This document shows positions 1-64,000 of a stretch of DNA of 64,000 nucleotides, one piece after another. Source of the stretch: Dehalococcoidia bacterium (lineage in GTDB: Bacteria > Chloroflexota > Dehalococcoidia > Lucifugimonadales > UBA3495); NCBI GenBank assembly GCA_965208825.1, contig CBDBPP010000005.1, forward strand, positions 1,038,718-1,102,717. The letters run 5' to 3'. Numbering within the stretch: the first letter of the stretch is position 1; each line of letters opens with the position of its first letter. Position numbers and translations under genes: made by a program. The notes under the pieces are model-generated. The model was given only the letters and a program-made list of their open reading frames with translations, searched no databases and had not been told where the DNA came from.

Positions 1-1264
1 GGGTGGCCTCCTCGTCGCCGTCACTCGCCGTCACGGTTACGGTGTAGCTTGCCTTGGTCTCCCGGTCCAGGGCGCCTTTGGTCTTGATCTGGCCCGTCCC
101 TTCGTCGATGTCAAAGGAGGCGCCGTCGCCGGTATCCAGTGAGTAAGAAACCACGTCGCCGTCATCCGGGTCGGTCGCTGTTACTGGGTCGCCGAAGTCC
201 ACGCCGGCCTCGGTGTTCTCGACCACATTCAGGTCCGTGGGCGCGCCCGTGTCGAAAACCGGCGGCTCGTTCACGTCGTTCACGGTGATGATGACGCCGA
301 TGCTGTCGTCCTCTGCCGAGTCGGAATTCCCCTCAATATCCTTCCCGTCGGTGACTGCCACGGCCACGTAATAGGTGTCCTTGGACTCGTGGTCCAGGGG
401 TCCGTCGGTCTCAATCTGACCGGTGGATGAGTCGATGTCAAAGTGCGACGCGTCGGTTCCGGTCAGCGAGTAAGTGAGAGTGTCGCCCTCGTCCGGGTCT
501 GAGGCTGTGACCGGGTCCCCGATGTTCTCGCCTGATTCAGTATTTTCATTGACGGAGTATTCGATAGTCTGGTTGCCAAATCGCGGTGCCTGGTTGACGA
601 AGACATCCTCTGTGGCACTCTCGTCAACGGCCAGGCACTTTCCGGTGTCATCACTGGTGTCGTCCGTGCCCTTATCGTCGTATATTGGCCCATTTGTCGT
701 ATCATTGCCCGCGATACGCACGGTATGTATCGTGTGGTCCACTATGTAGCCATATATGTTTTCGCCGGGCCGGTCTTCGAAACTGGTGTTGATCCCGACT
801 CGAATCTCACGGCCAGGCGTGATGCATTCATCGTCAGCGATGTTGTGGTTAGACAGTCGCACTTCAGTATTCGATCCGTAAAAAACAAACTTGATATTGC
901 GATCGGCTCCTACGTGGCCAGCTGCCGTATCGATGTGGTCATTATAAGTATCCCAAACATGTACTCCGCCCTCGATGCATACGAAATCTTTGCGGGAGGT
1001 TTCAGACGGCGGTCCCTTGTCGTTATAGCAATACTTTTCGTCGGCGGTCAGAGGCCTGCTCAGTTCAAGAGTAATCCTCAACGAGCCGCCCTCTTCGCCC
1101 ACGTCGGGTGTAATGCTCTTGATGCTGACCGTGGGCTTGCTGGAATGGTCCGCATGGGCTGTGCCCGGCGAGGAGAGGGACGAGGCGAACAGCACGCCAA
1201 GGAGAGTGATGAGCGCAGCGGTGAACACTGCCGCAGCGGAAATAGCAGGTGTCTGGCGGAACAT
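1..1264 (-). CDS. Secreted cadherin-repeat surface protein; the C-terminal part runs off the left window edge
   Basis: Absent from the ORF track because it has no stop inside the window. I checked every codon of the minus frame from 1264 down to 2 by hand and found no stop. ATG at 1264-1262 follows GGAGGGG. The N-terminus MFRQTPAISAAAVFTAALITLLGVLFASSLSSPGTAHA looks like a signal peptide. Downstream are repeated units of the form DPDxGDxxxYSLxGxDAxxFxIDxxTGQIxTxxxLDxExxxxYxVxVxAxDG and VNDVNEPPVF, typical of cadherin-like repeats. Confidence 0.75.
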   Translation of the reverse strand, partial: MFRQTPAISAAAVFTAALITLLGVLFASSLSSPGTAHADHSSKPTVSIKSITPDVGEEGGSLRITLELSRPLTADEKYCYNDKGPPSETSRKDFVCIEGGVHVWDTYNDHIDTAAGHVGADRNIKFVFYGSNTEVRLSNHNIADDECITPGREIRVGINTSFEDRPGENIYGYIVDHTIHTVRIAGNDTTNGPIYDDKGTDDTSDDTGKCLAVDESATEDVFVNQAPRFGNQTIEYSVNENTESGENIGDPVTASDPDEGDTLTYSLTGTDASHFDIDSSTGQIETDGPLDHESKDTYYVAVAVTDGKDIEGNSDSAEDDSIGVIITVNDVNEPPVFDTGAPTDLNVVENTEAGVDFGDPVTATDPDDGDVVSYSLDTGDGASFDIDEGTGQIKTKGALDRETKASYTVTVTASDGDEEAT

Positions 1265-1411
1265 GTCCCCTCCACACTCTCACGGCATCGGTACCGGCAG
1301 GCGCCGGTAAGTTGGCGCCCGCCTCCGCGGTCTGCAGGAGTCCACAGTGCGGGGCGGGAGCGAGCGAGTAGTACCCGCATACCGGTGGTTTTATTGGTTC
1401 ACGCGAAAAAC

Positions 1412-1427
1412 ATAACACCGGTGTTAT
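1412..1427. promoter_or_regulatory. Perfect 16-bp palindrome ATAACACCGGTGTTAT in a divergent intergenic region (candidate operator)
   Basis: Read directly from the sequence. It lies about 150 bp upstream of the minus-strand cadherin gene start and about 260 bp upstream of the epimerase start, in a locally AT-richer patch. No binding protein is identified. Confidence 0.3.
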
Positions 1428-1685
1428 TTCGATATGTTTACTCTTTATGTCCCAATTTTTGCAGTTCTCGGCCAAATCTGTGGACTCAAAGCTGATTTCC
1501 AGAGACTGAAGGCCCCGAAATTATTATGGTAACTGTTCGGAAAGCCTGGCCGTTGTACTCAATGTGGTACGCGGTTATGATGGTGACAGGGATCTCCGGC
1601 CACCCGCCGGAGGTCTTTCGTCGAAATTGATGCGGCATGGCCGAACGCGCCTATTGCTCCACTATTCGAATTCGGAGTGGGTCCA

Positions 1686-2642
1686 ATGGCATACCAACGA
1701 ACAGCGCTGGTCACCGGAGGCGCAGGCTTTATAGGCTCGCACCTGGTCGACCGGCTGGTCGATGAGAAATACCGGGTGGTAATCGTTGACGACCTCACCA
1801 GCGGGAAGCTGAAGAACCTGAACCACGATGCTTTTTTCCACCACGTCAGCATCACCCACCCGTCGTTGCTCGATGTCATGAACCGCGAGCAACCGAACAT
1901 CGTGTTTCACCTCGCGGCCCAGTCCAGCGTTTCCCGGTCAGTGAAAGACCCCATCATGGACAACGAGGTCAACGTGCTGGGTACCCTGCGCCTGCTGGAG
2001 GCGTGCCGCAGGGCCGGCGTCGAAAAGATCATCTACTCCTCCACCGGGGGTGCCTTGTACGGTGAACCGGAGATTGTGCCCTGTCCCGACGACGCCCCGG
2101 TCACCCCGGTCTCTCCCTATGGCATGTCGAAGTACATGGCGGAACAGTACCTGGATTTCTACGGCCGGCAATATCTCCTGAATTACACCACTCTACGCTA
2201 CGGCAACGTCTACGGTCCGAGACAGGACCCCCACGGTGAGGCCGGCGTGGTGGCCATATTCATCTCCGGCATGCTGCATGGACAGCGACCGCGCATTTTT
2301 GGGGACGGCAACCAGACCAGGGACTTCATCTCCGTAGAAGACGTGGTTGATGCGAACATGGCCGCCATCCATCGCGGCAATCGCAGGGCGCTGAACATCG
2401 GCACCGGCCAGCTGACCAGCGTCAATGAGCTGTATGGAATGCTGAGGGAAATAACCGGGTACCGGTGGGAAGCGGAACATGGCCCGGCCAGGGCCGGCGA
2501 CGTTTACCGCATCAGCCTCGACTGCTCCAGGGCTCAGCAGGAACTGGGGTGGGCCCCAAAGGTCGACTTGAGCGAGGGGCTGGTCCGCACCGTGGAGTAC
2601 CTGCGAGAGTCGGGGCAACTGGAGGGTATGCGGAGGGGATGA
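1686..2642 (+). CDS. NAD-dependent epimerase/dehydratase (extended SDR, UDP-glucose 4-epimerase-like)
   Basis: ATG at 1686 is preceded by GGAGTGGG. N-terminal Rossmann motif is VTGGAGFIGSHL and the catalytic YxxxK reads SPYGMSKYMAEQY. The track ORF 1677..2642 uses an upstream GTG. Confidence 0.8.
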   Translation: MAYQRTALVTGGAGFIGSHLVDRLVDEKYRVVIVDDLTSGKLKNLNHDAFFHHVSITHPSLLDVMNREQPNIVFHLAAQSSVSRSVKDPIMDNEVNVLGTLRLLEACRRAGVEKIIYSSTGGALYGEPEIVPCPDDAPVTPVSPYGMSKYMAEQYLDFYGRQYLLNYTTLRYGNVYGPRQDPHGEAGVVAIFISGMLHGQRPRIFGDGNQTRDFISVEDVVDANMAAIHRGNRRALNIGTGQLTSVNELYGMLREITGYRWEAEHGPARAGDVYRISLDCSRAQQELGWAPKVDLSEGLVRTVEYLRESGQLEGMRRG

Positions 2643-2726
2643 CCCGGACCGCCTGCCATTCAGGGAATCCATCAACCCCGGCGATCTTGTAAAATAGAAG
2701 GAACAACTTTAGGAAGGGGACCCCAG

Positions 2727-3656
2727 ATGACGACAACTCAGACGGACTACGACGTAATCATCCTCGGCGCAGGCGCTGCCGGTCTGTCCGCCGGTCTCTA
2801 TACCACCCGGGCGATGCTCAAGACCCTCATCGTCGAGCAGCTCGGCCCGGGCGGCCAGCTTCTCATTACCGACGAGATCGAGAACTACCCCGGCTTCCCC
2901 GAGGGTGTCAAGGGCCAGGAACTGGCCATGTGGATGGAACAGCAGACCTCCCGGTTCGGGGCCGAGATCGACTACGCCGAGGTCCAGGGTATCGAGAAGG
3001 CCGATGAACCGGTCAAGGTGGTCCACACTGACGACCGTACCCTCACCGCCAAGAGCCTGATCATCGCCACCGGCGGATCCCACAACAAGCTGGGCACGCC
3101 CGGCGAGGACGAGTTCGCAGGGCGCGGCGTTTCCTACTGCGCGGTATGCGACGGCAACTTCTTCCGGGGCCAGGACGTGGTGGTGGTCGGCGGTGGCGAC
3201 GCGGCCATGGACGAAGGGCACTACCTGACCGGGATCGTCAACTCGGTCACGTATATCCACCGGCGGGACGAGCTGCGCGCCACCAAGATCCTCCAGGACC
3301 GCGCCTTCAGCAATGACAAAGTCAAGTTCCTGTGGAGCCACGTGGTCGAGGAGTTCGTCGGCAACGAGGCCCTGGAAGCGGCGCGGGTCAAGAACCTCAA
3401 GACCGAGGAGGTCTACGATTACAATACCGCAGCCGCCTTCATCTACATCGGGTTCCATCCCAACACGGAGTACCTGAAGGGTCTGCTGGAGATGGACGCT
3501 CTGGGCCATGTCTACACCGACATCCACATGCGCACAGGCGTCCCCGGCATCTATGCCTGCGGTGACGCCCGAGCGGACTCCACCCGGCAGCTCGGCGCGG
3601 CGGTCGGCGACGGCATCACGGCGGCCCTGGCGGCCTATCACGACCTGCAGGAGTAG
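2727..3656 (+). CDS. trxB: Thioredoxin-disulfide reductase
   Basis: 309 aa. FAD motif is DVIILGAGAAGLSAG, the redox-active site is CAVCDG, and the NADPH motif is VVVGGGDAAMDEG. The SD AGGAAGGGGA lies upstream. Confidence 0.9.
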   Translation: MTTTQTDYDVIILGAGAAGLSAGLYTTRAMLKTLIVEQLGPGGQLLITDEIENYPGFPEGVKGQELAMWMEQQTSRFGAEIDYAEVQGIEKADEPVKVVHTDDRTLTAKSLIIATGGSHNKLGTPGEDEFAGRGVSYCAVCDGNFFRGQDVVVVGGGDAAMDEGHYLTGIVNSVTYIHRRDELRATKILQDRAFSNDKVKFLWSHVVEEFVGNEALEAARVKNLKTEEVYDYNTAAAFIYIGFHPNTEYLKGLLEMDALGHVYTDIHMRTGVPGIYACGDARADSTRQLGAAVGDGITAALAAYHDLQE

Positions 3657-3679
3657 GCCGCAATCCAGCCACTCCCTCC

Positions 3680-3708
3680 GACGGGGCCCGCCAGGCGCGG
3701 GCCCCGTC
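3680..3708. terminator. Bidirectional stem-loop between convergent trxB and the TauE-like gene
   Basis: GACGGGGCCCGC-caggc-GCGGGCCCCGTC forms a perfect 12-bp stem. There is no strong U-tract. Confidence 0.5.
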
Positions 3709-3721
3709 GCCTTCTGGCGTC

Positions 3722-4477
3722 CTAGGCCAACAGCTCCCGGGCCAGTAAAATCGACCCTCCCAGGACGACGACCGCGATCACCACGTACCGGAAGGCCCGT
3801 TCGTTGAGCCCGCGGACCAGCAGCCCCGCTACCAGGAATCCGACCAGCAGCACCGGTACCAGCATCCCGACCATGGTCAGAGTACCGACGCTATACAGTC
3901 CTGTGAAGGCGTAGAGAATCACTTGGGCTATGCCGGAGATCAGAAAGGTGGTTGCAAGAGTGGCCCGCACCGTCTGTGCCGGCCACCGCTGGGCGATGGC
4001 ATACACCCCCGCGATCAGACCGCCTATGGTGAAGGCGGTAACTGCAAGGGTCGTGATGAAACCGAAGCACAGCCCAGACCCGGGGAATGTTGCGTAGGGC
4101 AGACGGATCTCCCGCAGACTGAGCAGGCCGGTTACTATGATCACCGCACCGATGATGATGCGAATTGACCCGGGCTCCGTCAGGTTGAGCAACAGAACCC
4201 CCACGGGAGTGCCGGCCAGCCCCCCGATAATCAGTCCCTTGCTGCGCCGAAGGTCCAGGTGCCGCCATGAGGTGAGCAGTATCAGGCCGACCACGATCGT
4301 CGTGAGGGAGTTTATGATCACGATGGTCGTTTTCGCCTCGAGGAACAGCAGCATCGGCGGCGAGCCAACCAGCCCGAAACCGAATCCCACGGTCCCCAGC
4401 ACCACGCTGGCGGCGAAGGCGATAAGGAGGGCATAGACCAGTTCGCTAACGCCCGAGATCTCCGTACCCAGAAGCAT
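3722..4477 (-). CDS. TauE/SafE-family (sulfite/anion exporter-like) membrane protein
   Basis: 251 aa, almost entirely hydrophobic and Gly-rich helices with an internal repeat structure typical of the TauE/SafE family. Family assignment is by recognition, not search. Confidence 0.6.
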   Translation of the reverse strand: MLLGTEISGVSELVYALLIAFAASVVLGTVGFGFGLVGSPPMLLFLEAKTTIVIINSLTTIVVGLILLTSWRHLDLRRSKGLIIGGLAGTPVGVLLLNLTEPGSIRIIIGAVIIVTGLLSLREIRLPYATFPGSGLCFGFITTLAVTAFTIGGLIAGVYAIAQRWPAQTVRATLATTFLISGIAQVILYAFTGLYSVGTLTMVGMLVPVLLVGFLVAGLLVRGLNERAFRYVVIAVVVLGGSILLARELLA

Positions 4478-4540
4478 GATCAGGTCCCCGGGGCCAGGAC
4501 AGGCGTGAGGAGCCGGCGCCCTCGGGGTCCGATTGGCACG

Positions 4541-5563
4541 TTAGATACGGAAAGCGCCCGAAGCGGCGGCATGGCGCAGGGTCGCATCGACGCTGACGAC
4601 CGGTGGGCCGTCGCGACGGACTTCGATCTCCAGCGTATTGTCCGGGTTCACCGAAAATGCCCGCTCTCCATCCAGGGCCACGGTGGAATGGCGGCGCTCG
4701 ATGGCGACTCGCTGGCCGTCAGCGATGCGCTGCCAGGACTCGATGGAGACTACCGGGACTGATCCCGGAGCGATAGGAGCCCGGAGGTGCAACAGTCCGT
4801 CGGCCGGTTCGTGAGCGGTGCCGTCCTGCGAGAGCCCGCTGCCTGCGATACGGTAGTGCAGGCCGCCCTCGTCGGCCAGGGTGACTGCCTCCAGGCGGGC
4901 CCCAATGGAGGAGAGACCAATGGAGGCCGGCTCCGCGCGGGTGAGGAATACCTCGTAGATGGTGTTCATGTCCCAGATGGCCCGGGTGGCGACGAAACGC
5001 TCCTTGGACAGCGCCACGTCCACCAGGGCAATGTCGCGGTCCTCTCCGTCTATTATCACCGCGATCGTCTTGCTCCGCACGGCCGCCAGGTCCAGGGGAA
5101 CCGTGCCGGTGGCGACCAGGCCCGCGGCCATGCCTGCTGTCGTGCCCTCCACCATTACGGGAAAAACGTTGTTGGTGCCCGTGGATATTGCCACCAGCGG
5201 CAGGTCTCGGGAACCACTGGCCACGGCACGGTTGGTGCCGTCACCGCCCAGGGTGATGACGCAGCCGACGCCCTGGTCTGACATGGCCGCGGCGGCCCGG
5301 ACGGTGTCGCCCTCGTTGTAAAGAGCGGACATGCGCAGCAGTTCCACATCTAGGGAGAGGTTGGGGTCATCGGCGGCGCGTCGGACGAGATGAGAGCTGT
5401 CCGGCATGGCGAGAACGCGGTCCACGCCCACGGACTGCAGGCCCAGCATGGCCCGGCGGACAGTGTTCACCTTCTCCCAGTCGGGGACCACCCGGCCCTG
5501 GGCCACCAGTCGGCGGATATCCTTGCTCGCTGCCGGGTTGGCGATGATCCCTACTGCTGCCAA
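4541..5563 (-). CDS. ATP-NAD kinase / diacylglycerol-kinase-fold family protein (AcoX-like)
   Basis: 340 aa. The GGDGT motif appears as CVITLGGDGTNRAV, and the N-terminus AVGIIANPAASKD is typical of this family. Confidence 0.6.
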   Translation of the reverse strand: MAAVGIIANPAASKDIRRLVAQGRVVPDWEKVNTVRRAMLGLQSVGVDRVLAMPDSSHLVRRAADDPNLSLDVELLRMSALYNEGDTVRAAAAMSDQGVGCVITLGGDGTNRAVASGSRDLPLVAISTGTNNVFPVMVEGTTAGMAAGLVATGTVPLDLAAVRSKTIAVIIDGEDRDIALVDVALSKERFVATRAIWDMNTIYEVFLTRAEPASIGLSSIGARLEAVTLADEGGLHYRIAGSGLSQDGTAHEPADGLLHLRAPIAPGSVPVVSIESWQRIADGQRVAIERRHSTVALDGERAFSVNPDNTLEIEVRRDGPPVVSVDATLRHAAASGAFRI

Positions 5564-5717
5564 TAGCGCCCTCCTTGTGGTCCTGCGGAGATGGCGGCCG
5601 CAAGCGCCCGTTTGCCGCCCATTGTCAAGCAGGTCGCCCTCTTTTTCAACAAGGCGCCAACTAGCCCGTGGCCTGCCGCCGGGGCGGGAGGAGGCAGCTG
5701 CCGGTCCACCCGGCGCG

Positions 5718-6911
5718 TTACATGAAGTTGCGGGTGTGGAGGCTGGAAAGGGCCTCCGCCTGTTCCCCGGAGAATCCCACCCTGGCCAGGTTCCGGCGCC
5801 GGGCGGCGTCCATGTCCTGCATCAACTGCCTCACACGCCGGCTGCCCTGCCGCAGGTCGTTGTGCTCCCAGGAACCGGCGGCCATCAGCACCAGTGCGTC
5901 GTGCACCTCCTGGTTCAGCCCGGCGGTGTGGCGCAGGGCATCATGGCGCCGGTGCACCGACTGAGCTAGCCGGTCCAGCATACCGGGGTCGTGCCTGGCG
6001 GACTCCCGCAAATGTGCCACGCCGAAGGCCACGTGGCGGGCCTCGTCGTTGGCGGCCAGGCTAGTTACCCCGCGGGTGAGCGGGTCGGGCGCGTAACGCT
6101 CGAGGAAGCGGAGGAGCACCAGGAAGGTGCCCTCTCCCATCACCGACAGCAGGAAGGAGGCAATTGCGAAATCCGGCTCGTCCACCAGGGTCTTGAGGGA
6201 GGCCTGGCCTCCGATGGTGGACAGGCCCAGTCTTTCCCGTTTCAGCAGGCCGCGCCGGGTGAATACCTCGATGTGGCGGGCCTCGTCGGCGGCCTGGATG
6301 GCGAGTAACTGCATTACTTCCCGAAAATGTGGGTGGAGCTGTGCCACGAATCGGCTGGGCACCACCAGCGCAGCCGTCTCGTTTTCCACCAGGAAGGTCA
6401 TCAGCTGAACCACGGCGTCCTCGACCTCCGAGGGCAGCTCGAAAGGTTCCTCCCAGGGAAGGGCCGTATTCGGGTCCCACTGGGCGGAGACCGCACTGGC
6501 GTAGAGGCGAACAGCCTCGTCAGCCCACAGGGCGTGCTTGTCGGAGAGACGGAAGGCAAACTCCGGTGTGCCGAGCTCTACGGTAGCGCCCCGGGCGGCC
6601 AGCCCCCAGCGTTGGGGCGGCGATTCCAGCACCGCGCCGGGCTGCCGGGGATCGCCGCCCCCGGCCTGCTCCGCCCCGTCCCAGCGGCCCACGTCGGCAG
6701 TGCCCCGGGAAACGCGATAGTCTCCGGTGCCGTCGATTGGGGCGAACCGGTGCCCGGTGGACCGGCACCACACCTGCAGGTGTAGCCCCAGGTCGGCCGC
6801 TGAGCCGCGAATCTGGATTCCCTGGCCCGGGTTGAGGGAATTGAGGGCCCTTTTTACAAGGAGGTCGCCCCCCTCATCGAAAGGCAGAGAACCCAGGTCC
6901 AGGTTGATCAC
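5718..6911 (-). CDS. Fusion protein: N-terminal TusA/SirA-like domain without the usual Cys, plus a ferritin-like diiron (AurF-like) oxygenase domain
   Basis: Two ExxH motifs (QAADEARHIEVF, LAANDEARHVAFG) plus upstream Glu residues (VENETAAL, VMGEGTF) give the E..ExxH..E..ExxH diiron pattern. The N-terminus VINLDLGSLPFDEGGDLLVKRALNSLNPGQGIQIRGS resembles TusA but lacks the CP motif. I chose GTG 6911 because GTGA overlaps the upstream stop; the track uses ATG 7004, which overlaps the upstream gene by 97 nt. Confidence 0.6.
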   Translation of the reverse strand: MINLDLGSLPFDEGGDLLVKRALNSLNPGQGIQIRGSAADLGLHLQVWCRSTGHRFAPIDGTGDYRVSRGTADVGRWDGAEQAGGGDPRQPGAVLESPPQRWGLAARGATVELGTPEFAFRLSDKHALWADEAVRLYASAVSAQWDPNTALPWEEPFELPSEVEDAVVQLMTFLVENETAALVVPSRFVAQLHPHFREVMQLLAIQAADEARHIEVFTRRGLLKRERLGLSTIGGQASLKTLVDEPDFAIASFLLSVMGEGTFLVLLRFLERYAPDPLTRGVTSLAANDEARHVAFGVAHLRESARHDPGMLDRLAQSVHRRHDALRHTAGLNQEVHDALVLMAAGSWEHNDLRQGSRRVRQLMQDMDAARRRNLARVGFSGEQAEALSSLHTRNFM

Positions 6912-7759
6912 TGGCCCAGGCCCTGGAGGAATGGCTCGATGGTGCCGAACCGGTCCACGGCGCGCTCCAGCTGAAGATAGCCCTCTGTCCTCCCGGGCAG
7001 CCACTGGGTCAGGCCCTCCAGGTCGAGCAGGGGACGCACCTGCGGGTCCGAGTAAGACATGCCCAGCAGCAGCTCTCGGAACACCGCGATGGAGTCGGCG
7101 GGGGCGCCGTCGAGGATCGTGAAATTGCAGTGGTCATACGGCTCGGTGCGGGAGATTACACGGGCCGATCCGGGTGGCAGTGTCCCCTCCTGGGAGAACG
7201 CCAGGTAATTGCCGTCGATGATGCAGGCGGCGTCCACCTCCCTGCGTAGCAGGGCCTGGACGGCTTCCCGCTCCCCTCCTATGTGGTCGCCGTGCTTGCC
7301 GACCAGTAGGTCAAAGGCGACTGCGTTCATGGTGTCGTTATCCCGCAGCCCGGCCTCCGCCAGGTGATTTAGCGGAATGAGGTTCGCCTGCGGGGAGTCC
7401 TGGGCCCCCAGGCCGACGCGCTTGCCCGCCAGGTCCTCCAGCGTCGTTATGCCGGAATCCTCGCGAACGATGATCACGGAGGTCAGGTCGCGGTCGGTGT
7501 CCCGCATGCAGATGGCCTCGGCGTTTCGGCCCAGTTTTTTCGCTCCCGCTTTTGCCTGGAGCCAGGCCAGCGGGGAGTTCCACGCTACGTGGATGTGCCC
7601 GGCCAGGTGGGACTCCACCTGGCGCTCGTAGTTGGAGTAGAGGACATAATCGAAGTCCAGGCCCCGTTCTATGAAGTACTCCCGAAACCCTTCCCAGATG
7701 GTGACCACCTTGGCATCGTAGGCTACGGCGCCCATAAGTAACGTTCCGTTGTCGCTCAT
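6908..7759 (-). CDS. Cytoplasmic PhnD/SsuA-type periplasmic-binding-protein-fold protein with no signal peptide
   Basis: MSDNGTLLMGAVAYDAKV starts directly in a beta-strand. LEDLAGKRVGLGAQDSPQANLIPLNHLAEAGL resembles the PhnD-like motif. ATG 7759 overlaps the upstream TGA stop (ATGA). Confidence 0.55.
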   Translation of the reverse strand: MSDNGTLLMGAVAYDAKVVTIWEGFREYFIERGLDFDYVLYSNYERQVESHLAGHIHVAWNSPLAWLQAKAGAKKLGRNAEAICMRDTDRDLTSVIIVREDSGITTLEDLAGKRVGLGAQDSPQANLIPLNHLAEAGLRDNDTMNAVAFDLLVGKHGDHIGGEREAVQALLRREVDAACIIDGNYLAFSQEGTLPPGSARVISRTEPYDHCNFTILDGAPADSIAVFRELLLGMSYSDPQVRPLLDLEGLTQWLPGRTEGYLQLERAVDRFGTIEPFLQGLGQ

Positions 7760-8889
7760 GAAAACAGCTCCATGCCGCAAACGGCCTTGCCGATGAAATC
7801 GAGCAGCGTGTCAGTGGTGGGGGCCATGATTCCTGCGGCCCTGGCGTCGCGGAAGTAGCGTTCCACGCCCACTTCCTTGCGGAAGGCGGCGCCCCCGCAC
7901 ACGCGCATCCCCATGTCGAGCACCTGGGTGGAAAGCTCCCCGGCCGCGGTCTTGCACTCCAGCACGCGGAGTACCGCGTCCTCTCTGCCCTGTTCCAGCG
8001 CATCGACGGTGTCCAGCAGCAGAACGTGGGCCGAGTCGGTGAGTACTTTCATGCGGGCGATATAGGCCCGGGTGGTCGCGGAATCGGCCAGAGTCTGCCC
8101 GATTTGTTCGTAGCGGGTCTCCGCCGCGTGGGCTGCCGTGCGGGTCACCGCCGCCTGCATCAGGCCAATGGAGCAGGCCGCGCTGCAGACGGAAAACATT
8201 GGCAGCACGATTCCCAGCATCGCGTCAAACCCGCCGCCATCCTCGCCAAGCATGGCAGCGGGGCTTACCTCCACGTTGGTAGCTGCTACGGGGGATGAGT
8301 CGTTACCCCTGAGACCCAGGCCGTTGAAGGCGCCCTGGATCGCCAGTCCCTCGGAGCCGGCGGGCACCAGCCAGAGAGTTGACAGCCCATCGGCCTCCAC
8401 CGGACGGGAGGACCACACGTAGCCGGCAGCGTGGTTCGCCGAGGTTATCCAGCTCTTCTGGGCATTCAGGACAATGGAACCGTTCTCCCTGTCGGCGCTG
8501 CTGGTCGGCGCCCAGAACTGGCTGCGCGAGGTCGACTCGCTGAATGCCAGGGTGCTGAGATGGTCACCGGTCGCGGCCGCACGGCGTATGTCCCCGGTGG
8601 CGAATGTTTCCAGCACCGCCGTGCCCGAGAAGTGCATCGTGGTCACCATGGCGGTGGAGCCGCAGTCCCTGGCGATTCGCTCCACGATGGTGGCGGCGCC
8701 CCGGTGACCGAGGCCAAGGCCGCCCACTTCAGGGGAACTGACAGCGCCGAGCAGGCCCGAATCCCTCAGGGCGTCGATGGCGCCTCCGGGAAAGGATCCA
8801 TCCTGGTCGACCCCTGCCGCGTGAGGGGCAACGGAGGCCGAGCAGACCTGCTCGAGGACCTCGAGGTAGTTGTCCGAATTCGTGCTCAT
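7756..8889 (-). CDS. Acyl-CoA dehydrogenase-family flavoprotein
   Basis: 377 aa with ACAD-like N-terminal, middle and C-terminal architecture (FPGGAIDALRDSGLLG..., ...ERYFRDARAAGIMAPTTD). AGGAGG lies 5 nt upstream of the ATG. Confidence 0.75.
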   Translation of the reverse strand: MSTNSDNYLEVLEQVCSASVAPHAAGVDQDGSFPGGAIDALRDSGLLGAVSSPEVGGLGLGHRGAATIVERIARDCGSTAMVTTMHFSGTAVLETFATGDIRRAAATGDHLSTLAFSESTSRSQFWAPTSSADRENGSIVLNAQKSWITSANHAAGYVWSSRPVEADGLSTLWLVPAGSEGLAIQGAFNGLGLRGNDSSPVAATNVEVSPAAMLGEDGGGFDAMLGIVLPMFSVCSAACSIGLMQAAVTRTAAHAAETRYEQIGQTLADSATTRAYIARMKVLTDSAHVLLLDTVDALEQGREDAVLRVLECKTAAGELSTQVLDMGMRVCGGAAFRKEVGVERYFRDARAAGIMAPTTDTLLDFIGKAVCGMELFS

Positions 8890-9200
8890 TCATCCTCCTG
8901 TTTATTCGGCAGGCGCCGGTCACAGGAGGAGGCAGAGGGCGCTAATCTCCCGCAGTGGCCGACGCATACCCCAGCCCGGACCCGCCGGGCCGGGTGCTGA
9001 TTCAGCGACGGCTCATGGTTGCACTTCCAATAACGATTAGCACGGCCACATCTTATCACGGGAGCTTAAGGAGGCCAACACAATGTAACCGGCGCAAAAC
9101 GCCGGTGGGTGTACAACCCTTCGGGGCAGTCCGTGAGGCTGTCATGCCCTGCCGGGCAACCAACCCGCCAGCCCCGCAGATGAGAACATACAGACAGGCC

Positions 9201-9226
9201 AAGGGGCGGTCCACAGCCCGCCCCTT
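9201..9226. terminator. GC-rich stem-loop downstream of the NIPSNAP gene
   Basis: AAGGGGCGG-tccacagc-CCGCCCCTT forms a 9-bp stem. It belongs to the GGGGCGG/CCGCCCC hairpin family seen elsewhere in the window. Confidence 0.35.
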
Positions 9227-9277
9227 GTTTCCGGAACTAGATGGAAGGGACCCTAGCCCCGCCGTGATCCTGCCGGG

Positions 9278-9589
9278 CTAGGCGGCGGCCGGGACTTTCA
9301 TCACCGAGGTCATGGTTTCGACCTCGATGCGGGCGAGGTGGCTGCGGGCGTGATCCATGATTCCCTGCCACTCGGGGGAAGCGTAGAATGCCGCCTCCTT
9401 GGCGGTTACGTCTTCGGCGTCGTTGAAGGAGCGAATCCAGATGAACAGATCCTTGGCCTCGTTGACCCAAATCCCGTCGATGTTGATCCCGTACTGCTGT
9501 TGGTAGGGCACCAGCTTGTCGTTGAACAGGTCAACCCAATCGTCCATCATGCCCCGGTTCACCGTGTAAGTCCGCAGTTGGTAAATCAT
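9278..9589 (-). CDS. NIPSNAP-family protein
   Basis: 103 aa, starting MIYQLRTYTVNRGMMDDW with ...FIWIRSFND further in. It is a paralogue of 37479..37790 with the same length. Confidence 0.75.
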   Translation of the reverse strand: MIYQLRTYTVNRGMMDDWVDLFNDKLVPYQQQYGINIDGIWVNEAKDLFIWIRSFNDAEDVTAKEAAFYASPEWQGIMDHARSHLARIEVETMTSVMKVPAAA

Positions 9590-9657
9590 GTAGTCCTCCT
9601 AGAGTTGTGTTTTGCTGTCTAATCTTCGGGATTGGAGTCTGCCGACGCCATCCAGGG

Positions 9658-9888
9658 TCAGGCGGCCACGCAAGTGATGGTACGCTCGACCCCCCCGATG
9701 TTCTGCACCCGTGCCGCGACCAGGTCGACGAGGGCCACCATGTCATCCGCCTCGGCAAGGGCGATCAGATCATAGGCGCCGGTGATGATGTCAGCCTCGA
9801 GAACATCGTCCATGCTGCGAAGTTCGTTCAGGACGGTCCTTGCCTGGCCGACACTGGTCTCGATCAGTATGTATGCTCGTGCTGCCAT
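9658..9888 (-). CDS. Stand-alone Lrp/AsnC ligand-binding (RAM) domain protein
   Basis: 76 aa. MAARAYILIETSVGQARTVLNELRSMDDVLEADIITGAYDLIALAEADD matches the AsnC-type C-terminal domain pattern. There is no HTH. Confidence 0.6.
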   Translation of the reverse strand: MAARAYILIETSVGQARTVLNELRSMDDVLEADIITGAYDLIALAEADDMVALVDLVAARVQNIGGVERTITCVAA

Positions 9889-9944
9889 TGTTGATTCTGA
9901 CGGGCCGCGTAACGTGCGGACGAGAAGGAGGTGATGGAGGGACC

Positions 9945-10331
9945 CTACTCTGAAACGGCGGCAGTGCTGGTGATTTCCACCAGGTTATCCGGCGCCCCGA
10001 AATTGACGATGATGGTGGTTCGGGCCGGCTGGTCCGTGGGGAAGAACTCCGCGTATACCTCGTTGAAGCCAGGGAGATCGTCTCGATTACTGACGTAGCA
10101 GGTGTTGGTAAGCACCAAATCCATGGAGGAGCCCGCTGCCTCTAGGATGGCCGATATACGCTGGAGCGTGTACCGGGTCTGCTCCCGGATGTCCGCGCCC
10201 ACCGTGTTGTCCGTGGGGTGGCGTCCGGTGCAGCCCTGAACGAACACCAGGTCCCCGTAACGCACGGCTTGCGAAAGGGGAGCGTTGCCGGAGGTCACCT
10301 TGTCGGTGGAGATGATTTCTTTCCTGGGCAT
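9945..10331 (-). CDS. RidA/YjgF-family reactive-intermediate deaminase
   Basis: 128 aa with the pattern APLSQAVRYGDLVFVQGCTG...IREQTRYTLQRISAILEAAGSSMDLVLTNTCYV...ARTTI. Confidence 0.8.
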   Translation of the reverse strand: MPRKEIISTDKVTSGNAPLSQAVRYGDLVFVQGCTGRHPTDNTVGADIREQTRYTLQRISAILEAAGSSMDLVLTNTCYVSNRDDLPGFNEVYAEFFPTDQPARTTIIVNFGAPDNLVEITSTAAVSE

Positions 10332-10638
10332 AATCGTGAGACCTCCGGGAATCTGCGACTGTGGCCCGCGATGGGGACGCCGTTGATGCGTTCTGGCTGG
10401 CCGGGGGAGGCAAGGCGATGGGATGCCTTGAACGGCACTATTATATGGTCGCCTGTCTCTCTGTCAATTCAGCGACCAATCGGTGGGGCCGTCTCTGACC
10501 GTGCCTTCGAATGCGGGGTACGGTTAGCGGCCCTGCTGGGGGAATGCCGATGGGAGCCGGGGTGAAGTCCTGCGGGGAGGGCGGCGCAGGGAGACACCCA
10601 CGGCACCTTGCGGCTCTCAGGGCCCTCCATTCACGGGT

Positions 10639-13008
10639 TCAATTGGCGTCCATTATCTGGGGCTCGTTGATGGCGCCACTGTGCTGGGCTGCCCGTTGCC
10701 GGTGAATCGCCCGCCACACCCGCTCGGGCTTAAGGGGTATATCTAGGTCAAGCGTCCCGGACCGGGACAGAGCGTCGGCCACGGCGTTGAAAACGGCCGG
10801 CACGGCCGCGATGGTTGGCGTCTCCCCCATGCCCTTAACCCCAAGCGGGTTGAAGGGGCTGGGCGTACCCATAAGTTCCACCGTGAAATCCGGCAGGTGC
10901 TTTGCCAGGGGCATGGCGTAGTCCATGAAGCTGCCGGTGAGCAGCGGACCGCTGGCGTCCCAGACCGCCTCCTCCATCAGTGCCGCGCCGATACCTTGGG
11001 CCAGGCCTCCGTGGACCTGGCCGTGCACCACCATGGGATTCACGATGGCGCCGAAGTCGTTCACGGAGAAGAAGTCGACGAGCTCAACCGCTCCGTTGTC
11101 GGAGTCGACCCGGACCACCGCGACGTTGGCTGTGAATGGGAAGGTATAGCCGTCCGGTTCCCAGAATACATTCGCCTCGAGGCCCCGGTCGACGCCCTCC
11201 GGTACCGGCTGGGGGCCGAAGGAGTAGGCAGCAACATCCCGCCAGGTGACGTACCGGTCGGGGATGTCCTCGGCGAAGAAGCCCCCCGACCGCAGTTCGA
11301 CGAACTCCGGCTCGGTGCGCAGTAGCGCGGCGGCCAGCTGCGTCGCATTCTCCTTCACCCGTCGGCTGGCCGTCACCACGGCCGACCCACCGACAACTAT
11401 GGAGCGGCTGGCCCTGGTACCGGTGCCGGAGGCGATCAGGTGGGTATCTCCGTAGATTACGCTCACGTTCTCCAGCGGCACCGACAGCTCGTCGGCGGCG
11501 ATCTGGGCAAAGGTCGTCTCGTGGCCCTGACCGTGGGGTGACGTTCCGGTATAGACCGTCACCGACCCCGTCTGGTCCACCCGCACGATGGAAGTCTCAT
11601 AGCCGGGCCTCACGCTGAAGGTGCCCGGTGGGCCGAATCCCGAGGCGTCAACGGTGGTGGCGATCCCTATGCCAAGGAACTCACCTTTCTCTTGCTTTTC
11701 AGCCTGCCGTTGGCGTAGCCCTGCGTAGTCAGCCAGCTCCAGGACCCTTTCCAGCGCCAGATGGTAGTCGCCGCTGTCGTGCAGGCGGCCCGTGGGAGTA
11801 CGGTAGGGGAGGGCACTGGCGGGAATCAGGTTGCGCCGCCGCACCTCGGCGGGGTCCATGGCAAGGGCGTTGGCAATGCCGTCCATCACCCGTTCCGCGA
11901 CATACGCGGTCGCGTGCTGTCCGTAGCCGCGGTACGGACCGACGGTCATCTTGTTGGTGTAGACTCCGAACACCTCCCAGTGCAGGTGCTCCACGGTGTA
12001 GGCGCCCGCCGCCCCCGATGGCGTGAGGGACTCGGCCACACCGTGAGACCCTCCGAAGGAGTAGGCCCCCAGGTCGGTGTAATACTGTGTCCTCAGGGCC
12101 AGCAGCTTGCCGTCATTCCGATAGGCGGCCTCGACGTACTGCACCTCACCTCGCCCGTGGATGGTGGAGGTGAACTCCTCCTCCCGCAGTCCATCCCAGC
12201 GCACCGGCCGGTTCAGGCGCATCGACAGGGCGGCAGCGATGACGGTCTCGGCGTAGGTGTCTATCTTGGCGCCGAAGCCGCCGCCCACGTCCCGGGACAG
12301 CACCCGGATCCGGCTTTCGGCGATTCCCAGCACCCCGGCCACTGCCTTCCTTTCCAGGTGGGGCCCCTGGGTGGAGATCCAGAGGGTGATCTCGTCGACG
12401 CCCCGTTCGTAGCTGGCGGTCACGGCCCTGGGCTCCATGGCGTTGGGGACAAGGCGCGGCTCCGCGATGCGAAGGGACAGTATCCCGTCGGCCTGGGCAA
12501 AGGCCGCGTCCGGGTCGCCAGCCGTCCGGGTGCTGTAGACGCACAGGTTGGTTCCCATCTCCTCGTGGACCAGCGGCGCCCCGGCCTCCAGGGCCCGTTC
12601 CAGGTCTACGACTGCCGGCAACGGCTCGTATTCCACCTCGATTAGCTCCAGGGCGTCCCGGGCAATGTATGCGTTTTCCGCCACCACCACGGCGACCGGC
12701 TCGCCCTCGTACCTGGCAACTTCCGCCGCGATTGGCCAGCGGCTCACGGCCTTCATGTGCTCGAGAACGCCAGCCAGGGGGAGCTGGGCGGTGCAGTTCG
12801 CTCTGAATTCCGCTCCGGTTACCACCGCCACCACCCCGGGAAGTTCCTTGGCCGCAGTGGCGTCGACGTTCACGATCCGGGCGTGGGCGTGGGGGCTTCG
12901 GAGCACCATCATCACCGCGGCGTCGCGGGGCAGGATGTCGCCCGTGTAGCGGCCCTCACCCTGCATCAGCCGAAAGTCCTCCTTGCGGCGGATCGACGCG
13001 CCTACCAT
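10639..13008 (-). CDS. Xanthine dehydrogenase/CO dehydrogenase-family molybdopterin-binding large subunit
   Basis: MVGASIRRKEDFRLMQGEGRYTGDI is the canonical N-terminus of this family. The active-site-loop region reads VGPYRGYGQ, which is neither the AYxCSFR nor the AYRGAGR type. The track ORF runs to 13983, but its first 325 codons are antisense to the DM13 gene. An alternative ATG lies at 13041. Confidence 0.85.
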   Translation of the reverse strand: MVGASIRRKEDFRLMQGEGRYTGDILPRDAAVMMVLRSPHAHARIVNVDATAAKELPGVVAVVTGAEFRANCTAQLPLAGVLEHMKAVSRWPIAAEVARYEGEPVAVVVAENAYIARDALELIEVEYEPLPAVVDLERALEAGAPLVHEEMGTNLCVYSTRTAGDPDAAFAQADGILSLRIAEPRLVPNAMEPRAVTASYERGVDEITLWISTQGPHLERKAVAGVLGIAESRIRVLSRDVGGGFGAKIDTYAETVIAAALSMRLNRPVRWDGLREEEFTSTIHGRGEVQYVEAAYRNDGKLLALRTQYYTDLGAYSFGGSHGVAESLTPSGAAGAYTVEHLHWEVFGVYTNKMTVGPYRGYGQHATAYVAERVMDGIANALAMDPAEVRRRNLIPASALPYRTPTGRLHDSGDYHLALERVLELADYAGLRQRQAEKQEKGEFLGIGIATTVDASGFGPPGTFSVRPGYETSIVRVDQTGSVTVYTGTSPHGQGHETTFAQIAADELSVPLENVSVIYGDTHLIASGTGTRASRSIVVGGSAVVTASRRVKENATQLAAALLRTEPEFVELRSGGFFAEDIPDRYVTWRDVAAYSFGPQPVPEGVDRGLEANVFWEPDGYTFPFTANVAVVRVDSDNGAVELVDFFSVNDFGAIVNPMVVHGQVHGGLAQGIGAALMEEAVWDASGPLLTGSFMDYAMPLAKHLPDFTVELMGTPSPFNPLGVKGMGETPTIAAVPAVFNAVADALSRSGTLDLDIPLKPERVWRAIHRQRAAQHSGAINEPQIMDAN

Positions 13009-13203
13009 CTTTTCACTGCCGCCTGTTTCCGAGGACTCCATGCACGCCCTCCCGGGATACGCACCCTGGGTCAAGATTCGGAGACATAATAACTTATATT
13101 TCAATTGATGGCGATAAAGAGTTGGGAACTCTATAATGTGACTAAACCCGTCTAAGCATTTACCGAATCCGGCAAGGTGGAAGACGGGCAGGAGGTAGAT
13201 CGA

Positions 13204-14169
13204 ATGGCAACGTTTGGAGATCTCGAAAGAGCCCTGGCAGATCTCTACCCCTACAGATGGGCCATCGGGGCCGTGGTGCTGGTGCTGATTGCGGCCTTCT
13301 TTGGCCTTGCCTGGTGGCGAGGCTGGCACCTGTGGGCCTGGCGATACAAGAAGCCCCTGGGAATCGTCACCGTTCCGCTGCTGGTGGTCACCCTGTGGCT
13401 GGGCTGGTCGCTGGGTTCCCCGTTGTTCACGAACGTGACGGTTGACGAGGAGTTCCCCTTCGCGGTCAATGCTACCGTCCCCGAGGGTATGGAGCGGGAG
13501 GAGGTCGAGGAAGTACTCTCTGGCTTCTCCAAGGTGGACACTCCGGTGATGGAGACCATGCCGGCTCCCGCTGCCATCGAGGCCAGCGTCGCCGTCGCTT
13601 CCGGGGGGATGGTTTCCGACGGGACGGGCGGCAGTGACGCCCTCCTTGTGCTGACGCCCAAGCGGCAGGCCGTCATTGAGGAAGGCATGGCCATGGCGAT
13701 GAAGGCGACCGAGTCCGACAGTATGGAGGAGGCCGCCGCCATGACCGAGGAGGCCGTGGTCATGATGGAGGAGGTGATGGAGGAGTCGCAGATGATGGCG
13801 CAGCAGCAGCCGGCCAGCGAGGTGCAGGCGGTGGCTATGGGCAGCTTCAAGGACGCCGACGCCTTCCACCGGGGCAGCGGCACCGCAACCATCTACCGGA
13901 CTCCGGACGGCGCCGAGGTCCTGCGGCTGGAGGACCTGGACGTGACCAACGGCCCCGCGCTGCACGTGGTGCTTTCCACGCATCCCGACCCGGAGCGGTC
14001 AGAGCAGGTGAAGCAGGAGGGCTACGTCGACTTGGGCGATTTGAAGGGCAACCGGGGCAACCAGAACTATCCCATACCGGCCGGGGTGGACACCTCCATT
14101 CACAAGAGCGTGGTGATCTACTGCTACCCCTTCGCGGTGGTGTTCAGCGTAGCGACGCTGGAGGGATAA
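13204..14169 (+). CDS. Membrane-anchored DM13-domain protein with a Met/Glu-rich linker
   Basis: GGAGG lies 8 nt upstream of ATG 13204. There are two N-terminal TM helices and a linker MAMAMKATESDSMEEAAAMTEEAVVMMEEVMEESQMMAQQQ. The C-terminal GSFKDADAFHRGSGTATIYRTPDGAEVLRLEDLDVTNGPALHVVLS matches the DM13 pattern. Confidence 0.65.
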   Translation: MATFGDLERALADLYPYRWAIGAVVLVLIAAFFGLAWWRGWHLWAWRYKKPLGIVTVPLLVVTLWLGWSLGSPLFTNVTVDEEFPFAVNATVPEGMEREEVEEVLSGFSKVDTPVMETMPAPAAIEASVAVASGGMVSDGTGGSDALLVLTPKRQAVIEEGMAMAMKATESDSMEEAAAMTEEAVVMMEEVMEESQMMAQQQPASEVQAVAMGSFKDADAFHRGSGTATIYRTPDGAEVLRLEDLDVTNGPALHVVLSTHPDPERSEQVKQEGYVDLGDLKGNRGNQNYPIPAGVDTSIHKSVVIYCYPFAVVFSVATLEG

Positions 14170-14243
14170 CCGCTTGCTCCCCCCTGGATGTTGGCGGATA
14201 ATGCGGCAAATAGCCGGGCAGACGGAACAGGAGGCGCGCTGAC

Positions 14244-14771
14244 ATGTCGAAGGTAAACATGATTCACCACGTCAACATCCAGATCACAAACCGGGAGCGC
14301 ACCCGCGAGTGGTACGAGAAGGTGCTGGGGTGCGAGTTCCTGGACCGGGGCCCTGCCCTGAACCGGCGGATGTTGCAGCTCCGCATCGGCAACGGGGAGA
14401 TCCACACCACCGAGGTGGACGAAGTGGTGTTCATCCCCCGGGTACACTTCGCCGTCGAGGTGGAGGACTGGGATGCTGCGCTGGAGAACCTGGACCGGCT
14501 GGGAGTCTCCTACTCCCGGACGGGCAACGGGGCCTTCATGGGCACCGGCGGTGACGATGCGCGGCAGGGCCGCCGCGAGGACACCAACGAGCACTACACC
14601 TACATCTCCGACCCGGACGGCAACCTGATCGAGTTGGTCTACCATCCTCTGGGGCTCCGCAGCACCGAGGGCGATGCCGTGCCCCTGCATCGAGACACCG
14701 CCAATCCAAAGTGGACCCAGATCCCGGGGTTCGTGGAGGAGGCCTACCGGGAAGCGGAGGTTACGGTGTAG
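14244..14771 (+). CDS. VOC (glyoxalase/bleomycin-resistance/dioxygenase) family protein
   Basis: Contains IHHVNIQITNRERTREWYEKVLG, HFAVEV and YISDPDGNLIELV. Confidence 0.7.
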   Translation: MSKVNMIHHVNIQITNRERTREWYEKVLGCEFLDRGPALNRRMLQLRIGNGEIHTTEVDEVVFIPRVHFAVEVEDWDAALENLDRLGVSYSRTGNGAFMGTGGDDARQGRREDTNEHYTYISDPDGNLIELVYHPLGLRSTEGDAVPLHRDTANPKWTQIPGFVEEAYREAEVTV

Positions 14772-14787
14772 CGGCTATGTAATTTGG

Positions 14788-14814
14788 ACGGGGTAGGTTT
14801 ATGGCCTACCCCGT
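14788..14814 (+). terminator. Rho-independent-like terminator after the VOC gene
   Basis: ACGGGGTAGG-tttatgg-CCTACCCCGT followed by the T-rich GTCTTCTTGATTG. Confidence 0.6.
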
Positions 14815-14863
14815 GTCTTCTTGATTGCGGCTCCGGCTCAGTTCGACGAATGTAAGAAACCTT

Positions 14864-15277
14864 ATGGTAACGGAGGAAGATGCACAGGCGGTTTTGGCAG
14901 CGGAAAAAGTAATCCTGGAAGACTTAGAGTGGGTGAGTATGGGTGTTGCCCATCGCCTGGAAGCCGCCGTCGTTTTGGAAGAATCGGGGGAAGCCCTCAG
15001 TCTGCGGGGATACGTTGGTTCGCAAAACCGTAGTTTTGCGCTCCTGTACCGAGGAATACCTATTCGCAAATACACAGCCCATCCTTGGCATATAGACCCC
15101 GTCACCAGGGAAAGAGTGACCGCCCCCCACAAACATACTTGGGATGAAGTGTACAGAGATAGACGAGTGTATTTGCCCCATGATATACGAATAGGGGACC
15201 CGAATGACGAACTGACAGACTTCCTGGGCGAATGTAACATCAATCTGCGGGGTTCATATCGGCCGCAGCGATTCTAG
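14864..15277 (+). CDS. Hypothetical protein, first gene of a low-GC cassette
   Basis: Open frame with protein-like composition (…HPWHIDPVTRERVTAPHKHTWDEVYRDRRVYLPHDIRIGDPNDELTDFLGECNI…). I recognise no family. The start is uncertain: ATG 14864 or TTG 14825. Confidence 0.5.
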   Translation: MVTEEDAQAVLAAEKVILEDLEWVSMGVAHRLEAAVVLEESGEALSLRGYVGSQNRSFALLYRGIPIRKYTAHPWHIDPVTRERVTAPHKHTWDEVYRDRRVYLPHDIRIGDPNDELTDFLGECNINLRGSYRPQRF

Positions 15278-15300
15278 CAACCTCCCCGAGGAGGCGCCGA

Positions 15301-15738
15301 ATGGCAGTTTCAAAAATAGGTAAGGACCTGGTCGGTGAATATCTGAGAAGACTTTCGCAAAATGTCAGCGTGATAGCTCACGAAAACGGTTGCCAATTGG
15401 TCACGCCATTCATCAGGCCGGACGGTGAAGCCATAGGACTGGAATTCGCATCGCTTCCCAGCGGGGATTATTGTATCAGTGATATGGGAGACACCTTGGG
15501 CTATTTGTATGTCAACGGATTGACGAAGGATTTGTCCGCGCCTGAATATGTCCATTCGGTAGCTGGAAGCTATGGCGTGTTAATCCGAGACAATGCTATG
15601 ACCATCAGCAGTTGTCCAGAAGATGTGGGGGACGCCGTCCACAGCTTGATTCAGGCCGTCCAGGCCGTAGCTAATTTCGCGCAGGGAAGGGCATTGACCG
15701 TTCCTAATCCGTCTGATGTTGGCAAGGGCGTCTCGTAG
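15301..15738 (+). CDS. Hypothetical protein, possibly DUF1828-like, second gene of the low-GC cassette
   Basis: 145 aa. GGAGG lies upstream of the ATG. GCQLVTPFIRPDGEAIGLEFASLPSGDYCISDMGDTLGYL resembles DUF1828 from memory, and the family call is weak. A hand count of 15301-15360 gives 25/60 G+C, against 42/60 for 15781-15840. Confidence 0.55.
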   Translation: MAVSKIGKDLVGEYLRRLSQNVSVIAHENGCQLVTPFIRPDGEAIGLEFASLPSGDYCISDMGDTLGYLYVNGLTKDLSAPEYVHSVAGSYGVLIRDNAMTISSCPEDVGDAVHSLIQAVQAVANFAQGRALTVPNPSDVGKGVS

Positions 15739-15741
15739 AGT

Positions 15742-18075
15742 CTACCCCGCCTCCGCATCCTGCAGCGCCTGCCAGACCTTCTGCGGCGTCAGGGGCGTGT
15801 CGATGTGCTTGACCCCGGCGACCGACAGGGCGTCCATCACCGCGTTGGCGATGGCGACGGGCGCGGCCAGGGTGGGCAGCTCACCGATGCCCTTCACGCC
15901 CAGGGCGGTTATGTCCGAAGGCGTCTCGATGCTGCTGTCCAGTTCGAAGTCGGGCAGGTCGATGGACTTGGGCAGGACATAGTCCATCATGCTGCCGCTG
16001 AGCGGCTGCCCGGTTGAGTCGTAGACCATTCCCTCCCAGAGGGCCTGACCGATGCCTTGGGCGATGGCCCCGTGGACCTGCCCGTCGTAGAGCATGGGGT
16101 TTACGACCTTGCCGGAATCGTGGGCCCCGATGTACTGCAGGATCCGGATGGCGCCATTTTCGCGGGAGACCTCCACCACCGCCACATGAGAGCCGAAGGC
16201 ATACGGGCTCCTGTCGAGTACGTTGGTGCCGTTGAAGTCCAGTCCCGGCTCCTCGCCCGGAGGCAGCAGCTCCTCGTTGTGGGCCGCGGCGGCCACCTGG
16301 GCGAAGGGAACGCTGCGGGTCGGGTTGGCCCGGTCGACGGCCCGGCCCTCGGCCAGGTCGACGTTCTCCGGCGGGCAGTCCAGCAGGTGCCCGGCCACAA
16401 CCCTCATCTTCTCCCCGGCCTCATGGACCACGTTGTAGAGCACGGTGCCGCCGGCGATCATGCCGCGGCTGGCGGAGGTGCCGCCGCCGGCGGGCAGGAT
16501 GTCGGAGTCGCTGTGTCGCACCCGGACATCGCCCGGTGCTATGCCCAGCCGGTCGGCAACCACCTGGGCGAAGGTGGTCTCGGTCCCCTGGCCGTGGGGC
16601 GAGATGCCGGTGTGGACCTCGACGTCGCCGTCGGGACCGATGATGCATCGGGCGTGCTCCTCGAGGAAGGTGACCTTGGCGCCGGAACCCTTCACTACGG
16701 CGGCGAGGCCGACACCGATCAGCGGCCCACCGGCCTCCGCCTGCTGGCGGGAGCGCTGGCGCCATTCCTGGTAGCCGGCCATTTCCAGCGACCGGTCAAA
16801 GACCGCCTCATACTCGCCGGAGTCGTAGATGATGCCGGTGGGGGTCTCGTAGGGAAAGGCGTCGGGGGCGATGAAGTTGCGTCGCCTCACCTCGGCGGGA
16901 TCGAGGTCCAGCTCCTGGGCCACCATGTCCACGGCGCGCTCCATGCAGAAGGCCGCCTCGGGCCCACCAGCGCCCCGGTAGGCGCCGGTAACCGGCTTGT
17001 TGGTGGCCACACCCACGACCTCCACGGACATGGCCGGGGTGCGGTAGGGGCCGGTGAGGCGGTGGCTGGTCAGGATGGGCACCGTGGGCGTTGACATGAA
17101 GAAATAGGCGCCCAGGTCGGCGATGACTCTCACCCGGATGCCCAGCAGCGTTCCGTCGCTTTTGGCCGCCGCCTCCAGGTCGACGCTGTGGCCCCGGCCG
17201 TGGAAGCAGAGCATGTTTTCCTGGCGGCTTTCCACCCACTTTATGGGACGGCCCAGCTTGATGGCCAGGTACGGGATGGCCAGCTCCTCAGGGAAGAAGC
17301 AGCCCTTTTCGCCGAAGCCGCCGCCGACATCGGGGCAAGCCAGCCGCACCGATTCCAGCGGCCGGTCAAGCAGAGTGGCAATGTGCTCGCGCATCTCATG
17401 GGGGTGCTGGGTCGAGTCCCAGACCGTCAGCAGGCCGGCAGCATGCCCTGAGCTTGCCGAAGGATCGTATTCGGCGATGAGGCCGCGGGGCTCCATGGGG
17501 GCGGGCGCGAGGCGCTGCACGTCGAACCGCTGCCGGATCACGCAGTCGGCCTCAGCGAAGGCGGCGTCGAGATCGCCGCCGGCGTTGACGGTTCGGAGGA
17601 CGACGTTGGTGCCCAGGTGTTCGTGGATTACCGGAGCGTTGCCGCCAATGGCCTCGTATGGGTCGATCACCGCGGGGAGTATCTCGTAGTCGACGTTCAC
17701 CAGTTCCACCGCGTCCTCTGCGGTATAGATGTTATCTGCCAGGACGATGGCCACCGGCTGCCCGGCATAACAGGCCTTGTCGACGGCGAGAGCCGGATGC
17801 CGGGGCGGGTGTATCTCGTCGGCGTCGGCGCCCACCCGCGTGGGTAGCTGGGCGATGTCCGCCATGTCCCCGGCGGTGATGACCGCCACCACGCCGGGCA
17901 GCGAGGTGGCCGCTGAGGTGTCAATGCTGCGGATGAGGGCGTGCCCGTGGGGGCTGCGTATGATCAGGGCCTGAAGCATCCCGGGCCGGGTCATGTCGTC
18001 GACAAAGGAGGACTGCCCGGTCAGGAGACGGTGATCCTCGAATCGCTTGATGGACTGCCCCGTGTAAGTCGTCAT
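15742..18075 (-). CDS. Xanthine dehydrogenase/CoxL form-II-like molybdopterin-binding large subunit
   Basis: 777 aa. The N-terminus is YTGQSIKRFEDHRLLTGQSSFVDD and the loop is VTGAYRGAGGPEA (AYRGAG type). Confidence 0.85.
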   Translation of the reverse strand: MTTYTGQSIKRFEDHRLLTGQSSFVDDMTRPGMLQALIIRSPHGHALIRSIDTSAATSLPGVVAVITAGDMADIAQLPTRVGADADEIHPPRHPALAVDKACYAGQPVAIVLADNIYTAEDAVELVNVDYEILPAVIDPYEAIGGNAPVIHEHLGTNVVLRTVNAGGDLDAAFAEADCVIRQRFDVQRLAPAPMEPRGLIAEYDPSASSGHAAGLLTVWDSTQHPHEMREHIATLLDRPLESVRLACPDVGGGFGEKGCFFPEELAIPYLAIKLGRPIKWVESRQENMLCFHGRGHSVDLEAAAKSDGTLLGIRVRVIADLGAYFFMSTPTVPILTSHRLTGPYRTPAMSVEVVGVATNKPVTGAYRGAGGPEAAFCMERAVDMVAQELDLDPAEVRRRNFIAPDAFPYETPTGIIYDSGEYEAVFDRSLEMAGYQEWRQRSRQQAEAGGPLIGVGLAAVVKGSGAKVTFLEEHARCIIGPDGDVEVHTGISPHGQGTETTFAQVVADRLGIAPGDVRVRHSDSDILPAGGGTSASRGMIAGGTVLYNVVHEAGEKMRVVAGHLLDCPPENVDLAEGRAVDRANPTRSVPFAQVAAAAHNEELLPPGEEPGLDFNGTNVLDRSPYAFGSHVAVVEVSRENGAIRILQYIGAHDSGKVVNPMLYDGQVHGAIAQGIGQALWEGMVYDSTGQPLSGSMMDYVLPKSIDLPDFELDSSIETPSDITALGVKGIGELPTLAAPVAIANAVMDALSVAGVKHIDTPLTPQKVWQALQDAEAG

Positions 18076-18366
18076 ACCTGGCCTCCGTGATCAGCCCCCT
18101 AGGGCGCCTGGAAACAAGCGGAATGATACCACCTCCTTCCCACCGAAATAATCCGGTGAGGGCGAGGCGGGCCCCTTGCGTAGCCGCAAGTTAGGCCCTG
18201 CAAAGTGTCCCGTCTTACCCGCCAGCTCCGTCAAAGCCCAGGTAGGTCATACACCCCGCACCGGACGGTCGGCGGCAGTGCACGGGGCGCGCGGAATGGC
18301 TATCCAGCCCAGGCAGAGGTTTCGGGAGGGGGACACGCTGGCGCTGATACGGCGTAGAATGTGACG

Positions 18367-19950
18367 ATGGACACCGCCCTCACCGTGCTTCCGTGGATTC
18401 TGCCTCCGCTTTTGGGCGCGATCATCGGTTACGTGACCAACCGGATTGCGATCAAGATGCTGTTCCGGCCCCTGACGCCCAAGCGGTTCCTGGGGGTGCG
18501 CGTGCCGTTGACGCCCGGCGTGATCCCCCGCAACCGGTTCGACCTGGCACGCACCATCGCGAGGATGGTGTCGGAGCAACTCCTTTCTCCGCAGGCCCTG
18601 AAGGAGCAGCTGGACACGCCGGAGTTCCGGCAGAACCTCACCTCCTGGATCGGCCAGCGCCGCCGCGCCCTGATGGGGCGGCCCGTAGTGCCGCCGGGCA
18701 ACGGGGGCGGGGCAGAACGAGCGGCGGGGCAGGAGGACGGCGTCCCGCTGGAAGGACTGTTCCAGGATCTGCTGGCGGCGTTCCTCAGCTCGCCGCAGTG
18801 CGCCCGCATGGTCCGCTCGCTGGCGGACAGTGTAACCGACGGCGTGGGCGGAAAGCGGGTATCGGACATCACCAGCCCGGAGCAGCTGACGGACTTCGTG
18901 CACGGCACGGTGCTGCCGGCACTGCGCAACCAGGAGCTGGGCAACACCGCCTCCGAGTTCGTCAGCAACTGGATACGGGACCAGCTGAATCAGAACAAGC
19001 GGCTGAAGGAGTACCTGACCCCGGAGAACCTGGAGGCGGTGCAGGGCCTGATCCGCAACAACCTGCCGACGGCCACCTGGCTGATATTCAACTGGCTGCG
19101 GCAGCCGGACATGTCGCAGAAGCTGACTCAGATCGGCCAGGAATGGGTGGAGGATACGGTCAGGCAGCAGGGGTTGCTGACTCGGGCGATCCTGAGCCTG
19201 AGCGGTAAGAAGGAAGAGGCCATCCGGGACATGCCCAACATCATCGGCCGGCTCGTCGATGAGGCGGAGCGGTCGCTGACCACGCCGGAGATGCAGGACC
19301 TGATCGCCGATGCGGTGGGCATCACCCTGGACCGCATCTCGGGCCGGAGGATCAAGTGGCTGATCGGACGCAACGAGCAGACCATCTACTGGATGGCCGA
19401 CCGGGCCACGCGGGGAGCGGTCACGGCGCTGGCGGAGACGTCGCGGGCCAGCGTGCGGGAGGCGGCGAGCCGGTTCTACGAGAAGAACGCGGGCTCGACG
19501 CTGGGGGAGCTGGCGGAGCGTACCGTGGGCGTCAGGACGGAGGCGGTCTCGGAAATGACCTCCGGCCTGTTACTGAACTACCTGACCGCTCCCGAGACTC
19601 CCGGGCAGATCTGGCGGCTGGCCCGTCAAACGGGCGGGAACGGGGACGGCGGCGGCGAGGGGGTGACGTTGGGGGAGCTGCTGCCGGTGGCCGAGGAGAC
19701 GGGGGAGCGGCTGGACGGGTACATCGCCGAGCAGCTCATCGGCTTCTTGGGGGAGAACATGCCGGAGCTGAGCCGGGTCGTCGATGTCGAATCCCTGATC
19801 GAGAACCGCATCAACTCCTTTGAGGTTCGCGACGTGGAGCAGCTGGTGATGTCCATCTCAGGACGTCATCTCCGCTGGATCAACTGGTTCGGGGCCGGCC
19901 TGGGGGCCATCATCGGACTGATACAGCTGGCGGTGAACCCGCCGCTGTAG
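18367..19950 (+). CDS. DUF445-family membrane-associated protein
   Basis: N-terminus is LLGAIIGYVTNRIAIKMLFRPL and the C-terminus is RHLRWINWFGAGLGAIIGLIQ, a pattern typical of DUF445/YheB-like proteins. Confidence 0.55.
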   Translation: MDTALTVLPWILPPLLGAIIGYVTNRIAIKMLFRPLTPKRFLGVRVPLTPGVIPRNRFDLARTIARMVSEQLLSPQALKEQLDTPEFRQNLTSWIGQRRRALMGRPVVPPGNGGGAERAAGQEDGVPLEGLFQDLLAAFLSSPQCARMVRSLADSVTDGVGGKRVSDITSPEQLTDFVHGTVLPALRNQELGNTASEFVSNWIRDQLNQNKRLKEYLTPENLEAVQGLIRNNLPTATWLIFNWLRQPDMSQKLTQIGQEWVEDTVRQQGLLTRAILSLSGKKEEAIRDMPNIIGRLVDEAERSLTTPEMQDLIADAVGITLDRISGRRIKWLIGRNEQTIYWMADRATRGAVTALAETSRASVREAASRFYEKNAGSTLGELAERTVGVRTEAVSEMTSGLLLNYLTAPETPGQIWRLARQTGGNGDGGGEGVTLGELLPVAEETGERLDGYIAEQLIGFLGENMPELSRVVDVESLIENRINSFEVRDVEQLVMSISGRHLRWINWFGAGLGAIIGLIQLAVNPPL

Positions 19951-19953
19951 CAG

Positions 19954-21726
19954 TCAACGGCGGTCGGACGCCGGACTGGGGTCCGACCGGGCCAGCTCGG
20001 TCGACTGCAGCAGGGCATGGGCCACTAGGAATGCCTCGCCGAGGCGCTCGGGCTGGACGTATTCGAGGCGATCCTGGGGCGAGTGGATGCGGGAGAGGTC
20101 AGTGGCGTAGAGCATGAGTACGGGCACGCCCGCCTCGCGGAAGGGCTGGTGGTCGCTGGAGGCGCCGGGAGGCAGGGAGGACGGTCCGAACTCGATGCCG
20201 AGATTCCCGGCGGCGCGGGCGGCCAGGTTGATGAGCCGCTGGTCCCCTAGGGCGGCGAGCCACGGACCGGTGCCGACGACGTCGAAGTTCAGCATGGCCA
20301 CGGTCCGCGCAAGCTCCCCCGGTGTCAGCGACGCCACGTAGTGCCGGCTGCCGTAAAGTCCCAGTTCCTCCGCTCCGAACAGGACGAACCGGACGGTAAA
20401 GGGCAGGGACTGGCCGGCGAGGGCTTCGGACAGCGACAGCACCGCCGCGATACCGGAAGCGTTGTCGTTGGCGCCCAAGTCGGTGCGGAGGACGGTGTCG
20501 TAGTGAGCGCCAACGATGACCAGGTCGTCGCTGCTGCCCCTGAGTTCGGCGATCACGTTGCGGGACTCCAGGAGTTCCGCCTCTATCTTGACCTCCAAGA
20601 CCACCTCGCCGCCGCTGGCAACCACCTCCTGCAGTAGCCTGCCTTCCTCAGTGGTGACGATCAATGCAGGGATCGGCGAGTCAACCCCGTACAGGACACG
20701 GACGTTGGTGGGCTCTCCCTGCTTGCGGGAGAACAACACGGCGGCGGCACCGGCATTTGCCAGGGCGTCTACCTGGTCCTGCAGCCTTTGCATCACTTGT
20801 GAGACCCCCAGGTCGAGGTCGCCAAAAAGCACATGGACGACCTTTCCTTCAAGTCCGTCCGGGAGTATTTCGGTCGATTCGTTCAGGTCCAGGGCCACCA
20901 GGGTGCCGGATGCCGAAGTGTCGTTGGGCGACGTGGTGAGGGGGAGACCGGTGAGCCGCATGTGCCGGGGTGACTGGACTACAACGGCGGCATTCCGTCC
21001 CCCGCTGCGACTCCAGCGAGCGAAATCAAAATACCGGAATTCGAAGGGCTGGATTTCTGCAGCATAACCCATCTGTTCGAAACGGTCCCTGAGGAGGCCA
21101 GCGGCGCGGAGCTCCCTGACCGTGGCCGACTCCCTTCTGCCCAGTTCGTTGACCAAGGCCTCCACCAAGCGGTACATGCGCTGGGAGGCAGCCTGGAGGT
21201 CGTTGCCGGCACTTGCCGTTGCCGGCAGAGCCTGGGGGGAGGGCGAAGGCGGCGGACCGACGGTGGGCACCGGTTGGGCCGTTGCCGGCGGTACCGACGT
21301 GGGCCGGGCTGTCTGCGGCGGTGAAGGCGATGCCGGCTGAGGAGCAGAGGGCGGCGGCGTGATCGCCGGTACGGGAGATGGAGCGGTGGCTGGAGGCGGG
21401 GACGGCGGCTCTGTGGTGGTTCGGACGCCGGATGCAGGTTTCCTGGCAGCGGAGATATTAGCCGTCAACGTTTGTGATACCGCCGGACTGATGGTGGGGA
21501 CGGGTGAAGAGGTGTCCGGGCGCGATTCCCGTTCCCCTGCCGGGAACGGTGTATGGGCAGGGATGGCCATTGTGGCGGGCGGACTGGCTGGCGCCAACGA
21601 GGGTGCCTTGGCTTCCTGCCCCTGAGAGCAGGCGATGAACACGGGCGACAGCAGGATCGCCGCGAGTGCGGCCAAACAACGGCCGGCCCTTTGGATCGCA
21701 GAGTGCGCGGGTGTTGTGCTGGACAT
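19954..21726 (-). CDS. M28-family aminopeptidase lipoprotein with a long Pro/Ala/Ser/Thr-rich linker and a PA domain
   Basis: The start MSSTTPAHS...LLSPVFIACSQG gives a signal peptide and a lipobox Cys. VGAHYDTV, GANDNASG and FVLFGAEELGLYGSRHY are M28 metal-ligand motifs. The track ORF starts 90 nt further upstream. Confidence 0.7.
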   Translation of the reverse strand: MSSTTPAHSAIQRAGRCLAALAAILLSPVFIACSQGQEAKAPSLAPASPPATMAIPAHTPFPAGERESRPDTSSPVPTISPAVSQTLTANISAARKPASGVRTTTEPPSPPPATAPSPVPAITPPPSAPQPASPSPPQTARPTSVPPATAQPVPTVGPPPSPSPQALPATASAGNDLQAASQRMYRLVEALVNELGRRESATVRELRAAGLLRDRFEQMGYAAEIQPFEFRYFDFARWSRSGGRNAAVVVQSPRHMRLTGLPLTTSPNDTSASGTLVALDLNESTEILPDGLEGKVVHVLFGDLDLGVSQVMQRLQDQVDALANAGAAAVLFSRKQGEPTNVRVLYGVDSPIPALIVTTEEGRLLQEVVASGGEVVLEVKIEAELLESRNVIAELRGSSDDLVIVGAHYDTVLRTDLGANDNASGIAAVLSLSEALAGQSLPFTVRFVLFGAEELGLYGSRHYVASLTPGELARTVAMLNFDVVGTGPWLAALGDQRLINLAARAAGNLGIEFGPSSLPPGASSDHQPFREAGVPVLMLYATDLSRIHSPQDRLEYVQPERLGEAFLVAHALLQSTELARSDPSPASDRR

Positions 21727-21956
21727 GCTGATTACCTGAGTGGAGTGAGACCGGCAGAAACGTGTTCTGGCATCTCCCCGGGCATGACAATTGTAGTACG
21801 TCTCACCCCGGCTCAAGAGGATTCCCGTAGCTGGGCTATACCTTTATTTCATTGACAGAAAGGTGCCCAAAACATAGGATAAGCAAGAGGCCCCGGCACG
21901 TAAGGCCGTGCCGGCAGAGCCATGTTTCCCGACCCTCAGTTGCGGGAGGCTTCCAT

Positions 21957-23348
21957 ATGCCTGACAAAGAACAGATCGCATTGATGGGCCACCTGATGCG
22001 CCGCGCCGGTTTTGGCGCCTCTTATGATGAGCTGGCAGCTCGCGCCGAAAAGGGCTACGAGGCTACCGTGGAGGAACTGGTCCACCCTGAACAGCAGGAA
22101 CCAGTCGACGACGAACTGTTGTACCGCTTCCACCCCGGCTACGAGGGTGCCCTGGGCCCGCCGGTAAACCAGGCGGAGTGGGTCTACCGGATGATCAATA
22201 CCCAACGCCCCCTGGAAGAGAAGATGGCACTCTTCTGGCACCAGTTGTTCGCCACCGGCAACTCCAAGGTGGACAACCCGCCGGAGCTGACCCAGCAGAT
22301 CGCCATGTTCCGTGAGTATGGCCTGGGGAAGTTCCGCGACCTGCTGGTGCAGCTGGCCAAGAATCCGGCCATGATCTTCTGGCTGGACAATAACGGCAAT
22401 CACATGGGAGCGATCAACGAGAACTGGGGCCGGGAGCTGCTGGAACTGTTCTCCATGGGAGTGGGCAACTACTCCGAGGAGGATATCAAGGAAGCCTCGC
22501 GGGCCTTTACCGGATGGACCATCGGCCCGAAGATCCCGCGCAACCCGCTGGGCCGGTTCTACTGGAACTTCGAGTACCGCCCCGAGGACCACGACGACGG
22601 CGAGAAGACCTTCCTGGGGCACACGGGGAATTTCGACGGGCAGGACATCATCGATATCGTGGTGAAACAGCCGGCTACGGCCCGGTTCCTGTCCCGCCAC
22701 CTGTACAATTTCTTCGTGGCCGACGAGCCGCAGGTGCCCAGCTGGAACATCACCCCGCCTAACGACCCGGAGGCGATAGACGCCCTGGTCGACACCTACA
22801 ACCGCACCGACGGGGATGTCCGCGAGATGCTGCGGACGCTGTTCACCTCCGACTTCTTCAAGGCCGCCAGGTTCTCGCGGGTCAAGAGTCCGGCGGAGCT
22901 GGTGATTGGCGCGGCAAAGCTGGCAGGGAACTACCAAGGTCCTCGCCCCGGTTTCAACCAGCTCGCCTTCGAGTGCGCCTACCAGGGCCAGGAGCTGCTG
23001 AACCCGCCCAGCGTGGAGAGCTGGCACACCGGCGCCGAGTGGATCGACGGCGGCGCGCTGGTGCGGCGGGTGAACTTCGCCGCCGGTCTGCTGGGCGACA
23101 CCTCGCTGCCGGGCGTGCAGGCCATCATCGCCAACCTCCGTGAACGCGGGTCGATGACGCCGGGGCAGCTGGTGGAGGCCTGCTTGGAGCAGGCCGGGCC
23201 GGTCGAAGTCAGCGAGGGCACATACTCGGAGCTCATGGAACAGGCCCGGCAGGACGGCGATCTGGACTGGGACAGCGACGACGCCGGGAAACGTGTCGGG
23301 CTGATGCTGGCCCTTATCGCCGCGTCCCGGGACTTCCAGTTCGCATAG
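21957..23348 (+). CDS. DUF1800-domain protein
   Basis: GGGAGG lies 8 nt upstream of ATG 21957. MALFWHQLFATGNSKV...AMIFWLDNNGN...NENWGRELLELFSMGVGNYSEEDIKEASRAFTGW is the DUF1800 signature as I remember it. No signal peptide. Confidence 0.7.
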   Translation: MPDKEQIALMGHLMRRAGFGASYDELAARAEKGYEATVEELVHPEQQEPVDDELLYRFHPGYEGALGPPVNQAEWVYRMINTQRPLEEKMALFWHQLFATGNSKVDNPPELTQQIAMFREYGLGKFRDLLVQLAKNPAMIFWLDNNGNHMGAINENWGRELLELFSMGVGNYSEEDIKEASRAFTGWTIGPKIPRNPLGRFYWNFEYRPEDHDDGEKTFLGHTGNFDGQDIIDIVVKQPATARFLSRHLYNFFVADEPQVPSWNITPPNDPEAIDALVDTYNRTDGDVREMLRTLFTSDFFKAARFSRVKSPAELVIGAAKLAGNYQGPRPGFNQLAFECAYQGQELLNPPSVESWHTGAEWIDGGALVRRVNFAAGLLGDTSLPGVQAIIANLRERGSMTPGQLVEACLEQAGPVEVSEGTYSELMEQARQDGDLDWDSDDAGKRVGLMLALIAASRDFQFA

Positions 23349-23451
23349 ATCGAAAGACTCCCATCTCTCTCAAGAGAGAGGACCAGGGTGAGGGTGAAAA
23401 TTCCTGACCCTCGCTTCCCAATGCGCAAACAGCCAAGGGTGGAGGAGCGTA

Positions 23452-24588
23452 ATGGCTACGACCAAGAAGGACCCGGTGGTGGTTGTGCTGCAGATGACCG
23501 GCGCCAACGACTACCTGAACACCATCATCCCCTACACCAACGGGCACTACCGGGACGCCCGGCCCAAGGTCGGCATACCCGAGGACCAGGTCCTGCCCAT
23601 CGACGGCGAACTGGCCTTCAACCCGCAGATGGGGCCGATCAAGAAACTGTACGATGAGGGCAAAGTTGCCATCATCCACGGCATCGGCTACGAGAACTCT
23701 ATTCGCTCCCACTTCCGCTCGATGGATATCTGGCACACCTGCGAGCCGGACATCGTCGGCACCGAGGGCTGGGCTGGCCGCGTGATACGGGACCTGGACC
23801 CCAACGCCGATAATGTGCTGAAGGGCGTGAACTTTGGGCAGGGACTCCCCCGCGCGCTGTCGTTGCGCGGCGTGCCGGTGACCTCGGTTTCCAGCCTGGA
23901 GTCCTACGGCGTGCTGTCCAGCGTTCCCGGCGTGGCCGCCGAGGCTGAGCGTGAGCAGATCCTGGAGCGCTTCGCCCGGATGTATGCCCCCGCCGTGGGC
24001 ACTGGTGCGGTGATGGACTACCTGGGCCAGACCGGCCGCGACGCGCTGCAGGGCGCCGACATCATCCGGAGTGCGCCCGAGCGCTATTCGTCTAGCGTCG
24101 AGTATGCCGAGACGCCCATCGCCAAGTACCTGCGCGACATCGCCCAGGTGTACCTGGCTGACCTGGGAACGCAAATGTTCTACACCCAGCACGGCAGCTT
24201 CGACAGTCACTTCAACCAGCCTCCGATGCACACCAAGTTGTGGATCGACATGTCCAGCGCCATCGGCGACTTCTTCGACGACCTTAAGGAGCACGACGCT
24301 GGGGACAACCTGATCATGGTGCTGTTCACCGAGTTCGGTCGCCGGGTGAAGGACAACGGCACCGGCACCGACCACGGCGCCGGCGGCGTGGCCTTCGTCA
24401 TCGGCAACCAGGTCAAGGGCGGCATGTACAGCGAGTACCCGTCGCTGGCCCCCCAGGACCTGACGCAGGGGGACCTGGCACCCAACTACGACTTCCGGGG
24501 CTTCTACTCGACGATCATCGACCGCTGGCTGGGTCTGGACCCGGTGCCCATCGTGGGCGGCAAGTACGAGCAGATGGACTTCGTGTAG
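23452..24588 (+). CDS. DUF1501-domain (sulfatase-fold-like) protein
   Basis: Contains VVVLQMTGANDYLNTIIPY and FTEFGRRVKDNGTGTDHGAGG. There is no twin-arginine leader, although one is common in this family. Confidence 0.7.
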   Translation: MATTKKDPVVVVLQMTGANDYLNTIIPYTNGHYRDARPKVGIPEDQVLPIDGELAFNPQMGPIKKLYDEGKVAIIHGIGYENSIRSHFRSMDIWHTCEPDIVGTEGWAGRVIRDLDPNADNVLKGVNFGQGLPRALSLRGVPVTSVSSLESYGVLSSVPGVAAEAEREQILERFARMYAPAVGTGAVMDYLGQTGRDALQGADIIRSAPERYSSSVEYAETPIAKYLRDIAQVYLADLGTQMFYTQHGSFDSHFNQPPMHTKLWIDMSSAIGDFFDDLKEHDAGDNLIMVLFTEFGRRVKDNGTGTDHGAGGVAFVIGNQVKGGMYSEYPSLAPQDLTQGDLAPNYDFRGFYSTIIDRWLGLDPVPIVGGKYEQMDFV

Positions 24589-24602
24589 GCCGAACCGGGG
24601 GA

Positions 24603-24695
24603 TTAAACACAGAGAACACGGAGTATTCAGAGGCCACAGGGAAAACATTGGAGAAAGTCCGTGTTCTCTGTGGTCTCTGTGCGCTCTGTGTTTAA
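24603..24695. repeat. Large imperfect hairpin whose right arm carries a triplicated 9-mer (nnCTCTGTG x3)
   Basis: The left arm TTAAACACAGAGAACACGGA (24603-24622) is complementary to TCCGTGTTCTCTGTG...TTTAA (24658-24695). The right arm has two extra 9-nt copies, gtCTCTGTG and cgCTCTGTG. The loop holds CACAGAG-like half-sites. Confidence 0.5.
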
Positions 24696-24716
24696 TTGAA
24701 AATCAGGGGTGCGATT

Positions 24717-25730
24717 ATGCTGACGACAGTGGCCGCAGGCAGGGTGTTCGATTACAGCTACTGCCTGGGAATGTATGGTATGTCAGGCATGGGGTTCTGG
24801 ACGCCGCAGGACATGGCCCTGGCCCCGGGTTCCAACGGTGCCCCCGGAATCGTCTACGTCATCAGCCGGGGCGCCGAGGAATTGGGGCAGCGCATCAGCC
24901 GGGTCACGCTGGACCATGACTTCTTGGGACAGTTCGGGACATACGGACGGGGCGACGGGCAGTTCGTCTGGCCGCGTTCCATAGCCCTGGACGGCGACAG
25001 CAACGTGTTCGCCACCGACGACTTCCTGAACCGGGTCTCCATCTTCGACCCGGAGGGGACGTTTGTGTCTAGCTGGGGCGAAGCAGGCAGCGGCGAGGGA
25101 CAGCTGAACGGCGCGGCCGGCATCGCCTTCGACGCCAACGGAAGCGTGGTCGTGGTCGACAGCCTGAACCACCGCGTCCAGCGCTTCACTCGCGATGGCG
25201 AATACCTGGGCGGCTTCGGCAGCCACGGCAGCGGCGACGGGCAGTTCGACATGCCTTGGGGGCTCACCATCGACGCCGAGGGCGCAATCTACGTGGCGGA
25301 CTGGCGTAACCGGCGGGTGCAGAAGTTCGACAGCGACGGCAATCTGCTGCAGAAGTTCGAGGCCTCCGCCTCGGGCGTCGGCGCGCTGGAGGGCCCGTCG
25401 GGAGTGGCGGTGGACTCGGAGGGCGACGTCTACGTCACCGACTGGGGGTCGCACCTGCTGCAGGTATACGCCTCCGACGGTCGGTTCATCACGTCGCTGG
25501 TGGGCGACGCGCAACAGCCCTCGCCGTGGACGCAGACCTACATCGACGCCAACCCCGACATCATCAAGGCTCGGCGGCGGGTTGACCTGGAGCCGGAGTG
25601 GCGCTTCCGTCGTCCCGTGGCGGTGAAAGTAGACGACCAGGACCGCATCTACGTGCTGGAGGCGGCCCGCCACCGGATGCAGATCTACGAGAAGGTGCAG
25701 GACTACGAGGAGCACCCGCTGAATCTCTGA
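24717..25730 (+). CDS. NHL-repeat six-bladed beta-propeller protein
   Basis: Repeated units such as GDGQFxxPxGxAxDxxGxxxVxDxxNxRVQxF occur, for example NHRVQRFTRDGEYLGGFGSHGSGDGQFDMPWGLTIDAEGAIYVADWRNRRVQKF. Confidence 0.75.
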   Translation: MLTTVAAGRVFDYSYCLGMYGMSGMGFWTPQDMALAPGSNGAPGIVYVISRGAEELGQRISRVTLDHDFLGQFGTYGRGDGQFVWPRSIALDGDSNVFATDDFLNRVSIFDPEGTFVSSWGEAGSGEGQLNGAAGIAFDANGSVVVVDSLNHRVQRFTRDGEYLGGFGSHGSGDGQFDMPWGLTIDAEGAIYVADWRNRRVQKFDSDGNLLQKFEASASGVGALEGPSGVAVDSEGDVYVTDWGSHLLQVYASDGRFITSLVGDAQQPSPWTQTYIDANPDIIKARRRVDLEPEWRFRRPVAVKVDDQDRIYVLEAARHRMQIYEKVQDYEEHPLNL

Positions 25731-25750
25731 CCCGGTAGCCCTGAATCAGT

Positions 25751-25790
25751 AACAGCAGCGGCGGTGCTTTCGGGCGCCGCCGCTGCTGTT
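25751..25790. terminator. Bidirectional stem-loop between the convergent NHL and sulfite-oxidase-family genes
   Basis: AACAGCAGCGGCGG-12 nt-CCGCCGCTGCTGTT forms a perfect 14-bp stem. Confidence 0.55.
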
Positions 25791-25798
25791 TGCGGGTA

Positions 25799-27046
25799 CT
25801 ACACCACCCGTACCGGATGCGGTAGGGGCTGGTTGAAGAGGTAGCCCTTTTCGTTGAAAGGGACGGTGGAGGGCTGGGTGTTGCCCGCCGAATCGGTGGC
25901 CCGGGTCATGATCACGCCATCACCGGGCGCCGCCTCCCACGTGAACTCGAACCGGGCCCAGGAGTACTGCGTCTGCGGGCCCAGCCGGTCGACATCCGCC
26001 CAGGTGCCGCCCCGGTCAGCGCTCCATTCCACGCGGGCGATGGGGCCGTGGGGGGAGTGAGCATAGCCGTGGAGCCGGTTCCGGCCTGCCGTGAGCCGGG
26101 CCGGCCAGGGCAGCGCCAGTGCGCTCTTGATGGTCTGGGCGTTGGCCACCCGGCCCTCTGCCCTGCCCTCGGGCGGATAGTCGTCGCCGATGAGCACGTA
26201 GGACGTCGTGTTGTTGCGGGTCCAGAGCGGCTCGGAGGAAACCTCGATGCGGCCCAGCCACTTGATGCTGCTGCTGCCCACCCAGCCGGGAACCAGAGCC
26301 CGGACGGGGTAGCCGTGGTCGCGGGGCAGGTCCGCTCCGTTGAGTCCGTAGGCGAGCAGTGTGTCCGGATGCATGGCCTTGTCGGCAGGAATGACGCGGC
26401 GGAACCCGCCCTCCGGAGAACCGGTATCCAGGCCCACCAGCAGCACGCTGGCCGCGCTGTCCCTGATGCCGGCCATGGTCAGGACCTCGCGGAGGGGCGT
26501 GCCGATCCACTCGCCGTTGCTTACACCGCCGGTCCTCCACTGCGTGCCGGAGGCGGCGCGTCCCTGCACCAGGTCGAACATGGCGCGGTGGTTGCCGCCG
26601 CACTCCAGGTAGCACATCAGGACCCGGGCCGGAAGGCTGCGGATTTCGGCGTAGGACAGCTCCAGCGGAGTGTCGACGGCGTCGCCTTCGACAGTGAGGC
26701 GCCAGGAGGCGGCATCGAGGTCCATGCTGGCGGAATTGTTGCGAACGAAGAAAAGGTCGTTGGGTGTGACCAGGCCCTGCATCAGTTCCAGTCGGGCCTC
26801 CCAGCTCTTTTCGTCATGGACGATGAAGGGTGCCGGGTCCTTTAGGATGGAGCGGCCGGCGGGCCCCGTTCCCGCCGCTACGGGGGTGTCGGTGGGGACC
26901 GCCTCCGGGGTCTGCGGCACGCCGCAGGCGGCCAGAACGGCCCCCGCGCCCCCGACGGCCAGAAGCGCGAGGAAGTGGCGGCGGCTCATGCAAGACTTCG
27001 CCACCTGCCACAGCGCCGCCGTTTCTGTCTCCTGCTTGTCCTGCAT
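25799..27046 (-). CDS. Sulfite-oxidase-family molybdopterin oxidoreductase (SorA-like) with a Tat signal and lipobox
   Basis: GGAGAGGG lies upstream of ATG 27046. The leader is ...MSRRHFLALLAVGGAGAVLAACG. The Mo-ligand region is MCYLECGGNHRAMF, and a C-terminal dimerisation domain is present. The track ORF extension to 28210 is antisense to nudC. An alternative start lies at 26989. Confidence 0.8.
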   Translation of the reverse strand: MQDKQETETAALWQVAKSCMSRRHFLALLAVGGAGAVLAACGVPQTPEAVPTDTPVAAGTGPAGRSILKDPAPFIVHDEKSWEARLELMQGLVTPNDLFFVRNNSASMDLDAASWRLTVEGDAVDTPLELSYAEIRSLPARVLMCYLECGGNHRAMFDLVQGRAASGTQWRTGGVSNGEWIGTPLREVLTMAGIRDSAASVLLVGLDTGSPEGGFRRVIPADKAMHPDTLLAYGLNGADLPRDHGYPVRALVPGWVGSSSIKWLGRIEVSSEPLWTRNNTTSYVLIGDDYPPEGRAEGRVANAQTIKSALALPWPARLTAGRNRLHGYAHSPHGPIARVEWSADRGGTWADVDRLGPQTQYSWARFEFTWEAAPGDGVIMTRATDSAGNTQPSTVPFNEKGYLFNQPLPHPVRVV

Positions 27047-27199
27047 GCCAATCCCTCTCCCGGCTTTCCCGTTTTCCGGCACAGCCATTATAGGCCGGGG
27101 CTCGCCGGGCGAGTTCCGTCGGCTCCGGTAGCTGCCGGTGGGCTGATTCGCCTGCCCGTTGTTGTAGAATAGCGCGACGAAACCCGAAGGGATGGGAAC

Positions 27200-28138
27200 A
27201 TGAACGAACGACGTGATCGGATCACCCATGTTTTCGCTGGCAACCCGCTGGACCGCGGCGAGGTGGAGCGGCGGGACGAAGAGTGGATCACAGCCCGGGC
27301 GTCCGACCCGGCCAGCCGGATGCTGCCGATGTGGCAACTGAACGTGCCAGTGTCGGAGGACCACTCCCTGGTCTGGATGAGCCCGGAGGAGATGGGTCGG
27401 CTCAACGTGGATGCCGAGCGCATCTACCTGGGCATGCTGGAGGGCATTGCTCACTTCGTGGTGGACGTGTCGGCCGCCGACCGGGGGGATATCGAGGGGA
27501 ACGGGCTCACCTTCGAGGACGCCCGTAACACTGCGGAATACATGAGCAGCAAGGACTCGGGGATGGTGGCGCAGGCGCGTGCCCAGCTCAGTTGGCACAG
27601 CCGCCACGGCTTCTGCGCCGTCTGCGGGCAGCCGACCTATATCGCCCGGGGCGGCCAGGTGCGCCGTTGCCGTCCCAAAGAGGACGGGGGCTGCGGCACC
27701 GAGCACTATCCACGCACCGACCCCGTGGTGATCACCGTGGTGCACGACGGCGAGCGCTGCCTGCTGGGGCAGTCGCGGGGACGGCTGGTGGCCATGCGGC
27801 GCTACTCGGCCCTGGCCGGGTTCATGGACCAGGGGGAGTCGATCGAGGAGGCGGTGGCCCGCGAGGTGATGGAGGAGGCCGGCATCCAGGTCAGCGCCGT
27901 CCGCTACCACTCGTCGCAGCCGTGGCCCTTTCCGTCGTCGCTGATGATCGGCTGCCATGCCGACGCCGCCACTAATGAAATCCACTTCGACGCCGAGGAG
28001 ATGGCGGACGTTCAGTGGTTCTCTCGGGAGGAGGTGCGGCTGGCCTTGGAAGAGCGCAGCGAGATCCTGGCCGTCCCGGGTCCCACCGCCATCGCCCACC
28101 ACCTGATACGAGCCTGGGCCAACGGCGAGGTGGGCTAA
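27200..28138 (+). CDS. nudC: NAD(+) diphosphatase (NADH pyrophosphatase)
   Basis: The zinc ribbon reads CAVCGQ...CRPKEDGGCG, the Nudix box reads GFMDQGESIEEAVAREVMEEAGI, and the NudC-specific motif reads SQPWPFPSS. Confidence 0.85.
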   Translation: MNERRDRITHVFAGNPLDRGEVERRDEEWITARASDPASRMLPMWQLNVPVSEDHSLVWMSPEEMGRLNVDAERIYLGMLEGIAHFVVDVSAADRGDIEGNGLTFEDARNTAEYMSSKDSGMVAQARAQLSWHSRHGFCAVCGQPTYIARGGQVRRCRPKEDGGCGTEHYPRTDPVVITVVHDGERCLLGQSRGRLVAMRRYSALAGFMDQGESIEEAVAREVMEEAGIQVSAVRYHSSQPWPFPSSLMIGCHADAATNEIHFDAEEMADVQWFSREEVRLALEERSEILAVPGPTAIAHHLIRAWANGEVG

Positions 28139-28215
28139 CAGGAAACAGTGCAATCCCCGAGCATGGAGATGAGGCCCACCTGAACAAGAGCAGACTAAGC
28201 CGGGAGGCAAGCGAT

Positions 28216-28743
28216 ATGACCCAAGCAGCTACAAAAATCGATACGACGAGGACTGCCGTCATCATCATGGACTTCCAGCAGCGTATCGTGAACAACTATG
28301 CCTCGGAGCCGGAGGCGGTGGTGCGCAACGCGGCACGGGTACTGGATGGCGCGCGAAAGGCGGGCATTCCAGTGTTTCACGTGGTGCACCGCGGGGTCCC
28401 ACTCGCTGAGTATGCCCCCGACGTGGAGATACACGATGGCGTGGTGCCGGCGGAAGGGGAGCGGGTGATCACCAAGACCCGGCCCGGGCCCTTCTCCACC
28501 ACGTCGCTGGACGTGGACCTGCGCGAAGCGGGCCGGGACACGCTGGTCCTGATGGGCGTGGCCACCAGCGGCTGCGTTCTTTCCTGCGTGCGCTGGGCCT
28601 GTGACGTCAACTACAACCTGGTCGTGGTGTCCGACGCCTGCTCCGACCCGGACCCGGAGGTGCACCGGGTGCTGACCGAGAAGGTCTATCCCCGCCAGGC
28701 CACCGTAGTCAGCGCCGAGGAGTTCCTCGCGTCGATAGAGTAG
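28216..28743 (+). CDS. Isochorismatase-family cysteine hydrolase
   Basis: GGGAGG lies 8 nt upstream of ATG 28216. Contains TAVIIMDFQ and LVLMGVATSGCVLS, the latter holding the nucleophile Cys. Confidence 0.75.
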   Translation: MTQAATKIDTTRTAVIIMDFQQRIVNNYASEPEAVVRNAARVLDGARKAGIPVFHVVHRGVPLAEYAPDVEIHDGVVPAEGERVITKTRPGPFSTTSLDVDLREAGRDTLVLMGVATSGCVLSCVRWACDVNYNLVVVSDACSDPDPEVHRVLTEKVYPRQATVVSAEEFLASIE

Positions 28744-28794
28744 TCCGCAGCACAGGGAACAAAGCAGGGGAAGTTGCCCCCATCTGGAGGTCAA

Positions 28795-30327
28795 GTGAAG
28801 TATGACGTGATTGTTGTCGGCGGCGGGTCCGCCGGTTCCGTGGTGGCGGCGCGGCTGTCCGAGAATCCCAAGCTGTCCGTACTGCTGCTGGAGGCGGGGC
28901 CGGACTATCCCGACCCGGAGAACCTGCCCGACGACATCCGGCAGGGCCACACCCGCACTGCCGAGGCACCGGACTCGAAACACAACTGGGCGCTGAGCGG
29001 CATCCTGTCAGAGGAACAGGGTCCGACCCACGTGGCCCAGGGCAAGGTTATCGGTGGCGGAGGCTCCATCAACGGGCAGGTTTTCCTGCGGGGGCTGCCG
29101 GAGGACTTCGACATCTGGGTGGAGAGTGGCGCCCACGAGTGGTCGTACCTGGACGTGCTGCCCTACTACCGCATGATGGAGACGGACCTCGATATCCAGG
29201 ACGACTTTCACGGCTCCGACGGGCCGTTGCCTATCACCCGCCGGGAGAACGGAGGCAACTGGCCGGAGATCCAGTCGGTCTTCCACCGGGCCTGCCTGGA
29301 GTCGGGCCACGGAGTGGCCTCGGACATGAACGGCCCGGAGCACCTGGGCGTGGCCACCGTGCCGATGAACAACATGAACGGCGTGCGGATGAGCACGGCC
29401 CTGACGCACCTGAGCCCGGCGCGCCACCGCCTGAACCTCACCGTCCGCGGCGACGTGTTCGTGCGGCGCATCGTGTTCGAGGGAGACAGGGCTGTCGGAG
29501 TTGAGGCGGAGAGCGGCGGCGAGACGTTCCTCGTCGAGGCCGACAGAATCGTGCTGTCCGCTGGGGCGTTGAAGTCGCCGCACATCCTGATGCTGTCCGG
29601 GGTAGGGCCTCGTGAGCAGCTGGAGGAGTTCGACATTCCGGTGGTGCACGAGTCGCCAGGAGTGGGCCAGAACCTGTGGAACCACGCCATCACCACGATA
29701 TCTTTCCGGGTTAAGGAGGGGGTGACCCTGGCGGCCGACAACCAGGGCACCCGCATCGCATTGCGCTACACCGCCGAGGGGTCCTCCCACGTCAGCGACA
29801 TGATGCTGACCACCAGCTCGATATTCAACGCGCTGACCGGCGAGGTGATGGACGACGGCACGGCCCGGGTGTCGTGCGTGCTGGAGCTGCCCGAGGGCTC
29901 GGGGTGGTTGCGGCTGGCCTCGGCAGACCCGTCGGTGCAGCCAAGCTTCAACTACCGCTACTTCCAGCATCCCGAGGACACCCGGCGACTGCGGGACGGC
30001 GTGCGCATGGCGGCAGCGCTGCTGGAGACCGAGGCATACCGGCAAGTCTGCGAGGGCCGGATCGCGCCCACGGACGAGGTGCTGAACGACGACGACAGCC
30101 TGGACCTGTGGATGAAGCGCACCGTCAGCTCGGCTCGCCACGTCTCGGGCACCTGCAGGATAGGGACGCAGGACGACGCCATGGCCGTGGTGGACCAGCA
30201 CTGCAAGGTGCGGGGCGTCGGGGGAGTGTGGGTGGCCGACTCCTCGGTGATGCCCAGGGTGCCGAGGGCCAATACCAACGCCTCCGCCATCATGATCGGA
30301 GAGCGCGTGGCTGAATGGCTGTCATGA
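28795..30327 (+). CDS. GMC-family FAD oxidoreductase (choline-dehydrogenase-like)
   Basis: KYDVIVVGGGSAGSVVAARLSE is the N-terminal FAD motif. GTG 28795 lies 4 nt after GGAGG. A GMC C-terminal domain is present (HVSGTCRIG...VADSSVMP). Confidence 0.8.
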   Translation: MKYDVIVVGGGSAGSVVAARLSENPKLSVLLLEAGPDYPDPENLPDDIRQGHTRTAEAPDSKHNWALSGILSEEQGPTHVAQGKVIGGGGSINGQVFLRGLPEDFDIWVESGAHEWSYLDVLPYYRMMETDLDIQDDFHGSDGPLPITRRENGGNWPEIQSVFHRACLESGHGVASDMNGPEHLGVATVPMNNMNGVRMSTALTHLSPARHRLNLTVRGDVFVRRIVFEGDRAVGVEAESGGETFLVEADRIVLSAGALKSPHILMLSGVGPREQLEEFDIPVVHESPGVGQNLWNHAITTISFRVKEGVTLAADNQGTRIALRYTAEGSSHVSDMMLTTSSIFNALTGEVMDDGTARVSCVLELPEGSGWLRLASADPSVQPSFNYRYFQHPEDTRRLRDGVRMAAALLETEAYRQVCEGRIAPTDEVLNDDDSLDLWMKRTVSSARHVSGTCRIGTQDDAMAVVDQHCKVRGVGGVWVADSSVMPRVPRANTNASAIMIGERVAEWLS

Positions 30328-30350
30328 GCCTGCCCTGAGCTTGCCGTAGA

Positions 30351-31244
30351 GTGGTAGTCGCGGTCGTACTGTCCTTCGTTTCCGCCCTTGGCTTCGCCTC
30401 GGGCAGCGTCCTGATGCGCGTGGGAACGCAGCACGTTGCGCCCCCGGTGGCCACCTTCTACACGGTGCTGGTTGGCGCCATCCTGGTCACCAGCATCGCC
30501 TTCGCCGTCAACTTCGGCGAAATCAAGACGCTGCCCCTGGAGGCTTACGGCTGGATCACCCTGATGGGCATCCTGGCCTACTGCGGGGCCAGGGTGCTGC
30601 ACAACACGGCCATCAGGATGGTGGGCGCGGCGCGCACCGTGCCCATGATCTCGCTGCAGCCGCTGATGGCCTTCGCCATCGGCTTCCTCATCCTCCAGGA
30701 ACGGCCCAACCTGCTGGTCATCATCGGGACTCCCATCATCGCCGGTGGGCTGATGATGGTGATGCTGCCGCGGCGGCGGGAGCCCGGAGCCATCGAGATC
30801 CGCAAGCTGGGATACCTGCTGGCCTTCGGCGGATCGCTGGCTTTCGTCACGCGGGACGCGATCAGCCGGCACGTGCTGGGCAGCCTGGCCCTCGTGCCGC
30901 CCTTCGTGGCCTCGGGGTTCGCCCTGGTCTTCGGCGGAGCGATCCTGTTCGCCCTGATACACCGGGGAGTGATCGACAGCATCCGGCACCAGCCCATGCG
31001 CTACGTGGGCATCTGCTGCCTGGCCGGCCTGCTGCAGGGCATCGCCGTGGCCTCGCTGTTTCACGCCCTGAGCCGGGCGGACGTGACCATCGTTACGCCG
31101 ATCTATGCCAGCCAGCCGATCATCGCGCTGGCCCTGGCGGCGATGTTCCTGCGCCAGATGGAGTCGCTGAACTGGGTGCTGGTGCTGGGCACGGTGTTGA
31201 GCGTTGGGGGCGTAATCATGGTAGTCTTGGGGGCGACAACCTAG
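30351..31244 (+). CDS. DMT-superfamily (EamA-like) transporter
   Basis: 297 aa with about ten hydrophobic helices in two EamA-like halves. The start is uncertain (GTG). Confidence 0.6.
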   Translation: MVVAVVLSFVSALGFASGSVLMRVGTQHVAPPVATFYTVLVGAILVTSIAFAVNFGEIKTLPLEAYGWITLMGILAYCGARVLHNTAIRMVGAARTVPMISLQPLMAFAIGFLILQERPNLLVIIGTPIIAGGLMMVMLPRRREPGAIEIRKLGYLLAFGGSLAFVTRDAISRHVLGSLALVPPFVASGFALVFGGAILFALIHRGVIDSIRHQPMRYVGICCLAGLLQGIAVASLFHALSRADVTIVTPIYASQPIIALALAAMFLRQMESLNWVLVLGTVLSVGGVIMVVLGATT

Positions 31245-31335
31245 AGGAAACGCCCTCACCCAAACCCTCCCCTATGGAGAGGGAATTTGCTCCGCGTTTG
31301 ACCGAGAAATTCAGAAAACCTTCAGGAGAAATAAC

Positions 31336-32187
31336 ATGTCCGTTGGAGTTATCGTGCCGCTGCCGGCCTACACCCTGGACCCGGCCTTCGTCGCCAGGAA
31401 GACCGAGGAACTGGGCTTCGAGTCCCTCTGGTACCACGAACACCCCATCCTGCCGGTCCACAGCGCCAGCCCCTTCCCGGCAACCGGCGGGGAGATCCCG
31501 TGGACCTACGCCCACTTCTCCGAGCCCTACATCTCCCTGGCCATGGCCGCGGCCGTGACCAGCAAGATCAAGCTGTGCACCGGCATCACGCTGGTCCCCG
31601 AGCGCAACCCCCTGATCCTGGCCAAGGAGATCTCGGTGCTGGACCGGCACAGCAACGGCCGCTTCGTCTTTGGCATCGGCGCGGGCTGGAACCGCGAGGA
31701 GACCGAGATGATGGGCGGCGACTTCGATCACCGCTGGACCCAGACCCGGGAGGCCGTGGCAGCCTTGAAGGAGCTGTGGACCAAGGACGAGGCGGAGTTC
31801 CACGGCCACTACTACGACTTCCCGCCGGTGTACATGTACCCGAAGCCGGTGCAGCAGCCGCACCCGCCAATCCTGCTGGGCGGCATGGCCCGCAACGTAC
31901 TGCAGCGCGTGGCCCGCTGGGGTGACGGCTGGCTGCCCAACCGGGTGGAGCCGCACCAGATCGAGGAGGGGCGCAAGGTGCTGGACGTACTGGCCGACGA
32001 GCGAGGCCGCGACCCGGAGTCGCTGACCATCTCAGTCTTTGGCCGGGCACCGGAGACGACGCGGCAGGAAGTGGACGACTTCCTGAACGCCGGTGCGCTG
32101 CGGGTATGCGTCTGGCCGAACCACTGCGACACCGAGCGGGAGATGGGCGACCAGCTGGAAAAGATGGCGGAGACGCTGGTGCGTTAG
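31336..32187 (+). CDS. LLM-class (luciferase-like) F420/flavin-dependent oxidoreductase
   Basis: Contains ELGFESLWYHEHP and GRFVFGIGAGWNREETEMMGGDFDHRWTQTREAVAALKELWTKDEAEFHGHYYDFPPV. Close paralogue of 40830..41672. Confidence 0.8.
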   Translation: MSVGVIVPLPAYTLDPAFVARKTEELGFESLWYHEHPILPVHSASPFPATGGEIPWTYAHFSEPYISLAMAAAVTSKIKLCTGITLVPERNPLILAKEISVLDRHSNGRFVFGIGAGWNREETEMMGGDFDHRWTQTREAVAALKELWTKDEAEFHGHYYDFPPVYMYPKPVQQPHPPILLGGMARNVLQRVARWGDGWLPNRVEPHQIEEGRKVLDVLADERGRDPESLTISVFGRAPETTRQEVDDFLNAGALRVCVWPNHCDTEREMGDQLEKMAETLVR

Positions 32188-32220
32188 GAACACCCTCCAG
32201 GACAGTTTATTCGTTCGGTG

Positions 32221-32336
32221 TAGGGGCGGGTTTCAAACCCGCCCTTACGGTTCACCGGGTCGAGTTGGCGGGGTTGAAGCCCGCCCCTACGGTTCACCGG
32301 GTCGAGTTGGCGGGTTTGAAACCCGCCCCAGCGGTT
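32221..32336. repeat. 42-nt tandem repeat (two full copies plus one partial), each unit carrying a GGGCGGG-loop-CCCGCCC hairpin
   Basis: The units are 32225-32266, 32267-32308 and 32309-32336. The array lies between convergent genes. Its translation gives the artefactual GFQTRPY/GVEARPY/GFETRP peptide of track ORF 32093..32566. Confidence 0.8.
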
Positions 32337-32379
32337 TTCCAGGACGAAGGAGTCAACCGGAGCCGGGTGAGGTAAGGGC

Positions 32380-33126
32380 CTACTCCGGCTGCAGCACCCC
32401 GCAGAAGAGGTGCTCCCCGCAGCCGTCCCCGTCGCCGGGGAGGGGAATGCGGTCGGTGCGGAAGCCGGCCTCCTCCATAAGCGACATCCAGGTGGCGATG
32501 GGGAACAGGCCGGTGACGTGTACGTCCCGTTCCACCCGGATGGCGCCCCGCTCGTTGATGGTGTAGGTGAAGTGGGACTCCACCTGGCTGTCCGTGGGGT
32601 CCGGGTCGTAGACGGTCTCTTCGGTGTTCACCTGCACGCCGTCCCTCTCCGTGGACCAGCTCAGCTTCATGCCGGGACGGAAGGTATCGCGGACGAGGTC
32701 GGGGCCCACCAGCAGCAGGCCGCCGGGCCGCAGATGGGCGCGGGCGGTGGCGAAGGCGGCGCGGAGGTCGTCCTCCGTCAGCATGTAGCAGACGGCGTCG
32801 TGAATCAGCACGGCGTCGAATCTACGCCCAGGCAGCCGGAAGCTGCGCATGTCGCCCAGGTGGTGCTCAACGGTGGGGTTGAGGCACTGGGACAGCTCTA
32901 GCATCCGGGGCGAAATATCGACGGCAACGGCGTCGAACTCCGCGGTCAGGTGCGACAGGTTATGGCCTCCGCCGACGCCCAGCTCCAGCAGGGTGTGACG
33001 CCCGGCCCCCAGGTAGCGGCGCAGAGCGTTGCGCCAGTCCTCTGCCTCGACGGCGTAGTCCTCAGGCGGGCTGATCGTGGGCCACAGGTAGGCCAGCTCG
33101 TTGTAGAGCAGGGTGTCCCGGACCAT
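32380..33126 (-). CDS. Class I SAM-dependent methyltransferase
   Basis: Motif I is LLELGVGGGHNLSHL, and post-motif sequences are FDAVLIHDAVCYM and LRPGGLLLV. Confidence 0.75.
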   Translation of the reverse strand: MVRDTLLYNELAYLWPTISPPEDYAVEAEDWRNALRRYLGAGRHTLLELGVGGGHNLSHLTAEFDAVAVDISPRMLELSQCLNPTVEHHLGDMRSFRLPGRRFDAVLIHDAVCYMLTEDDLRAAFATARAHLRPGGLLLVGPDLVRDTFRPGMKLSWSTERDGVQVNTEETVYDPDPTDSQVESHFTYTINERGAIRVERDVHVTGLFPIATWMSLMEEAGFRTDRIPLPGDGDGCGEHLFCGVLQPE

Positions 33127-33131
33127 CGCGG

Positions 33132-33608
33132 CTACCCTCCGTCCACCTCGATGACGCAGTCGCAGACGACGGCGATGTTGCCGGGGAGGGCGGCCATGCC
33201 CGGCGCGGAACGGGCGTGGAGGCCGCGTTCGCCGTATAGGTCAACGAACAGGTCGGATATGCCGTCGAGCACCAGGGCCTGCTCGGTGAAGGAGGGGTCG
33301 CTGTTGACCATGCCCACCACCTTGAGGATGCGGGTGACCCGGTCCAGGTCGCCCAGCTCGGCCTTCATGCGGGCGAGCAGGTTCAGCGCGACCCAGCGCG
33401 CCGCCTCCTGTCCCTGCTCAATGGTCAGGTCCGCGCCCAGCTTGCCGACGATGCGGCGGCCGTCGGAAAGCCGGGAGCCGACGCCGGCCAGCCACATGAT
33501 GTTGCCGCTGCGGGTGATGGGCAGGTAGTTGCCCAGGGGAGGCGGGGCCTCGGGGAGTTCATACCCCAGCGCCGCCAGCTTTGTTTCCACTTCGGACATA
33601 GTTGTCAC
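33132..33608 (-). CDS. RidA/YjgF-superfamily protein (longer subfamily)
   Basis: 158 aa containing LGYELPEAPPPLGNYLPITRSGNIMWLAGVGS and ARSAPGMAALPGNIAVVCDCVIEV. Confidence 0.65.
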   Translation of the reverse strand: MTTMSEVETKLAALGYELPEAPPPLGNYLPITRSGNIMWLAGVGSRLSDGRRIVGKLGADLTIEQGQEAARWVALNLLARMKAELGDLDRVTRILKVVGMVNSDPSFTEQALVLDGISDLFVDLYGERGLHARSAPGMAALPGNIAVVCDCVIEVDGG

Positions 33609-33624
33609 CCTCCGGTGGGCCCGA

Positions 33625-34125
33625 CTACCCCTGGTACTCGCGGATACATTCCGCTAGGAGATCAAAGGCGCGCTGGGCGAAGACCCACATGTTGGCCTCG
33701 CGATCGGGGTCCCCGGTCTCCACGGTGATCACCTTCTCCACCGGACCGGCCACGGCGATGCAGGCATGGCCGTAGTTGTCGCCGTACCGGTTGCCTGTGG
33801 GGCCGCTGGCGCCGGTCTCGGCCAGTCCCCAGTCGGTGCCGAGGGCGCGCATGGTGGTGCGGGCGTTGAGCTGGGCGTAGGGCTCGGAGCTGGCCCGTTT
33901 CCCCTCCATGGCAATGTCGGGGACCAGCAGCAGGCCCCTCTGGGCGACGCGGGTGTAGATGACGCTACCGCCGACATAGTAGTCGGAGGCGCCCGGGATG
34001 GCCACCAGGGCCGCCGAGATCAGCCCGCCGCAGGAGGACTCCGCAACGCTGACGCTCTGCCCGGTCTCCCGCAACAGGGTGGCCACCGGGGCTGCGATTT
34101 CGCTCAACTGGGACATCTTCGTCAC
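33625..34125 (-). CDS. CinA C-terminal-domain protein (PncC-like nicotinamide-nucleotide amidohydrolase)
   Basis: Contains VSVAESSCGGLISAALVAIPGASDYYVGGSVIYT. Confidence 0.75.
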   Translation of the reverse strand: MTKMSQLSEIAAPVATLLRETGQSVSVAESSCGGLISAALVAIPGASDYYVGGSVIYTRVAQRGLLLVPDIAMEGKRASSEPYAQLNARTTMRALGTDWGLAETGASGPTGNRYGDNYGHACIAVAGPVEKVITVETGDPDREANMWVFAQRAFDLLAECIREYQG

Positions 34126-34288
34126 CTCTCAACCGTCATTGGTGCTCAGCGGCCATTATCCCCCAAAACGTCCCTGCAAGGAACTCCGTGCTGGCCGGAG
34201 GATATTGGCATCCCCAAAGTTGACATGCGCGAGATGCGGACGGGACAATTCGCCAACGCGGACTTTCAGGCAGCAGAACGGAGTGTGC

Positions 34289-35128
34289 ATGAACGCGGAC
34301 GAAGCACGGCGGGAGGAGATCGCCCGGGCCGGGAGGCGGATCGAATACTTTCTGGGCACCCTGAGCGTTGAGGACCTGACCCGGCAGAGCGCCTGCGAGG
34401 GCTGGACGGTGGGCGACGTGGTGGGACACCTGATCGAGCGGGGCGCCCCTCTCCCCGACCAGATCCAGCGCGGCCTTGCCGGAGACCTGTCGCCGACGCC
34501 GGGATTCACCGACGACCCTCCCATCAGCGAGGACCAGTTCCGCCTGGACCTGGACCGTCGGGCCGTGGAGCTGCGGCTGGAGCTGGGCGACGGGCTGCTG
34601 GCGGAGTTCGCGAGGGTCAACGGCGAGTTCGACCGGGTGCTGTCGCTGGTGCAGCCTGAGGACTGGGACAAGCTATGCTACCACCGGCTGCGGCCCGAGA
34701 CGGTGCGTTCCAAGGCCGACATTCGCATCGCCGAGCTGGCGATGCACGAGTGGGACATGCGCTGGGCCTTCGACCCCGAGGCAAAGCTGGCCGAGGACAG
34801 CCTGCCGGGACTGGTGTACGCGTCGGGCCGGGCCGTGCGGCGGGCCTTCCGTGCGGACTCATCGCGGCAACGGGCCGTTCGCTACCGGTTCACCCTCGGC
34901 GTCCCGAATCCCTCGGCAGTGGACGTCGTCCTGGCGCCCGAGGGAGCGAGCTTCGAGATCGAGGGTCCAGGGGAACCGGACCTGATCTTAGTCTGCGGTC
35001 CCGCCACCTACGCCATGGTGATCTTCGGCCGCTGGAGACTGCGGGACGTCATCGCCGACGGAAGGTTGATCGCGGAGCGGGTCGAGGACCTTATCGACGC
35101 CTTCGCGGATGCTTTCGTGGGCGGATGA
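34289..35128 (+). CDS. DinB-fold / mycothiol-dependent maleylpyruvate-isomerase-N-terminal-domain family protein
   Basis: GGAG lies 6 nt upstream of ATG 34289. Contains SACEGWTVGDVVGHLIERG. The track ORF begins at 33998, antisense to the CinA-like gene. Confidence 0.55.
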   Translation: MNADEARREEIARAGRRIEYFLGTLSVEDLTRQSACEGWTVGDVVGHLIERGAPLPDQIQRGLAGDLSPTPGFTDDPPISEDQFRLDLDRRAVELRLELGDGLLAEFARVNGEFDRVLSLVQPEDWDKLCYHRLRPETVRSKADIRIAELAMHEWDMRWAFDPEAKLAEDSLPGLVYASGRAVRRAFRADSSRQRAVRYRFTLGVPNPSAVDVVLAPEGASFEIEGPGEPDLILVCGPATYAMVIFGRWRLRDVIADGRLIAERVEDLIDAFADAFVGG

Positions 35129-35295
35129 ACAATCCGGCCCCTCTCCTCCCATGGCAACGGCAGGGACTCCGTCCTGCGCAAGGGCCGGTCGGACTGAGAC
35201 CGCGGATGGCAACTGGTCCTATGTTCCCACCATCCGGCACGGTCTGTCGCCATGGCTTCAATGGTAGCAGGATCTGGTGGCACTGATGTCGAAGG

Positions 35296-35340
35296 TCCGT
35301 CCGTTGGTGGTTCGACAAGCTCACCAGGAACGGGCTGCAT
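35296..35340. repeat. Copy of a small dispersed repeat that translates as WFDKLTRNG on the plus strand and PFLVSLSNHQ on the minus strand
   Basis: The sequence is ccgttggTGGTTCGACAAGCTCACCAGGAACGGGc. I recognise this FDKLxxNG / FVxSLSNH-type element from spurious ORFs in many genomes. That is memory-based, not a search result. Confidence 0.4.
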
Positions 35341-35883
35341 TGGTTCTCGTCGAAATCCAGGAGGTCTTGGGTGTGTCGCTCATGCACGATTTAATGACAC
35401 CTGCTTGTTGCCAGGCCTTGTGACCTCCTAGTAACATTTGTTGGTGTGGTTACCGCTTTTCATATTCAGTCTGCCATGTTTCTGGGAGCCGGCCTCCCAG
35501 GCGAACGGTCTGGAATTGCCCTTGAAACTCAAAGAGGGACGAAATGGGAAGGTTTGGGACGCTTTTTGAAATTTCGCTCCTCTGCTCGACGCTCCAGATA
35601 CAAAATGCCCCTGAAATCCGGCGAAAATGGTACAGAATGGGAAAAAATGGGAACCCGTGGGAAAAATTCCGTCTCATCTTTCCCGCTTCGCCCTTTTTGG
35701 GTCCCTGAGCAGGCCTCGGTGTTCGCGTCTTCGTAGTTCCGCGAATTTCGCCTCCTCCCCCGCGACGCCCCTGACCGGCTGCCCTTCCACGATTGACACC
35801 GGTGTGTGTAGGGGTGGAATATAGACCGCGATCAGGTATCACCCTGAGCGCATTAACGATACTGATAGCATAGGAGTCCCGCA

Positions 35884-36975
35884 TTGAAGGCCGCAGTTCT
35901 GTACGAAACGAAGACGCCCCTGGTTATCGAGGACGTTGAGCTGGACGACCCCAAAGAGGGGGAAGTCCTGGTGAAGATCGGCGCGGCGGGCATCTGCCGC
36001 AGCGACCGCCACTTCATGCACGGTGACGCTCCCATCGCGCTGCCGGTGGTGCTGGGCCACGAGGGCGCCGGCACCGTGGAGGCCGTGGGGCCTGGTGTAA
36101 CCTCGGTACGGCCCGGTCAGCAGGTGGTCCTGTCCTTCGTGACTGCCTGCGGGCGCTGCAACTCCTGCCTTTCGGGAAACTCCCAGGTGTGCGACAACCA
36201 CATGTCCACCGGTCCCAACATGCTCGACGGCACCCAGAGGCTGCACAAGGGCGACACCCGAATTCATCACATGGGCAAGGTGGCCTGCTTCGCAGAGTAT
36301 GCCGTGCTGCCCGAGATGGGCTGCGTTCCCATTGACATGCCCACCCCCATGCCGCAGGCGGCGCTCATCGGCTGCTGCGTGCCCACCGGCGTCGGTGCGG
36401 TGATCAACAGCGCGAAGGTGACGCCCGGCAGCACCGTGGCGGTGGTCGGCTGCGGTGGCGTCGGCATCAACGTGATCATGGGGGCAGCCCTCGCCAACGC
36501 CACCCGGATCATCGCGGTGGACTTGCGCGAGAGTCAGCTGGAGTTCGCCATGAAGTTTGGGGCCACCCACACGGTCAACGCCTCCGACGGCGACCCGGTG
36601 GAGCGGGTCAGGCAGATCACCGGCGGCAAGGGAGTTGACTTCGCCTTCGAGGTCGTGGGGGCGACCCAGACCATCAAGAACGCCTACGACATGACCGGGA
36701 AGTCCGGTATCTGCACACTGGTGGGCATCGCGCCCTTCGGCGCCGATGCGCCGCTGAACGCGGTGGACATGGTGCGCAACGAAAAGACGGTGCGGGGCAC
36801 CTACTACGGCTCCACCCATGCCCGGGTCGACATGCCCAAGTTCAACGACCTGTACCACGCTGGCAAGCTGAACCTGGACGAGCTGGTGGTTCGGCACTAC
36901 ACCCTGGACCAGGTCAACGAGGCCTACGACGACATGGACAAGGGCGAGATCGGCCGCGGCGTGATCGTTTTTTAG
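35884..36975 (+). CDS. Zinc-dependent alcohol dehydrogenase-family oxidoreductase
   Basis: The TTG start lies 7 nt after GGAG. The catalytic zinc region is GICRSDRH...GHEGAGTVEAVG, the structural zinc site is CGRCNSCLSGNSQVC, and the Rossmann motif is VVGCGGVG. Confidence 0.85.
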   Translation: MKAAVLYETKTPLVIEDVELDDPKEGEVLVKIGAAGICRSDRHFMHGDAPIALPVVLGHEGAGTVEAVGPGVTSVRPGQQVVLSFVTACGRCNSCLSGNSQVCDNHMSTGPNMLDGTQRLHKGDTRIHHMGKVACFAEYAVLPEMGCVPIDMPTPMPQAALIGCCVPTGVGAVINSAKVTPGSTVAVVGCGGVGINVIMGAALANATRIIAVDLRESQLEFAMKFGATHTVNASDGDPVERVRQITGGKGVDFAFEVVGATQTIKNAYDMTGKSGICTLVGIAPFGADAPLNAVDMVRNEKTVRGTYYGSTHARVDMPKFNDLYHAGKLNLDELVVRHYTLDQVNEAYDDMDKGEIGRGVIVF

Positions 36976-36988
36976 GACAGTTGGTGGC

Positions 36989-37420
36989 ATGAGCCAGATC
37001 ACTGTCAAGCTGGTGGAGACCGAGGAGGAGATGGAGGCGGCGGTCGGAATCCGCTTCCGTGTCTTCGTGGACGAGCAGTCCGTCGCTCCAGAGATCGAGC
37101 TGGACGGGTACGACGCCGTCGCCACCCACGCCATCGCTATCGAGCAGGGTCGAGCCATCGCCACGGGCCGGGCGATGGTGGAAGGGAACTCGGCTCGCAT
37201 CGGTCGGATGGCCGTCGACCGGCCGTACCGGCGCGGCGGAGTGGGCGGGCTGCTCCTGCGGTTCCTGGAGGACGAGGCCAGGGAGCGGGGAGCGACGGAG
37301 TTCGTGCTGCACGCCCAGGACTACGTGAAGGCTTTTTACGCCAGGCACGGGTACGAGGAGCGCGGCGAGACATTCATGGAGGCGGGCATCCTCCACGTCG
37401 AGATGAGGAAGGGGGCGTAA
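36989..37420 (+). CDS. GNAT-family N-acetyltransferase
   Basis: 143 aa. Contains RIGRMAVDRPYRRGGVGGLLLRFLEDEARERG (motif A). Confidence 0.8.
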   Translation: MSQITVKLVETEEEMEAAVGIRFRVFVDEQSVAPEIELDGYDAVATHAIAIEQGRAIATGRAMVEGNSARIGRMAVDRPYRRGGVGGLLLRFLEDEARERGATEFVLHAQDYVKAFYARHGYEERGETFMEAGILHVEMRKGA

Positions 37421-37427
37421 ACGACAA

Positions 37428-37453
37428 GAGAGCCGGGCATCTTGCCGGCTCTC
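37428..37453. terminator. Stem-loop between the convergent GNAT and NIPSNAP genes
   Basis: GAGAGCCGG-gcatcttg-CCGGCTCTC forms a 9-bp stem. Confidence 0.5.
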
Positions 37454-37478
37454 CCGCTTTGCCAACGGATGGGTGCCT

Positions 37479-37790
37479 CTAGGCGACGCCGGCGGGCTGC
37501 AGGACCCTCTCGATGACCTTGACCTCGATCTTCGCGATGTGGCTGGTGGGCTTGTCGCCTAGGGCCTGGCGCTCGTCGGAGGCGAAGTAGGCCGCTTCTT
37601 TCTCCGGGATCTCGTCGACGCTGTTGAAATTCCGAATCCAGATGAACTCGTTGCGGTCGGCGTTGACGAACGTCGCCGAGATGGGCATCCCTATCTTGTC
37701 GTGGATCGGGCGGATCTCCTCATCGAATACCTTGAGCCAGGAGTCCATCATGCCCCGGTTGATGGTGTACGTGCGAAGCTGAGCAACCAT
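37479..37790 (-). CDS. NIPSNAP-family protein (paralogue of 9278..9589)
   Basis: GGAGAG lies 5 nt upstream of ATG 37790. The sequence begins MVAQLRTYTINRGMMDSW with ...FIWIRNFNS further in. It is 103 aa, the same length as its paralogue, with roughly 40% identity by hand alignment. Confidence 0.75.
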   Translation of the reverse strand: MVAQLRTYTINRGMMDSWLKVFDEEIRPIHDKIGMPISATFVNADRNEFIWIRNFNSVDEIPEKEAAYFASDERQALGDKPTSHIAKIEVKVIERVLQPAGVA

Positions 37791-37822
37791 AGTCTCTCCT
37801 TCCTGTTCGTATCTGGAGTGCG

Positions 37823-38923
37823 TTACGCCACGGCGTAATGGCGAAGGGCATCCTGGTCGAAGGCTAGGCCCAGGCCGGGTTTGTCCGGAACGTGGAGGCT
37901 GCCATCGACGAAGGCCGGCGTCTCCTCCCACAGTCGCAGCGACCAGGGCATGTACTCAACGGTCAGGCCGTTGGGGATGGAGGCCATTAGCTGGATGTGT
38001 ATCTCCGGCACCAGGTGGCTGACCACCGGCAGGTTGAAGGCCTCGGCCATGGCGGCGACCTTGCGCCAGGGAGTGATGCCGCCGACGCGCAGCAGGTCGA
38101 TCATCACGATGTCCACCGACCGGTTCTCGATGAGCTGCCGGAAGGGATTGACGCCGTAGAGGTACTCGCCGGAGCAGATGGGGGTGTAAAGGGCGTCGGC
38201 CACCTTGGCCATGCCCTGGTAGTCATCGGCGGCGACCACGTCCTCCAGCCAGTACAGGTGGTAGTCCTCGACACGGTGCCCCACGTCAATGGCGCGGTTC
38301 ACGCTCCAGAGCTGGTTGATATCGCACATCAGGTCGATGTCGTCGCCCACGGCATCGCGCAGGGTGCGGATGCGGTCCACCTCGCGGTTGGCCGAGGCTT
38401 CGGCGCCCATCTGCGTCTTCATCTGGCGGAAGCCTTTCTCGACGAGCATCGGGCCGATCTCGGCCAGGCGTTCTACGTTCACCGGCCGCATCAGGGCGCC
38501 GCTGGCGTAGGTGGGGACGCTGCTGCGGTAACCGCCCAGCAGGGAGGCGACGGTCTGCCCGAGAGCCTTGCCCTTGATGTCCCAGAGGGCCATGTCCACG
38601 GCGGCCATGGCCATGGTCAGGATGCCGCCGGGGCCGGCGCCGGAGGTGGCCTCACCTAGCCGGGCGACGATGCCCTCGATCTCCATTGGGTCCTCGCCAA
38701 CGGTCAGTTCTGCCAGGGCGTCGACGGTGCCTCGCAGGGCGCTGGCCACGGGGCTGGCGGTCAGCGCCGGAATGAACGTCAGGCCGACGCCGTCCACTCC
38801 CTCATCGGTGGTCATCTCCAGGGTGACGAAGGCCCGTTGCCGTCCGGTATCCGGGAGGCTGTTGGCCAGGGGATCGTCGGCTGGAGTGTGCAGGATGCGG
38901 GTCCGGGAGCCGGAGATTTTCAT
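37823..38923 (-). CDS. Mandelate racemase/muconate-lactonizing-enzyme (enolase superfamily) protein
   Basis: 366 aa with an N-terminal capping domain and a barrel carrying acidic metal-ligand positions (DINQLW, WLEDVV). The substrate is unknown. Confidence 0.7.
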   Translation of the reverse strand: MKISGSRTRILHTPADDPLANSLPDTGRQRAFVTLEMTTDEGVDGVGLTFIPALTASPVASALRGTVDALAELTVGEDPMEIEGIVARLGEATSGAGPGGILTMAMAAVDMALWDIKGKALGQTVASLLGGYRSSVPTYASGALMRPVNVERLAEIGPMLVEKGFRQMKTQMGAEASANREVDRIRTLRDAVGDDIDLMCDINQLWSVNRAIDVGHRVEDYHLYWLEDVVAADDYQGMAKVADALYTPICSGEYLYGVNPFRQLIENRSVDIVMIDLLRVGGITPWRKVAAMAEAFNLPVVSHLVPEIHIQLMASIPNGLTVEYMPWSLRLWEETPAFVDGSLHVPDKPGLGLAFDQDALRHYAVA

Positions 38924-39275
38924 GGCGTAGAGTCCCCAATGGTTGTCTGGAAAGCCGCGCCCATTCTAACACAGGGGATGTGCCGCCACGGTCTCGCGCA
39001 GTGCATCCGGCGGGCATCCGAAGGTGGTGCCGGCTACAGCGCCGCCCCGCAGCCGCCGCAGAACACGGGGCCGGAGGACACGCCACGCTGCCAATGAAGA
39101 TGGGGATCAGCACCACCAAGAAAGGTTAAGCCACCGGTATTCGGACCGGCAGGCCCGGTCTCTATCATTGACATGGTTGCGTGAGGCGGACAGGACCGCC
39201 TGAAAAGGACAGATGCCTGGAGGTACCGGTCACCGGCCTGCGATCGGTTGCGCCCGCCGCGCCGCTGACCCCGCC

Positions 39276-39839
39276 TCAGACAGCCTTGCCGCAGACGGTG
39301 CAGAACCGGGCCGCCGGCTGCAGGTTCATCCCGCACTGGGTGCAATATCGTGGCTGGTTCGGGTCGGGGGGCGAGACTGGGGGAGGCGTCGCCGGGGTCG
39401 CAGTCGGGCCTGCCGGTCCGGATACGCTGGTGGGAGGCGGAGGAGGCGCGTGGGGCAGTCCCTGCTGCGGGCCAGAGGCTCCGCCAGCGCTCCGCTGGGA
39501 CGGCTGTGGGACTGGGCCATACCGATTGTTATACGGGTTGCCGGCTGGCGCGCACATGATGTACAGAATAATGGTACCCAGCGGGCCGAGCAGGTACAGC
39601 AATCCCCACCAGCCGGTCCGTCCGGTGTCGTGCAGTCGCCGGCAGGTCAGGGCCAGCATCGGTATTATGGATGCTAGCCACAGTATCAGCCAGAGAACGG
39701 CGCCGATGCCCGGAAGGGCGAACAGGACCAGGCTGAGCCAGAGAAACAGCACGAACCACCAGAACTCCGGACGGGTAGCCCTGCCACTGAAATTGGCGTA
39801 GTTTCGATATGCCGACTGGACCGACTGGACTGGGCCCAA
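39276..39839 (-). CDS. DUF805 membrane domain, Pro-rich linker and C-terminal zinc ribbon
   Basis: TTG 39839 lies 5 nt after GAGGAGG. The DUF805 part reads YANFSGRATRPEFWWF...RRLHDTGRTGWW, and the C-terminus reads YCTQCGMNLQPAARFCTVCG. Confidence 0.65.
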   Translation of the reverse strand: MGPVQSVQSAYRNYANFSGRATRPEFWWFVLFLWLSLVLFALPGIGAVLWLILWLASIIPMLALTCRRLHDTGRTGWWGLLYLLGPLGTIILYIMCAPAGNPYNNRYGPVPQPSQRSAGGASGPQQGLPHAPPPPPTSVSGPAGPTATPATPPPVSPPDPNQPRYCTQCGMNLQPAARFCTVCGKAV

Positions 39840-39916
39840 GAATACCTCCTCAGGTCTCCCGCACGTCTTGTAGCGGGAGATCGCGATGTTTGCCGGGGGG
39901 ACGTTCCGATGGCGGA

Positions 39917-40555
39917 TCAGGCCGCCGTCCCGCACACAGAACAGAACCGGGCGTCGGGCTGTAGCTGCATGCCGCAATTGGTGCAGTACGTTCGGCTTTC
40001 CTCATTGTCTCTGTTCGTTGCTTCGGGGAGTAGGTACTGGTCCTCGGGCCCAGGAGCGGAGATGCCAGAGCCACCTGGCTGATGGGATGAGTAGGGGTGC
40101 CCGCTCTGGGGATAGCCGTAGCCGCCGGGGCCGGGACTCTGCTGTAGGGGATTGGCACCGTACTGGTTGGGACCGGGATCGCTGGGCTGCACCAGGAACA
40201 CCAGTAAGACAACGAATCCTACGATCGACCCCAGTGCCACCAGGGCAATGCCAAGGGCTCCGAGGCCCGCAAAGGTCAGGACGGCCCCGGCTACGGCGCC
40301 TCCCACGGCCAGTCCTATGGGCAGCAGCACCCACCAGCCGGTCCGGTTGGTGTCGTGCAGTCGCCGCACTGTGACCGCGAGAGAGGGCAGCAACAGGGCC
40401 AGGGCAACTATGACGTTCAGCACCGGAATCCACGTCGTGATCAGCCGCACGATCAGGGTGAAGAGGAAGAACCACCAGTACTCCGAGCGGGACGCCCTGC
40501 CGCTGAAAACTATGTATTTCTGGAAGCAGACCGCGATCGATTGCGTGAACGTCAT
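39917..40555 (-). CDS. DUF805 membrane domain, Gly/Pro-rich linker and C-terminal zinc ribbon (tandem paralogue)
   Basis: ATG 40555 lies 7 nt after GGAGGA. The sequence begins MTFTQSIAVCFQKYIVFSGRASRSEYWWF and contains RRLHDTNRTGWW; the C-terminus reads YCTNCGMQLQPDARFCSVCG. Confidence 0.7.
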   Translation of the reverse strand: MTFTQSIAVCFQKYIVFSGRASRSEYWWFFLFTLIVRLITTWIPVLNVIVALALLLPSLAVTVRRLHDTNRTGWWVLLPIGLAVGGAVAGAVLTFAGLGALGIALVALGSIVGFVVLLVFLVQPSDPGPNQYGANPLQQSPGPGGYGYPQSGHPYSSHQPGGSGISAPGPEDQYLLPEATNRDNEESRTYCTNCGMQLQPDARFCSVCGTAA

Positions 40556-40829
40556 TTGCGCTTCCTCCGGGAGAGGGCTGCAATCCTGTTGGCGATCACC
40601 CCGCCGACTTTGCGCAGGCACATATGATACTATCACGGCGTTCGTCGTAGGGCGGAGAAGCACGAGGAGAAGGGCCTCCTCAAGGTTGGTTCGTCATTAC
40701 CGGGCGAACGAGAATGCGGCCTCTATGCAAATGAGGCTTTATGGACTCCCGTTTTCGCGGGAGTAGCGGATTGTCCGGTACTAGGAGGGACCGAGACTAC
40801 ATTGAAAAGGTCCCGCAAGGAGAGGAAGG

Positions 40830-41672
40830 ATGAAGATTGGTGTAAGCACCGTGATCAACAGCAACTCCATGGGCCCGGCGGAGCTGGCCCGCAAGGCGGA
40901 GGATGTGGGATTCGATTCCTTCTGGCTGCCGGAGCATCCCGTAATCCCGGTGCACTCAAACTCGAGGTACGGAGGCACACCCGACGGTTCCATCCCGCCC
41001 TTCATGGCGGATCTGGGGGACCCGTTTATCGGGCTGGCGATGGCCTCGGCCAATACCAACCGTATCAAATTGGGGACCGCCGTATGCCTGGTGCCCGAAC
41101 ACAACCCACTGGTGCAGGCGAAGCAGATAGCCGCCCTTGACCACCAGTCCGCAGGACGGTTCATTTTCGGAATCGGTGCCGGGTGGCTGCAAGAGGAAAC
41201 CGAGATCATGGGCGGCGACTTCGAGCATCGCTGGACCCAGACCCGGGAGGCCATCGAGGTGATGAAGGCGCTCTGGACGCAGGACGAGGCCGAGTATCAC
41301 GGCCGATACTACGACTTTCCTCCGGTCAAGATGTACCCCAAGCCTGCCCGGAAGCCGCATCCCCCGGTGTTCCTGGGTGGCGCGGCCCGCAATGTCTTCC
41401 GGCGGGTGGTCGCCTACGGGGACGGGTGGATGCCGGTGCGCGCTACCCCCGGGGACGTTCAGGCAGCACGGGCCACACTGGATGAACTGGCGGTGTCGGC
41501 CGGACGGGACCCGAAGAGTATTGAAATCTGTGTCTCCGGAGCGGCGGACCTGGACGAGATCGGGCGCATGGAGGATGCCGGGGCAACGATGGCCACCGTG
41601 CGGTTGCCCTCCAGTGCCCCGGGCGAGGCGTTCCCCGCCATGGAGAAACTGGCGGAGGATGTCCTTCGTTAG
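40830..41672 (+). CDS. LLM-class F420/flavin-dependent oxidoreductase (paralogue of 31336..32187)
   Basis: Contains DVGFDSFWLPEHP and GRFIFGIGAGWLQEETEIMGGDFEHRWTQTREAIEVMKALWTQDEAEYHGRYYDFPPV. Confidence 0.8.
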   Translation: MKIGVSTVINSNSMGPAELARKAEDVGFDSFWLPEHPVIPVHSNSRYGGTPDGSIPPFMADLGDPFIGLAMASANTNRIKLGTAVCLVPEHNPLVQAKQIAALDHQSAGRFIFGIGAGWLQEETEIMGGDFEHRWTQTREAIEVMKALWTQDEAEYHGRYYDFPPVKMYPKPARKPHPPVFLGGAARNVFRRVVAYGDGWMPVRATPGDVQAARATLDELAVSAGRDPKSIEICVSGAADLDEIGRMEDAGATMATVRLPSSAPGEAFPAMEKLAEDVLR

Positions 41673-41716
41673 CCTTTCCGAGGCACGCCGAAGCCACTGC
41701 CGCCGGACCGAAATAA

Positions 41717-41746
41717 AGAGACCGGGATGTCATTCCCGGTCTCTTC
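41717..41746. terminator. Bidirectional rho-independent-like terminator
   Basis: AAGAGACCGGGA-tgtca-TTCCCGGTCTCTT. On the minus strand it is followed by TATTT. Confidence 0.6.
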
Positions 41747-41781
41747 TGCTTCCTCTATCAGCCGTACCGATGAAAGGCCCC

Positions 41782-42540
41782 TCAGTATGGACTGCGCGGC
41801 CTTTCGGGCGGCTCCTCCTCATTCTGGGTGGTCTCCACTTCCACACTGGCGTCGTACATGGAACGTCCTTCGCCGGAAAAGTCGGGCTCCGGGGTTTCCG
41901 TATAGCTGCCGGAGCTGCGGGAGGCTTCCTCAACGTGCCCGGTATAAGTCTCTGCGACCGCCGGAATGCTTTCTTCGGCTTGGCTAGACGGGTCCGGGGA
42001 CTCGGAAAGATCAGCCAGGTCCTGTCCGCTGCTGTAGGTCTCCACGTCGGCCTGCAGCTCCTGTGGCCCGTCGTCAAATGATGGATCCATTTCCTGGTCG
42101 CTGCCCCTGGAGAGAATGGCCCCGTCGACGTAAGCGGCCCCGCTTTGCTCGCCGTGGTAGCGGGCCAGCGCGTCCTCCAGGTGGCCCCTGAATGTTCCCG
42201 GGTCCCGCATCATCAGCATCATCCGGCTACCCGACACCATTCGGATTCGCAGACGCTCGCCCAGGGGCAGGGCCAGGAGTTCGACGTGCGAGATCTCCGC
42301 GAAGGAAATGACCCGGGTTCGGGGAAATCCATAAACGATCACCATGGAGTCGCGGTAGAGCAGGAACTGCCTGGGCGTGGTGAGCCAGCTGTAGGCGGCC
42401 ATGCCCAGGCCGAGAATGATCAGGAGCACGGCCTGCATGAAAATGCCCAGCACTGCCACGACCACCGAGAAGATGAGGGTGAGGTTCCACTTGGTGGCGT
42501 GCTGGTCCCAATAGATGGGTGTGTCCTGCTGCTGAGCCAT
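41782..42540 (-). CDS. Hypothetical membrane protein: two TM helices, a possible PH-like domain and an acidic disordered tail
   Basis: 252 aa with hydrophobic segments LIFSVVVAVLGIFMQAVLLIILGLGMAAY. The C-terminal third is rich in D/E/S. No family recognised. Confidence 0.5.
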   Translation of the reverse strand: MAQQQDTPIYWDQHATKWNLTLIFSVVVAVLGIFMQAVLLIILGLGMAAYSWLTTPRQFLLYRDSMVIVYGFPRTRVISFAEISHVELLALPLGERLRIRMVSGSRMMLMMRDPGTFRGHLEDALARYHGEQSGAAYVDGAILSRGSDQEMDPSFDDGPQELQADVETYSSGQDLADLSESPDPSSQAEESIPAVAETYTGHVEEASRSSGSYTETPEPDFSGEGRSMYDASVEVETTQNEEEPPERPRSPY

Positions 42541-42786
42541 GACGGTATTCTAGCACACGATGCACGGGCGCGTCCGCTATCGATGGCAGGCTGCGCCATC
42601 ACCGCACCTTCGGGCGGGCCGGGCTGCGGATCTCCAGGAATTCCGCCCAGGGAATGACCTTTCCGCCCCGTAGGGGATACGGCCGTCATCCCGCTTTGAC
42701 ATTACCGGGGGACGCTGATATGTTTCAACGCGGTACGCACAAATCCGGCCCGGCCCCGCGACGCTGCCTGTGCAGACGGCGACGGG

Positions 42787-43341
42787 TTGGCCCTGCTACA
42801 GGACAGGATCGTGACACAACCCAGCCAGCGTTCCGAAAACTGGGCCCACCTCATAGTCCAGGCCCTCAAGGACTGGGACACCTCGCTCATTGCGTATGTG
42901 CCTGACTCGTCGATTCACCGGGTGACCCGGATCATCGACCAGGACCCTTTCTTCCACCTGGTCTCGGCAACCCGGGAGGAGGAGGCCGTGGGCATCGCTG
43001 TCGGCTCCTACGCCGCCGGACGCAACGCGGCCGTGTTCATGCAGACCAGCGGCTTCGGCAATAGCATCAACGCCCTGGCCAGCCTCTGCATCCCGGCTCG
43101 CACGCCCATCCCGTTCTTCATAAACATGCGGGGCGGGACCGGGGAATTCAACATCTCCCAGGTCCCCATGGGAAGGACCACAGTCCCCATCCTCGACCTT
43201 TTCGGCGTGGTCAACTACACCATTGACGACGACTACCGGATGGACAACCTTCTCGACGGCGCCTTGAAGCTGTGCCACGCCAACCGGCAGCCCGTCGCCA
43301 TCTGCCTCACCCAGAGGCTGCACGGAGGAAAAATTGCGTAG
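42787..43341 (+). CDS. ThDP-dependent decarboxylase alpha subunit (sulfopyruvate decarboxylase ComD-like; the phosphonopyruvate type is not excluded)
   Basis: This is the N-terminal pyrimidine-binding-type domain: LIAYVPDSSIHRV...SATREEEAVGIAVGSYAAGRNAAVFMQTSGFGNSINAL. The start is uncertain (TTG 42787). Confidence 0.55.
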   Translation: MALLQDRIVTQPSQRSENWAHLIVQALKDWDTSLIAYVPDSSIHRVTRIIDQDPFFHLVSATREEEAVGIAVGSYAAGRNAAVFMQTSGFGNSINALASLCIPARTPIPFFINMRGGTGEFNISQVPMGRTTVPILDLFGVVNYTIDDDYRMDNLLDGALKLCHANRQPVAICLTQRLHGGKIA

Positions 43342-43912
43342 GTTCGACGCCACTGCCCTGACCCTGAGGCTGGCCGGCGACCGGGCCATCGTCGGCAACC
43401 TCGGTCCTACCTCCGACGAGCTATGGCACGCCGGCCACCGGGACCGCAATTTCTACACCTATGGCAACATGGGTCTGGTCTCGTCGCTGGCTCTGGGTAT
43501 GGCCCTGGCCACAGACGAGCAGATCATCTCCCTGGACGGCGATGGTTCGCTGCTGATGAACATGGGTGCCTTGGCCTCCATCGGCCGGGAGCAGCCCAAG
43601 AACCTGATAGTTGTCGTTTACGACAATGAGGCCTGGGGCCAGACCGGAAACCAGACGAGCCACACTGGCACCGGCACCGACTTGGAGCAGGTGGCAATAT
43701 CCTGCGGTATTGCAAGCACCACGACCGTGAGCGATCTGGAGGAATACGAGGGAGTTCTGTCCAGTGCCCTGAGCAGCGACGGACCGCACTTTATCGTGGC
43801 CAAGGTTGAAGAGGTGGGCTATCTCCCCGTTGCCCCGGTGGAGCCCGAATTCACGCTCTACCGGTTCCGCAACACCTTCGTGGAGGGCCAGAAGCCCCAG
43901 CCGCCGCACTGA
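43334..43912 (+). CDS. ThDP-dependent decarboxylase beta subunit (ComE-like)
   Basis: TTG lies 4 nt after GGAGGA and overlaps the upstream stop by 8 nt. The diphosphate-binding motif is LDGDGSLLMNMGALASI...VVVYDNEAWGQTG. Confidence 0.55.
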   Translation: MRRFDATALTLRLAGDRAIVGNLGPTSDELWHAGHRDRNFYTYGNMGLVSSLALGMALATDEQIISLDGDGSLLMNMGALASIGREQPKNLIVVVYDNEAWGQTGNQTSHTGTGTDLEQVAISCGIASTTTVSDLEEYEGVLSSALSSDGPHFIVAKVEEVGYLPVAPVEPEFTLYRFRNTFVEGQKPQPPH

Positions 43913-43954
43913 CTGGTCCGTGCGGGTTGGGTAATATGCGCAGCGTGACGACTA

Positions 43955-43977
43955 GGGGCGGGTATAATACCCGCCCC
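43955..43977. terminator. GGGGCGGGT-ataat-ACCCGCCCC stem-loop between convergent genes
   Basis: Perfect 9-bp GC stem from the same sequence family as the 32.2-kb array. Confidence 0.45.
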
Positions 43978-44003
43978 ACTTTCTGCCCGAATCCGAACGC
44001 GGC

Positions 44004-44768
44004 CTAGTTCTTTACATGCCGGTCGAACCAGCCCAGGGTGCGGGCCAGTGCGTCCGCTGCCGCGTCCTCCCGGTAGTCGGGGCGCTCGTCGCAGTTGAAA
44101 CCGTGACCGGCTCCTGGGTACATCTTGAAGTCATAGGTGACGCCCGCCGCCTTCAGGGCCTCTTCTATCTGGGCCACGTCCTCCGGCGTCGGGTTGGCGT
44201 CGTCTTCGCCAAAATTGCCCATGACGGGAATCTTGATGTTGGATGTGCGTTCGATGGGAGCGGGGCCGTCGCCGAACGGCACGAGTATACGGCCGCCGTA
44301 GTAGACCGAAGCTGCGCTTAGCCCCGGGCAACTGGTGGCCGCCAGGTAGGTTATGCGACCCCCGACACAGTAGCCGACGATGCCGATCTTGTTGCCCCGG
44401 GTCCGCTGGTACCGGTTCTGCAGGTAGTTGATGGTCTCATTGACGTCCTGAACGATTTCGTCGTCGTTCAGTGCCCCCATATACTGCATCACCTGCGGCA
44501 TCTGGTCGTACCCCAGCTTCGCGTTGGGGTGCTGGCGGTGATAGAGGGACGGTGCGACCGCCACATAGCCGTGTCGGGCATACTCGTCGCATATCTGCTC
44601 GATGTGACGGGTAACGCCGAAGGCCTCCATGATCACAATGACCGCCGGAAAGCTGCTGCCCTCGGACGGCGCGGGGTGACTCACGTAGGTCGCCATGTCC
44701 ATCCCTTGTGACACCATTACATCTTCGCTTTCGTCTGCGAACCTTATATTTTCCCAGAATGATGGCAT
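44004..44768 (-). CDS. Dienelactone hydrolase-family protein
   Basis: Contains FPAVIVIMEAFGV, the nucleophile motif GIVGYCVGG, and GAGHGF. Confidence 0.75.
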   Translation of the reverse strand: MPSFWENIRFADESEDVMVSQGMDMATYVSHPAPSEGSSFPAVIVIMEAFGVTRHIEQICDEYARHGYVAVAPSLYHRQHPNAKLGYDQMPQVMQYMGALNDDEIVQDVNETINYLQNRYQRTRGNKIGIVGYCVGGRITYLAATSCPGLSAASVYYGGRILVPFGDGPAPIERTSNIKIPVMGNFGEDDANPTPEDVAQIEEALKAAGVTYDFKMYPGAGHGFNCDERPDYREDAAADALARTLGWFDRHVKN

Positions 44769-44984
44769 GGAACTCCTCCTGATGCATAGTTGGGCGGTGC
44801 CGCGCCCCTGCGCGTGAGTCGCTTGCCGTTTGTGTCCACTGATGGCGGGGGGCCGCGGACCTCGGCCGGGGGTGCGACGCGCGCCGGAGGCGACGGCGAA
44901 CTGTTATGGGATTCTATCAGATTCGCAAAGGCGGGAATAGCGGAGAGACTCACCCTGGAACCGCTCCTGTTTCGTTGGCCGGTC

Positions 44985-45650
44985 CTAAGCACCAGCAGCG
45001 GCTTCAATGGTCGTTTCGGATCGGCCCAGGGAATAGCCAGTGTGACGGAGTCGGCCGCGATGAGCGTAACCGGTCCAATCCAGCCCCCTATCGCCGGTTT
45101 CGGCCAGCGGATCCTGCTTGTCTGGGACCCGGCCATAGGGACGTTTACGCCGCCGGGGTGGTCTTGCCCGTCCACCCTGATTCTTTCCTGCTGGTTTTAG
45201 TTTTCCCTGCTCCTGATGAGTCTCGATGATGCCGCAGAAGTTCAAGCCGTTCCCGGACACGCAGGAAATCGTCTTAAGGCTGGGCGTCTGGTACCACGGT
45301 GGGAGATAGGGGTCCTGGTAGTGCTGGAGCCAGGGCTTGATTCGCGGGTAGTTGCCGTACCTTATCTCGAATCGGCTGTCATAATTGTATGCGGCCCGCT
45401 GCTCGCTTCATTTCACCAGCCCTACTTCCCATTCACGCCGTCCCGGCCACGAGTGGGCCGCGGGCATCGGCAGGTTGCTGATTTCATCCATCCTTCTGTC
45501 GGGCCAGCCGTCGGTGGCTAGCGCAGCGCCCGCCTCCTTGTTCCAGCTTCCACCCCCCCGGAAATGTCCCTCTCGGCCGGAGCCAGCCAACCACACAACC
45601 TGTTTCAATCGAACACATCTGTAATCGCGCCATGCTATCTGGTCTGAAAC
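44985..45650 (-). pseudogene. Possible decayed gene: one minus-strand frame open for 222 codons (45650 down to 44985) apart from a single in-frame TGA (45408-45410)
   Basis: Track ORFs 45408..45608 and 44985..45260 share a frame, and I translated the 147 nt between them without finding a stop. The middle part (...AAYNYDSRFEIRYGNYPRIKPWLQHYQDPYLPPWYQTPSLKTISCVSGNGLNFCGIIETHQE) looks protein-like, but the 3' tail is Arg-rich and looks non-coding. No family recognised. Confidence 0.25.
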
Positions 45651-45987
45651 TCAATTAGCGTATAGACAGGACATCGTAATGTGTTTACATATATTATTTA
45701 GTGTGAGATATGTATAATATGATGATGATAATAGATAACTGGAGAAACAGTAAATAGTGCTCTACATCGTTTATCTCTACGATATCGGGTCGTTGATCAA
45801 CACACCGACCGGGTTAACTCTGGACCGGCCGTCCTGCGGCCATCTCCGGCGAATTGCTGTAACGAGGGCCGCATAGCGTCTGCGCGGTACATCCGCCGGA
45901 ACAAGCTTTCAGGAGGATTGAGTTGCCCTCGAGGTCTGGTTTCCTCAGTTGCAGGGCATCAATTATCACGGCAGGAGGCGTGCATTC

Positions 45988-46152
45988 ATGGCTTTACAGA
46001 AGAGTGACGGACGGAGGAAAAATGCCATTCGGATGCGACGGCTGAGAGAGCTAAGAAGGATAAAAAGAGAGGAGGCCAGGGCCCGGGAAACAAGGGAACA
46101 GGCATCCATTCTCCTGAGGTCAATGTCCAAGCAGGAAATCGTGCCCAGCTAG
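45988..46152 (+). CDS. Small, highly basic hypothetical protein (54 aa)
   Basis: AGGAGG lies 9 nt upstream of ATG 45988. The sequence is MALQKSDGRRKNAIRMRRLRELRRIKREEARARETREQASILLRSMSKQEIVPS, predicted helical and charged. Confidence 0.4.
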   Translation: MALQKSDGRRKNAIRMRRLRELRRIKREEARARETREQASILLRSMSKQEIVPS

Positions 46153-46356
46153 CTCCGGGATGACAGGTTCAGCCCAATGCTCCCGTCTACGCCTCCACTA
46201 TTGCCCTGGCAGACGCTGGTCCGGCCGAACAGGTCCATCCGTTCTTGGCGGGTCGGCAAGATGATCCCCTCGGCGCGGTCCAGGTCTCGGACTTGCGATC
46301 GGTTCCGAAATCGTGCGGCGGGAGGCACGGCTCGCGGGACGCTCCGTTACGAATCC

Positions 46357-48594
46357 TCAGTCTGATATGCCGGCGGGGGTGGGTTCCTCTTCCCGCACCG
46401 CTCCCTCGATCCCTAAGCGGGGCACCCATTCGAGGAACCGCGGATAGTACCAGTTCCACTCGCCCAGCAGCTTCATCGATGCCGGTACCAACACAGACCG
46501 GACGATGGTGGCGTCAATGAAGATGGCGAAGGCGAGTCCGAACCCCATTTGCTGCGCGGAAACGAACTGACCTGTGGAAAAGCCGCAGAACACGGCCACC
46601 ATGATCAGAACCGCGCCGGTGATCAGTCCCGCCGTCGAACGCAGCCCGTAGGCGACTGCCTCGGTGTTGTCTCGAGTCGAGCTAAACCGCTCGCGCACCC
46701 GGCTCAGCAGAAATACGTGGTAGTCCATGGAGAGGCCGAAGAGAATGCAGAAGAGGAACAGCGGCAGCCATGCCTCCACGATGTCCGATTGCTGGAATCC
46801 CAACGGCTCGCCCCATCCGTGAACGAACATCAGCACGATCATGCCGTATGAGGCGCCCACCGAGAGCAGGTTCAGGATGATCGCCTTGAGTGGAACAATG
46901 ATCGAGCTGAAAACCACAGTCAACAGGATGAAACTCATCCCCAGCACGAACACGAACACCCAGGGCGTGACACTTTCCACCATGTCGAAGAAATCCTTGC
47001 TGAAAGCGCTCTCGCCCGTAACGTAAACCCTTGCATCCACCCCTGCAAGTGCCTGGGGGACGTGGACATCCCGCAACCGGCCTATGCGGTCCACCGACTC
47101 GTCGGTGTAGGCGTCTCCCGAGGACTGGACTGTGACCAGTCCCAAGGTACCGGCCTCGTTGGTTTCGTAGGTCGGCCCGACGAAGTCCGGTGCCTCCTCC
47201 AGGGATGCGGTGAGCCGTTCCACAGCAGCCGCCACCGCCGGGTCATTGGTGTCGCCTTCGACTACGATATTGGTCGGGGTGACCGCCCCGGTGCCGCCCG
47301 AGAAGTCCCGTTCCAGGATGTCGTAAGCCTGCCTGCTCTGGAGGTCCGGGGGCAACGAGCTGAACCCGTTGAATCCGACGTCCAGGCTGAGGGCCGGCAC
47401 CGCCGCGGCGATCAGCAACCCTCCGGCGAGCACAAGGCTGGCAATCGGGTAGCGCATGACCGTTCGAGTGGTCCATCCCCAGAACCCGCCCGTGCTGTTC
47501 TCGGCCTCTGTTTCTGTCCGTTGAAGCCGGCGCCCCACTATTGGTATGCGCAGCGAGTTCACTCGGGGGCCGAGGAGGGATAGCACCGCGGGCAGGAGTG
47601 TCAGCGCCGCCATGACGGCGATGATGACTACGACTATGGGCCCCAGTCCCACGGAACGGAAGATGTTGAGCGGGACCAGAAGCATCCCCAGCAGCGCCAG
47701 CACCACGGTCATACCGCTGAAGAACACAGTCCGGTTTGCCGTGTCGCCAATAATCTCGATGGCGCTCAACTTGTCCTTTCCCTGGGCCAGCTCCTCGCGG
47801 AACCGGGAAACCACGATGAGGGAGTAGTCGATCCCCACGGCGAGCCCGATCATGGTCAGCGTCAGCAGGATCGTCTCCACCTGGGGTTCAGCCAAGCCAA
47901 TGGCCGCAACCGACCCCAGGGCAAGGACAATGCCTATTATGGCCAGTCCGATGGGAAGCAGCGCTGCGATTATGCTGCCGAAGAGCACTAGCAGGATGAC
48001 CAGCGCCGCGGGCACGCCGAAACTCTCCCCGCGCTGTATTTCCTGGGCCGCCAGTTCCGCCGTCTCATGGGTGAAGCTCGATTCCCCGAGAATGAAGTGC
48101 TCGAAACCGCCCTCCCCGCTGGTTGCGATGACATGCTCGTAGATTGGCCCTATTTCCTGGGAGGTGTCGTCCATGCTGCCCGCCAACTGGAACTGGATCA
48201 GCGTGGAGCGGCGGTCCCCGGACACGAGGAGCTCGCTACCGGTGTTGTGGTAGGTGAGCACGTTCTCGATGGTGGGAGGGCCCAGCTCGGCGACGGATCC
48301 GGCGAGAGACTCAACCCGCTCGGCGAAGGCGGGATCATACACCGTTTGTTCACCTGAACGGACTATAATGACTTCGTTGCGTAGCGTGGGCCCGGTGAGC
48401 CGTTCCACCAGCAGGTCCTTGCCCACCTGCGAATCCAGGGGGGTCGTGTATCGCGGTTCCTGAGTGATCGCATCGCCAAACCAGACGAACTGCGCCAGCA
48501 CGGCTATGACCACGAGGGCGACCCATAGGGCAATGGTTTTCCAGGGGCGGCGTGCGCTTGCGACAGCCAGCGACCTTGTCATGATATTCAGCAA
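46357..48594 (-). CDS. MMPL-family (RND-superfamily) transporter
   Basis: 745 aa with two blocks of about six TM helices separated by soluble domains. Contains SRFREELAQGKDKLSAIE...FFSGMTVVLALLGMLLVP. The start is TTG 48594 or ATG 48582. Confidence 0.8.
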   Translation of the reverse strand: MLNIMTRSLAVASARRPWKTIALWVALVVIAVLAQFVWFGDAITQEPRYTTPLDSQVGKDLLVERLTGPTLRNEVIIVRSGEQTVYDPAFAERVESLAGSVAELGPPTIENVLTYHNTGSELLVSGDRRSTLIQFQLAGSMDDTSQEIGPIYEHVIATSGEGGFEHFILGESSFTHETAELAAQEIQRGESFGVPAALVILLVLFGSIIAALLPIGLAIIGIVLALGSVAAIGLAEPQVETILLTLTMIGLAVGIDYSLIVVSRFREELAQGKDKLSAIEIIGDTANRTVFFSGMTVVLALLGMLLVPLNIFRSVGLGPIVVVIIAVMAALTLLPAVLSLLGPRVNSLRIPIVGRRLQRTETEAENSTGGFWGWTTRTVMRYPIASLVLAGGLLIAAAVPALSLDVGFNGFSSLPPDLQSRQAYDILERDFSGGTGAVTPTNIVVEGDTNDPAVAAAVERLTASLEEAPDFVGPTYETNEAGTLGLVTVQSSGDAYTDESVDRIGRLRDVHVPQALAGVDARVYVTGESAFSKDFFDMVESVTPWVFVFVLGMSFILLTVVFSSIIVPLKAIILNLLSVGASYGMIVLMFVHGWGEPLGFQQSDIVEAWLPLFLFCILFGLSMDYHVFLLSRVRERFSSTRDNTEAVAYGLRSTAGLITGAVLIMVAVFCGFSTGQFVSAQQMGFGLAFAIFIDATIVRSVLVPASMKLLGEWNWYYPRFLEWVPRLGIEGAVREEEPTPAGISD

Positions 48595-48817
48595 TATTGA
48601 AAATCGATATCAGTTCATACTAATTCATACGTTAAGTACATGCTAACCGACAAAGGGCCGACAACCGGAAACCGGATTTTACCGCGGCCAGGTGCGGCGA
48701 GTGGAGCGAAATTCCAGGTTTTGTGGGATGATCTACCTTGTTAAACTGGGAGAATCCCTCCAGTACCGAGGCCATTTAGATCACAGTTTCCCAAAATTTT
48801 TCCTGCGGAGACCAGGT

Positions 48818-49831
48818 ATGAAGTTCGGCATCTATAGCTCCATAGCCGACCCGCCTCGAGGCGAGAGACTCGACCTGCGGATTGATGAGGTCGTCGCGGA
48901 AGCCAAGCTGGCGGAGCGGGTGGGATTCGACTCCTGCTTCTTCGGTGAGCATCACCAGGACAAAGACGGTTTCCTCCCCTCTCCGTTGATTGTCGCGACG
49001 GCGGTGGCTGCCCAGACAACCACCCTGAACGTGGGCACGTCGGTAATCCTGCTGCCCTTGCACAACCCCGTGCAGGTGGCGGAGGACGTTATAACCCTGG
49101 ACCTGGTTTCCCGGGGAAGGGTGATCCTGGGCGTCGGCCTGGGCTATCAGGACGCGGACTTCCGGGCCTTCGAGGTGCCTATCCGCCAGCGCGTGGGCCG
49201 GTTCGAGGAGGGCGTGGAGATCATTCGCCACTGCTGGAGCGGGGAACCCTTCTCCTTCCACGGCGAATACCATCGACTGGAAAATCTGCACATCACTCCG
49301 CTCCCCTACCAGGACCCTGCTCCTCCCCTGTGGATCGGGGCCAGCACCATGCCGGGAGCACGGCGGGCCGGGCGTCTTGCCGATGGCTTCGTTGCCACCC
49401 CCAGTATCGACCTGGCCACAGCCGTCGAGCTGGCGGACGCTTACAGGGAGACCGCCTTGCGGGAAGGCCGGGAGAACAGGGTGATACTGATGCGGGACGC
49501 CTGGGTGGCGGAGACTCGCGCAGAGGCCGAGAGGGTGTACGGCCCTGAGGTGATTGCCGCCTACAAGTACTACTGGCGCAACGGCTTGCCTGACTTCCGC
49601 AGCGTCAGGGCGGAAGATGAGATAACCCTCGACAACGTCGGTCCGGACCGCTTGATACTCGGGGACCCTGAGGAATGCGTCGAGGAATACCGGCGCTGGA
49701 GCGAGGCCGTGGGCGCCGATTACTTCCTGCTGCGGCTACGGCACGCCCACTCGGGCGGCCCTCCCCACGAGAGGATTATGGAGGCCATTCGGCTGTTCGG
49801 GGAAGAAGTAATTCCTGCCTGCGCCGGTTGA
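48818..49831 (+). CDS. LLM-class flavin-dependent oxidoreductase
   Basis: The sequence begins MKFGIY and contains ERVGFDSCFFGEHH and GRVILGVGLGYQDADF. GGAG lies 10 nt upstream. Confidence 0.75.
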   Translation: MKFGIYSSIADPPRGERLDLRIDEVVAEAKLAERVGFDSCFFGEHHQDKDGFLPSPLIVATAVAAQTTTLNVGTSVILLPLHNPVQVAEDVITLDLVSRGRVILGVGLGYQDADFRAFEVPIRQRVGRFEEGVEIIRHCWSGEPFSFHGEYHRLENLHITPLPYQDPAPPLWIGASTMPGARRAGRLADGFVATPSIDLATAVELADAYRETALREGRENRVILMRDAWVAETRAEAERVYGPEVIAAYKYYWRNGLPDFRSVRAEDEITLDNVGPDRLILGDPEECVEEYRRWSEAVGADYFLLRLRHAHSGGPPHERIMEAIRLFGEEVIPACAG

Positions 49832-50332
49832 CCTCGGGCAGGGCCCGCGCTTATTTGGACCAACGGAGCGGCACCGAAGGGGCAATCCCTGGGGTTAATC
49901 CTCATGCCCCCAGGATCGTCCGTAATCATCCCGGATCGGTCCGGGTCGAATACTGCAATACCTTCTGGCGCCAGTCAAACGTGGCTCGGACACCTGGCGG
50001 TTGGTAACATTTGCGCCGGAGAGTGAGTCCGTGGCGAACCGATTAGCCCGGTATATTCCTCCACGTCGGGTTCCCGTTGCTCCCCCTGGAGGCATCTTGG
50101 TTTCTTTACAGGCCGGCAAGCGTTATCGTCCCAATTTGGCTGGTTCAACCATGCCACCGTCCGTCATTTCTGTAGATGCGGGGTAACACGTTAACAGATT
50201 GGCAGGAACAGGGGTGCCGGTCAGCAGGCGAAGGGGCGAAACACCGGGAGGGTTCTCGCCGTTTCACGCCACTGACACTGAATGTTCCCTTTCCCGCTAG
50301 CACTGGATTCGGAGGGCAGGTCAAAACAGCCA

Positions 50333-51244
50333 TCAGAGGATACCGTGCTCCGCCAGAAACCGGGTAAGGCCGTCCACGCATTGGCCCGGCTGTTCCAGCG
50401 GCAGAAAATGAGTCGCATCGGGCAGGAAGTCATAGTCCACTTCCACAATGTCACTCAGGTCCAGCGTGGGAAGGTAAGAATAGGGCAGCGTGGGGTCCGC
50501 CCCAATGACTTTTACGGGACAGTGGAGACTGGGAAAGTCCACAAGCACTGCGAAAGTGCTGGCGTAGTCCACAATCTGCGCCTCATACTCCCGGGGGCAT
50601 CGCAGCACAAATCCCGGCCCCTCATCGCTGGCGCGCAGTGTTGTTTCGGCCACCAGTTCCATGACCCCTGGCAACGCTCTTTTGAACATTGGCGAAAACT
50701 CCAGCACGCCTGACAGCTGGGACAGCGATTTGAATGTGGGTGTCCGGTTCCTGGCCGCAGCGGCAGCCTTGTTTGCCGCCATTTCGAATTCCTGTAAACC
50801 GCGCCCCGGCTTGCAAAGGGGAGGATCGAAAAGAACCAGGGCCGAGTACGGAGCACCCCGGGTGGACGAAAGCAGGGACACCAGGCCCGATATGGAATGA
50901 AAGACGCCCACGGTGGGTTTATCCCCGAGGGCGCGAAAGACCGACTCGATAATTAGATCGTGGTCCCGAACAAAGGATGGCATGTTGTGGTTATCGAGAG
51001 AGGACACGGAATTCCAGCCGTGGTTGCGCAGGTCATACAGAACCAGGTCAAAGTCGCTGGTCAGGAGAGACCAGAAAGGAAGGTACAGATCGATGGCCAG
51101 GCCGTTTCCATGGCTCAGCAGCAATCTCGGACCATCGGGATTTCCGTGCCGCCTCAGTATGATCCGGGTCTCGTGGTCCACGGGTATCTCGTGAACTGAC
51201 AAGGGCTCCGGCAGGGTCCAACTGGCGTCCGGTTGCATTGGCAT
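50333..51244 (-). CDS. Alpha/beta-hydrolase-fold protein (candidate chain-releasing or lipid-modifying enzyme of the PKS locus)
   Basis: 303 aa. Contains LLLSHGNGL (oxyanion region) and the nucleophile-elbow-like VGVFHSISGL. Confidence 0.65.
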   Translation of the reverse strand: MPMQPDASWTLPEPLSVHEIPVDHETRIILRRHGNPDGPRLLLSHGNGLAIDLYLPFWSLLTSDFDLVLYDLRNHGWNSVSSLDNHNMPSFVRDHDLIIESVFRALGDKPTVGVFHSISGLVSLLSSTRGAPYSALVLFDPPLCKPGRGLQEFEMAANKAAAAARNRTPTFKSLSQLSGVLEFSPMFKRALPGVMELVAETTLRASDEGPGFVLRCPREYEAQIVDYASTFAVLVDFPSLHCPVKVIGADPTLPYSYLPTLDLSDIVEVDYDFLPDATHFLPLEQPGQCVDGLTRFLAEHGIL

Positions 51245-51264
51245 GCAGCTAGTCCTTTGGCCGC

Positions 51265-51311
51265 AGATTTCCGCAGGTCGGAGAAACTTTATGCCGAACT
51301 TGCGGAAATCT
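51265..51311. promoter_or_regulatory. 11-bp inverted repeat AGATTTCCGCA-25 nt-TGCGGAAATCT just upstream of the hydrolase start
   Basis: Read directly from the sequence. A third partial copy, CCCGCAGTTTCC, follows at about 51319-51330. It could be an operator or a 5'-UTR hairpin. Confidence 0.3.
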
Positions 51312-51970
51312 CCACAGGCCCGCAGTTTCCCCGGCTATGGCGCTGACAGTATACGACTGAACCCACGGAGGTTTGACCGCTTTCCAGTCCGGGCCCGCTA
51401 CCAGTCGAATCGGCTTGGCTCACAGGGTCGTCTCCGGTGTTGCTGGCGCAAGTCCCATGGCCCCGGCGAAACCTGAACCCCCGTACATTCAATGGCAGTG
51501 GCCGGTCACCCCTGCAGCTTCTGCAGCGTGCCGAAGGCTCTCTGATGCGGCTGCTCCCCCCACGGTCTGTCATGGGAGTTCTCCGTACCTCCGTATTCCT
51601 GCGAGGGCCTAGGCCCAATGGACGGCGAGCAACAGAGAATCGTGACCGGGTTCTCTGCAAAAGGCGTGACGGGTGCACTCGTCTCCGCAAGCGACGCGGA
51701 TCACGTCGCCCGGCTCGTCACGGGCAGTGCGCTGGCGCCCTGGGTCAGTGCTGTCCGATGGGGAACGCGTTGCCGCACTGCAGACGCCTGCCCTACAGGT
51801 GATGACTCTGGGTCCGAGCCGAACGATTTCAATTTCAGCCTCCACCAACGCCTGTGTAACGAGGGGGCTGAGGGATGTTCCAGTTACAGTCCGAAACCGT
51901 GGTCATCGGTAGTCTCGCCGGCCCGACGTGGACCGGTCCGCCGTGAAATAAAGGCCCAAAGGTTAAGCGC

Positions 51971-52699
51971 TCATCGCACAATCTTTGTATACGCCAGCGC
52001 CGCTGCGAAATCCTCGGTGCTCAGGTCGACGAGAGTCCACGCCGGGGATTGTTTGCCAGGGAACCGGAAATCCGCCGCCTTTTCGCCCGAGATCATGCTT
52101 TCCGGGCCCTGGAACCCTGAGAAATCGGTATACAGGCCAGTGCCCGACCCTTTTGCCAGTGCCTCTTTCATCGTCCAGATGCGATAGAACAGATGCAGCC
52201 TTCTTTTCCCGGTCAAACCCAGCAGTTTCACTTTCTCGTCGGGCCCCATCACAGTGGCGATCAGGCCCTCCAGGTGGCGGCGCGCCAAACGCTCCTCGAC
52301 ATCCACTCCCACCTCGCTGTCCCTGGAGAGAGCGATCAGGCCGTGATTTACGCTGTGGCTCACGTTGAACCTCAGCGACGCAGGTGCGTCGTCCTTCAGC
52401 ACATAGGGTTTGCCATAGGGGGTTGTATCGAATGAAAGATGATGGTTGGGAGAGTCCAGCTGGGATGAGAGGATCGCCCGCAGGGCTGCTCTGCACAGGG
52501 TATACCGGCGGCCCGCACCGGGAAACAGGAACTTGTCGAGTCGCGACAGCTCATCCTTGTTGAGCCATCCGGCCGCTTCCGATTCGTGGGCAGGGTGGCG
52601 GCGCAGGTCTACATGTACAACCGCCACATCGCCTATAACAGAGATTGGGGACCACCACGGCCCTTCCTCCACGGCGGGAGCCCTCGACGGGAACATCAC
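51971..52699 (-). CDS. Sfp-type 4'-phosphopantetheinyl transferase
   Basis: Contains TPYGKPYV, FNVSHSVNHGLIAL, VGVDVE and WTMKEALAKGSGTGL. Confidence 0.85.
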   Translation of the reverse strand: MMFPSRAPAVEEGPWWSPISVIGDVAVVHVDLRRHPAHESEAAGWLNKDELSRLDKFLFPGAGRRYTLCRAALRAILSSQLDSPNHHLSFDTTPYGKPYVLKDDAPASLRFNVSHSVNHGLIALSRDSEVGVDVEERLARRHLEGLIATVMGPDEKVKLLGLTGKRRLHLFYRIWTMKEALAKGSGTGLYTDFSGFQGPESMISGEKAADFRFPGKQSPAWTLVDLSTEDFAAALAYTKIVR

Positions 52700-52753
52700 C
52701 GGAGGTGGGGGGCTTGCCGGTGGCTCAGTTCCGCTGCTGATGGTCGGACCGGT

Positions 52754-52999
52754 TCAGGAGGTCCTGGCCTCGATAAAGGACACCAGGTCTCCCATGGAGT
52801 TGATGCTTGCGCAGTCCTCGGTAGTCAACGTGAAGCTGAAGTCTTGCGCCACGACCTTGGCGAATTCGACGAACTCAACCGAGGAGAGCCCGGAGTCTCG
52901 CAAACTTGAGTCCAGAGCCAGGGGGCTCCCCTTTGAGCGCCCTTCGATTTCCAGGTTATCGTCCACCAGTTGCCGGATCCTTTCTTCCGTTGAAGGCAT
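52754..52999 (-). CDS. Discrete acyl carrier protein
   Basis: GGGAGGA lies 6 nt upstream of ATG 52999. The phosphopantetheine-site region reads LRDSGLSSVEFVEFAKVV. 81 aa. Confidence 0.75.
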   Translation of the reverse strand: MPSTEERIRQLVDDNLEIEGRSKGSPLALDSSLRDSGLSSVEFVEFAKVVAQDFSFTLTTEDCASINSMGDLVSFIEARTS

Positions 53000-53323
53000 T
53001 GCCTTTCCTCCCAATGGTTTTATCCGTTGTCGCTTGCCTGAAATGGCTGTTTAACCAAAGCCCGTGCAAAGTGACACCGAATGATATCACGATAATATCA
53101 CAAAATGTCTGCTGCAAGAGTTCACGAAACCGTGAGATACGTCTGGGCTATAGGAACGGACGGAACTGCATGATGCACCGGATCATATTGGGGACGCTTA
53201 AGGAGGATAGTGAGTTCCTCGCCTTATCGGGCTTTCCCCATGCATAAAGCGGAGCGGATAGACCAGGACTGGAAATTCCCTGTGGCCCTGGCCCATCGCC
53301 GATCACAAATCGGGCTGGCTGCC

Positions 53324-56211
53324 TCACCGTTTCTGCACCCAGAAGCTCCGGCGCTGGAAGGGGTATGCGGGGATAGAGATTTTCCGCCGCTGTTCCCCGG
53401 CGAACAATCCCTGGAATGACAGGGGCACACCGGAGGAGTAGGCCCTAGCGAGACTCCGCACGAACTGCTCCTGCTCCCTCGTTGCTTCTTCTTGCAGTAG
53501 CGGTAAGTCCTCCACCGTACCGGAACGCACTAGGCCCGGAGAAACTGCGCCGTGAGCCGGGCCAATCTCCACGACGAATTCGGCTTCCAGTTCCCGGAGA
53601 ATCTCTGACAGGTCCGAGGATGCCGCCCCCTGACTCATCGCCTGGTACCAGAAGGCTTTGTCCAGCTTGTCGGAGGCACGAATTACCCGGCCTGCTCCGT
53701 TGCTGAACCAGGCTATGGAAGGCACTGTGGCCTCGATGGGGTCCAGAGAGGTTTCGCCGCGTTTTATCGACAACAGCAGTCGCAGCCCATCCTCGAGGGA
53801 TACCACTCCCGAGGCGAAGGCTGCCGCCACCTCGCCTGCACCTTGTCCGTAGACCACTGACGGCTGAACTCCGGCGCCCTTTAGCAGGACCGTGAGACCC
53901 GCGCCGAGGGCGTAAGCAGCGGCCTCCTCCTGTTCGCCGTTCGGCGGCCCGTCTCCGAACAACGCACCGAGCAGTGGGGCGCCCAGTTCCTCCTTGGCCA
54001 CCTCGTCGCATCGGTCCAGCACCGCGCGGAAGACCGGTTCGGTCTCGTAGAGCTCTCGGCCCAGCCCGCCTGTTTGACCTGGCCCACCCCAGTAGACGAA
54101 GGCCGTTCGGACGGAGGCGGTCGGCGGGGACTGGTCGTCCGCGCCCTCCATTGGAACCAGGGATGCCAGGCCCTGCTTCAACTCCACTGCGTCGCGGAAG
54201 GGGAGGGCTCTTCGGTGGTCGAAGTGACTCCTGCCCGTACCAGCCGACCACGCCATGTTCGACAGGGTGGTCCACGCCTCCTCGTTGTTTCGATCAAACA
54301 GTTCCGCCCGTTCCTCCAGCCAGGACAGGTAACGCTGCGCCAAGTCGCTCATTGCCCCCAATGTCTTCCCCGACATCGGCAGGAGCCGGACCCGCCGCTC
54401 CCCCGGTCCGGTCTGTTGTTCCGCCAACACACCGGTTTCGGCCGACACGAGCCGTGGTGCTCCCGCGGGCTCAGGATTTGGGTCCTCGCCGGTGGCAGGC
54501 GCTCCGTAACCCTCCAGGACGACGTGAGCGTTGGTGCCCGAGAGACCGAAGGAGTTGACGGCGGCCAGTGGCCGTCGGTCCCGGCCGTTCGGCCAGGCCA
54601 TGGCTTCCGTCGAAATGCGCAGCGGCATCCGGTCCCAGTCGAAATCGGGATTGGGGTCGCTGAAGTTCAGGTGGGCCGGAATCATCCTCCGATTCAAGGC
54701 AAGGACGGCCTTGATGATGCTTGCCATGCCCGAGGCCCATTCCAGGTGGCCGATATTGGCCTTGGCGGAGCCGACCACCAACGGTTGGTCCGAGGTGCGG
54801 CCCCTGCCATAGACCGAGGCGATGGCGCGCAGCTCGATGGCGTCACCCAGCAGCGTGCCCGTTCCGTGGGCCTCCAGGAAGTCCACCTCCGAGGGGGCAA
54901 CACCCGCTCGGTCCAGGGCATCCTGCATGACGCGCTCCTGGGCCGGGCCGTTGGGAGTCTGGATGGCGGCGCTGACGCCGTTCTGGTTGAGCGCCGTTCC
55001 GCGGACCAGGCCCCAGATTCGGTCCCCGTCCTCTTCCGCCTCTCCGGCCCGCCGCAGCACCAGGACCCCGCACCCTTCGCCGCGCACGAAGCCGTCGGCT
55101 GCGGCGTCGAAGGCGCTGCACCGGCCCGACTCGGAGAGCATTCCGTGTTCCCTATGGAATTGGACTATCGGCTGCGAGAGCAGGGCGTTGACCCCCGCTG
55201 CCAGGGCCAGGTCCACCTCGCCCCTTTCCAACGCCGCCACCGCCTGGTGCACGGCGGCCAGGGACGAGGCGCAGGCCATGTCGATGGGCATGGCCGGGCC
55301 CTCCAGACCGAGGGCGAAGGCGACCCTGCCTGCCGTGACGCTGCTGGTGGTTCCGAAGAAGCTGTCGTTGCCGCCGCTGGCGGCGATCACTTCCCGGTAC
55401 TCGCTGCCGCCGATGCCTAGGTAGAGGCCGGTGCGGCTGCCCCGCAGCCTGCCGGGGTCGATGCCCGCGTCCTCCAGCGCGTGCCAGGTGGTCTCCAGCA
55501 GCATCCGTTGCTGCGGATCCATGGTGCGGGCCAATATGGGCTGTATCCCGAAGAAGCGGGCGTCGAACCGGTCGATGCCGTCGACGAACCCTCCCAGCCG
55601 GTATGCCGGGTCCTCGGCCATGGGGTCGCCGGTCAGGCCGGCCCAGGATCCCGGGTCACGGCGGCCGTCGGTGATCGTTTGCCGCCCCGACTCCAGGATG
55701 TCCCAGTAGGCCGACAGGTCCGGTGCGCCTGGGAATCGACAGGCCATGCCCACGATGGCGATGCTGTCGCCGAGGTTCCCGCTTTCCAGGCGCGGAGGTG
55801 GCGCCGGCATCTCCTCTCGCGCAGCCCCATTTGCGCCCCCGGCCCCCTCGAGTCCCTCGACGATATGGGCGGCCAGGCTGGCCACGTTTGGGTAGTCGAA
55901 TATCGCCGAGTTGGACAGCGCGAACTGTCCCGCCAGGGAGCGATTAAGCCGGTTGCGCAACTCGACGGACATCAGCGAGTCCATGCCCAGGTCGAAGAAA
56001 CCTACCTGCTGCGCCGGGGCCGATGGCAGGCGCAGCACGGCCTGCAACTCCCGCTGCAGGAAGGCGGTGGCAATGTTCGCCTGTTCCAGGGCGGGAGAAT
56101 CCCGGAGCTGGGACACCAGGTCTATTTCCGCCGTTGGCCCGGCATCGTCGCCTTCCAGTTCCCTGGTTTCCTCCATCAGTTCATCCAGGAACGGGGAGGG
56201 CTCAAAGAGGT
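53324..56211 (-). CDS. Type I PKS, distal fragment: ACP-KS-AT0 (AT remnant)
   Basis: ACP motif is GFFDLGMDSLMSVEL (Ser codon 55976-55978). The KS motifs are DMACASS (Cys codon 55271-55273), EAHGTGT and KANIGHLEWASG. The AT-like region has GQGAGE in place of GHSxGE (53831-53848), and the protein ends ...IPAYPFQRRSFWVQKR. The track start TTG 56224 and its first residues derive from the IS end. Confidence 0.85.
53360..54109 (-). other. Degenerate, shortened AT-like domain (AT0)
   Basis: VVYGQGAGEVAAAFASG aligns with AVVGHSLGEIAAAHAAG of the upstream AT, so His is replaced by Gln and the nucleophile Ser by Gly. About 160 residues separate the motif from YPFQ, against about 265 in the intact AT of the same protein. 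Confidence 0.65.
54509..55768 (-). other. PKS ketosynthase domain (Cys-His-His triad intact)
   Basis: Contains IAIVGMACRFPGA, DMACASS, EAHGTGT and GHLEWASG. Confidence 0.8.
55850..56092 (-). other. PKS in-cis ACP domain
   Basis: Contains LGMDSLMSVELRNRL. Confidence 0.75.
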
Positions 56212-56248
56212 TGTCCCGCGTCAACTACTTTTGCCGATTGAGCGTCAA

Positions 56249-57025
56249 TTAGTTTTGCCGGTTCACCTCCTCTGCGTGGCCCCGTTGCTGTGCCGCATCG
56301 GTGCGGTAGCTGGGGACGTCAAACTCCAGGATGACGGAGTGGTGCACCACCCGGTCGATGGCCGCCGCGGTGGCCATGGGGTTGGCGAAGATGCGTTCCC
56401 ACTCGGAGAAGACCAGGTTGGACGTTATGCCCAGGGACCGGCGCTCGTAGCGCTCGGCGATGAGGGTGAAGAGGACCTCGGACTCCTCGGTCCCCTGGGG
56501 CAGGTAGCCCAGGTCGTCCAGCAGCAGGAAGTCGAAGTTGTCCAGCTTGCGCAGCCGGCGGGGCAGGTCCAGGTCGCGCTTGGCGGCGAGGAGGTCCTGC
56601 ACCAGGCGGTAGGCTGGGACGAAGAGGACGGAGTAGCCGGCTTCCACCAAACGGTGGCCCAGGGCGCACAGGGCGTGGGTCTTGCCGGTGCCGGGCAGCC
56701 CGAAAGCCAGCACGTTGACGCCGCGCTCCACGAAGCTCCCCTGGGCCAGATGATCCATTTGCTGCCGGAGCGCCAGGGGCATCCGGTGGTGATCGAAGGT
56801 CTCCCAGGTCTTGCCCGAGGTCAGCCGGGACTCCTTGCGCAGCCGGTGGGTGCGCCGTTGACGGCGATCCTCGGCCTCCTGCTCCAGCACCTCCAGGAGG
56901 ATGGGCAGGGCGTCGCCGTGGCCGGCGGCGGTGAAACGCTCCACCGACTGAGCTTCCATGGTGGGCAACTTGAATTCGTGGCACAGCTGGCCGATGCGCT
57001 CTTGCACGACGCTGGCGTTCATCAT
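56249..57025 (-). CDS. istB: IS21-family helper ATPase IstB
   Basis: 258 aa from ATG 57025. The Walker A motif is GLPGTGKTH and Walker B is FLLLDDLGY. The track ORF extension to 57625 overlaps istA out of frame. Confidence 0.85.
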   Translation of the reverse strand: MMNASVVQERIGQLCHEFKLPTMEAQSVERFTAAGHGDALPILLEVLEQEAEDRRQRRTHRLRKESRLTSGKTWETFDHHRMPLALRQQMDHLAQGSFVERGVNVLAFGLPGTGKTHALCALGHRLVEAGYSVLFVPAYRLVQDLLAAKRDLDLPRRLRKLDNFDFLLLDDLGYLPQGTEESEVLFTLIAERYERRSLGITSNLVFSEWERIFANPMATAAAIDRVVHHSVILEFDVPSYRTDAAQQRGHAEEVNRQN

Positions 57026-58524
57026 CCGCACACCTCCGTCCCGGCCAGGCTGACGGTGAGCAGACCGTCGTAGACCTTCAGGTCCGGCTTCCCGGACAGG
57101 ACCAGCGCTGGGGCCTCGATCGGCTTGGGCTCGACCAGCTCCCGCACCTCGGCGTAGTTGAAGGACCGGCCGGACTCCAGGAGCAGGGACAGCGCGCTGT
57201 CCACATTGGCCTCCATGGTGGTGGCCGCCAGGTGCAGTATCCGCACGTACTCCACATCGGCCCGTTCGCCCCGCCATTCCCGGAGGGCGTCGTAGGCCAG
57301 GCGGAAGCGCAGGGTGGGAAACAGCTGCTCCCGGTAGCGGTAGCGGGCGAAGGCCCCGGGCTTGCGCACCAGGGAATGGATGACGTGGCGGTAATTGACG
57401 TTGACTTCCCCATCGCCGTGCACCCGCGCCATGCGTTCCACGAGGTGGCCCTTGTAGTACACTTCCACCCAGTCGGCGTACAGACGGACCTGCACCTCCT
57501 GGCCGATCAGGCGGGAGGGCACGCTGTAGCTCCGTCCCGCTACCTGGATGGTGCTCCACCGGCGCACCTTGGACTGGTAGTTGGCGTATTCCGGCATGGG
57601 GGCTGGCGGCAGGGGCCGTAGGCAAGCCATTTCCTGCTCCAGCTTCCCCCTGACCAGGCGATTGCGTTTCTCCACCATCTCCCGGACGAAACCGGCGTAG
57701 TCGTCGGCGGTGTGGAAATCGCGGCTGCCCCGCAGGATGAGGGCCTGGTCTATGGCCTCCTTGAGGCGATAGTGGGCGTGCTCGGCGACGCCGTTTTCAT
57801 GGCTCTGGCCGCGATTGATGCGCGTGGACCGGAGTCCGTAGTGGTCCAGCAGGGCGGCGTAATTGTCGTTCAGCGCCCGGGCGCGGCTGCGGCGTATTTC
57901 ATGGGTGAGGGCGGCGGCATTGTCCGAGCGCACCACCTCCGGGACGCCGCCCAGGGTCCAGAGGGCATTCTGCAATCCCTGCTTGAGGGCCAGGAAGGTC
58001 TCGCCGCCGGCCACCTCGGCGTAGTGCCACCCCGAGTGGCTGAGGATCAGATGGAACAGCAGGTGGGGGTAGGGCTGGCCGGCGACGGTCACTCCCAGGG
58101 CCTTGCCGTGAGTGAAGTCCATCTGGGCTTCCCGTCCCGGCGGATGCTCTTGGGGGAAGTACACCTCCTGATCGGGACCGTGCAACGCCCGCCAGTCCTG
58201 CAATCGCCGTTGCAGGGTGCGCAGCTGGGAGGCGTCGAACCGGCCGGGATGGCGCTCCTCCAGCCATTCGATAATCGTCGTCGCCTTCAGCTTCCCCGTC
58301 GGATCGCCCCGCAGCAGGGGCTCAATCTCCTCCTCCCACACCCCGTCGAAGGGGTCGGGCCTGGTTCGCCACCAGCGCTCTTGCTTCGTCTCTGACGGCA
58401 AGGACCCGCGCTGCCACTTGCGCGCTGAGCGCACGCTCATCCCAGCCACCGCGGCCGCCGTCTCCTGGGTCTTTCCTTTCATAAGCCTCTGCCTCAATAG
58501 CCTGACTTGTCGGTCTTTGATCAT
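57022..58524 (-). CDS. istA: IS21-family transposase IstA
   Basis: 500 aa with an N-terminal HTH (KGKTQETAAAVAGMSVRSARKW) and a DDE region (...EAQMDFTHG...VVRSDNAAAL...). Confidence 0.85.
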   Translation of the reverse strand: MIKDRQVRLLRQRLMKGKTQETAAAVAGMSVRSARKWQRGSLPSETKQERWWRTRPDPFDGVWEEEIEPLLRGDPTGKLKATTIIEWLEERHPGRFDASQLRTLQRRLQDWRALHGPDQEVYFPQEHPPGREAQMDFTHGKALGVTVAGQPYPHLLFHLILSHSGWHYAEVAGGETFLALKQGLQNALWTLGGVPEVVRSDNAAALTHEIRRSRARALNDNYAALLDHYGLRSTRINRGQSHENGVAEHAHYRLKEAIDQALILRGSRDFHTADDYAGFVREMVEKRNRLVRGKLEQEMACLRPLPPAPMPEYANYQSKVRRWSTIQVAGRSYSVPSRLIGQEVQVRLYADWVEVYYKGHLVERMARVHGDGEVNVNYRHVIHSLVRKPGAFARYRYREQLFPTLRFRLAYDALREWRGERADVEYVRILHLAATTMEANVDSALSLLLESGRSFNYAEVRELVEPKPIEAPALVLSGKPDLKVYDGLLTVSLAGTEVCG

Positions 58525-58608
58525 TCCGGCACCTCCGTGCCGGAGGGTTTACCTCATCTCTGACCGGCAAAAATAATCGACGCTACCGGCATTCCTTATT
58601 GTCGTTAA

Positions 58609-60468
58609 TCAGAGGTTTTCTCCAAAGACCGGCCAGTCGACAGCCGCCACCATGGAGGCGGTCACATCCTGGGCCACCAGTTGGTCCAGGGCCCTGATGC
58701 CCTGCTGCGGGGAGATCCAGCCGGTACCGGACGCCGCCAGTTGCCGCTCGATCCGTTCCCGCTGTTCCTCCGCCTCTCCCAGGCCGGACCAGGCGCCCCA
58801 GGCTATGGACTGCCCCGGAAGTCCCCGGGAGCGCCGGTAGCCGGCCAGCTGGTCCAGGAAGGCGTTGGCCGCGGCGTGGTTGCCCTGCCCTGAATTCCCC
58901 AGTACCCCGGTCACGCTGGAAAACAGGACGAACATGTCCAGATCCATGTCCTGCGTGGCCCGGTGCAGGTGCCAGGCGCCCAGGATCTTGGGCCATAGCA
59001 CCTGCTCGAACCGGTCCCAGCTCTGGTTGCCCAGGGCCCCGTCGGAGAGCACGCCGACGCTGTGTATGACCCCCGCCAGGGGCGGCAGGTCCCTTTCCAA
59101 GTGTTCCAGCATGGAGTCCAGGGCCTCCCCACTGGTGACGTCGGCCAGCTCCACGTGGACCCTGGCGCCATTCTGCCGCAGCGCCTCGATGGCCTTCTCG
59201 GTCTTCGGGTCCGGGGGCCGGCGACCGTTGAGGACGATGGCGCCCGCGCCCCTCTCGGCCAGCCAGCCGGCGACGGCGGTGCCGATACCGCCCAGGCCGC
59301 CCGTGACGAGGTAAGTTCGGTCGGCGCGCAGTTGGCCCGTTGCCAGGGGTGGCATCACCATGACGTTCTTGCCGATGTGCCGGGCCGAACGCATGAAGTC
59401 CATGGCCGCGACGATTTCCGTCATCGGCCACCTGTTGTGGACCAGGGGCTGGAGATCCCCAAAGGTGAACCTGTTCGTCACCCTCCTCAAGGACGCGCCC
59501 GGCACCCCCGGGGAATGGATTTTCAGGGCATCCACCTCCAGGACCCGGTAGGCGACGTCGGGGCGGTATGCGGCCATGTCCTGCACGCTCCAGATGTCAC
59601 GACGGCTCATTTCCACGAACCGGCCGTTGGGGGCCAGGCACGACAGGCTGGCCTCGATGTACCCCGGCCCGGTCAGGCTGTTGAGGACAACGCTGACGCC
59701 CTCCCCGCCAGTGGCTTCCATGATCTGTTTGCCGAAGTCCGTGGTCCGGCTGTCGAGGACGTCGCGGATACCCAGGGACCGCAGGTAGTCCTGCTTGGGA
59801 GCGCTGGCGGTGGCGAATACCTCCGCGCCCACCGACTGCGCCAGCTGGATCGCGGCCAGGCCGACCCCGCCGGAGGCGGTGTGGACCAGCACCCGGTCGC
59901 CGGGGGCCAACCCGGTGAAGTCGAAGGATAGCTCGGCGGTGACGAAGGACGTGGGTATGGTGGCCAGTTCCGGCGTCGCCAGGCCCTCGGGGGCGTGGGC
60001 CACCATCTCGGCGCGGGTTACCAGCTCCGGGCGGAATGAGCCGATCGCCAGGCCGATCACCCGGTCGCCGGGCGCGAATTCCTCCACGTCAGGCGCGACC
60101 TCCAGGATGCGGCCGCAGAACTCCTTGCCCAGCATGGGGTCCAGGTCTTCGACCCCCATGCCCAGCAGCACGTCAGAAAAGTTCAGCCCGGTGGCCTCCA
60201 CGGCTGCGCGTACCTCTCCCTCTTTCAGTTCCCTGGACATGAGTGCCTCGGCGTGGAGACCTGAGAGATCACCGCCGGAGTCGGGCACCATTGTCCATGA
60301 GGTGTCCTCGGGCAAGGACTGCCTTTCCTGCCCGGATCTGCTGCGGAGGAGACGGGCCGCCAGTCTTTTTCCGTCCCGGTAGGCGATATGGGTTTCCCGG
60401 TCCGGACGCACCAGCTCGCCGGTCAGCCCTGTCACGGGAATGTCGAAGGAGGGGTCAAGATCGATCAT
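58609..60468 (-). CDS. Type I PKS, middle fragment: rest of psiKR, ER and KR; the stop codon is supplied by the IS end
   Basis: The ER NADPH motif is LVHTASGGVGLAAIQLAQ and the KR motif is TYLVTGGLGGIGTAVAGWL. The KR catalytic region reads SSVTGVLGNSGQGNHAAANAFLD, with His where Tyr is expected. The fragment ends VDWPVFGENL followed by a stop that lies within the IS terminus. Confidence 0.85.
   Translation of the reverse strand: MIDLDPSFDIPVTGLTGELVRPDRETHIAYRDGKRLAARLLRSRSGQERQSLPEDTSWTMVPDSGGDLSGLHAEALMSRELKEGEVRAAVEATGLNFSDVLLGMGVEDLDPMLGKEFCGRILEVAPDVEEFAPGDRVIGLAIGSFRPELVTRAEMVAHAPEGLATPELATIPTSFVTAELSFDFTGLAPGDRVLVHTASGGVGLAAIQLAQSVGAEVFATASAPKQDYLRSLGIRDVLDSRTTDFGKQIMEATGGEGVSVVLNSLTGPGYIEASLSCLAPNGRFVEMSRRDIWSVQDMAAYRPDVAYRVLEVDALKIHSPGVPGASLRRVTNRFTFGDLQPLVHNRWPMTEIVAAMDFMRSARHIGKNVMVMPPLATGQLRADRTYLVTGGLGGIGTAVAGWLAERGAGAIVLNGRRPPDPKTEKAIEALRQNGARVHVELADVTSGEALDSMLEHLERDLPPLAGVIHSVGVLSDGALGNQSWDRFEQVLWPKILGAWHLHRATQDMDLDMFVLFSSVTGVLGNSGQGNHAAANAFLDQLAGYRRSRGLPGQSIAWGAWSGLGEAEEQRERIERQLAASGTGWISPQQGIRALDQLVAQDVTASMVAAVDWPVFGENL
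58774..59322 (-). other. PKS ketoreductase catalytic subdomain (Tyr to His at the catalytic position)
   Basis: Contains TGGLGGIG and HSVGVLSDGAL (LxD, B-type-like). The sequence GNHAAAN has CAC at 58876-58878. Confidence 0.7.
59353..60297 (-). other. PKS enoylreductase domain
   Basis: MDR-type domain with GLNFSDVLLGMG and HTASGGVGLAAIQLA. Confidence 0.7.
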
Positions 60469-63400
60469 CCGGGGGGTGCAGGTTTCCTGCCTCCCGGGCC
60501 ACCGCCTTGCCGAAGCCCCAGAGCGAGGCGCCCGCCAGCTCCGCCACGCTGTCGCGCATGTAGTCGCGTTCCAGGGCCTGGGCGCCCCGGGTCACGAACC
60601 AGGTGCCCAGGTTGGGCAAGGTTCCCGCGTCGAGGATGCCCTGCACCATGGCCAGGGCCGAGGCCCCCGCCTTCCTCGTATCCTGGGCCAGTTCGCTGGT
60701 TGAGGCTTCCCTTCCATGGCCGTCAAGGGAGACCAGGTGCACCAGTCCGCTGAAAGGCGCATCCTTGGGCAGTTTCTCGATGAGCGAGCGCCAGTCCTCC
60801 CTGTTTTCCGGGTCCAGCGAGACCCGCATGATTCCATCCGGGGAGACGGATCCGGCGCCGTTGACCTGCGCCCCGGCCAGCGCCACGGTCTGGTTCTGCG
60901 CCGCCAGCTCGGCGGCGAGCTCCTCTGCCACGGCGCCTTCGTCCGACGCCAGTACCCAGACCCCTCGCGGCTGGACTATCTCGCCGGGCCCCCGGGCCAT
61001 GATGACTCCGGAGCCGAGGGGAGGCTCGTCGCTCCCCCGATCTCCGCCCAACACCCTGGCATCCTCCATCCCGACGTCGGTGAGCGCACGGACCCAGGTG
61101 TCCGGGGAGGCCAGGGCGTGCTCGGTCCTGTAGGCATCGGAAAACCGCCACCAGCCGTCCAGCTGCCCAAAGGTCAGGTCCTGCCACCCTCGGGCCCGGA
61201 GACCCTCCAGGGCCATCAACTGCCCCGAGGGGGCCAGCAGGTCGCGGCAATGGGAGAGAGTCTCGCCCAGGTCCCTGGTGGCGTGCAGCACGTTTACCGC
61301 GATGACCAGGTCGTAGGAGTGCAGTTCGAAACCCTGGGTGGCCGGATCCCTTTCCACGTCCAATGTGCGGTATTCCATGGGCGCGCCGTATTCCTCGAAG
61401 CGCTCCTCTGCCGAGGCGAAGAAACCGGCGGAGATGTCGGTGAAGACGTATTCGAAATTATCCGCCGGGAGCTGCGGAAGTACGACGGCGGTCCCCGAGC
61501 CGGTACCGCCCCCCACTTCCAGCACCCGCAGGGAACGATCCCCGGGCCACTGCGCCACGGCGGAGGTCACCGCATCGGCCAGGAGCCGGTTGGATGCTCT
61601 AGATGCCGGGGCGGTGAAGTAGAAATCCGCAGCATTCGGACCGTCGCTCCGGAACAGGATGGACAGGGGGTCCGTATTGCCCTGCAGCACCTCGGACAGG
61701 GCAGCTCCGCTCCGGCGCAGCAGACCCACCTCGTTTGCACCGTGGGGATGGCGCTCGGTGATCAGGTCCGCGAAGCTCTCCGGATCGGCCAGGGCCTCGT
61801 CCGGGAGGGGATCGCCAGCCCCGATGGTCACCCGGAAACTGTCCGTCCCGGTCGGGACCAGTACACCGGCATCACAGAGCAGTTTCAGCATCCGGCCCAT
61901 CAGCCGGGAATGAGCTGGCATTACTTCGAAACGTGCCAACAGGTCGTCGGCCCTGACGGCTTCACCGGCGGTTCTGTGCCAACCCAGCCGTTCGAGGGCG
62001 TGGAGCACGTAAGAACGGGAGAGTCTCTCCAGATCATCCAGCATGGTGGCGCGGTCCCCGATGCCGACTCCCTCCTCTCCCAGGTAACCGGCGAAGGTAT
62101 CGACCGTCCCGGCGGTTTCCGATGGAGAGATCAGCTCCCCGGCGGAAAGCAAGGCGGTGGAAAGAGGGGCATCCCGCCAGACGGTCTCGTACAGCAGACC
62201 CTGGAGGGCTTCCGAGGCGGAAAGCAGGGAGGCCCTGGTGGCCCGCTTCACGGTGAATCCGGACAGCCCCCCGACGGGTTTTCCCTCCTCGTTGTACAAC
62301 CACATGTCCCCGGTCAGGGTCTCCGGCGACGAAGCCACCCCGTCAGCTTGGGCAGTAGCCCCGCCCGAAATTCGCAGTCGAGCATGGCACACCACCCGGT
62401 CCTGCAACGGGCCGTCCAGCCAGAAACGTTCCCAGCCGAAGGGCAAGTAGGTCTCGTCGCCCCCAACACCGGAAATCATGCGGGTGGCTGAAAGCACCTG
62501 GAAGCAGCCGTCAAGGAGCAGGGGATGGATCTCCATACCCGCGCCGTCGCTCGGTCCCTGCAGCGCGATTTCCCCGACAGCTTCTGAGCTCTCGCACCAC
62601 AGCCCGGTCACGGTGCGCAGGCTGGGGCCGAATGCCAGGCCCGAGGCCGCTTTGTCCCGGTAATAGGCGGCCAGGTCCTGCTCCCGCAGCCTGCGCTTGA
62701 GCTGGGCGAAATCCACCCACTCCCCGCTTGGGTGGCGGTCAGGACCCTGTTCGATGTCACCCTCGGCGTGCAGCGTCCAGCCCTCCCCGGCGGAATCACG
62801 GCTGTAGACCTCGAAGTGGCGGGACTGCCCTGTTCTCGCCCCGTCGGTAACTATCTGTAGGCGTTTGCCAGCCGACTCCCCATCGCTGTCCTCGGGGAAC
62901 ACCAGCGGACTGTGCAGTTGAAGGTCGCTGACCACGGAGGTGGACGCTCCCTCGGTGAAGGGAACGGAGGCCGCCATGGCCCCGTATACCGCGCCGGGCA
63001 TGACCACCCGGCCGTACACCCGGTGATCGTCCAACCAGGCGGGATCGGTCGGGAGCATTTCCGTCTCGAACATGACCTCGCCCCGGGGCGACTCGTGCCT
63101 GGTTCCCAGCAGGGCGTGGGCGTCGCTCGACTGCGCTCGCCTGGCCGAGGGGACCCAGTGGCGGCGGCGCTGGAAGGGGTAGGTCGGCAGCGGAATCCTC
63201 CGACGCCTTTCGCCAGCGAACAACCCCGGAAAATGCAGGGGCAGCCCGGCCTCGTACGCTCGTGCGACGGCCCGAGCGAAGGCCTCGGCCCGCTCCGGCT
63301 CCGACCCGTCGGCAGCAGGCCGAAGCAGGCTGGGCATCACGAGGGGCGCCCCGGGCCTGCCCGGACCCTCCGGCCAGTTGAGAGATACCAGGGGACCCAG

Positions 63401-64000
63401 GATGGCGTGCGGCCCGAGCTCGATCACGGCGTCCACTCCCAGGTCCGCCAGGCTTTCCACGCAACCGAGGAAGGCTACGGGCTGCCGGGCCTGCCCGCGC
63501 CAGTAGGCGCCGTCCATCGCCGTTTCTGGTCCGACGGGCTTTCCGGTTATATTGCTGATGAGCGGGGTCGAGGGAGCGGCCACCTCCACACCGTCGAATA
63601 CGGCTTCCAGGCCGTCCAGGGCCGGCTCAACGAGGGGGCTGTGGTAGGCCGGGCTTGGCCTCAGCCGAAGCACGTTCATGCCCTCCGATTCCAGGAGGCT
63701 GCAGAATTCGTCAACCTCCCCGGCGGGGCCGCTGATCACCTGCTGGGTGCCGTTGTCCACCCCGATGCAGAGGTCCGAGGAACCCTGGGACTCATGCCAG
63801 CGGTTGACCGCCACCTCTACACGGGATGCGGGGGCGAACACGGCGGCCATGGCTCCGGCCCTGGGGATTGCTCCCATCAGTCTTCCTCTGGTGGAGGCGA
63901 ATCTGAGTCCGGTCTCGAGGGAGAACACGCCGGCGGCATGGGCCGCGGCAATCTCCCCCAGGCTGTGGCCCACCACCGCGTCGGGGCGGAGGCCCAGGCT
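60455..64000 (-). CDS. Type I PKS, proximal fragment: AT-DH-cMT-psiKR; the N-terminus is beyond the right window edge
   Basis: The frame stays open to 64000 (…SLGLRPDAVVGHSLGEIAAAHAAG, the AT GHSLGE motif). The post-AT linker is YPFQRRRHW, the DH motif is LDDHRVYGRVVMPGAVY, and the methyltransferase motif is LRVLEVGGGTGSGT. The psiKR part ends ...SLWGFGKAVAREAGNLHPP and then shifts frame. Confidence 0.85.
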   Translation of the reverse strand, partial: SLGLRPDAVVGHSLGEIAAAHAAGVFSLETGLRFASTRGRLMGAIPRAGAMAAVFAPASRVEVAVNRWHESQGSSDLCIGVDNGTQQVISGPAGEVDEFCSLLESEGMNVLRLRPSPAYHSPLVEPALDGLEAVFDGVEVAAPSTPLISNITGKPVGPETAMDGAYWRGQARQPVAFLGCVESLADLGVDAVIELGPHAILGPLVSLNWPEGPGRPGAPLVMPSLLRPAADGSEPERAEAFARAVARAYEAGLPLHFPGLFAGERRRRIPLPTYPFQRRRHWVPSARRAQSSDAHALLGTRHESPRGEVMFETEMLPTDPAWLDDHRVYGRVVMPGAVYGAMAASVPFTEGASTSVVSDLQLHSPLVFPEDSDGESAGKRLQIVTDGARTGQSRHFEVYSRDSAGEGWTLHAEGDIEQGPDRHPSGEWVDFAQLKRRLREQDLAAYYRDKAASGLAFGPSLRTVTGLWCESSEAVGEIALQGPSDGAGMEIHPLLLDGCFQVLSATRMISGVGGDETYLPFGWERFWLDGPLQDRVVCHARLRISGGATAQADGVASSPETLTGDMWLYNEEGKPVGGLSGFTVKRATRASLLSASEALQGLLYETVWRDAPLSTALLSAGELISPSETAGTVDTFAGYLGEEGVGIGDRATMLDDLERLSRSYVLHALERLGWHRTAGEAVRADDLLARFEVMPAHSRLMGRMLKLLCDAGVLVPTGTDSFRVTIGAGDPLPDEALADPESFADLITERHPHGANEVGLLRRSGAALSEVLQGNTDPLSILFRSDGPNAADFYFTAPASRASNRLLADAVTSAVAQWPGDRSLRVLEVGGGTGSGTAVVLPQLPADNFEYVFTDISAGFFASAEERFEEYGAPMEYRTLDVERDPATQGFELHSYDLVIAVNVLHATRDLGETLSHCRDLLAPSGQLMALEGLRARGWQDLTFGQLDGWWRFSDAYRTEHALASPDTWVRALTDVGMEDARVLGGDRGSDEPPLGSGVIMARGPGEIVQPRGVWVLASDEGAVAEELAAELAAQNQTVALAGAQVNGAGSVSPDGIMRVSLDPENREDWRSLIEKLPKDAPFSGLVHLVSLDGHGREASTSELAQDTRKAGASALAMVQGILDAGTLPNLGTWFVTRGAQALERDYMRDSVAELAGASLWGFGKAVAREAGNLHPPDDRS
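61097..61759 (-). other. PKS C-methyltransferase domain
   Basis: SAM motif I, LEVGGGTGSG, lies at about 61499-61528. Also present are DLVIAVNVLHAT and LLAPSGQLMALE. Confidence 0.7.
62222..63121 (-). other. PKS dehydratase domain
   Basis: HxxxGxxxxP lies at 62996-63025 (HRVYGRVVMP). A later motif reads LLLDGCFQ. Confidence 0.7.
63170..64000 (-). other. PKS acyltransferase domain (partial, active-site GHSLGE present)
   Basis: Domain limits were estimated from residue counting in ORF 60455..63976. The specificity-region motif reads PAYHS. Confidence 0.7.

Follow-up and report, generated by a model that had tools for sequence, protein, structure and literature searches.

In the 64,000-nt window (the whole stretch of DNA analysed here), the region 53324..54109 on the reverse strand is best explained, with a probability of about 0.8, as the C-terminal dead acyltransferase (AT0) of a SupA-type polyketide/fatty-acid synthase of a sponge-symbiont-type bacterium, in which the preceding ketosynthase (KS2) would be working, the partner acyl carrier protein (ACP) would be loaded in trans, and an insertion sequence (IS) has recently interrupted the gene. 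The dead AT is real but ordinary for the sup family and, judged by comparison across relatives, is a conserved family trait rather than local decay or a quirk; the gene itself is broken in the source genome. Its assignment to the published sup cluster (sponge symbiont ubiquitous PKS) is based on domain architecture, the order of the genes, the taxa of the hosts and, among relatives, a permease like SupE, the published SupA being compared by description only.

The reverse-strand ORF 53324..56224 encodes 966 aa in the order ACP, KS, KS-AT linker, AT-like core, post-AT linker and stop. The region of interest comprises residues 706-966 and the stop codon of this ORF, whose C-terminus reads YPFQRRSFWVQKR. 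Domain annotation with Pfam, suggested in the original prediction, assigned PP-binding to residues 56-121, ketoacyl-synt N and C to residues 154-521, KAsynt_C_assoc/CurL-like linker to residues 524-689, and a partial Acyl_transf_1 match to the AT-like core. These assignments and the active-site motifs agree with the predicted active KS followed by a dead, short AT with no ACP or thioesterase (TE) after it, and the protein stops straight after the YPFQRRSFW linker, as had been noted. The window also carries the AT-DH-MT-ER-KR-ACP of a fully reducing, C-methylating module; the corresponding KS1 lies outside the window, past whose end the first supA fragment runs, and the complete orthologues L002 and L004 begin with KS-AT. 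Under the best explanation, ancestral supA encoded KS1-AT1-DH-cMT-ER-KR-ACP1-KS2-AT0 and was followed by genes for a stand-alone ACP, a 4'-phosphopantetheinyl transferase (PPTase) and an alpha/beta hydrolase. The parts of supA in the window are:

60455..64000, reverse strand: supA fragment 1, with AT1, DH, C-methyltransferase and the structural part of KR (Pfam Acyl_transf_1, PKS_DH_N/PS-DH, Methyltransf_12; sequence); AT1 GHSLGE motif at about 63950-63970
58609..60468, reverse strand: supA fragment 2, with ER and KR (Pfam ADH_N, ADH_zinc_N, KR; junction sequence); stop codon created at the IS junction
55862..56059, reverse strand: ACP1, in-cis carrier of module 1 (Pfam PP-binding; residues 56-121); attachment Ser83 in GMDSLM, kept in 44/44
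54500..55765, reverse strand: KS2, second ketosynthase (Pfam ketoacyl-synt N and C; Cys318, His453, His493)
54125..54499, reverse strand: KS-AT linker domain, residues 576-700 (Pfam KAsynt_C_assoc, CurL-like_PKS_C, RhiE-like_linker; high-confidence model)
53510..54124, reverse strand: AT0 core, AT large subdomain only, residues 701-905 (partial Pfam match, AT1 alignment, model)
53324..53509, reverse strand: post-AT linker FQGLFAGE...YPFQRRSFW and stop codon (sequence)

The original prediction treated the megasynthase as one continuous protein with an upstream AT in the same chain, which does not hold for this genome: an IS21-family element splits supA between KR and ACP, and AT1 is now separated from the 966-aa ORF by this element and by a frameshift. 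Neither the insertion nor the upstream frameshift had been described there. The features concerned are:

56212..58611, reverse strand: IS21-family element of 2,400 bp (Pfam rve and Mu-transpos_C_2, IstB_IS21; inverted repeats; TG...CA ends, repeated terminal motifs)
57022..58524, reverse strand: istA (Pfam rve and Mu-transpos_C_2)
56249..57025, reverse strand: istB (Pfam IstB_IS21)
60471..60476, reverse strand: run of six C with one extra base, giving a +1 frameshift in supA (comparison with orthologous loci L005 and L008)

The element occurs once within the window and displays the hallmarks of its family, whose members measure some 2-2.7 kb, encode the DDE transposase IstA ahead of the AAA+ helper IstB, have TG...CA ends with multiple terminal repeats and duplicate a short target, here the 5 bp ACCTC at 58612..58616 and 56207..56211. 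The TTG start codon of the 966-aa ORF lies within the IS end. Excision of the element in silico produced an in-frame ORF of 1,579 aa, with a junction matching L005/L008 at 81% over 250 aa; the perfect target duplication and in-frame excision indicate that the insertion is recent and postdates AT0. Removal of one C from 60471..60476 yielded ...AREAGNLHPRMIDLDPS..., collinear with ...AREAGYLQPRMIDLDPG... in L005 and L008, whose ORFs are continuous over 2,882 aa or more. The extra C may be a sequencing error. In the source genome, the supA locus is probably inactive, or split at best.

Within the AT0 core, the Acyl_transf_1 match covers residues 709-821 and profile positions 2-117 of 319 (53.9 bits, E=2.6e-14; Pfam gathering score 32.7). 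Residues 793-798 (53831..53848) read GQGAGE at the GHSxGE position, bearing out the predicted replacement of the Ser nucleophile by Gly, and the change extends across the family: among 47 orthologues with an AT core, this position held Gly in 43, Asp in 4 and Ser in none, and about 100 database relatives read GxGxGE. Alignment to the module-1 AT revealed a single deletion of ~90 residues mapping near 53770, close to the 100 or so residues originally proposed to be missing, which removes the RGxLM Arg, the entire small subdomain and the xAxHS His. These ~90 residues are missing from all the orthologous AT0s, which thereby lack the small subdomain and the catalytic His, and in most cases the Arg as well. 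An intact Ser-His dyad elsewhere in the region, named in the original prediction as evidence against a dead AT, was looked for in 108 family members; no AT0-core column carried His in at least 30% of them, indicating that there is no alternative dyad. AT0 is thus without the GHSxG Ser of active ATs and without their xAxH His and carboxylate-binding Arg, both of which fall within the deletion or at its border.

Structure prediction, likewise suggested beforehand, indicated that the fold of the AT large subdomain is retained. The AF2 model of AT0 (pLDDT 83.8, pTM 0.85) gave as best Foldseek matches the PKS AT and KS-AT structures 4qbu, 4mz0 and 3tzy (TM about 0.65-0.69), and both the model and Pfam place only the large subdomain of the two-subdomain AT fold here, with no small ferredoxin-like subdomain. 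The post-AT linker is the best-conserved part of the tail among the 108 relatives, with Y, F and W invariant. By its substitution pattern, AT0 is under relaxed purifying selection (dN/dS about 0.14-0.43, versus 0.03-0.15 for KS2). In ten loci from Dehalococcoidia and Acidimicrobiia the AT0 core is gone altogether, with the KS2 Cys/His/His, the ACP and the hydrolase intact, indicating that the remnant is dispensable.

KS2 retains Cys318 in MACASS, His453 in EAHGTG and His493 in NIGHLE, in agreement with the full Cys/His/His triad claimed for it, and the orthologues keep the Cys in 58/58, the first His in 55/58 and the second His in 58/58. Gln replaces the first His in the remaining three orthologues, so that elongation by KS2 may not be universal among the lineages. 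KS2 shares 52-55% identity with the KS1s of the family (477 bits), whereas CurL, its best match among solved KSs, reaches 397 bits; with CurL and DEBS outscoring PksJ/PksL, KS2 groups with cis-AT KSs. A match to PDB 7zma (534 bits) was rejected, being the sum of two ordinary KS matches of about 265 bits each to a two-KS chain.

Downstream of supA, Pfam and synteny agreed with the predicted discrete ACP, Sfp-type PPTase and nearby alpha/beta hydrolase:

52754..53014, reverse strand: discrete ACP (SupB-like), 86 aa (Pfam PP-binding; syntenic)
51971..52699, reverse strand: Sfp/HetI-type 4'-phosphopantetheinyl transferase (SupC-like) (Pfam ACPS and AASDHPPT_N; NCBIfam HetI-like; syntenic)
50333..51244, reverse strand: alpha/beta hydrolase (SupD-like) (Pfam Abhydrolase_6)

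The true start of the discrete ACP is likely the Met at 52999, and its attachment Ser (residue 45) is invariant in 80/80. Ser117, Asp250 and His279 of the hydrolase are invariant among its relatives, which number more than 3,300, the top 120 at 62-73% identity. Members of its cluster are labelled only as generic 'alpha/beta hydrolase', and searches of PDB and NCBIfam for a specific match returned weak generic alpha/beta-hydrolase matches (best E=3e-5). A permease of about 556-582 aa adjoins the hydrolase in about 40 loci, about half; in the window none stands beside the hydrolase, and an LLM oxidoreductase and an MMPL transporter are found there instead. We rejected these two as cluster members because neither is a conserved neighbour across 84 loci. 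Ten informative loci carry the ACP, PPTase and hydrolase genes with no PKS within 10 kb, suggesting that the three small genes may serve more than supA-type PKSs.

A survey of homologous loci, also proposed originally, showed that the KS-AT0 plus ACP arrangement recurs in dozens of genomes. This co-conservation makes a split second module, with the hydrolase as likely off-loader, the natural reading, and the predicted combination of KS-AT0 with a stand-alone ACP is accordingly well supported.

The state of AT0 could instead stem from recent pseudogene decay of supA in the source genome. The same gene carries the IS21-family insertion and the frameshift, the window AT0 departs from family-conserved residues (e.g. 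S750P, C775A and S783G), and it is only 37-39% identical to AT1, compared with 55-65% between other AT0s and sup AT1s. Against this, the loss of the Ser and the same deletion are common to more than 100 relatives, including 44 uninterrupted ORFs in several phyla, dN/dS of AT0 between the window and L005/L008 is 0.25-0.30 rather than about 1, and the insertion is younger than AT0. With defects shared across the family and dN/dS below 1, we rejected decay as the cause of AT0 and consider it very improbable. It is hardly credible that the region has no AT ancestry and is a linker or docking domain such as follows the KS in trans-AT PKSs: although Pfam RhiE-like and CurL-like linker families lie just upstream, and the ten loci without a core have KS2 followed only by the linker and post-AT peptide, as in a trans-AT KS, residues 709-821 score above the gathering threshold of the Pfam AT family, sup AT1 can be aligned with the core column for column at up to 65% identity, and the model matches AT large subdomains in the PDB.

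Two further alternatives concern function. AT0 might have a non-canonical role independent of the dyad, either as a docking platform for the discrete ACP, FabD or the hydrolase, or as a gate selecting the chain for KS2, as continuing purifying selection (dN/dS below 0.45), a fold kept in most lineages and well-conserved helices near the former active site (e.g. AAAQAAGV.LEDGLR) would allow. We think this unlikely, given that the core is gone from ten loci in two phyla, where KS2, ACP and hydrolase remain intact, and that the residue preceding the former nucleophile varies freely (among others Q, H, R, S, D, Y and W). KS2, for its part, might not be an ordinary extending KS and might join two long chains head to head as in Pks13, only pass the chain along, or form a beta-keto product which, once released by the hydrolase, would be decarboxylated to a methyl ketone. 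Its module has neither a working AT nor reducing domains, the NCBIfam Pks13 model is the second-best match (549 bits), and the decarboxylation His is replaced by Gln in three orthologues. However, the Pks13 score is far under the 2,100-bit cut-off and reflects generic KS-AT similarity, Pks13-type condensation depends on having an active AT, another ACP and a TE in cis, all of them missing here, and the triad is complete in 55/58, leaving such a role for KS2 an outside chance.

The preferred reading thus remains a working KS2 followed by a dead AT and served by a trans-loaded ACP. The sequence comparisons point clearly to an origin of KS2-AT0 by duplication of KS1-AT1, after which the AT copy would have shed its nucleophilic Ser and catalytic His together with the whole small subdomain and, in most cases, the Arg. 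The large subdomain would persist as a folded, non-catalytic scaffold flanked on one side by the KS-AT linker and on the other by the post-AT linker, which wraps back onto KS2. KS2 is predicted to be a decarboxylative condensing enzyme that would accept the alpha-methyl, fully reduced chain built on ACP1 and condense it with malonate on the discrete ACP; the adjacent PPTase would prime this ACP, either AT1 or cellular FabD would presumably load it in trans, and the hydrolase would off-load or transfer the product. As a more tentative extension, about which we are doubtful, KS2-AT0, the stand-alone ACP and the very conserved hydrolase could form a hand-over module. In that scheme KS2 would take an alpha-methyl chain that FabF/FabB handle poorly, extend it once onto the free, FAS-like ACP and so hand a branched, PKS-made primer back to the type II fatty-acid synthase of the cell, placing the methyl branch mid-chain, and the AT0 remnants would record the stepwise loss of a duplicated AT after loading had come to occur in trans. 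If true, the series from full AT to large subdomain only to nothing would show cis-AT modules becoming trans-loaded.

Among known systems, the KS and flanking subdomain of trans-AT PKSs (RhiE, PksJ/PksL and MgsF structures) resemble the sup arrangement in having a KS, a KS-AT linker and a returning post-AT peptide, no working cis AT, and a carrier loaded in trans; the ten reduced sup orthologues have exactly this layout. In contrast to trans-AT PKSs, sup AT0 retains about 205 folded residues of the AT large subdomain, KS2 affiliates with the cis-AT type, and the partner ACP is a separate protein. MAS-like PKSs and animal FAS share the fully reducing KS-AT-DH-(MT)-ER-KR-ACP layout and the methyl-branched saturated chains, and MAS and FAS KSs are clear relatives of KS2. 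However, MAS and FAS have no second KS, AT0 or stand-alone ACP, and the methyl groups in MAS come from methylmalonyl-CoA instead of a C-methyltransferase. Mycobacterial Pks13 also has a KS-AT unit that acts late and takes over a finished long chain, and its AT structures are among the best fold matches of the AT0 model, whereas it has an active AT, two ACPs and a cis TE and joins two long chains, none of which applies to sup module 2.

The second KS and non-functional AT are reportedly present in the published SupA as well, and SupB, SupC and SupD are said to be an ACP, a PPTase and a hydrolase, respectively. Mid-chain methyl-branched fatty acids as the sup product are reportedly a published hypothesis only, and the full-text literature searched contained no experimental proof of the product or functional characterisation of sup. 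SupA is a small type I PKS, and its KS belongs to a distinct Sup clade in KS phylogenies. The window locus resembles the sup cluster (Fieseler et al. 2007, Appl Environ Microbiol 73:2144) in its FAS-like single module with a C-methyltransferase (KS-AT-DH-MT-ER-KR-ACP) and in an accessory gene order that runs from ACP through PPTase to hydrolase, with a permease added in roughly half of the loci; it differs in being broken by the IS21-family element and frameshift and in having no permease. 'SupE, permease' is listed in PMC3908369, and the cluster is widespread across sponge-symbiont phyla (PMC9426513, PMC4245539).

The closest relatives are Dehalococcoidia MAGs. Synteny of the PKS, ACP, PPTase and hydrolase genes, often with the permease, recurs among relatives, and the species genomes with hydrolase relatives number at least 592. 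A distribution confined to bacterial symbionts of high-microbial-abundance sponges, but common there in several phyla, characterises the sup cluster, and the 80 best of these genomes agree with it, being MAGs from phyla in which sponge symbionts are typically found (Dehalococcoidia/SAR202, Latescibacterota, Gemmatimonadota, Acidimicrobiia including Ca. Poriferisocius, Acidobacteria, Binatia and Ca. Spongiisociaceae), with isolation sources taken from the record titles only, several of which name sponge lineages.

The sup cluster has been described among the most abundant biosynthetic gene sets of sponge microbiomes. For reconstitution of the pathway, it is useful that the second module combines a KS that is intact and under strong constraint with an AT that is dead and dispensable and with an ACP in trans, and the graded loss of AT0 across lineages would provide a natural example of a cis-AT module turning into a trans-loaded one.

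The AT-like stretch at 53324-54109 covers the C-terminal 261 codons plus the stop of a 966-aa ORF (53324..56224, minus strand), the 3' part of a supA gene. Pfam annotation of this ORF resolved a partial acyltransferase region (AT0) behind the second ketosynthase (KS2), with three small genes downstream.

Pfam domains of the 966-aa ORF and the genes downstream of it
Residues 56-121, PP-binding
Residues 154-521, ketoacyl synthase N and C
Residues 524-689, KS C-terminal extension and CurL/RhiE-type KS-AT linker
Residues 709-821 only, partial Acyl_transf_1 (profile positions 2-117 of 319; 53.9 bits, above the gathering score)
52754..53014, minus strand, carrier protein (discrete ACP), 86 aa
51971..52699, minus strand, Sfp/HetI-type PPTase
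50333..51244, minus strand, Abhydrolase_6 protein

As the original prediction held, the KS carries its full triad (Cys318, His453 and His493), GQGAGE stands where an AT would read GHSxGE, and the protein stops after the post-AT linker, at YPFQRRSFWVQKR*. The predicted ACP and Sfp-type PPTase do follow on the same strand, joined by the Abhydrolase_6 gene. From the supA stop to the discrete ACP gene there are ~310 bp of intergenic DNA (53015..53323), more than the ~110-260 bp of L001, L003 and L005, sup-like loci of other genomes.

This cassette fits the 'sup' (sponge symbiont ubiquitous PKS) cluster type. For SupA of that cluster, Fieseler et al. in 2007 reportedly showed a second KS along with an AT that is not functional, SupB-D reportedly being the ACP, PPTase and hydrolase. 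The sup genes were named, with SupE listed as a permease, in a clone from an Aplysina aerophoba symbiont (PMC3908369); supA is a small mono-modular PKS dominant among sponge KS amplicons, with mid-chain-branched fatty acids as its proposed product (PMC4245539); and MAGs from several phyla carried SUP-like clusters in each of the sponges sampled (PMC9426513). Scanning one genome per species, we found a hydrolase relative in at least 592 species genomes. The best 80 of these at least 592 were MAGs of Dehalococcoidia/SAR202, Latescibacterota, Gemmatimonadota, Acidimicrobiia, Acidobacteria, Binatia and Ca. Spongiisociaceae, with some of their bin names pointing to sponges.

With residues 600-966 as query, 224 relatives were retrieved; about 100 of them aligned over the full query (35-47% identity) and ended a few residues past YPFQRRRHW. 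Their nucleophile motif was GxGxGE (GQGLGE, GHGPGA, GQDLGE and others), GHSLGE being seen only among relatives that are module-1 ATs. Across 58 orthologous ORFs from genome loci, the nucleophile position was Gly in 43, Asp in 4, absent in 11 and Ser in none. Alignment to family module-1 ATs placed a single clean deletion of ~90 residues, close to the ~100 predicted, from just past LEDGLR(F/L)A to just ahead of LxxLEAxxxxVxVxxPS, which takes out the RGxLM arginine (retained in a few relatives) along with the xAxHS histidine and the entire small subdomain. Within the AT0 core, His did not reach 30% of 108 sequences at any aligned position, and there is therefore no alternative Ser-His dyad in this core, so that the prediction of a dead AT survived this test. 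At the sequence level AT0 was thus shown to be incapable of acyl transfer, and in this known and very widespread family a dead AT is the norm.

The region could instead have been an unrelated linker domain. We modeled residues 560-966 with AlphaFold2 from an alignment of 108 sequences, obtaining a mean pLDDT of 83.8 and a pTM of 0.85, with most 10-residue core blocks at ~90 or higher. The top Foldseek matches in the PDB were all PKS AT or KS-AT structures (ZmaA AT 4qbu, CurL KS-AT 4mz0, Pks13 AT 3tzy and DEBS 2hg4; E-values 1e-14 to 1e-17, query TM-scores 0.65-0.69), which ruled out the linker identity. By this model, the remnant retains the fold of an AT large subdomain.

Family AT0 and AT1 share 55-65% identity over aligned columns, on a par with the 56% between AT1s across genomes, the window's own AT0 being more diverged from AT1 (37-39%). 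KS2 matched KS1 at 52-55% identity (448-477 bits) and the best solved KS, CurL, at 397 bits. This closeness of KS2 to KS1 and of AT0 to AT1 shows that KS2-AT0 arose by duplication of KS1-AT1 within the gene. Nei-Gojobori dN/dS over eleven genome pairs was 0.03-0.15 for KS2 and 0.14-0.43 for the AT0 core (dS of the pair L066/L060 being saturated for LD, AT0 core and post-AT), indicating that KS2, shown to be intact, is strongly constrained and that selection on AT0 is relaxed, not neutral. Loci were further classed by how many residues separate the second KS His from the stop codon.

Tail-length classes of sup-like loci
469-521 aa, 39 loci, AT0 as in the window
415-424 aa, 5 loci, shorter AT0
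326-348 aa, 2 loci, further reduced
250-275 aa, 10 loci, AT core wholly absent

AT0 is shorter in L007, L009, L013 and L081 and intermediate in L051 and L082. The core-less loci, four from Dehalococcoidia (L018, L044, L063, L077) and six from Acidimicrobiia, Ca. Poriferisocius among them (L026, L039, L043, L050, L057, L059), have KS2 followed by the KS-AT linker and post-AT peptide only. Since all ten keep the KS2 Cys/His/His, the AT remnant is dispensable; it is undergoing stepwise, independent loss, and the endpoint has the very layout seen in trans-AT enzymes, a KS plus flanking subdomain.

The continuous megasynthase of the original prediction is broken in this genome. A complete IS21-family element of 2,400 bp (56212..58611; TG...CA ends, repeated terminal motifs, flanking 5-bp target duplication ACCTC), the only copy in the window, lies between KR and ACP1; its istA transposase (57022..58524) and istB helper (56249..57025) separate the KR ORF (58609..60468) from the 966-aa ORF, whose start codon falls within the IS end. 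Excising the element and one repeat copy in silico joined ...DWPVFGENL to FEPSPFLDELMEE... in frame, restoring a 1,579-aa reading frame (ER-KR-ACP-KS-AT0) with a junction collinear with the insertion-free closest orthologues L005 and L008 (81% over 250 residues). ORFs 60455..63976 and 58609..60468 also overlap out of frame at a six-C run (60471..60476). Removing one C gave AREAGNLHPRMIDLDPS, matching AREAGYLQPRMIDLDPG in the uninterrupted L005/L008 ORFs (2,882 aa or longer); the extra C, which leaves the ER-KR part out of frame with AT-DH-MT, may be a true mutation or a homopolymer sequencing error. supA exits the window at 64000, within AT1. The pathway is probably inactive in this genome because the insertion parts module 1 from its ACP, and given a KS2 dN/dS of ~0.1 against the closest relatives the disruption is recent. 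The locus is a disrupted new member of the known sup-type family.

The cassette itself is conserved: most of the best-80 genome loci have ACP1-KS2-linker-AT0, ACP, PPTase and hydrolase in collinear order, the discrete ACP attachment Ser is invariant (80/80), and a permease adjoins the hydrolase in ~40 loci. Four metagenomic contigs carried the PKS, a ~80-aa ACP, a ~250-aa PPTase and a ~303-aa hydrolase, two of them also a convergent Xan_ur permease (556-582 aa); many PKS genes are fragmented on these low-coverage long-read contigs, hence the short database PKS proteins. The KS2-AT0 gene of L001 (1..11923) begins partway through the KS and lacks the region of the active-site Cys. Immediately upstream of it are phage-tail-like (PhageMin_Tail) and BNR-repeat genes, and it looks like a 5'-truncated supA beside a mobile or phage-derived region. 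Over 3,300 relatives of the hydrolase were found, the top 120 sharing 62-73% identity with it, and Ser117, Asp250 and His279 are invariant; in PDB and NCBIfam it had only weak, generic matches. Its conservation across phyla is far higher (mean column identity 66%, relatives P0121-P0240) than that of KS2 (~60%) or AT0 (~40%), which points to a substrate or partner under tight constraint and probably to horizontal spread of the cassette.

In the window no permease adjoins the hydrolase, and the LLM oxidoreductase and MMPL transporter beside it are not conserved neighbors across the 84 loci compared; the sup cluster probably ends at the hydrolase. GC dips to 0.59-0.62 over 44000..54000 (0.64-0.68 either side), a stretch holding the small sup genes and three others.

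Other genes in the GC dip
48692..49831, LLM (possibly F420-dependent) oxidoreductase
46357..48594, MMPL transporter
44004..44768, dienelactone hydrolase

The predicted split second module was right in outline, with KS2 intact, AT0 dead, and the discrete ACP, PPTase and complete-triad hydrolase shown to be co-inherited with the PKS. Module 1 would join an acyl primer and one malonate, C-methylated and fully reduced on ACP1; KS2 would then accept this alpha-methyl chain for condensation with malonyl bound to the free ACP, loaded in trans by AT1 or the cell's FabD, and the hydrolase would release or transfer the product. Alternatively, the FAS-like free ACP may deliver the chain to type II fatty-acid synthesis, giving a mid-chain branch as in the published hypothesis. 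Other roles are possible, because the first KS2 His (EAHGTG, window residue 453) is Gln in L037, L051 and L067, which could leave these KS2 domains unable to decarboxylate, and because ten loci (L006, L030, L032, L033, L036, L038, L040, L054, L073, L084) hold the ACP-PPTase-hydrolase trio with no KS2/AT0 within 10 kb either side, so that these three genes may occur or work independently of supA. To the sup family, this analysis adds the selective regime of AT0, its origin by KS1-AT1 duplication, and a natural series that begins with a full AT and ends with its absence.
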